Notes under the pieces: generated by a model | The model's input: the letters and a program-made list of their open reading frames with translations, nothing else | Databases searched by the model: none | What the model was told of the DNA's origin: nothing | Program-made: the position numbers and the translations under genes | Shown here: positions 1-64,000 of the stretch, piece by piece | Numbering within the stretch: the first letter of the stretch is position 1 | Layout of the letters: each line of letters begins with the position of its first letter | NCBI RefSeq assembly: GCF_001194135.2 | Contig: NC_068985.1 | Location: 34,299,723-34,363,722, forward strand | Length of the DNA: 64,000 nt | DNA from: Octopus bimaculoides | Lineage: Eukaryota | Direction: 5' to 3'

Positions 1-41700: not shown

Positions 41701-44700
41701 CAGCGCCACCATTGACTGACTTCTGAGCTGGTGGCACATAAAAAGCACCAGCCGATCGTGACCGTTGCCAGTCTCCTCTGGTCCCTGTGCCTGTGGCACG
41801 TAAAAAGCACTCACTATACTCATGGAGTAGTTGGCATTAGAAAAGGCATCCAGCTGTAGAAGTACTGCCAGATCAGACTGGTGCCTGGTGCAGCCTCCTG
41901 GCTTCCCAGACCCCGGTCAAACCAGTCAAACCGTCCAACCCATGCTAGCATGGAAAACGGACGTTAAACGATGATGATGATGATATTATGAAGAGAATAA
42001 AATATGACAGTTAAAATGAATTTTGTATAGTTTCTACACTGTAGTTCCTAAAGTCAATAATTTTCTATGACCCCTTTTGTAATATTTTCCAATAGGGATC
42101 ACTTTACATTTGACCTTTTTCTTGATTAAATATTTCTTGGTTTTTGCTTTGTAATGAATGTTTATTGTGCTTTTATACTTATAGTTTATTGTATAAAATG
42201 TTTATGAACATTTCATATTTTAATAAATAATTCAAAAATATAAGATAACTTTTTAACCCTTTCAGAATTATACCTTCAACTATAGATGAGGGGCCACTGT
42301 TTTAAATATTGCTTATCAAAAAAGAAAGACCTGAGAATTTTCACAGTGTAATAAATTGTTGGACATTCTAATAGACAATTTACACTACATGTTTTAAATT
42401 ACATCTCATGGATGCTTTGGGATTCTTCATCAATTATTTTTCTTGGGTCTTAGAGGGTTTCAGGTCTTTTAACATTAGATTCCTTCACCTAGTTAACCCA
42501 GTCATGGTTGATCACCTCTCAGATTATATATATCCCAGTAGCAACAAATCACCAGTTTACTATCTTTGTCCAAATCCATCTTGTGACCTGTGTAGTTTCA
42601 GTAATAGAATTTATTGTTCTCCTCTTTGCTGCACCTGTAATTTCAAGCCCAGTGACTTCCTTGCAGAATAATTGCCCCAAAAAACCTCAGCAGCTTACTT
42701 GCATTGCTTCACATTGTGCCTACCAGTCCTGGTTTCTGCACAGCTCTGTCAGCTCTTTGCAAGCTTTCTTTCATGAGCCTCCTTCATGTGTTCTTCTCAG
42801 GGCTTAGTCAGTTCCCACATAATTGCCTGTTTGATAGAATTGGTATGATGTGCTCTAAAAAATTTAACTGTTCCATGGAATCCACTCTCAGGCAGCCTGT
42901 TTTGGGCTCTGGAAAGTAGGCATAGTGATTGATGTTTCAGTGAACTGGGACTCTCTCCATCTTCATTGATGGTACTTGGTGGTACTTGCTGGACTCAGTG
43001 GATGTTGTTATCACCTCTGTGACCACCTTGAATACTTGATCATGTCACCAACACTAGTAGCCATCAGCTAAGTCTTTGAAGCAGCTCTGTGGAGAGGTTG
43101 AAGGGATCCTCTTTCAGTACACAAGAAACAGAAAGGCACTTCACTCATGCCCCATGTGTAAAAATTTCTGGGATTTGTTGAAGTGTCATAAGAAACCCAG
43201 TCAATTAGTTGAATTGTGGTGATGGGATAGTACAGCAAATGAAGTGATAAGGAGTTAATGTGTACCCTACTAAGAAGGGAATTAATATATAATAGAATAA
43301 ATTATTGTTTAATTTTTTATAACTACACAAAAAGATCATATGTGCCTCCAATAATTTCATTTTTATATATTTTATTTTATTAAAAAATTAATAAAATAAT
43401 CTTTTGCTTTAATTAGATTCTAGATTAAGTTTTGCAGGTGGGATAGAGTTTAAGATTAGATTTGGGTTTTAATTTTTTAATACTCAAAGGAGAAAGAGTA
43501 AGGGTTAGGAGGTTGTTAGAATAATGGTTACTATTAGAATTCTATGGACAAGGCAAGTGTTTATGATTTGGGTTAATTCTTAATCCACAAAATAATTTTA
43601 TTTTCTAAGATCTTTAACAATATCATCATTGCAAAAAATAAGATTCATGGTGACAGTATTCATTTAGTAACATTCAATAGATATTTCAAAAGCATGATTT
43701 CTTATATTGCTAAATGAATTATAATAAAATAAAATAAAATTAATTATTACATAAAATATTTTGAGAAATACACTTGAAAAATTCAAGAAAATATTGATGT
43801 ATCTCACAATAAAATGAAAATCAATATAAAATCTATTGGAAGCATACAATTCATACAATTATATCATCTGGTGTACCACAGGAATCTGTTTTTGGTCCCC
43901 TTTTGTTAGTTGCATACATTAATGACATAGATGCCAATTTAAAGAATGCCACAGTGCTGAAACATGCAGATGATATTAAGCTGTACCTTGAGATAAAAAG
44001 GACAGATCCTGAACACTATAGTTCTTTCCTGCAATCAGACCTGGACACAATGCAACAATGGATCATGGACTGGCAACTCAAGCTGGCTGTGGACAAGTAT
44101 ACCACCATGCATTTTGGGAGGAAAACCCCAGCGTCCACATACTCTCTCCACAACATTAATATCAAGAAGTCTTCTTGTGAACATGACCTGGGCATTACTG
44201 TCAGCAGTGATTTGCACTGGACAAATTACATCTCTAAAATTGTCAAGAAGGCCAAGGGTGTCTTGGCATCACTTAGCAAGACCTTTGTCAGCTGCTGCCC
44301 AGCCATCTATTCAAGGCCATGGTGCAGCCATACTTGGAATTTGCATCACCAGTCTGGAACTTCTGTCTTGCTCAGGACATTGACTTCCTGGAAACTGTTC
44401 AGAGATGTGCAACCAAGTGAATATTCTCCATCAGGCATCTACCATACTCTGAATGCCTTGCTTCCCTGGGCATAGATACATTGAAGCTTCGACGTTTGGC
44501 AACTGACTTGGAAAACACCTACAAAATTATTAAGCATTGTGCCAATAGCCACCTTGAGTACTTTTTTGAGCTCCATGTGTCTAACACATGTGGGCATGCC
44601 TCCAAAGTCAGAAAACAGCACAGCTCCTATGACTTTTAGAAACATTTTTTACACTCAGAGTTGTTGAAGCATGGAACAAACTACCTGCATCAGTTGTTAA

Positions 44701-46154
44701 TTGCTGAGACATTGCATCCTTTAAAACCTGCATGCTTCCTGAAATTTGCCAACACTATACCTGATATCCCCACCTCCATACACATGCACACATGTATAAC
44801 ATGACTTATACACTGTTTACTTTCCTGGCTTTTGTACATAATTCTATGTACTGTACATGCACCTTTGATGAGTTGTAGTACATCTGAGCACTATATACAA
44901 TAATTTCATTATTATTATTATTAATAATAACGTATACCAGAGATGATAATTCTATTAATATGGGGAGAATTAAAGAGCAGGAATTGGCTGTGTTTGATAA
45001 ACCTCAAAAGTTGTACAACATCATACCAACATCACACAGGCAAGATGTGGATTCTATACTGTGAAATGTATGCCCTCACTTTGTGCACAGTAATGCAATT
45101 TGATTATTGCATGTCAAGAAATCAGGGCCTTAGGTGCACAAAACTGCATTCAGACAGTAGAAACATAGACAATGATTAATTCAGTATCCTTAGGGTTTCA
45201 TTTGGCTTGTTAGATGTAGTAGATAAGTAGTTAAAATGATTAGTGCAAGAAGTAGAACTCGTGATTGAATTGTAGCTAGGGCTGGAATAGATTACAAGAA
45301 GTGCTAAAATTTTCTTCCCTTATTAAAAATGAAAAGAATTTGCAGCTTCATATGAAAGGTAGATGGCATGGTGCATTTGTGAGGAGTTGAAATGATGCAT
45401 GAAAGAATGATATGAATATTGGTTAGGAATGGAATTAACACCATTTGTTGGATGTGCAATACTAACATGTATCACTGACTGAGTTGAAGCTGAGAAATTG
45501 ATTTTTTTCAGTGGATGTATAATGAAAAGGCATTTTTGTTGGATTAAATGTGTGGTAGAGAGAAATGGATGTGGAATGAAATGATGGTATAATAAGGACA
45601 CACTGCAGAAAAACTATAAACTTTGAAGTATGACCTGAAAACTCTGAAGCTTATTAATACATTACTATAATGTACTATAGAACATATTCATAGTGCTTTT
45701 AGCTAACACTTTGTGTTACAATGATTGTAAACAAACTGTCTGTACAATATCTGTGCTGATATAAAAAGGGTGTACAACTGTGTGTGCATTTTTATTGTTT
45801 TTGAAGTCTTCAGCAGCAACTGTGTACCCCAGTATCTACTGACCATACAATATAGGACAGATAATTAGTGAAAAATTCTTCATAGCCCTTTATCTTTTTA
45901 ATATATTAATGCAGGGTCTTTTTAATATATCTTTTCAGAAATTACAGAAGACTTTTTGGTAACAACTATTTGTTGTACTGTAGGAAGTGTATTATTATTA
46001 TTAATAACTTTGAGGCTTCTTGCTTATAAATTCCACAAAATAAGAGGTTGGTATGTTTTACACATTATTAAGATTTGTTAACTACATTGAGATACATATT
46101 CTTCAAACTCTCCTGGTTAAATATATGTTGGAATTTGTGTATATATATATATAG

Positions 46155-46189
<35 letters not shown>

Positions 46190-49100
46190 CGTGTATGTGT
46201 GTGTGCATGCATGTGTGTGAAGAATATACACCCTGCAGATTGTGACATATAACCAGAGTTCAGACTCAGTAGTGGGTCCCACTCCTATATCCAGTGCAAT
46301 ATGATGTGGAGTATCAAAGTAGGTGTGTAGACAATAAGCCATCTAATAGTATTAAAAAATATATAGAAAACATAAAATTTGATGCTTTATAAGCATTTAC
46401 GTATTTCAGCAAATTATCATCAGAGTTACATAATTGCTGTTGAAACATTATATAATTTTGTTAATTCACCTCTTTGGTTTTCAGCGAAAAATACAATGAG
46501 TGGTATTAAATGCTCAATAAATATTCTCAGTATGGAAATTATGAACAACATTGCTCGTGGCACAATGTAATTGGAGGTAAACAAACAGACAAACCATAGT
46601 GGTTTGAGGCCACACCTCTCATATCTCTGTAGATGCAACCAAGAAAATTATATAAATATCAACAACAATAACAATGCCAATAGAAATAGCAGAGATGGTA
46701 GCCACAGTTTCAGCATTTTGGTCATAAATCAGAGTCAAACACCCTGCAGATACTTAAATGTCAAGTTTTACAATAACAGTTGTCAATAACACTGGACAAC
46801 AAAGATTTTTCTACTGGAGTAGAAGCATGTGTTTCAGACTAAATCGAGTATGCTGATTCTGAATCTGCACTCAGAATTGTTCTAGCACATCAGGATTTGA
46901 GTTATGTGCATGCACAAGATTATAACTATACTTTCAGCTAGATATAGGCTGTATTATAAAATTTGCTCAAATGAAAGCGGTCTTAATTCAGAATTAAAGA
47001 AATAACAGCAATAAAACAAACAAGGAGAAAGTTTATTATTTAGTTTAGCAACAGATGGTGCTGATGTATTGTGTGCAATGCCAAATACATAAATTTGTTC
47101 TTGGTAACTCAGTGTTGTTTGTGCTTCTGTCACATGTGGTATGTGTATCTATTGCTCTGAGTGATTACTGTTTTAACTGTGTTCATTGTGTTAGATCATG
47201 AATAGGAGAGGCTGTGTAAATCCCCAGACAACTTTTGTTGTGTCTATGGAAAATTTGCTCCATGAGACCAGTGGAGGAACATTGCTACCGAATTAAAAAC
47301 TACCTTTAAATATTTCGGGTGTAAAGTTGGGGATCAAGACAAGAGGTGGGTACCTCCCATATGCTGCACCATGTGTTACTCAGGGCTTACACAGTGGCTG
47401 AATGGAAAATAGAAGGAAATGCCTTTTGCTGTACCAATGGTATGACATGAGTGAACCAATCATGTCTCTGATTATTACTTTTGTATGACCAATATTAGTG
47501 GTTTCTCAAAGAAGACCAAAGCAAAAATTGTGTATGCAGATTTTGAGTCGGCTCTAAAATCGGTCCCACATGACTTCATCTAATGTGATGCTTAAAATGG
47601 AACAGCTCTTGAATATATGATCAAAGATCAGTATTATATAATGTGCTGATAAGCCTGATGGTAATTAAAAAAAGCCAAATGTTTGAGTGATGATTTAGAG
47701 TAAAAAAAAAGTAAAGTTTCTAACGAAAAATCTTTTCTGATTAGTAAAAACTGATATAAAAGGTTTAAGAAGTGTTTGAATCTACACATTAAAAAATGAT
47801 TAGTGAAGCTGCCAGTATTGATACAGTGGTTGCTATAAATTATCATGAACAGCTGTAAAAAAAACAAAAATATGAAAAAAGGGAAAAAGATGGAAAGAAT
47901 GTCATGATATCTAAAGTGGGGTTATACTCGGAATAATATACAATGTTGATGAAACTGAGCTTTTCTGGAAACTCCATGCCCTACAAAAAGAAAATTCAGC
48001 ACAAGAATTTAAAGCTTCTGAAAATCATCCTATGCTTCTTTGAGGAAATGTCATGGGTAATACAAGATTAAAGCCCTCATTCATGCATCACTTGAAAAAT
48101 TCAAGGGATTGCAAGAGTTATCCAAATTTAATTTACTTCTGCTCTGGCATCCAAGTAAGGAGGGATGAATGACTAAGAGGCCTTTTGAAGTATGGTTTAC
48201 AAACATGTTTTGTCTTACTGTAGAAAGGCACTGTGACAGACAATATTTTCAACAAAGCATTGCTTTTTTTAGTCACTACCTCAAGTCACCTACTGAACTT
48301 AAATGGGGTTTCTGATAAGATAAGAGTAGAATATATCCCCAAGAACACAACTTCTTTGCTCCAGTCATTAAAGTATGATAGCTGATTTCAAAGCATATTA
48401 TCTGCAAGGAACTTTCAAGCAACTTATGAAAGCAACAAAAAGGCTAAACCAACAATTAGAAACTTCTGGAAGAAGTTTGACATAATGGATACTATGGATA
48501 ATATATCTGAGTCATGGGATGAAGTAAAGTGCATAACCTTGAATGGTGCTTAGAAAAAAAAAAGATAGCCAAACTTCATCTGTTTAAAAGTGTCCTACAA
48601 ACAGAACATCTACAAATTTGGAAACATATTCTAACATTTGCAAATGATTTCATACTAGATGATACGGTTAAGTTGCAAGTATCCCATAGGGAAAGTTTAT
48701 TTAACAAGGTGCTAATACTCTGAGTACAAAAGCAATCTTGGGCTTCATCACAGTCTCTAGAACTCCTAGTTTACATTCAGCCCCACATTAAAGATATGAG
48801 GGGGCTTGAGATGTTCTTCATTGCTGATTATGCCAGAGAAACCATGTGGACAGGAATCTTGCTTTTCATGTCCCTAGAAACATCATGTTGGCTAACTTCT
48901 AACCATCTGTTATTTTGCTTGTTGTGTGCTTTGTTTTACCAAAAGTGTTTGCATCTGAAAAAAACCCAAACCATGTTTGAATCCAAGATATGCTTTAACT
49001 TGTTTAAAAGTTCCTTACTTCTCTTCATGTGGTTCTCTTAGGATTTCTGAGTGAGCAGCTGTCCTGTCTGCATCTTGTAATGAAGGTCTTCATTCTCACA

Positions 49101-50779
49101 AGTTTTCATAATTTTATCAATGCTGTACAATCTCACATATCCCAATGGTGGGGTCTTCCTCAAGGAACTGCTTAACTTTCTGGGTGAAATCAGCACTTCT
49201 CACCCTTTGTTTACTACAATTATGAGTTTCCCAAAGTAGCCATAGTGTTAATGTCAGAGTTACTATCCTCTGACTATTTCCTTACCCTCTGGACCATGTG
49301 CAGTGATAGCTTTAGGTAGTCAGCCTTGGTATTCATGCCAACACAGTATTCATGCCAGCACAGACTGCAGACACCACCACCTTCTTTTTCCACTCCTCAG
49401 GCCACTTGTATTCATTTAATCGATCTGGGTTTGTTATTTCTTTGAAGTCATACATAAACAATATTAGTTTACACCATAACTTTCAAAATAGTATTTGATT
49501 TTTGGTTTAAACAGAGACACTAATTTAAAATACACATGCTGTACTTCGATAAAACTTTGAAAATGTTAAATTCCATTGCATATCTTTACCATTGTCTCAA
49601 AATTATTAATCTTTATTAATAATCCAGTCTATAAAATATTCCCATTTTATATCTAATTTCTTGAATATGTGGAAAATAGTCAATATTGATAGTACACACC
49701 ATAATTTCAGAACAGTTTGAAACTTGAAAGAATGCAAGCAACCTTAAATAATATCAATCTCTAACATGTTTCTATTAATTGGTGTATGTGTATGAGTATG
49801 AATGTGTTTGTGATTCTAGCTCCTTAGTATTTACTTTGGTAGTATCAGTACACTACTAACATAGTTTTTTAAAAAAATCTTATTTATAACCATGTTATCT
49901 ATTCTTTGTATTAATTTCTTAAAGATATGGACACTGCTTGTATGAATGGTTCGGAGAAAACTGATGGCAAGCATATAAGCATTTCTTTAATAAATTACAT
50001 TCATTAAAGCACAAGTTTATTCTTTTATTGATTTCAGCCCAAGGCTATAGCCATTCTGAAATTCTGATATTATACAGTACACTATTTTTGTTTCTAAATA
50101 CACATTTATACATAAAATATACATTACAATATATTTCAATATTATTTTTATACTACTTTTGTGCAACAGTAAAATAGTTAAAACATACTCTCCAAGCAGA
50201 TAATTCTGCTCAAATATTATTTAATTTCTTGAATCAGTGGAAGATCATTATATTGTTGTTCAAAACATGTTGCATACATATATTTTTGTATAAAATCATC
50301 TTCATTTAGCATCCATTTTCCTTGCTGGCATGGGTTGGACAGTTTGACAAGAGCTGGCAAACTGAAGAGCTGCCCAGGCTCCAAATGTCTGTTTTGACAA
50401 GGCTTCCAAGGCTTGATGCACTTCTTAATGTCAACCACTTTCCAGAGTCTATTGGGTGCTATTCATGTAGCACTAGCACAAGCTCTTTTTACTTGGCACC
50501 AACACAAGTGCTTTTTACAACATCAGCACAGGTGCTTTTTATGTGGCATCAGCACTGGCACTAGCACCTGTGGAATCACCAAGTAGCTTGCAAGTCAAAG
50601 ATCTTTCAGCTGAGAGAGGGAGTAGAACCAAAAGAATTGGTTGTATCTGAGGCAAGAGGTAAGAGTGTGATAGAGGGACAGAGATATCTCTATCTCTACT
50701 AAGAGTAGATATTTGGCTACCCCAGTAGGACAAGAAGGAGAGGAAGGTGGGAAAGAGTTAAAGAGAAAGACTGAGACAC

Positions 50780-50835
<56 letters not shown>

Positions 50836-53800
50836 CACATGGTACAGTGAGAAGCAGTATAAATAGTAAAGAGGGGATAGAGTGGATGTTTCAAAAGAGT
50901 GTGACTGAAGCTGTTTAGAGATAACAAGTGGTGGTGAAAGGAATTGGAATGGTTGGGAAGGGTCTTATTGGAGAGAGAGAGAGAAAAAGAGAGAGAGAGA
51001 GTGCGCGCGCGTGTGTGTGTGTGTGTGTGGAGGGTCCTGTCGTGGAGTGTCAGGAAGATGGGTTTTGACAGAGGACAGGTTATATATGTGTCTGAGAGGG
51101 TCATGGCTGTATGTACAGATGGCTATGATTTTACTTAGTTTGATATGTCTTCTCAAGCACAGCAAATCACCAGATGTTTTGGTTCCTTGTCATCTCCTCT
51201 GTGAGGTCCAATACCTGAAGATAATTTTTCACCACTTTGTCCCATGTCTTTCTGGGTCTACCTCATCTACAGGTTTCTTCCACATTTAGAGACAGGCACT
51301 TCTTTGTGCAGCTCTTTTCCTCCATACACATCACTTGATCATACCAGTGCAATCTTCTCTCTTGCACACTATATCTAATGCTTTTTATGTCCAATTTTTC
51401 TCTTAAATCACTGATAATGGAATACAATTCTCGGGGTATGAATTCAAGAACTTCTGTAAAATGCATGTGATAAAGCATATTTTCACTCCTTCCTACTACC
51501 TGAGGTCAAATGGGCAGGTGAAAAGATTTGTGGACATATTCAGAAGAACGTTAAGGAAAGCTAGGAATGAGTCAAGTAATGACGAAGTTCTAATGAAATT
51601 CTTAAGGGTATGTAGAGTAACCACCCCCAATCATCATCATCATCATCATTTAGCATCTGTTGTCCATGCTGGCATAAGTTGGACGGTTTGACCGGGGCTG
51701 GCAAGCTGGAAGACTCCAGTTTGCACCAGACTCCAGTTTGATTTGACATGGTTTCTATGGCTGGATGCCCTTCCTAAGTCCAACCACTCTGAGAGTGTAA
51801 TGGGTACTTTTGTGTGCCACCAGCATGGGTGCCATTTGAATGATACTGGTAACTACCACAATTGCGATTTTGCTTTGCTTGATGGGTCTTCGTCTCAAGC
51901 ATGACATAATGCCAAAGATCTCAGTCATTGCCTCCATGAGACCCAACACTCAAAAGAAACTCAGCAACTTTGCCTTTGCGAGGCCTAACACCCGAAAGGA
52001 ACTCACCTCTGTGAGACCTAATGCTCAAAAGGAATTCAGCCACTTTGCCTTCATGAGGCCCAACATTTGAAGAGAACTCAGCCACTTTGCCTCCGTGGGG
52101 CCCAACGCTCAAAAGGAACTCAGCCTCTTTACCTCCATGAGGCCCAATGCTCAAAAAGTGCTCTTTACATGCCACTGGCACGGGTGCCAGTTACATGACA
52201 CCAGCATCAGTCACGATCATGATTTTACTTAGCTTGATGGGTCTTCTCAAGCACAGCATATCGCCAAAGGTTTCAGTAACTGGTCATTGCCTCTGTGAGG
52301 CTCAGAGTTTGAAGATCATGCTTCACCACCTTGTCCCATGCTTCCTTGGTCTACCTCTACCACAAGTTCCCTCCACAGTTAGATATCAACACACCTGACT
52401 TCGTCAATATGCATCACATGACCATACCAGTGCAGTCGTCTCTCTTGCACACCACATCTGATGCTTCTTATACCTAACTTTTCTCTCAAGATGCTTATAC
52501 TCTGTTGGACATGCACACTTACATTGCACATCTAATGAAACACACTGGCTTCATTTATTTCAAGCCTACGCATGTCAGCTGTCACAGCCTGTGTTTCCCT
52601 ACCATGTAACATAACTGTACGCACACAGGTATCATACAATCTGCCTTTCATACTGAGAGATAGGCCCTTTGTTGCCAGCAGAAGTAGGAGCTCTCTGAAC
52701 ATTGCCCAGCCTTATCTTATTCTCACAGATATGTTCTTGGAGCATCTACCTCCGTTACTAACTTGGTCACCTAGATAATGGAAGCTATCTAGTACCTCCA
52801 GCTTGATCACCTGGCAGTTGATGAAGTCTGTTTTCTGCACATTTTCAGTGTTTTTTGTACCTGTGCATCTTCCACATATAAAAGTTATTTTTCCTGTTAA
52901 CCTTTCTCTGATTTTGCTGCACCTTTTATGTGTTCAAATCTTACACTGGGTACATCTTATGGAGTTTCTACCTAACACCTTTTCTACAGATTGAGCAGGG
53001 CCATCTACCTGAAGGGATTTGTGATTTGTCTGCCTTCCTACTTACTAAAACTTTGGTTTTTACTAGGTTAACTCTAAGGCCCTTCGATTCTAGACCTTAT
53101 TTCCATACCTGAACTTCTCTAGTTCTGATAGGGATTCAACTATAAGAGCAAAGTCATCAGCATAGAGGAGCTCCCAGGGGAAACCTGTCTTAAATTCTTC
53201 TGTTATTGCCTGGAGGACTATGATGAACAAGAGGGGGATGAGCACCGATCCTTGGTGAACCCCTACTTGTACCCTGAATTCTTCATAGTATTCATTGCTC
53301 ATCTTCACCTTACTGGTAGCATCCCTGTACAAGGCTTGTAGAAATCTCACCAACCACTCATCCATCTCTAGTTTCTGCATTGACTACCAGATAAGAGATT
53401 GGGTGACCTTGTCAAAGGCTTTCTCCAAGTCAACAAAAGCCAAGTACAGAGGTTTGGTATTTCTAACCAAGTATAGAGGTTTGGTTAAGTATTTCTCCTG
53501 AAGTTGTTTTACCAGAAATATAACATCAATGGTGCTTCTACCCGGCACAAAGACAAACTGCATCTCATCTAAACTAACTCTCACCCTAATTTGTTATGCT
53601 ATGACTCTCTCCATAACTTCCATCACCTGATCCAACAATTTGATACCTCTGTAATTATTTCTATTTAAGGCATCATCTTTGCCTACGTAGCAGTTGACTA
53701 TGGTACTGATACACCTGGTATCTTCCACCAATGACAATTGGTGGAAGATACCAGGCTGCCATCTGACATGCCCATTGAAATCTTCAGCCTCAAAGATGAG

Positions 53801-56800
53801 ATCATTGTCATTCATCTTTGCGGTATCCTGCAGAAGAATATCATGAAAGTAGTCCCTCTGTTCATTTGGTAGGCCAACTTGTGGGGCAAGACTAGCCTGA
53901 GCTTAAGCACTCTATTGCACACTCTTACTACCACCATGACCATATCCACTCATTTCTCTGTAAGAAGTGTGCTTGCACCACCGACTCCATCACTGTTATC
54001 TTCCCAGAAGATTTTATACCTATGTGTCTTGCCTGTGAGGAACCTGGCTGAAGCTCCTCTCTGCCTTACCTCTTGGATACTGCATACATCAACATGGCTC
54101 CGTTCAAACATCTCAACAATCTCACTAGACCTACATTTCAATGTGCCTACATTGACAGTGCCAACTCTGAAAACTGGGAAAGGGACGTGGGAGGGAACAT
54201 GGGAAGGAGAGATGTTATTCAGCACCTGAAAAGAAGGTTTCCATGATCATTTGATAACAGACATTTCACATCAGTTGTTCTTGCTTTTAACATATCATCA
54301 TTCAAACATGTTAAAATTGTTACCCTTACTAGGGGTAATGTAAGCATAGTAAATATAAGTGTTATGAGCATTGTAAATATAAGTGTTACTGCTGCAAACA
54401 TAAATATAGATATACTAATGTTAAATTAAGTAAGTAAATGGGCAGCTGTTTGATTAGTCCATTATATATAGAGAGAGAAAGAGAAAGAGTGAGAGAGGGG
54501 GAGAGAGGGGAGAGAGGGAAAGAAGGTAGTAGGTGGTTTGGAAGGGAGGGAGGGACAGAGGTATGTAGGTCTTCTGGTGCAGAAGTGAGGCAGAGATATG
54601 TGGGAGTTTCCAGTATAAGGGAAGAGATTACCAGTATAAGAGAAGAGATTACTGGTACGAGAGAAGGGATTTCTGGTATTGGTAGTGGGGGCAAGAAAGG
54701 ATGGGCACATTGTGAACAAACAAAGGCTAGATTCACCACGCGAATTAGCAGCAAGAGGACAATAGTGAGGCAAAGAATGATAGAACACATGAGAATTATG
54801 TCAAGTATTTAAAGAGATATGATTCTAAAGTTATTAGAGAAAGTAATGAATTACAGGTTATGAAGTTATTCTAACTGAAGAATGTTAGCATGTTAGTAAT
54901 ACATGTTAAATGAATAAAAGAATGATGAAAAATTGAAAACTAGAGAAATTTCTTTACTTAGTGACTGGACATTTCACGTCGTGATATGATAGTGTCAGAT
55001 AGTAGGGCAAGATGTGAAGGTTTGGGATAAATCATGTGCAAAGGAGTTCTTTATATAATCTACAGCCAGAAGTGGTTAAATAAGTTGCTAGCTTCACCAG
55101 AAGAAAATCGAAATTGCAGCAACAGGACAATAGTGAGGCAAAAAATGATAGAACATATGAGAATTATGTCAAGTATTTAAAGAGATACGTTTCTAGAGTT
55201 ATAAGAGAAAGCCATGTACAAAGTCACGAAAGTCACCCACAGAGTTGATGTTCACGAGAAGAACAGAATCGATTTATGATAATTTATTGCCAGAGAAAAA
55301 AAGATGTAAAGGAAATATGAAAGGTTTAATGAAATATTTTGAAACAGGAGACAAAGTGCATTTTAAAACCTACAGAAATGGTAAAGAAGAATGGGAGGAT
55401 GGCCATGTAACCAAAAAAAAAAAAAAAAAAAANNNNNNNNNNAAAAAAAAAAAAAAAAAAGAAACTATCTAATTAAAGGACCATGTTAGGAACATAAGAG
55501 ACACATAAATCAGCTGAGGAATGGAGAAAGATTCCTATGGAAGTATTTTTTATGTATTTGATGTCCCAGTACCAAAAGAAATGGAGTTGGATAGAACCAG
55601 TGTGAGAAAACGGAAGCAGACTGAACACCTAGAGATAAGGCCCAAGTGAAAAAGAGACTAAAAAACAATAATAAATAAAATTTCTTTATTTCTTTGGAAC
55701 TGAAAATCTCAAAAGGAGAGATGTTGTGGTGAGAGTATGACACCCTCTGATGGAAATAGATGGGACCATTACATATAAATAGTAGCAGTCTGACATAATC
55801 AGCAGTTTGTAGTTTGGTCTTCAAAGTCCAGGTACAGGTTACAGTTCAAGTTAGTGAATTGGAAATATTGATTGTTGGCTTATGTGTTTATTACTGCTGC
55901 TGTTTTTATTTTGTATTGTTACAGTATATTCTTTATCTATCATCAACAATACCAACTGTACTATGATATTGGAGGTGTACGGATATAACAGTAAAATAAA
56001 CGTTTTCTAGCTCCTTTTCTGGTTGCCTGATATAGATCTTTGCCACTACTACTCTGCCCATCCTTCCAGGCTTGTTTCTTTGGTCTAATGGCCCTACGTA
56101 CTATGCTGTTCCATTATCCTATCATGTCACCTTAGGGCTGGAAGGGACTTTGCACGAGCCACAAATTTGGTCAGTAACCCTCATTAAGTTATTTATTCAA
56201 CCCCACCTCCAGTAAGTATAATTGATAGGGATTGTACATAACAAGATCTGAGAATGGTCTAAACTCGAATAGAAAGTTAATAACAATAATTTATATCAAA
56301 CTATTAATGTGTGTGTGTGTGACTATGAGACTATTAGTATCTTTTCTGGTAATATATTTAAATGTTATTTATATTTTTCTTTAATTCTTAAAGTCCTGGA
56401 TGGTGCTTATGATAATCTTTCAAAGAAACCTGAAGGTGAGCATATAGACATTTCCTAGATGCACTTCTATTCATTAACGCATATGTTAGCAAATACCTTG
56501 GCTCATTCCTTTTTTTGAGTAGAATGTACAGTGTAATAAAATATCTATGCATATATATATAAATAAAACTATCAAAATGTTAAATTTCCATTGCATGTAT
56601 AAGAAATGTCTTGTAAACTTTCTTATGTAACTCCATACTTTTGCACCCTTCACTGATAATCCAATTCATAAACATATTTTGTAAGTTTTATTTATACAAA
56701 TAAACAAAATAATTATATAACTAGTAATGAATTTACTAGACATTTGCTTGAAGATGAGACAAATAGTTTGGATGAGATTTTCAATGGGGAATATTATACA

Positions 56801-59800
56801 CTGAAATGAACTGTTTTTGTTGAGGTAACCACAATGAGTCCTGCTTTTGGATACCACTAGCATGAAAATAATCTTTAAAAATCTGTCACTAGACAGATTT
56901 TTGAACAGTTTCTCTTAATGGTAACATGATTATTTTAAAATATCAGTGAAATATGTTACAGAAATAGTGACATATGAAACACTAAGTAATATTAAATTTA
57001 GTCTATAGACAGCAAGGTGGTAGAATTATTAGCATGCCAGGCAAAATGCTTAGTGGCATTTCGTCCATCTTTACGGTCTGAGTTCAAATTCCACTGAGGT
57101 TGACTTTGCCTTTCATTCTCTTAAGATCGATAAAATAAGTACAAGTTGAACACTGGGGTCAATGCAATCAACTTCTCCCCTCTTTGAAATTGATGGTTCT
57201 GTGTCAAAATTTGAAATCAATATTAAATTTAGTCATACTATGTTCTGAGTTCAAATTTCTTTGAATGAAATTTCACCTTTGAACCTTCTGTAAATACCAC
57301 TGTTATATAATTTCTGTATTGAAATTAGCATTTTGCATGTGGAATATAATTTTTATTGATTTCTTCTTCTTCTTCTTCTTCTTCTTCTTCTTCTTCTTCT
57401 TCTTCTTCTTCTTCTTCTTCTTTTTCTTCTTTTTCTTCTTCTTCTTCTTCTTCTTCTTCTTCTTCTTCTTCTTCTTCTTCTTCTTCTTCTTCTTCTTCTT
57501 CTTCTTCTTCTTCTTCTTCTTCTTCTTCTTCTTCTTCTTCTTCTTCTTCCCCTTCTTCTTCTAATGTCTGCTTTCTATGCTGGCATGAGTTGGATGGTTT
57601 GACTGAGGACTAGTAAACCAGGAGGCTGCACCAGGCTTCAATCTGTTCTGGCGAAGTTTCTACAGCTGGATGCCCTTCTTAGTGCCAACCACTCCAAGAG
57701 TCTAGAGGGTGCTTTTTACGTGCCACCAGCATGGAGGCCAGTCAGGTGGCACTGGCATCGACCACACTCAAATGATGCTTTCTATATACCACAGGCACAG
57801 TTGCCAGTCAGGCGGCACTGGCATCGGCCACATTCAAATGCTGCTTTTTACATGCCACCGGCACGGATGCCAGTCAGGTGGTGCTGGCATTGGCCACAAC
57901 AATGATTTCCTCTTTGCTTACTTATATCAAATGAATTTATTAGGTAATACTATTCTTTATTTAAATACATCAATACGAAGATGAAGAACTTATACTTTAT
58001 GTTCAGTTTGATGGATTTCAACATAAAAATATTTAATACATTCTCTTCAAGCTATAAATATGTCCCTCTTTATCTAATGTTTTGAAGCTGTGGATGATCA
58101 TTATATTGAAGTTAGTGAACTCCAAAACATGTGCCTACAACTCCCTGGTAAGTATAATCAATATTGATAGCACACAACATAATCCCAAAATAGTATAAAC
58201 TTGAACAGAAAGCTAATGACTACACTTTATAACAATCTAAATATATTCTATCATTTTGTGTATGTATGTGTGTGTGCATGTGCATTCGCAACATACTAGC
58301 AACATATTTTAAATGTTATTTATAGTCACATTATTTATACTTTTATAAAATTTCTTGAAAACAAAGATGGTGCTTATTTCTAAGAAACTTGATTGTTAGC
58401 ACATAGGCAATTCATTAATAAAATTATAGTCCTTAAAGCAAGAGTTAACAAATATCTTAGCTTATCCTTTCTTTGAGTAGAACATACAGCTTAATAACAT
58501 ACATATGTTTTTAATTAGAAAAGTTTAAAAATGTGAAAATCCCATTGCAAATATAAAGAACTTGACTTCTTACACATATTAATCCATATTAATAATCCAG
58601 TGCATACATTTTTCATAATTTGCCATATTAAGTGTATACAGTGCTCAGGTGCACTACAACTTGTCAAAAGTGTGCATAAAGCATATGCAATATTGTACAA
58701 ATGTCTGGAAAGTGAACAGTGTATGAGTCAGATACATGTTTGCATGTGTATGGAGGGGAGAAAATCAGGTGTAGTGTTGGCGAATCTCAGGGAGCACGGA
58801 AGTTTTGAAGGATGCAGTGCTCCGACAACTAACAACTGATGCCAGCAGTTTGTTCCATACTTCAGCAACTCTTAGCATGGAAAACTGTTTCCAAAAGTCA
58901 TGGGAGCTGTGCTGTTTTCTGACTTTGTAAACATGACCATGGGTATTAGACAAGTGGAATTTGAAAAGGTACTCAGAGTTATTGTTAGTAAGATGGTTAA
59001 TAATTTTATGGGCGTCTGCCAAGTCAGCTGCCAGATGTCGGAGTTTCAATGTATCCATACCCAGGGAAGTAAGGTGTTCAGAATATGGCAAATGCCCGAT
59101 GGAGGGTATTCTCTTGGTTGCACGTCGCTGAACGGTTTCCAGACGATTAATATCCTGGGCAAGATAGGGGTTCCAAACCAGAGACACAAATGATATGCCA
59201 AATCTATCATAATTGATCTTTCTGTTTTTTCATAAGAAATAAATTTATGTTTCTCAATACATCTATGAGAAGATGAAGAGCTTATACTTTATATTCAGTT
59301 TGGCTGTATTTCAAATATATTTTCTTTCTCGATACAGGTTTATATAGAGATGTTTATATACAAAATATACATTATAATATATTTTTTCTACTTTCTGTGC
59401 AATATTGAAACACTTCAAATATCCTAACAATAAATACACCCATTTAATATTAAATTTCTTTTAGTTTTTGAAGATGAACATGCTGAAGATAGCGAGCCTA
59501 AATATGTATGCATGAAACAACCCAGTAAGTATGAATTAATATTGGAAGTACACAGCATGCCTTCAGAATAGTGCAAAACTTAAATAGAATGCTAACACTG
59601 ACTTTTTTCTGTTGATGTGTGTATGTGTGTGTGCACATGTATGCGATTATTTCAGTGTGTCTTTAATATTTATTCTGGTAGTATTAGCACACTTCTAACA
59701 TATCTTAAATATTATTTACAGCTATGTTATTTATTTTCCTTTATACTTCTTAAAGACTTGGATGCTGTTTATGCTAACATTCCAAAGAAACCTGATGGTA

Positions 59801-60548
59801 AGTATTTAAATGTATTGCAGGACAAGTTAGTAAAAAATTTGGCTCATTCTTTCTTTGTTGGTAGGATTGCAATTTAAACTTTGAAAATGATAGAATTCCA
59901 TTGAATATATGATAAACGTCCTGCAGGCATTCATTTGTACCTCCAATATTTTACCATTTTATGACTCCAGTTTGTAAAACTATTTTCTGTAAGTTTCAGT
60001 TGTACAACAAATAAACCAAATAATGATATAAGTAGTACTGCATTCACGAATGTTTTGTGTTCATTTTTCAATCTCTTGAAGATCTCGATATGCACTTCTT
60101 TTATGTAATTTCTATAAAAAAAAATTAGCATTTTGTGGATAGAAAAGAATTTTGAGTATTTTACTTTATGGAGGAACCTTCTCTCCAAACACTAAATTTG
60201 ATATGCCATATCTATCAAAACTGATCTTTCTGTTTTTTCATAAGAAATGAATTTATGAGGCAATATTTTTCTGTTTCTCAATACATCTATGAGAAGAGGA
60301 AGAGCTTATACTTTACATTCAGTTTGACTGTATTTCAAATATATTTTCTTTCTCAATACATGTTTATATAGAGATGCTTATATACAAAATATACATTATA
60401 AGATATCTTTACTACTTTCCGTGCAATATTGAAACACTTAAAATATCCTAACAATAAATACACCCATTTTATATTAAATTTCTTTTAGTTTTTGAAGATG
60501 AACATGTTGGAGATAGTGAGCCCAAATATGTATGCATGAAACAACCCA
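5756..60548 (+). CDS. Multi-exon Ig-superfamily type I membrane receptor (7 Ig-like domains + TM + repeated Tyr-motif cytoplasmic mini-exons); incomplete at both ends
   Basis: Exons with AG acceptors and GT/GC donors, all phase 1-1, join into one open frame. Ig Cys/Trp patterns, then a hydrophobic span followed by basic residues, then Tyr motifs. Architecture is nephrin/CD22/Siglec-like, but no orthologue can be named. Confidence 0.85.
6707..6990 (-). mobile_element. RTE 3'UTR/tail fragment
   Basis: (CAT)n tail plus the ggatgcccttcctaatgc block, next to (TA)n. Confidence 0.7.
7690..8500 (-). mobile_element. Penelope-like element: Asn-rich linker and GIY-YIG remnant
   Basis: KGILYRCKVTSEGQDNYCIGSIEKYIKRIANHENTFKN follows an N-rich linker, with frameshifts. 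Confidence 0.7.
10115..10480 (+). mobile_element. RLE-type non-LTR retrotransposon (R4/Dong-like) endonuclease end
   Basis: EHNMPDIVVWDRGAKVCTIIEVSCFTD..KEKEDIY..IIIGALG shows the PD-(D/E)xK RLE pattern. Confidence 0.75.
11900..12278 (+). mobile_element. Mariner transposase C-terminus and right end
   Basis: LGWEKIPHPPYSPNLAPSDYHLFRSLQNHL...GIKKLVNRWKEVVDNQGKYIDD*, ending at a TA. Confidence 0.85.
12659..12979 (+). CDS. Ig-like domain exon 2 (C2/nephrin-like)
   Basis: tatttcag|TT...T|gtaagc, 321 nt. LPKSVTIKAISDTVLVENQNKSYECLVTDTNLEFSVFWLITW...SKLTLHLNKKFKDLQCVAYF...LDMPIK. Confidence 0.9.
13608..13668 (+). ncRNA. Minimal type I hammerhead ribozyme motif
   Basis: CTGATGA (13619), gccta/tagg stem II, GAAA (13643), actag-t-ctagt stem III, GUC triplet (13655-13657). 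Stem I is only partly paired. Confidence 0.5.
13824..14035 (-). mobile_element. RTE 3'UTR/tail fragment
   Basis: (CAT)n tail next to (TA)n, plus the ggatgcccttcctaa block. Confidence 0.65.
15120..15600 (-). mobile_element. RTE ORF2 fragment
   Basis: KFNITKTKILVS...CKLWTHKRHSG...LEVVDNFCYLGDLISSEG. Confidence 0.75.
16200..17120 (+). mobile_element. RTE ORF2 fragment
   Basis: GRWPCSIYRKGVGRNSIRCTQCKLWIHKR; HISETWAMTVEDIRRLERNEASML. Confidence 0.8.
17170..18440 (+). mobile_element. RLE-type (R4/Dong-like) LINE remnant spanning an N gap
   Basis: KFGLEKCAKATLKRGK...YKYLG...KEYYRRVRSILKTEL; after the gap, QKISLLGTAHILCKTL. Confidence 0.7.
18500..19400. mobile_element. Cluster of about 5 decayed tRNA-SINE copies
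   Basis: Repeated gagttcaaattcc..ctttcatcct..gtcaat..aagtaccagt blocks separated by (ATT)n. The first copy is inverted. Confidence 0.65.
19642..19896 (+). CDS. Ig-like domain exon 3
   Basis: catag|AT...T|gtgagt, 255 nt. TPMKKITLNVLTAKVCAGTPMKFQCSWKGGNPPASVTL...IVKCLGSHITANVSYEKNITVC; CxxxGGNPPA is a nephrin-type motif. Confidence 0.9.
20270..21130. repeat. Internal tandem duplications upstream of the Helitron coding remnant
   Basis: aatagct.tataact block at about 20466, 20622 and 20883; gaagtgattttgtt.gtatggctacttgg block at about 20737 and 21009. Confidence 0.8.
21150..22810 (+). mobile_element. Helitron: PIF1-like helicase C-terminus and 3' end
   Basis: MFLRNLD..GHCN...LIPRIP...FTRKQFPVKPAFAL..NKAQGQTF...SHGQLYVALSRV. 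Terminal hairpin and CTAG|T at 22771-22810. Confidence 0.88.
23050..24206 (+). mobile_element. DNA transposon remnant, Chapaev3 (CMC)-like transposase C-half
   Basis: KIILPLLCIKLGIMKQFVKTL; LGTNMRINLHYLHCHFDKFLENSGDISNEQGECFYQ. Ends ...GTAGTG. Family assigned from recalled motifs. Confidence 0.55.
24765..25120 (-). mobile_element. tRNA-derived SINE immediately upstream of Ig exon 4
   Basis: ccaaggtgccatgcagtggcactgaaccc..tgtggttgggaagc is a reverse tRNA-like head, with an internal microsatellite. Confidence 0.6.
25168..25422 (+). CDS. Ig-like domain exon 4
   Basis: tttacag|CT...T|gtaagt, 255 nt. LPERIKIKSDEPFLEGQEGNLHCGTINGYSEKYNYRWNRN...LNNKVYTCYVSS...HWVNVE. Confidence 0.9.
26690..28260 (-). 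mobile_element. RTE LINE fragments (APE start and RT)
   Basis: LGIDEWLVRVMQVMY...VHQESVLISVL...WEILYADD. Confidence 0.75.
28638..30161 (-). mobile_element. Helitron (mostly in an N gap) with both termini
   Basis: Minus-strand A|TCTATATATATAAAA start with a (CTGT)n tract, FSHGQLYVGCSRVG helicase motif VI, and hairpin CCCGGGCAACGCCGGG followed by CTAG|T. Confidence 0.75.
32703..32951 (+). CDS. Ig-like domain exon 5
   Basis: tttatag|AT...T|gtatga, 249 nt. VPDITASEDVTLIENQASIVNCSAKGNPIPEV...VFCVANAKSTKHGNLTSRKKINILLK. Confidence 0.9.
33788..34080 (+). mobile_element. Penelope-type GIY-YIG remnant
   Basis: NVVYSI...MYIGETSRSIAE*...LYQHAKDHH...LRQIRECILI. Confidence 0.65.
34100..35185 (+). mobile_element. 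Ty3/Gypsy gag-protease-RT remnant
   Basis: EDYITYAGRVNRECEKFKLDELTPDMFRCLIF, then a degraded VKMQL protease region. Confidence 0.6.
35419..35673 (+). CDS. Ig-like domain exon 6 (GC donor)
   Basis: ttaaag|AT CCT CCT CAG..., ends CCAG|gcaagt, 255 nt. PPQVNINISEGMYNATIINCTASDGNP...SNTGTWECHVSN...YKIP. Confidence 0.88.
37712..38017 (+). CDS. Ig-like domain exon 7 (membrane-proximal)
   Basis: caccag|TG...GAAG|gtaagt, 306 nt. KPIFSS...GETVIFKQCFYSHPKSDVKWQKN...SLKIEDIKGNDFGIYVLTVENPIGKEVTIFTLRSE. Confidence 0.9.
38790..39320 (+). mobile_element. RTE 3'UTR/tail fragment
   Basis: ggttggcgttaggaagggcatccagctgtagaaac block and a (GAT)n tail, preceded by (TA)n. Confidence 0.7.
40511..41985 (+). mobile_element. 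5'-truncated RTE LINE
   Basis: LLYADDLALIAES...FRYLGDQVSSG through to the 3'UTR and (GAT)n tail. Confidence 0.85.
43866..44930 (+). mobile_element. CR1-clade LINE 3' part
   Basis: GVPQESVFGPLL...HADDIKLY...LQSDLD...DLGITVSSDLHW, ending in an (ATT)n tail. Confidence 0.85.
45939..46046 (+). CDS. Transmembrane exon
   Basis: cttttcag|AA, in phase with exon 7. ITEDFLVTTICCTVGSVLLLLITLRLLAYKFHKIR is a hydrophobic span followed by basic stop-transfer residues. Donor is AG|gttggt (phase 1) or 4 nt later TG|gtatgt (phase 2). Confidence 0.8.
46790..47575 (+). mobile_element. Chapaev3-like transposon left end and N-terminal Cys-rich region
   Basis: TAA|CACTGGAC start; PDNFCC...YFGCKVGDQDKRWVPPICC..C...PMV..NHVSDYYFC...SVPH. 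Confidence 0.55.
47930..48720 (+). mobile_element. pogo/Tigger-like DDE transposase remnant
   Basis: YNVDETELFWK...IPKNTTSLLQ...ISESWDEVKCITLNGA. Confidence 0.65.
49925..49966 (+). CDS. Cytoplasmic mini-exon A1 (Tyr lost, GC donor; may be inactive)
   Basis: ttcttaaag|AT...G|gcaagc, 42 nt, DMDTACMNGSEKTD. Homologous to A2/A3 with TAT changed to TGT. Confidence 0.5.
50238..50293 (+). pseudogene. Mini-exon B1, 5' part (donor missing; pseudo-exon or alternative terminal exon)
   Basis: gaatcag|TG GAA GAT CAT TAT ATT GTT GTT CAA AAC ATG reads VEDHYIVVQNMLHTYIFV*. Aligns to B2, with a deletion of about 9 nt; an RTE tail follows. Confidence 0.55.
51631..54230 (-). mobile_element. Decayed RTE LINE (APE, RT, 3'UTR)
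   Basis: FRVGTVNVGTLKCRSSEIVEMFERSHVDVCSIQE; GVHQGSVLIPLLFIIVL...LLYADD; (CAT)n tail at 51631. Confidence 0.85.
55722..55990 (+). repeat. 3' LTR of the Gypsy element
   Basis: Polypurine tract aaaaggagaga (55711-55721), then TGTTGT...ATAACA. No 5' LTR was found. Confidence 0.6.
56198..56222 (+). pseudogene. Orphan 3' end and donor of a B-type mini-exon
   Basis: caaccccacctcca|gtaagtataatt resembles the B2/B3 ends (caactccctg|gtaagtata, caaccca|gtaagtatg) and is followed by the B-to-A intron homolog and A2. Confidence 0.45.
56394..56435 (+). CDS. Cytoplasmic mini-exon A2 (YDNL)
   Basis: ttcttaaag|TC...GAAG|gtgagc, 42 nt, LDGAYDNLSKKPE. Confidence 0.75.
57010..57225 (+). mobile_element. tRNA-derived SINE
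   Basis: gagttcaaattccactgaggttgactttgcctttcattc..gatcgataaaataagtac. Confidence 0.65.
57360..57561. repeat. (CTT)n microsatellite, about 200 bp
   Basis: Direct reading of the sequence. Confidence 0.95.
57562..57900 (-). mobile_element. RTE 3'UTR fragment
   Basis: ctacagctggatgcccttc block plus gccagtcagg.ggcactggc repeats. Confidence 0.7.
58088..58147 (+). CDS. Cytoplasmic mini-exon B2 (YIEV)
   Basis: ttttgaag|CT...CCTG|gtaagt, 60 nt, VDDHYIEVSELQNMCLQLP. Confidence 0.7.
58361..58394 (+). pseudogene. Dead A-type mini-exon copy
   Basis: gatggtgcttat...aagaaacttgatt|gttagc aligns to A2. The acceptor AG is mutated (gaaa) and there is an 8-nt deletion; an alternative AG gives an immediate TAA. 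Confidence 0.65.
58765..59190 (-). mobile_element. CR1-clade LINE 3' end inserted between mini-exon units
   Basis: VWNPYLAQDINRLETVQRRATKRIP...LRHLAADL; same family as 43866-44930. Confidence 0.85.
59465..59524 (+). CDS. Cytoplasmic mini-exon B3 (YVCM)
   Basis: ttcttttag|TT...CCCA|gtaagt, 60 nt, FEDEHAEDSEPKYVCMKQP. An in-frame alternative acceptor lies at 59473. Confidence 0.75.
59756..59797 (+). CDS. Cytoplasmic mini-exon A3 (YANI)
   Basis: cttcttaaag|AC...GATG|gtaagt, 42 nt, LDAVYANIPKKPD. Confidence 0.78.
60489..60548 (+). CDS. Cytoplasmic mini-exon B4 (YVCM)
   Basis: ttcttttag|TT...CCCA|gtaagt, 60 nt, FEDEHVGDSEPKYVCMKQP; 56/60 nt identical to B3. Confidence 0.75.
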
Positions 60549-60959
60549 GTAAGTATGAATCAATATTGGAAGTACACAGCACGCCTTCAGAATAGTGCAA
60601 AACCTGAAAAGAATGCCAACACTAACGTTTTTCTATTGATGTGTGTATGTGAGAAGCCTTCTCTCCAAGCACTAACTTTGAAATGCCATATTAAGTAAAA
60701 TTAGACGTTCTTTCTCCTTATTTGTTCATACCAAATGAATTTATTAGACAATTCCTTTCCTTTTCTGAATACACCAATGAGAGGAGAGGAGGAAGAACTC
60801 ATACTGTACTCTGAGTTTGACAGGATTTCAAATAATTTTTTTTACCATTGAATATTTAGACATATAATACTGAAACGCCCTATGTAACCACCTTATTCTC
60901 ATACCCACTTGTTGGCTCTTGCTCTAGATGTTGAATGAGGTGGGAGAGACTGGTTTATT

Positions 60960-63510
60960 GTAATTCACTGAATAAACTCTGTACCAAAGCTCTATGCAAG
61001 CTGGCAAGCATTTTTGCAGATCTTCGTTTCAGGTGATGACAAAATTCCCACAACTACCTTACCGCAACCACTCCCAAGTACTTAATCTCAGGGCCACTAC
61101 CATCAATGTTAGCACAATGAAAGGACAGAGTGGGGAGATTGCTGAAATGTTAGAGCGATGCCATGTTGATGTATATGGTGTACAAGAAGTTAGACGGAAG
61201 GGAGTCTCAGCTAGATTCCTCATGGGTAAGAGACAGAGATTCAAATTCTTCTGGGTCAGCAGGAATGATGGAGTGGGTGGAGTAGGCAGACTGTTAACAG
61301 AAAAGTGGGTAGATAAAGTAATTGAAGTAGTCAGAGTATGTGAAAAGATAATTAAGATGAGACTTATCATAGGTAAATTAACAGTTACATTTATCTCTGC
61401 TTATGCCCCTCAGTCTGGGCTGACTGATGAGCAGAAGGACCAATTCTATGAGTTCCTTTTGCAGACTACCTCAACAACAAATGACAGAGACTTTGTTATT
61501 GTGGCTGGTGACCTCAATGGACATGTTGGAGAGTACCCCCATGGATTACAGGGATTGCATGGGGGCTATGCCTTTGGACCTAGAAATGAGGAGGGAACAA
61601 GACTGCTGGAGTTCTGTGATGCAAATGATCTCATGATCTGCAACACTAACTTCAAAATACCAGCCAGCCACCTAATCACTTATCAGTCCGGTGAGCACAT
61701 AAGCCAGATTGACTACCTCCTCACCAGGAAACGAGATAGATGGATGCTTAAAAATGCAACGTCTTTCCCAGGTGAAGAGTGTACAACCCAACATAGGTTA
61801 CTAGTTAGTGACTTCTGAATTAAAGCTAGAAAGACACAGAGAAATAAACCAATCTGGAAAAAAAGATTATGAAAGCTCAAAGACCCAGCAAACAAACAAA
61901 AGTTTAGAGATTTGCTAATGGAAGCTTCTCACGAAAGAGAAGAAGAGTTGGTGACATATAGCTTAGAGGACAACTGGAAGTTCTTGAGGGGTAATCTGTT
62001 GATGGCTACAGATGAAATCTGTGTTTGGTGCAGAGTCCCAGCTAGACCAAGGGTGACATGGTGGTGGAGCAAGGAGGTTGACAGTGTTATAAAGGCAAAG
62101 AGACAGGCCTGGAAATTATGGGAAAATGGTGGAAGCAGGTAGCCAAAAGAGGCGCTAGACATCAGGTAAACATAGCAAAAGGAGTAGCTGAAGGTAAGAG
62201 ATTTGCAAATGTCCTACAACGTGAGGATCAGAGGTGTGAGGTGTTCAGGATTGCAAAGCAGTGTGTCAGAGAAAATAGAGATGTGGTAGGGGAGAAATGT
62301 GTGTGAATAGATAATGGTATGCTTGCACTTAGTGACTCAGAGAAGAAAGGTGCATGGAAGTGTCATTATGAAAGGTTACTAATTGTGGAAAATGAATGGG
62401 AGAAGGAGAGTTCACCAAATATCGAACCAGTTGAGGGACCAGTCGTCACAGTTGAAAGCAGCATAATAGATAAAGCAGTTAAGGACATGAAGACAGGGAA
62501 AGGCCCTGAGCCATCAGGAATTACTGCTGGCTGAGATTATAAAAATTTCCGGTGGCATAGGATACAGCTTAGTCACTCGTATAGTTAATCAGGTTATTCA
62601 GGAAGGCACCATCCCCAACGATTGGTGTAGTAGAATTATAGTTAGCTGCTATAAGGGTAAAGGTGATGACTTAGATAGAAACAACTACAAAAGTATTAAA
62701 CTGGTAGACCAAGTCATGAAAGTTACTGAGAGGGTTATAGCTCAATTGATTAGAAATAGAATTAAACTAGATGAGATACTGTTTGGTTTTGTACCTGGGA
62801 AGAGTACCACAGATGACATCTTCCTAGTGAGACAGCTGCAGGAAAAGTACTTGGCCAAAAGTAAGCCATTGTACTCAGCCTTCACTGACCTGGAGAAGGC
62901 TTTCAACAGAGTTCCCCACTCTGTTATATGGTGGTCTCTAAGGAAGTTAGGAGTAGAGGAGTGACTTGTTAGAGCTATCCAAGCCATGTACAGTGGTGCT
63001 GTCAGTAAGATGAGAGTCGGCTATGAATACAGTGATGAATTTGGCATTCAGGTAGGGGTTCATCAGGGTTCGGTTCTCAGCTTGTTCTTATTTATTATAG
63101 TCCTCCAGGCCAGAACAGAGGAATTCAAAACTAGATTCCCATGGGAACTACTATATGCTGATGACCTTGCCCTTATTGCAGAATCTTTAGCAGAATTGGA
63201 GAAGAAATTCCAGGTATGAAAACAAAACCTGGAATCAAAGGTCCTTAAAGTTAACATAGCTAAGACAATAGTTGTTGTTAGTAAGAAAGAAGATAAAACT
63301 TTCTTTCTGTCAGGCAAATGGCCCTACTCAATAAGTAGGAAAGGAGTTAGAAGAAATTCCATTTGCTGCATTCAGTGTAAACTATGGACACATAAGAGAT
63401 GCAGTGGTATCACAGGTAGATTAACAGATAGAGTAGTCTTTGTATGTGGAAGATGTGCAGAAACAATAAGCACTAAGAGCACACAGGAATTAGATTCAAC
63501 AGAATATTGT
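60960..63510 (+). mobile_element. Near-complete decayed RTE LINE (APE + RT)
   Basis: APE ORF 60994-61818 (DVYGVQE, SAYAPQ, AGDLNGHVG, IDYLL, QHRLLVSDF); RT fragments FGFVPGKST, DLEKAFNRV, GVHQGSVLS, LLYADD. Confidence 0.9.
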
Positions 63511-64000
63511 CTACACTTTTTTTTAGGTGCACTTGCCATGTTTATCTGAAATAATAAACAAATATTTTCAAAAATGTTGAATAAACAAGAGGTTAGTTTC
63601 AAGTGTTTTCGTCAAGGGTGAAAAGTAAGGTAAACCAATATACCTTTTTAGCCAAGAATAAAATTAGTTCTAAAACCAAATTTATAAAATTAATACATTA
63701 TGCAGTTAACTAAATCAAAGGCTATAATAATCAGGAAAAACAGATTAATATTTATGCTTATAAAAAGATAAAAATAACAAGACAAAATTCATCTTTCCCT
63801 TTTCAGTTGACAATCCAGAAAGAAAATTAATTTGATGAAAAGAAACTAAATTATAAAAGTGATAGCTAAAGCAAGTGAGCTGGTAAACTCATGGAGAAAA
63901 TAGGGCTGATTTATTGTTGAATCAAACTTGAATTGCCAAAAAGAGTTAACAAAAACTAGAGGTAGTCGATAGCTTCCGCTATCTGGGCAACCAAGTTAGT

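What the first reader, a model, noticed from the sequence alone, without database searches (positions are those of the whole stretch)
49500..60900. Ig receptor tail assembled from a tandem array of symmetric Tyr-motif mini-exons
Downstream of the TM exon are at least six degenerate genomic units of about 1 kb. Each originally carried a 60-nt B exon and a 42-nt A exon. Six copies can be spliced in frame: A1, A2, B2, B3, A3 and B4, although A1 has lost its Tyr and has a weak GC donor. All are phase 1-1 and multiples of 3 nt, so any subset stays in frame. The predicted tail is ...KIR-DMDTACMNGSEKTD-VLDGAYDNLSKKPE-AVDDHYIEVSELQNMCLQLP-VFEDEHAEDSEPKYVCMKQP-NLDAVYANIPKKPD-VFEDEHVGDSEPKYVCMKQP... From established SH2 specificity, pY-x-N is the Grb2 motif and pY-x-x-M the PI3K p85 motif; YxxL/I/V can be SHP-type or endocytic, but none is a strict ITIM. 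Inference: docking sites expand and contract by unit duplication and could be combined by cassette splicing. That would be Dscam-like diversification on the intracellular side of an invertebrate Ig receptor. The ORF track misses these exons as a set.
Basis: partly seen in the sequence, partly recalled or inferred. Interest (0 to 1): 0.9.

Follow-up and report, generated by a model that had tools for sequence, protein, structure and literature searches.

The report
Octopus Ig receptor tail mini-exon array
The region holds the first six of eleven tiny, interchangeable exons that build the intracellular tail of an octopus immunoglobulin-type receptor, each carrying one tyrosine docking motif. Public gene models already show them used in different combinations, so the finding is real but is a variation on a known theme.

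Summary
Confirmed. The window is Octopus bimaculoides DNA. It covers most of gene LOC106869178: 7 of its 8 Ig exons, the TM exon and six tail mini-exons. They are 42 nt (A) or 60 nt (B), phase 1-1, with an AG acceptor and a GT donor (GC for A1). The predicted peptide matches the in-window tail of UniProt A0A0L8HQQ3 exactly.

Fifteen public isoforms of this gene differ only in which mini-exons they include. Five more mini-exons and two terminal exons lie beyond the window. The units are tandem duplicates; the B4 and B5 units are 97% identical. Four pseudo-exons, transposon insertions and one deleted A exon show decay.

The N-gap lies in a poly(A) run inside a 6.4-kb intron, so it touches no exon or reading frame. 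It could still hide sequence.

Two paralogs, Argonauta and a cuttlefish relative also put one Tyr motif on each mini-exon.

The likely function is a multi-site phosphotyrosine scaffold: YxN is the Grb2-class motif and YxxM the PI3K p85-class motif. Splicing would set the number of sites. This is inferred from motifs only.

PECAM-1 and arthropod Dscam tails are precedents, so the "Dscam-like" novelty is overstated. I found no paper describing this family.

The parts
45939..46046 (+). Transmembrane and juxtamembrane exon (EITEDFLVTTICCTVGSVLLLLITLRLLAYKFHKIR), phase 1-1, 108 nt
   Evidence: Identical to residues 762-797 of A0A0L8HQQ3.
49634..49702 (+). B-type pseudo-exon. The acceptor region and post-exon intron are retained, but the exon body is deleted.
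   Evidence: nhmmer hits to B-model positions 9-52 and 111-135 are adjacent; alignment.
49925..49966 (+). A1 mini-exon (DMDTACMNGSEKTD), 42 nt. Tyr is replaced by Cys and the donor is GC (G|gcaagc). It is probably decaying.
   Evidence: Present only in A0A0L8HQQ3 and A0A0L8HQV4. Exon identity to A2 equals intron identity.
50201..50260 (+). B-type pseudo-exon, 5' half. The acceptor AG has mutated to AT, and the exon is cut off at about 50260 by inserted DNA.
   Evidence: (D8, D18).
50261..56190 (.). About 5.9 kb of inserted repeat and retroelement DNA that splits the old B exon and inflates the A1-A2 intron. It contains RT fragments on the minus strand.
   Evidence: Unit homology stops at 50260 and resumes near 56212. 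RVT_1 hit at 53093-53380(-). Internal repeats D3, D4, D11, D15.
55433..55442 (.). Assembly gap (10 N) inside a poly(A) run. It is intronic.
   Evidence: The same gap is in the chromosome-level assembly.
56192..56211 (+). Approximate 3' end remnant of the split B exon. An intact GTAAGT donor and the post-B intron follow from 56212.
   Evidence: (D16).
56394..56435 (+). A2 mini-exon (VLDGAYDNLSKKPE), 42 nt, YxN motif
   Evidence: Included in 11 of 15 isoforms.
58088..58147 (+). B2 mini-exon (AVDDHYIEVSELQNMCLQLP), 60 nt. It keeps the upstream Tyr (YIEV); the YxxM Tyr is replaced by Asn.
   Evidence: Present in all 15 isoforms.
58321..58424 (+). A-type pseudo-exon region with a lost acceptor and an 8-nt deletion
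   Evidence: nhmmer E = 9.5e-09; alignment.
59465..59524 (+). B3 mini-exon (VFEDEHAEDSEPKYVCMKQP), 60 nt, YxxM motif
59756..59797 (+). A3 mini-exon (NLDAVYANIPKKPD), 42 nt, YxN motif
60489..60548 (+). B4 mini-exon (VFEDEHVGDSEPKYVCMKQP), 60 nt, YxxM motif
60646..60843 (+). Start of the next repeat unit. The A exon of the B4 unit is deleted. No exon follows before the LINE.
   Evidence: blastn against the 1024-bp unit covers positions 930-1022 and 13-90.
60994..63216 (+). LINE retroelement (APE-type endonuclease plus reverse transcriptase) in the B4-B5 intron
   Evidence: Pfam Exo_endo_phos and RVT_1 hits.

Best explanation
Window 49.5-60.9 kb is the proximal part of the cytoplasmic-tail exon array of Octopus bimaculoides LOC106869178. 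This gene encodes a single-pass receptor with eight Ig exons. It belongs to a cephalopod IgSF family with at least one paralog about 0.47 Mb away on the same chromosome.

The tail is built from two kinds of symmetric (phase 1-1) mini-exons that arose by tandem duplication of a B-A genomic unit:
- A, 42 nt, consensus DMD[DG][VA]-Y-V-N-[VI]-S-[RK]KP[DG];
- B, 60 nt, consensus xVEEQ[YH]AE[VI]SEPK-Y-L-x-M-KQP.
The gene has 11 such exons, six of them in the window, followed by two constant terminal exons. Any subset stays in frame, and annotated transcripts skip them singly or in blocks.

Likely mechanism, inferred and not shown. Ligand-driven clustering lets a Src- or Syk-type kinase phosphorylate the tyrosines, which sit in acidic contexts. 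pY-x-N sites would recruit a Grb2/Drk-class adaptor and pY-x-x-M sites the PI3K p85-class subunit. The receptor would then act as its own multi-site scaffold, as LAX, LAT, CD19 or Gab/IRS do.

Splicing and gene-level duplication or decay would set the number, ratio and spacing of docking sites. Examples are YxxM pairs 20 residues apart, and A5, which carries the only strict ITIM.

Shown: exons, splice sites, frames, duplication and decay, annotated isoforms, and conservation of the motifs and the architecture. Inferred: phosphorylation, binding partners, and any biological role of the isoform choice.
For: Exons and frames.

Identity of the gene: 96-100% match to A0A0L8HS72 / LOC106869178. The window equals L001 12774-76773 of CM046605.1.

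Isoforms: 15 isoforms parse completely into the 11 mini-exons plus the terminal part, and they differ only by cassette inclusion. The first residue of each exon switches with the last base of the exon spliced before it, as phase-1 splicing predicts. B7 reads I after a B exon, which ends in A, and V in the models that place it after B6. B5 reads V after an A exon, which ends in G, and I after B4. Paralogs LOC106879981 and LOC106874069 also skip single A or B units.

Architecture elsewhere: the paralog locus has one unit per 42- or 60-nt exon with the same splice-site style. The remaining exons of this gene are mapped.

Duplication: B4 and B5 units 97% identical, B3-A3 and B7-A4 units 92%.

Constraint: older exon pairs are 0.76-0.83 identical against 0.62-0.74 for their flanks, although B2-B3 is no better than its flanks. 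With Tyr and +3 left free in the pattern, Tyr is kept in 20 of 21 B units, and +3 is Met in 14 and Leu in 6. Tyr and Asn+2 are the commonest residues in A units.

Depth of the architecture: Argonauta has two 51-nt A-like exons with the same 'ttaaag' acceptor and 'G|gtaag' donor. The cuttlefish Acanthosepion pharaonis has five 60-63-nt exons; three read ENGNEPQYI, one VNGNEPVYMN and the first EDGHEPHYAE, and three of the five carry YxN.

Motif meaning: YxN is the Grb2 motif, YVNV the Gads motif, and YxxM the p85 motif in LAX, LAT and NTAL (PMC3342071). p85 binds phosphotyrosine pairs 10-30 residues apart (PMC6937578). SH2-binding motifs are enriched in alternative exons (PMC3424572).
Against: I could inspect no RNA reads or long-read transcripts. 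The isoforms are genome-based models (2015 GenBank/UniProt and RefSeq Gnomon).

Near-identical exons could create false junctions or mimic copy-number alleles. B3 and B7 differ by 1 nt, B4 and B5 by 2 nt.

Motif matches are short. Every Tyr site is also a YxxPhi pattern. There is no evidence for phosphorylation or for the specificity of the octopus SH2 domains. Expression site and ligand are unknown.

Recent duplicates are as similar in introns as in exons, so they say nothing about selection. A1 looks neutral. B6 appears only in the 2015 models.
Confidence: 0.7

Rival explanations
1. The tail is mainly inhibitory or a trafficking signal. The tyrosines would act as ITIM/ITSM-like sites that recruit an SHP-2/Csw-type phosphatase, as in PECAM-1, or as YxxPhi endocytic signals for AP-2. 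They would not be Grb2 or PI3K docking sites.
For: All 11 YxxPhi matches overlap the proposed SH2 sites. A5 (VAYVNL) fits the strict ITIM pattern. A4 plus A5 give YVNI-x10-YVNL. The Argonauta relative ends with TIYADI, an ITSM-like pattern, and CVYADL. PECAM-1 is the closest architectural analogue, and the function of its tail depends on exon-encoded tyrosines (PMC2132561).
Against: Only 1 of 13 tail tyrosines fits the strict ITIM pattern, and none inside the window does. The residues conserved across units are Asn at +2 in A and Met or Leu at +3 in B. These define the Grb2 and p85 classes rather than ITIM or AP-2 classes (PMC3342071). The readings do not exclude each other.
Confidence: 0.2
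2. The exons are real, but the combinatorial diversity is largely an annotation artefact. One or two isoforms dominate. The other models would come from multi-mapped short reads among near-identical exons, or from haplotype copy-number variants produced by unequal crossing-over between units.
For: B3 and B7 differ by 1 nt and B4 and B5 by 2 nt, with 94-100% identical flanks. Isoforms with B2, then B3 or B7, then A4 are what a deletion allele between the B3 and B7 units would give. All isoforms are model-derived. Three assembly gaps lie in or near the array.
Against: Skipping also affects unique exons that recombination between repeats cannot remove: A2, A5 and B6. Isoform X6 joins B3 to B7 with both exons present, which a homologous deletion would not produce. 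Two paralogs with less repetitive tails also show single-unit skipping.
Confidence: 0.2
3. The array is a neutral by-product of local tandem duplication in a repeat-rich genome. Inclusion of extra units would be splicing noise with no signalling consequence.
For: There are many decayed copies, TE insertions and one deleted A exon. A1 evolves like its intron. Recent duplicates show no excess exon conservation.
Against: Motif-defining residues and the one-motif-per-mini-exon architecture persist across paralogs, octopods and a cuttlefish. Most older exon pairs are more conserved than their flanks.
Confidence: 0.1

Closest known systems
PECAM-1 (CD31) cytoplasmic domain, exons 9-16
   Same: It is a multi-Ig single-pass receptor whose tail is encoded by a run of short exons. 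These exons are alternatively spliced, and a tyrosine on one cassette exon changes the receptor's behaviour (PMC2132561).
   Different: There is no detectable sequence relationship (no PDB hit). From memory, PECAM-1 tail exons are not tandem copies of two repeating motif types. Its key motifs are an ITIM/ITSM pair rather than YxN and YxxM.
Arthropod Dscam cytoplasmic tail (Penaeus monodon, Daphnia)
   Same: It is an invertebrate IgSF receptor. Seven non-constitutive tail exons can be included or skipped, and this adds or removes SH2-binding or ITAM motifs (PMC6851185).
   Different: The ectodomain architecture differs (9Ig-4FN3-Ig-2FN3), with mutually exclusive Ig exon clusters. The tail exons are heterogeneous, not a duplicated array. 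The octopus gene shows no mutually exclusive clusters.
Transmembrane adaptor proteins LAX, LAT and NTAL; also CD19, Gab/IRS and BCAP-type scaffolds
   Same: They carry many YxN (Grb2), YVNV and YxxM (p85) sites on one disordered tail (PMC3342071, PMC6937578). This is the closest functional analogy.
   Different: The adaptors have almost no ectodomain. From memory, their sites are not each on a cassette exon. There is no homology.
Nephrin / SYG-2 / Sns family
   Same: The nearest named non-cephalopod relatives of the ectodomain are bivalve proteins labelled 'nephrin-like' and 'syg-2-like' (E = 2e-13) and a shrimp 'nephrin-like' protein (E = 6e-4). From memory, these are multi-Ig receptors with a Tyr-rich tail that nucleates SH2-adaptor assemblies.
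   Different: No FN3 domain was detected and there is no YDxV motif. The similarity is weak.
Titin PEVK and similar arrays of symmetric mini-exons (from memory)
   Same: The genomic logic is the same: tandemly duplicated in-frame mini-exons whose number is tuned by cassette splicing.
   Different: That is a structural spring, not a signalling tail. It is unrelated in sequence.

Membership tests
IgSF receptor with a tail encoded by alternatively spliced mini-exons (PECAM-1 type, architectural class) | Several Ig domains, each on its own phase 1-1 exon, plus one TM segment | tested here: met
   There are seven Ig exons in the window and one upstream. All are multiples of 3 with AG/GT boundaries (one GC donor). 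The TM exon is 45939-46046.
IgSF receptor with a tail encoded by alternatively spliced mini-exons (PECAM-1 type, architectural class) | Cytoplasmic tail encoded by a series of short exons | tested here: met
   There are 11 exons of 42 or 60 nt plus two terminal exons.
IgSF receptor with a tail encoded by alternatively spliced mini-exons (PECAM-1 type, architectural class) | Tail exons alternatively included in transcripts | tested here: inconclusive
   Fifteen annotated isoforms differ only by cassettes, and paralogs do likewise. These are model-level evidence; no reads were inspected.
PECAM-1 (homology) | Detectable sequence similarity to PECAM-1 | tested here: not met
   phmmer of the 992-aa protein against all PDB chains gave no hit at E <= 0.001.
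Nephrin / SYG-2 / Sns | Ig domains followed by an FN3 domain before the TM segment | tested here: not met
   Pfam found only Ig families in the 786-aa model that runs up to and beyond the TM segment.
Nephrin / SYG-2 / Sns | Significant sequence similarity to family members | tested here: inconclusive
   The hits are weak. These are proteins that NCBI names 'nephrin-like' or 'syg-2-like', and the names are only labels.
Nephrin / SYG-2 / Sns | YDxV (Nck-binding) tail motifs | tested here: not met
   There is no YDxV in the 223-aa tail; the nearest is YDNL in A2.
Dscam | 9Ig-4FN3-Ig-2FN3 ectodomain with mutually exclusive Ig exon clusters | tested here: not met
   There are eight single-copy Ig exons and no FN3.
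Grb2-class SH2 docking site | Y-x-N in an accessible cytoplasmic segment | tested here: met
   The motifs are YDN (A2), YAN (A3), YVN (A4, A5) and YEN (terminal exon). Asn at +2 is the commonest residue across family A units.
Grb2-class SH2 docking site | Tyrosine is phosphorylated and binds the Grb2/Drk SH2 domain | not testable with these tools
   This needs phosphoproteomics or pull-downs.
PI3K p85-class SH2 docking site | Y-x-x-M | tested here: met
   YVCM occurs in B3, B4, B5 and B7. Across family B units, Tyr is kept in 20 of 21, and +3 is Met in 14 and Leu in 6.
PI3K p85-class SH2 docking site | Phosphorylation-dependent binding of p85 SH2 domains | not testable with these tools
   This needs biochemical assays.
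ITIM-bearing inhibitory receptor | [SIVL]-x-Y-x-x-[IVL] in the tail | tested here: inconclusive
   None occurs in the six in-window exons. There is one (VAYVNL) in A5 outside the window, and isoforms X3 and X7 skip it.

The most novel reading that the evidence does not exclude
Cephalopods may have a receptor family whose intracellular signalling valency is programmable. Tandem duplication supplies a reservoir of Grb2-type and PI3K-type docking exons. Cell-specific cassette splicing would then choose how many are used and in what order. Juxtaposition of exons would also create composite sites: B-B pairs with YxxM 20 residues apart for bivalent p85 binding, and A-A pairs with a relaxed ITAM spacing. 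Skipping A5 would toggle the single ITIM. This would tune signalling thresholds, much as site number tunes LAT or nephrin condensates.
Probability: 0.15. Interest if true: 0.7.

Novelty: new variant of a known kind. Interest (0 to 1): 0.42.

Why it matters
The gene and its isoforms are already in RefSeq and UniProt as 'uncharacterized'. I found no paper that mentions these genes, so the biology appears undescribed.

If the splicing is real and regulated, this locus is a natural experiment. It would show how the number and spacing of SH2 docking sites on one receptor shape signalling. It would also show how new docking sites arise by exon duplication in a lineage, cephalopods, known for unusual transcript diversification.

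The principle itself has precedents: cassette exons that carry linear motifs (PMC3424572), the PECAM-1 tail (PMC2132561) and the Dscam tail (PMC6851185). This tempers the surprise.

Tried and rejected
- A tail-only protein search (TM plus six units) returned nothing, although A0A0L8HS72 contains 74 identical residues. I treated this as a word-index limitation, not as absence.
- A PDB sequence search with the full protein gave no hit.
- A literature search for six LOC identifiers gave no paper. Searches for cephalopod IgSF/ITIM and for tandem exon duplication in receptor tails found nothing specific.
- The O. sinensis 'ortholog' LOC115212116 (1220 aa, about 26 units) could not be used to count units. 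Its model spans 780 kb and overlaps another gene, so it is probably chimeric, and no DNA was returned.
- I looked for a juxtamembrane exon like those of the paralogs between the TM exon and A1. Only chance-level matches appeared.
- Locus look-ups for non-longest isoforms failed by design of the index.
- Rejected: that the gap could break an exon or the frame. It is intronic.
- Rejected: membership in Dscam, PECAM-1 or nephrin. See the membership tests.
Full report
**What the window is.** The best protein match to a spliced model of the + strand exons is UniProt A0A0L8HS72 from Octopus bimaculoides (96% identity, 100% coverage). Its 90% cluster holds 16 proteins. All are isoforms of LOC106869178 or the equivalent UniProt entries. 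The locus in the chromosome-level assembly is CM046605.1, about 34.30-34.38 Mb, fetched as L001. It is base-for-base the window (window = L001 12774-76773) and carries the same N-gaps. The signal-peptide exon and the first Ig exon lie upstream of the window. Inside the window are seven Ig exons and the TM exon:
- Ig exons: 5756-6061, 12659-12979, 19642-19896, 25168-25422, 32703-32951, 35419-35673 and 37712-38017;
- TM exon: 45939-46046.

All are multiples of 3 nt and phase 1-1. Pfam sees only Ig families.

**Checking the gap first.** The 10-N gap at 55433-55442 sits between two runs of about 20 A. It lies inside the 6427-nt intron between A1 (ends 49966) and A2 (starts 56394). That intron is swollen by about 5.9 kb of repeats and reverse-transcriptase fragments. 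No exon is near the gap. Every mini-exon is defined by its own splice sites, so the predicted reading frame does not depend on continuity across the gap. The newer assembly does not close it. Whether sequence, even another unit, is missing there remains unknown.

**Checking the observation.** All six peptides are found at the stated places:

| Exon | Coordinates | Length | Donor |
|---|---|---|---|
| A1 | 49925-49966 | 42 nt | G\|gcaagc (GC) |
| A2 | 56394-56435 | 42 nt | gtgagc |
| B2 | 58088-58147 | 60 nt | gtaagt |
| B3 | 59465-59524 | 60 nt | gtaagt |
| A3 | 59756-59797 | 42 nt | gtaagt |
| B4 | 60489-60548 | 60 nt | gtaagt |

Each follows a T-rich tract and AG. GC donors are used elsewhere in this gene: the Ig exon ending at 35673 has CAG|gcaagt.

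The repeat units are real. A 1024-bp unit (59238-60261) carries B3 and A3 and recurs at 60262-60651 with 93% identity. Older copies are recognisable around 49.55-50.26, 56.2-56.7 and 57.96-58.4 kb. Profile searches with exon-plus-flank models find four decayed copies:
- a B copy with the exon body deleted (49634-49702);
- a B copy with AG mutated to AT, truncated by inserted DNA (50201-50260);
- the 3' end and intact donor of that B copy, just before 56212;
- an A copy with a lost acceptor and an 8-nt deletion (58321-58424).

The A exon of the B4 unit is deleted. The next unit starts at 60646 and is followed by a LINE with endonuclease and RT domains. So 'six degenerate units, each once B plus A' is a fair description. 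Unit length varies from about 0.57 to 1.4 kb.

**Independent confirmation and the rest of the array.** Beyond the window the same gene has:

| Exon | L001 coordinates | Note |
|---|---|---|
| B5 | 80077-80136 | |
| B6 | 80570-80629 | |
| B7 | 81261-81320 | |
| A4 | 81552-81593 | |
| A5 | 86346-86387 | |
| T1 | 87174-87228 | carries DIYENN |
| T2 | 93899-93944 | carries GYYSTL, then the stop codon |

**Splicing.** The 15 public isoforms parse completely into these exons and differ only in which are present. They comprise seven current RefSeq models, four older RefSeq models and UniProt entries from the 2015 GenBank annotation.
- B2, A4 and at least one of B3/B7 are always present.
- A2, A3, B4, B5, B6, B7 and A5 are variably present.
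- A1 occurs in only two 2015 models and in no RefSeq model.
- B6 occurs only in 2015 models.

The first residue of each exon changes with the last base of the preceding exon, as phase-1 splicing predicts. B exons end in A and A exons end in G. So B7 reads I after a B exon, and B5 reads V after A3 and I after B4. Isoforms of two paralogs, LOC106879981 and LOC106874069, also drop single A or B units.

These are computational models; I could not inspect reads. B3 and B7 differ by 1 nt and B4 and B5 by 2 nt. Some junctions could therefore be mapping artefacts or reflect deletion alleles. Skipping of the unique exons A2, A5 and B6, and the B3-to-B7 junction of isoform X6, argue that real skipping occurs.

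**Evolution.** The B4 and B5 units are 97% identical over about 800 bp and the B3-A3 and B7-A4 units 92% identical. For these recent copies, exons and introns are equally similar. Most older pairs show exons at 0.76-0.83 against flanks at 0.62-0.74, though B2-B3 is no better than its flanks. A1-A2 shows no excess (0.67 against 0.66), which fits decay of A1. Paralogs carry 5, 8 and 11 units.

LOC106874069 lies about 0.47 Mb away on the same chromosome. It has the same layout: 42-nt A and 60-nt B exons, a B-to-A intron of about 210 nt, and the same splice-site style.

An exhaustive HMMER search found only 129 relatives at E <= 0.001. The close ones I looked up are octopod. Argonauta hians has two 51-nt A-like exons with the same 'ttaaag' acceptor and 'G|gtaag' donor, and a conserved DIYENN exon. 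A cuttlefish relative (Acanthosepion pharaonis CAE1168733, E = 1.8e-57) has five exons of 60-63 nt. Three read ENGNEPQYI, one VNGNEPVYMN and the first EDGHEPHYAE; three of the five carry YxN. 'One tyrosine motif per symmetric mini-exon' is therefore found across cephalopods. The A/B array is an octopod elaboration of it.

The O. sinensis model with about 26 units spans 780 kb and overlaps another gene. I did not trust it as an orthologue count.

**Motifs and likely mechanism.**
- Family consensus for A is DMD[DG][VA]YVN[VI]S[RK]KP[DG].
- Family consensus for B is xVEEQ[YH]AE[VI]SEPKYL[CE]MKQP.
- With the Tyr and +3 positions left free in the pattern, Tyr is kept in 20 of 21 B units, and +3 is Met in 14 and Leu in 6.
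- The 223-residue tail of the longest isoform has 13 Tyr, 51 Asp or Glu, five YxN, four YxxM and one strict ITIM. The ITIM is VAYVNL in A5, outside the window. There is no YDxV, NPxY or ITSM.

YxN is the Grb2 motif, YVNV the Gads/Grb2-family motif and YxxM the p85 motif in the transmembrane adaptors LAT, NTAL and LAX (PMC3342071). p85 prefers two phosphotyrosines 10-30 residues apart (PMC6937578), and adjacent B exons place YxxM sites 20 residues apart.

The best-supported reading is that the receptor carries its own multi-site phosphotyrosine scaffold. The number and mix of sites would be set by exon duplication or decay over evolutionary time and by cassette splicing within the animal. Phosphorylation, partner identity and any role of isoform choice are inferred, not shown.

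Alternative readings remain open: ITIM/ITSM-like inhibitory signalling, YxxPhi endocytic signals, or neutral expansion. They are scored in the rivals section.

**Comparison with known systems.** The architecture matches PECAM-1, whose tail is encoded by exons 9-16. These are alternatively spliced, and a tyrosine on exon 14 is functionally decisive (PMC2132561). It also matches arthropod Dscam tails, where seven exons can be included or skipped and carry SH2-binding or ITAM motifs (PMC6851185). SH2-binding motifs are generally enriched in alternative exons (PMC3424572).

The octopus gene is not a member of either family. It has no PDB-detectable similarity, no FN3 domain and no mutually exclusive clusters. 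The nearest named non-cephalopod relatives are weak 'nephrin-like' or 'syg-2-like' bivalve and shrimp proteins. The nephrin hallmarks, FN3 and YDxV, are absent.

What is distinctive is that the tail exons are a tandemly duplicating two-type array, still expanding and decaying.

**Verdict.** The gene and isoforms are already annotated but uncharacterised, and I found no literature on them. I rate it a new variant of a known kind, of moderate interest.

Noticed in passing
window 35673-35679: The constitutive Ig exon 35419-35673 uses a GC-AG intron (CAG|gcaagt). GC donors are therefore functional in this gene, which makes A1's GC donor less implausible.
   Followed up: partly
window 57361-57562: A (TTC)67 microsatellite, 95% pure, lies in the intron between A2 and B2.
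   Followed up: no
window 60994-63216 (+); 53093-53380 (-); 40512-40967 (+); 43903-44472 (+): There are several LINE-type retroelement fragments (APE endonuclease, reverse transcriptase, one with a PHD finger) inside introns of the receptor gene. The one at 61-63 kb sits just after the start of the unit that follows B4.
   Followed up: partly
window 57737-57898 and 51796-52225: Related 66-nt and 75-nt tandem repeats occur in two different introns of the array. They are probably parts of the same transposable element family.
   Followed up: no
window 21832-22155 (+) and about 29800-29850 (-), next to gap 28965-29799: These ORF fragments end in a motif (FSHGQLYVxxSRV) that I recall from PIF1/Helitron-type helicases. 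Pfam gave no hit for the first fragment at E <= 0.001; the second was not scanned.
   Followed up: partly
L001 81552-81593 and 86346-86387 (beyond the window): When exons A4 and A5 are joined they give YVNI-x10-YVNL, a relaxed ITAM spacing. A5 is the only strict ITIM. Isoforms X3 and X7 skip A5, so splicing toggles these patterns.
   Followed up: partly
L002 33286-36882 (Acanthosepion pharaonis): The cuttlefish relative has five mini-exons of 60-63 nt, 0.3-1.4 kb apart. Three encode ENGNEPQYI, one VNGNEPVYMN and the first EDGHEPHYAE; three of the five carry YxN. This is an independent amplification of a different Tyr-motif exon.
   Followed up: partly
O. sinensis LOC115212116 (no DNA returned): The RefSeq model spans 780 kb and contains another called gene. 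It probably fuses tails of several paralogs.
   Followed up: no
window 64000 / L001 76774-77783: The window ends exactly at a 1010-N assembly gap that lies between B4 and B5. A further gap (L001 83763-83905) lies between A4 and A5. Unit counts for this gene are therefore lower bounds.
   Followed up: partly
window 2937-3782 (+) and 7945-8499 (-): These are long low-complexity ORFs in the first introns. Each ends in a short conserved-looking C-terminal block and is probably derived from a mobile element. I did not analyse them.
   Followed up: no

What the first reader, a model, noticed from the sequence alone, without database searches (positions are those of the whole stretch)
58088..60548. 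The tyrosine motif moved position between B-exon paralogs
B2 and B3/B4 are colinear 60-nt exons (VDDHYIEVSELQNMCLQLP versus FEDEHAEDSEPKYVCMKQP). B2 has Tyr early (YIEV). B3/B4 lost that Tyr (TAT to CAT) but gained one eight codons later (AAC to TAT), creating YVCM, a YxxM. Each copy keeps exactly one Tyr motif, but of a different SH2 class, which suggests functional diversification rather than drift. B3 and B4 differ at 4 of 60 nt (2 synonymous, 2 non-synonymous), a recent duplication.
Basis: partly seen in the sequence, partly recalled or inferred. Interest (0 to 1): 0.7.

Follow-up and report, generated by a model that had tools for sequence, protein, structure and literature searches.

The report
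Octopus receptor tail exons: complementary tyrosine loss
The three 60-base segments are real duplicated mini-exons in the cytoplasmic tail of an uncharacterised octopus multi-immunoglobulin receptor, and their tyrosine did not move: the ancestral exon had two tyrosines and each copy type lost a different one.

Summary
The sequence facts are confirmed. B2 (58088-58147), B3 (59465-59524) and B4 (60489-60548) are colinear 60-nt, phase-1/phase-1 exons with AG/GTAAGT borders. Codon 5 is TAT in B2 and CAT in B3/B4; codon 13 is AAC in B2 and TAT in B3/B4. B3 and B4 differ at 4 nt, 2 synonymous and 2 not.

The window is octopus DNA. The exons belong to the tail of a multi-Ig, single-pass receptor orthologous to O. 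sinensis LOC115212119, whose gene models splice in B2-type and B3-type exons.

The claimed polarity is wrong. Of 22 B modules in family proteins, 13 carry both tyrosines, 7 only the second, and 2 (B2, B2') only the first. All 16 modules from paralogous genes keep the second tyrosine. So B2/B2' lost Tyr13 once, B3 lost Tyr5 once, and the duplicates inherited those states.

"One Tyr per copy" therefore rests on two events. The gene's last B exon keeps both tyrosines, and exon A1 has none.

Constraint on the tail is detectable but weak (pN/pS about 0.2; three O. sinensis B3 exons identical against 7-9% intron divergence). B3 versus B4 diverge as fast as their introns. Functional diversification is possible but unproven.

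The parts
58088..58147 (+). B2 mini-exon (60 nt, phase 1/1): xVDDHYIEVSELQNMCLQLP. It keeps Tyr5 (YIEV). The former Tyr13 is now Asn (AAC).
   Evidence: The O. sinensis orthologue at L001 37310 is included in model XP_036359229.1. There are 3/60 differences between species, two of them replacements (N13D, Q17E), both in the half that lost its Tyr.
58361..58396 (+). Pseudo-A exon behind B2 (psiA2). The acceptor AG is lost (gaaaac), there is an internal deletion, and the TAT relic survives.
   Evidence: Read by alignment to A3. The same decay is present in O. sinensis. It is absent from the gene models.
58640..59178 (-). Retroelement fragment (reverse-transcriptase C-terminal-like ORF) inserted between the B2 and B3 cassettes.
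   Evidence: ORF 58768-59229(-). It is 78% identical to another copy at L001 17339-17884. There is no Pfam hit.
59465..59524 (+). B3 mini-exon: xFEDEHAEDSEPKYVCMKQP. Tyr5 is lost (CAT) and Tyr13 is kept (YVCM).
   Evidence: O. sinensis has three identical B3-type exons in its models, at L001 38873, 41998 and 47045.
59756..59797 (+). A3 mini-exon (42 nt, phase 1/1): xLDAVYANIPKKPD, with a YxN motif. It lies 231 nt downstream of B3, forming a B-A cassette.
   Evidence: The O. sinensis orthologue at L001 47341-47382 is in the gene model.
60489..60548 (+). B4 mini-exon: xFEDEHVGDSEPKYVCMKQP. It is a window-lineage duplicate of B3, and its partner A exon is deleted (homology breaks at about 60651).
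60684..60846 (+). Intron segment orthologous to the sequence just upstream of the O. sinensis B2' exon. In the window it runs into a LINE.
   Evidence: 90.8% identity to L001 37875-38036. B2' sits at L001 38173.
60908..63490 (+). LINE retrotransposon (APE endonuclease plus reverse transcriptase) interrupting the array.
   Evidence: Pfam Exo_endo_phos_2 and RVT_1. Copies elsewhere are listed.
56394..56435 (+). A mini-exon xLDGAYDNLSKKPE (YDNL). Its partner B exon is a TE-truncated relic ending at 56212.
   Evidence: 0/42 differences from O. sinensis. The relic is shared with O. sinensis.
49925..49966 (+). A1 mini-exon xMDTACMNGSEKTD. Tyr is replaced by Cys, the donor is GC, and the exon is in the orthologous gene models.
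50237..50290 (+). B1 pseudo-exon of B2 type (VEDHYIVV..QNM), with an internal 9-nt deletion and truncated by a transposable-element insertion.
   Evidence: The same state is found in O. sinensis.
45939..46046 (+). Transmembrane exon: EITEDFLVTTICCTVGSVLLLLITLRLLAYKFHKIR (boundaries approximate).
   Evidence: tblastn with P0005 and P0017.
5756..38017 (+). Seven Ig-domain exons of the same gene, at about 5756-6061, 12655-12984, 19640-19897, 25170-25423, 32703-32951, 35418-35676 and 37713-38017.
   Evidence: Pfam I-set, Ig_3 and Ig_2.

Best explanation
The interval covers part of the cytoplasmic-tail exon array of a type-I, multi-Ig-domain receptor on the + strand of an octopus genome. The gene is the orthologue of O. 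sinensis LOC115212119 and belongs to an uncharacterised, Octopus-restricted gene cluster.

The tail is built from tandemly duplicated B-A cassettes. Each cassette is a 60-nt B exon, about 200-250 nt of intron, and a 42-nt A exon. All are phase 1/1, so any exon can be gained, lost or skipped without breaking the frame.

The ancestral B exon carried two tyrosines eight residues apart: xVE(D/N)QY-A-E-(I/V)-S-x3-Y-(L/V)-x-(M/L). The A exon carried a YxN tyrosine.

Within this gene, one B lineage (B1, B2, B2') lost the second tyrosine (Y>N). Another (B3, later duplicated to B3/B4 here and to three copies in O. sinensis) lost the first (Y>H). The last B exon still has both. The B2 versus B3/B4 contrast is therefore complementary loss from a two-site module followed by exon duplication, not relocation of a motif.

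Shown here: exon architecture, orthology, inclusion in gene models, the polarity of the changes, and the birth-and-death dynamics of the array.

Inferred: after receptor engagement the tyrosines are phosphorylated and act as SH2 docking sites (YxE[IV] Src/SHP-type, Y[VL]xM p85-type, YxN Grb2-type). On that reading B2 and B3/B4 each supply only one of the two ancestral docking specificities, and exon copy number sets their dosage.
For: - Ig domains by Pfam. The TM exon and seven Ig exons are mapped with the orthologous proteins.
- Orthologous locus L001 is 90-95% identical to the window. The exons of XP_036359229.1 map onto it, and B2, B2', three B3 copies, A3 and the later exons are all spliced in. 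The O. vulgaris CAI9722591.1 model has the same tail.
- The 60/42-nt phase-1 architecture is also found in a paralogous O. bimaculoides gene, with TAT at both Tyr positions.
- Module census: 13 Y/Y, 7 x/Y, 2 Y/x. From paralogous genes: 12 Y/Y, 4 x/Y, 0 Y/x.
- Unit tree with paralogue outgroups: B2+B2' 64%, B3 clade 96%, B3 clade plus the dual-Tyr last exon 76%, w_B3+w_B4 100%.
- The frameshifted pseudo-exon at L001 51175 still reads ..YFEITEPKYLCMKH.
- Copies that lost their splice sites (B2'b and B2'c, donor GT>GA; psiA2, no acceptor AG) are exactly the ones missing from the models.
- Constraint. Tail exons between species have pN 0.029 against pS 0.150; nonsynonymous changes are at most 6 of 12 where 81% are expected, P=0.014. 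The O. sinensis B3a exon is 0/60 different from B3b/c while the introns differ by 7-9%, P=0.004-0.01.
Against: - There is no transcript evidence for the window's own species. The supporting gene models are computational and may not be independent of each other.
- Counting all nucleotides, tail exons diverge about as fast as introns (0-7% against about 5%).
- B3 versus B4: exon 6.7%, intron 5.7%.
- Many array members are dead (psiB0, B1, psiB56, psiA2, B2'b/c), so neutral decay is clearly at work in this array.
- A1 is in the models without any Tyr.
- Orthology among B3-type copies is blurred. Species-diagnostic sites cluster at the exon edges, which suggests gene conversion, and local gene order differs between the two assemblies.
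- The SH2 assignments are consensus matches only.
Confidence: 0.8

Rival explanations
1. Neutral birth-and-death. The array duplicates and decays without selection on individual copies. The loss of Tyr13 in B2 and of Tyr5 in B3 are first steps of degeneration with no signalling consequence, and 'one Tyr each' is an accident of two events propagated by duplication.
For: - At least six pseudo-exons in the array, four of them shared by both species.
- In three of four older cassettes only one of the two exons survives.
- B3 and B4 exons diverge as fast as their introns.
- The former Tyr13 codon of B2 keeps changing: AAC here, GAT in O. sinensis.
- The dead first site of B3 also lost its +3 Ile (one search compared).
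- Pseudo-exons retain their Tyr codons as well, so retention is not evidence of selection at this divergence.
Against: - Tail exons have pN/pS of about 0.2, P=0.014.
- The three O. sinensis B3 exons are identical despite 7-9% intron divergence.
- The five replacements at whole codons among live B2-type and B3-type copies all lie in the half that had already lost its Tyr. A sixth, at the junction codon after B3/B4, does not, so this pattern is suggestive only.
- The surviving exons keep consensus splice sites.
Confidence: 0.35
2. Within the B3 lineage the early Tyr was lost and a new Tyr was created eight codons later (AAC>TAT), an adaptive switch of SH2 class.
For: Only the pairwise B2 versus B3 comparison.
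Against: - Tyr13 (TAT) is present in every B module of paralogous genes (16/16), in this gene's last B exon, and in pseudo-exon L001 51175.
- The rooted unit tree places the Y13>N change on the B2/B2' stem.
Confidence: 0.03
3. The segments are not exons at all, only intronic or repeat sequence that happens to stay open.
For: A 19-codon open frame is not rare in 68% A+T DNA (my estimate is roughly 0.2 per frame). No RNA data were available for this species.
Against: - Orthologous exons are spliced into O. sinensis and O. vulgaris models.
- Length, phase and splice context are identical in paralogous genes.
- Copies without splice sites are excluded from the models.
- pN is lower than pS.
Confidence: 0.05

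Closest known systems
Octopus sinensis LOC115212119 (XP_036359229.1/XP_036359230.1) and O. vulgaris CAI9722591.1, all annotated 'uncharacterized protein'
   Same: Orthologous locus at 90-95% nucleotide identity. It has the same Ig, TM and tail exons, and the same B2-type (YIEV) and B3-type (HAED...YVCM) exons.
   Different: O. sinensis has three identical B3 copies plus a live B2' exon, and its B3 copies precede A3. The window has B3-A3-B4, with a LINE where B2' is expected. The residue at the former Tyr13 of B2 is Asp there and Asn here.
ITAM (YxxL/I-x6-8-YxxL/I), the dual-tyrosine immunoreceptor module
   Same: The ancestral B exon is a compact two-tyrosine module preceded by acidic residues, repeated several times in an Ig-receptor tail.
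   Different: The spacer is 4 residues rather than 6-8, and the second +3 residue is often Met. No canonical ITAM is found in any family tail. Only the B-to-A junction gives a relaxed pattern, YVCMKQP(N/D)LDAVYANI.
YxxM / YxN co-stimulatory-type motifs (CD28 YMNM, DAP10 YINM, Shc YVNV); from general knowledge
   Same: B3/B4 carry YVCM (YxxM, p85-type). The A exons carry YDNL, YANI and YVNV (YxN, Grb2-type).
   Different: Here the two motif types sit on separate, tandemly duplicated mini-exons. Binding is untested and there is no sequence homology to those proteins.
Vertebrate multi-Ig receptors whose tails are encoded by several short exons and vary by exon skipping (e.g. PECAM-1/CD31, CD22, FCRL); from general knowledge
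   Same: A multi-Ig ectodomain, a single TM segment, and tyrosine motifs carried on short cassette exons. The O. bimaculoides paralogue has two models differing by an in-frame 68-aa block equal to four mini-exons.
   Different: The octopus tail exons are recent tandem duplicates of one 34-codon cassette with ongoing birth and death. There is no ITIM consensus, and the family was found only in Octopus.
Duplication-degeneration-complementation (subfunctionalisation), applied to exons
   Same: A two-site ancestor and duplicates with complementary losses, both retained in the gene models.
   Different: Retention through selection is not demonstrated. An intact two-site exon also persists in the same gene, so neither single-site copy is needed to preserve the ancestral functions.

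Membership tests
Immunoglobulin-superfamily type-I receptor | Ig-fold ectodomain domains | tested here: met
   Pfam I-set 62 bits, Ig_3 54 bits and Ig_2 36 bits on the spliced window protein. Seven Ig exons are mapped.
Immunoglobulin-superfamily type-I receptor | Single hydrophobic transmembrane segment followed by a basic stop-transfer sequence and a cytoplasmic tail | tested here: met
   Exon 45939-46046 reads ...TTICCTVGSVLLLLITLRLLAYKFHKIR. This was read from the sequence; no TM predictor was run.
ITAM | YxxL/I-x(6-8)-YxxL/I | tested here: not met
   A regular-expression scan of the window tail and seven family tails gave 0 canonical hits. The B module has a 4-residue spacer.
ITIM / ITSM | [SIVL]xYxx[IVL] or TxYxx[VI] | tested here: not met
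   0 hits in the window tail and in the O. sinensis orthologue. There are two ITIM-pattern hits in one paralogue only.
p85 PI3K SH2 docking site | YxxM sequence pattern | tested here: met
   YVCM in B3 and B4.
p85 PI3K SH2 docking site | Phosphorylation of the Tyr and binding of a p85 SH2 domain | not testable with these tools
   This needs phosphopeptide binding assays or phosphoproteomics.
Grb2-type SH2 docking site | YxN sequence pattern | tested here: met
   YDNL (56394-56435) and YANI (59756-59797). Binding was not tested.
Src/SHP-type SH2 docking site | pY-hydrophobic/acidic-E-[IV] pattern (consensus recalled from the literature) | tested here: inconclusive
   YIEV in B2 fits the remembered consensus. 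No motif library was available to score it.
Cassette (frame-neutral) exons subject to alternative splicing | Same intron phase on both sides and a length divisible by three | tested here: met
   B exons are 60 nt and A exons 42 nt, all phase 1/1, in the window, L001 and L003.
Cassette (frame-neutral) exons subject to alternative splicing | Observed alternative inclusion | tested here: inconclusive
   Two O. bimaculoides paralogue models differ by an in-frame 68-aa block (B+A+A+B). No read-level data exist for this gene.
Subfunctionalised duplicates (DDC) | Ancestor with both sub-functions and complementary losses in the duplicates | tested here: met
   Dual-Tyr ancestor and reciprocal losses.
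Subfunctionalised duplicates (DDC) | Both duplicates maintained by selection because each is needed | tested here: inconclusive
   pN/pS is about 0.2 for pooled tail exons, but B3 versus B4 looks neutral and an intact dual-Tyr exon persists in the gene.

The most novel reading that the evidence does not exclude
The B-A mini-exon cassette is an Octopus-specific, rapidly evolving signalling-module array. Tandem exon duplication, complementary loss of individual docking tyrosines (and of whole exons within cassettes) and exon skipping would together tune which SH2 effectors a lineage-specific, fast-evolving multi-Ig (possibly immune-type) receptor family recruits, and in what dosage. That would be an invertebrate, exon-level counterpart of vertebrate ITAM/ITIM multiplicity. 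The B-to-A junction (Y[VL]xM/L-x8-YxN[IV]) would be a non-canonical ITAM-like unit, which B2 has lost and B3-A3 retains.
Probability: 0.2. Interest if true: 0.6.

Novelty: new variant of a known kind. Interest (0 to 1): 0.35.

Why it matters
The specific claim, a tyrosine motif that relocates and switches SH2 class, would have been a neat case of motif turnover. The evidence shows the more ordinary process of complementary loss from a two-site ancestor.

The locus remains useful. It is an undescribed, Octopus-restricted cluster of multi-Ig receptors whose tails are assembled from frame-neutral tyrosine-motif mini-exons. Live exons and dated pseudo-exons sit side by side. That makes it a tractable natural system for studying how signalling tails gain, lose and partition docking sites, and a candidate immune-type receptor family in cephalopods, whose receptor repertoires are poorly known.

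Tried and rejected
- ITAM, ITIM and ITSM membership. Pattern scans found no canonical ITAM, ITIM or ITSM in the window tail or its orthologue; the only ITIM-pattern matches were two in one paralogue, P0001.
- Relatives outside Octopus. Two database searches, one with the full spliced protein and one tail-only with modules from three genes, returned only Octopus proteins. The tail architecture could not be traced deeper.
- Naming the source species. The window is not O. sinensis (90-95% identity). It does not lie in the two O. bimaculoides loci fetched, L002 and L003, which are paralogues at about 80% identity with one 93% patch. The look-up of P0004 found nothing. The source is probably O. bimaculoides or a close relative, because one Ig exon is 100% identical in protein to XP_014777113.1. 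This is unproven.
- One-to-one orthology of B3-type copies between species. It was not resolvable. Cross-species intron distances are all 9-10%, species-diagnostic sites cluster at the exon edges, and gene order differs.
- 'Replacements avoid the live half-motif'. The count is 5 of 5 at whole codons, but a sixth change at the junction codon breaks the pattern, so I treat it as suggestive only.
- Structured RNAs and tRNAs in 45000-64000: none found.
- Literature. Searches by gene identifiers and by topic found no description of this family.
Full report
**What the window is.** The window is AT-rich eukaryotic DNA (about 32% G+C). It is full of LINE/SINE fragments and microsatellites and contains seven assembly gaps. 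On the + strand it carries a multi-exon gene. Seven Ig-domain exons lie between about 5.7 and 38 kb, and a transmembrane exon lies at about 45.9 kb. Pfam finds I-set, Ig_3 and Ig_2 domains. From about 49.5 kb to the end of the window there is an array of very short exons.

The best database relatives are all 'uncharacterized' Octopus proteins. One of them, O. sinensis LOC115212119 (P0005), has a tail containing the window's short exons almost word for word. Its genomic locus, L001, aligns with the window at 90-95% identity in colinear blocks. The window is therefore the orthologous locus of a related octopus species. One Ig exon is 100% identical in protein to an O. bimaculoides model, whereas O. 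sinensis differs at 5 of 83 residues. The two O. bimaculoides loci I fetched are paralogues, not this locus. The species remains unproven.

**Check of the observation.** B2 (58088-58147), B3 (59465-59524) and B4 (60489-60548) are each exactly 60 nt. Each is bounded by AG and GTAAGT and has 2 leading and 1 trailing base, so each is phase 1 on both sides. They read xVDDHYIEVSELQNMCLQLP, xFEDEHAEDSEPKYVCMKQP and xFEDEHVGDSEPKYVCMKQP.

B3 and B4 differ at four positions, two synonymous and two replacements. B2/B3 homology is secured by the flanking introns (E=1e-12; E=1.6e-8) and by the shared architecture, not by the exons alone, which are 57% identical.

**Anatomy of the array.** The repeat unit is a cassette of a 60-nt B exon, a 180-250 nt intron, and a 42-nt A exon (DxDxAYxN[IVL]xKKP). 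In window order the cassettes are:
- psiB0 (internally deleted) with A1, which has Tyr>Cys and a GC donor.
- B1, of B2 type and truncated by a transposable element.
- psiB56 (truncated by a transposable element) with A56 (YDNL).
- B2 with psiA2, which has lost its acceptor and is deleted internally.
- A retroelement fragment on the minus strand.
- B3 with A3 (YANI).
- B4, whose A exon is deleted.
- The upstream region of a B2'-type exon, running into a LINE that fills the rest of the window.

The four older pseudo-exons are in the same state in O. sinensis, so they decayed before the species split.

The O. sinensis gene continues beyond the window's reach. It has a live B2' exon (VEHQYFEVCEHQNICPEPP) and two B2' copies whose GT donor is mutated. 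It has three identical B3 exons and a frameshifted B pseudo-exon. It then has another A exon (YVNV), a final B exon AVEDYYVEVSELKYVCMKHP, and two C-terminal exons. The copies with broken splice sites are exactly those missing from the gene models.

**Polarity of the tyrosine changes.** A profile of B modules run over all family proteins found 22 modules. Thirteen have both tyrosines. Seven have only the second, with the first replaced by C, C, D, N or H. Only two, B2 and B2', have only the first. Among the 16 modules from paralogous genes the second tyrosine is never missing.

At the DNA level, a paralogous O. bimaculoides gene (L003) has B exons with the same 60-nt phase-1 architecture, the same acceptor context, and TAT at both positions. 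A neighbour-joining tree of exon-plus-flank units with these paralogue exons as outgroup gives:
- a B2+B2' clade (64% bootstrap);
- a B3 clade (96%);
- the dual-Tyr last exon joined to the B3 clade (76%);
- window B3+B4 as sisters (100%).

The most parsimonious history is a two-tyrosine ancestor, one loss of Tyr13 on the B2/B2' stem (TAT>AAT/AAC), and one loss of Tyr5 on the B3 stem (TAT>CAT). After that the states were inherited by duplication. In B3 the +3 Ile of the first site is also gone (YAEI>HAED). In B2 the former Tyr13 codon is still changing, AAC here and GAT in O. sinensis.

The tyrosine did not move, and YVCM was not created from AAC. 'Each copy keeps exactly one' is true of B2, B3 and B4. 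It rests on two events, is contradicted by the last B exon (both sites) and by A1 (no Tyr), and is equally true of dead copies.

**Selection or drift.**
- Between the window and O. sinensis, introns differ at about 5% of aligned sites. Tail exons differ at 0-7% (A1 2/42, A56 0/42, B2 3/60, A3 3/42), and B3 at 6/60 against its best match.
- Splitting the sites gives pN=0.029 and pS=0.150 for the pooled tail exons. At most 6 of 12 changes are replacements where 81% are expected (binomial P=0.014).
- In O. sinensis the B3a exon is identical to B3b and B3c (0/60), while their introns differ by 7-9% (P=0.004-0.01). This could be purifying selection or exon-centred gene conversion.
- Seven of eleven species-diagnostic sites cluster at the exon edges, which favours some conversion.
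- Window B3 versus B4 shows no constraint: exon 6.7%, intron 5.7%.
- All five replacements at complete codons among live B2-type and B3-type copies fall in the half that had already lost its tyrosine. A sixth change, at the junction codon after B3/B4 (G>A), does not. I treat this pattern only as a hint.

Overall the tail is under some purifying selection. Nothing here shows that the complementary losses were selected.

**Likely function.** The tail has no canonical ITAM, ITIM or ITSM. The motifs fit textbook SH2 consensus classes. The A exons carry YxN (Grb2-type). The second B site is Y[VL]xM/L (p85-type when M). The first B site is YxE[IV] (Src/SHP-type). These consensus classes are from my knowledge of the field, not from a tool. 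The B-to-A junction gives Y..M-x8-Y..I, an ITAM-like spacing with non-canonical residues. In the window the junction residue would be Asn, because B3 ends in A.

The working model is a receptor whose phosphorylated tail recruits several SH2 effectors. Exon copy number and exon skipping would set their stoichiometry. Two models of an O. bimaculoides paralogue differ by an in-frame block of four mini-exons. On this model B2 contributes only the first specificity and B3/B4 only the second. All of this is inference.

**Novelty.** No paper in the searchable library mentions these genes or describes such a family in cephalopods. The tail architecture was found only in Octopus proteins. Ig-superfamily receptors with tyrosine-motif tails on short cassette exons are a well-known kind. 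The tandem 34-codon cassette array with a short-spaced dual-tyrosine module is a new variant of it.

The finding as stated, motif relocation as evidence of diversification, is largely explained by ordinary complementary loss. I score it as moderately low in interest.

Noticed in passing
window 45939-46046: The transmembrane exon encodes an Arg inside the hydrophobic segment (LLLLITLRLLAY), where O. sinensis and O. vulgaris have Gly (LLLITLGLVAY). It also has one extra Leu codon. A charged TM residue is typical of receptors that pair with signalling adaptors, but this could equally be a lineage-specific or assembly variant.
   Followed up: no
window 35418-35676: This Ig exon differs from its O. 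sinensis orthologue more than its flanking introns do (19/259 = 7.3% against 4.8%), with about 11.5 replacement changes. Part of it is nearly identical in protein to an O. bimaculoides paralogue (P0004). This suggests diversifying selection or gene conversion among cluster members.
   Followed up: partly
window 32568-32960 vs L003 27225-27623: The Ig exon here is 100% identical in protein to O. bimaculoides LOC106874055, and the surrounding DNA is 93% identical. Neighbouring exons of the same two loci are only about 80% identical. This mosaic pattern is consistent with gene conversion between paralogues.
   Followed up: partly
window 60908-64000: A LINE (APE endonuclease plus RT) sits where the B2' exon is expected. 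Inside or after it, 63494-63948 is unique sequence 94.8% identical to L001 43004-43461, which in O. sinensis lies between B3b and B2'c. The local order therefore differs between the two assemblies. Whether this is a rearrangement or a misassembly is unresolved.
   Followed up: partly
window 49925-49968: Exon A1 has Cys (TGT) where the other A exons have Tyr, and it uses a GC rather than a GT donor, in both species. It is nevertheless included in the O. sinensis and O. vulgaris gene models.
   Followed up: partly
window 59456-59476 and 60480-60500: In B3 and B4 the acceptor region reads cttttag|TTTTTGAAG|ATG. A second AG lies 9 nt downstream and would give an in-frame 51-nt version of the exon. 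O. sinensis has cttgaag|TTGTGGAAG|ATG.
   Followed up: no
window 34753-34808; L001 10001-10057: The first exon of O. sinensis isoform X1 (MQLDTGSNITIINQKSWKY) looks like a retroelement aspartic-protease motif (DTGS) and has a counterpart in the window's intron. The N-terminus of that gene model is probably spurious. The O. vulgaris model, 887 aa with a signal peptide, is the better guide.
   Followed up: no
window 57361-57562 and 57737-57898: The intron upstream of B2 contains a (TTC)67 microsatellite and a 66-nt tandem repeat of 2.5 copies. The 66-nt repeat is related to sequences elsewhere in the window (about 1115-1225), so it is probably part of a dispersed element.
   Followed up: no
window 449-896, 6625-6634, 15889-16050, 17535-18311, 28965-29799, 33034-33425, 55433-55442: There are seven runs of N (assembly gaps), one of them inside the tail-exon array. 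Copy number and order in this repetitive region should be treated with caution.
   Followed up: no
P0007 tail (O. vulgaris/sinensis paralogue): Another family member has a different repeated tail module, five or more copies of DV(N/E)(E/D)LYAKVNKP(S/R)(K/M)Q(A/T)D with a YAKV motif. Tail-module turnover is therefore a family-wide trait.
   Followed up: no
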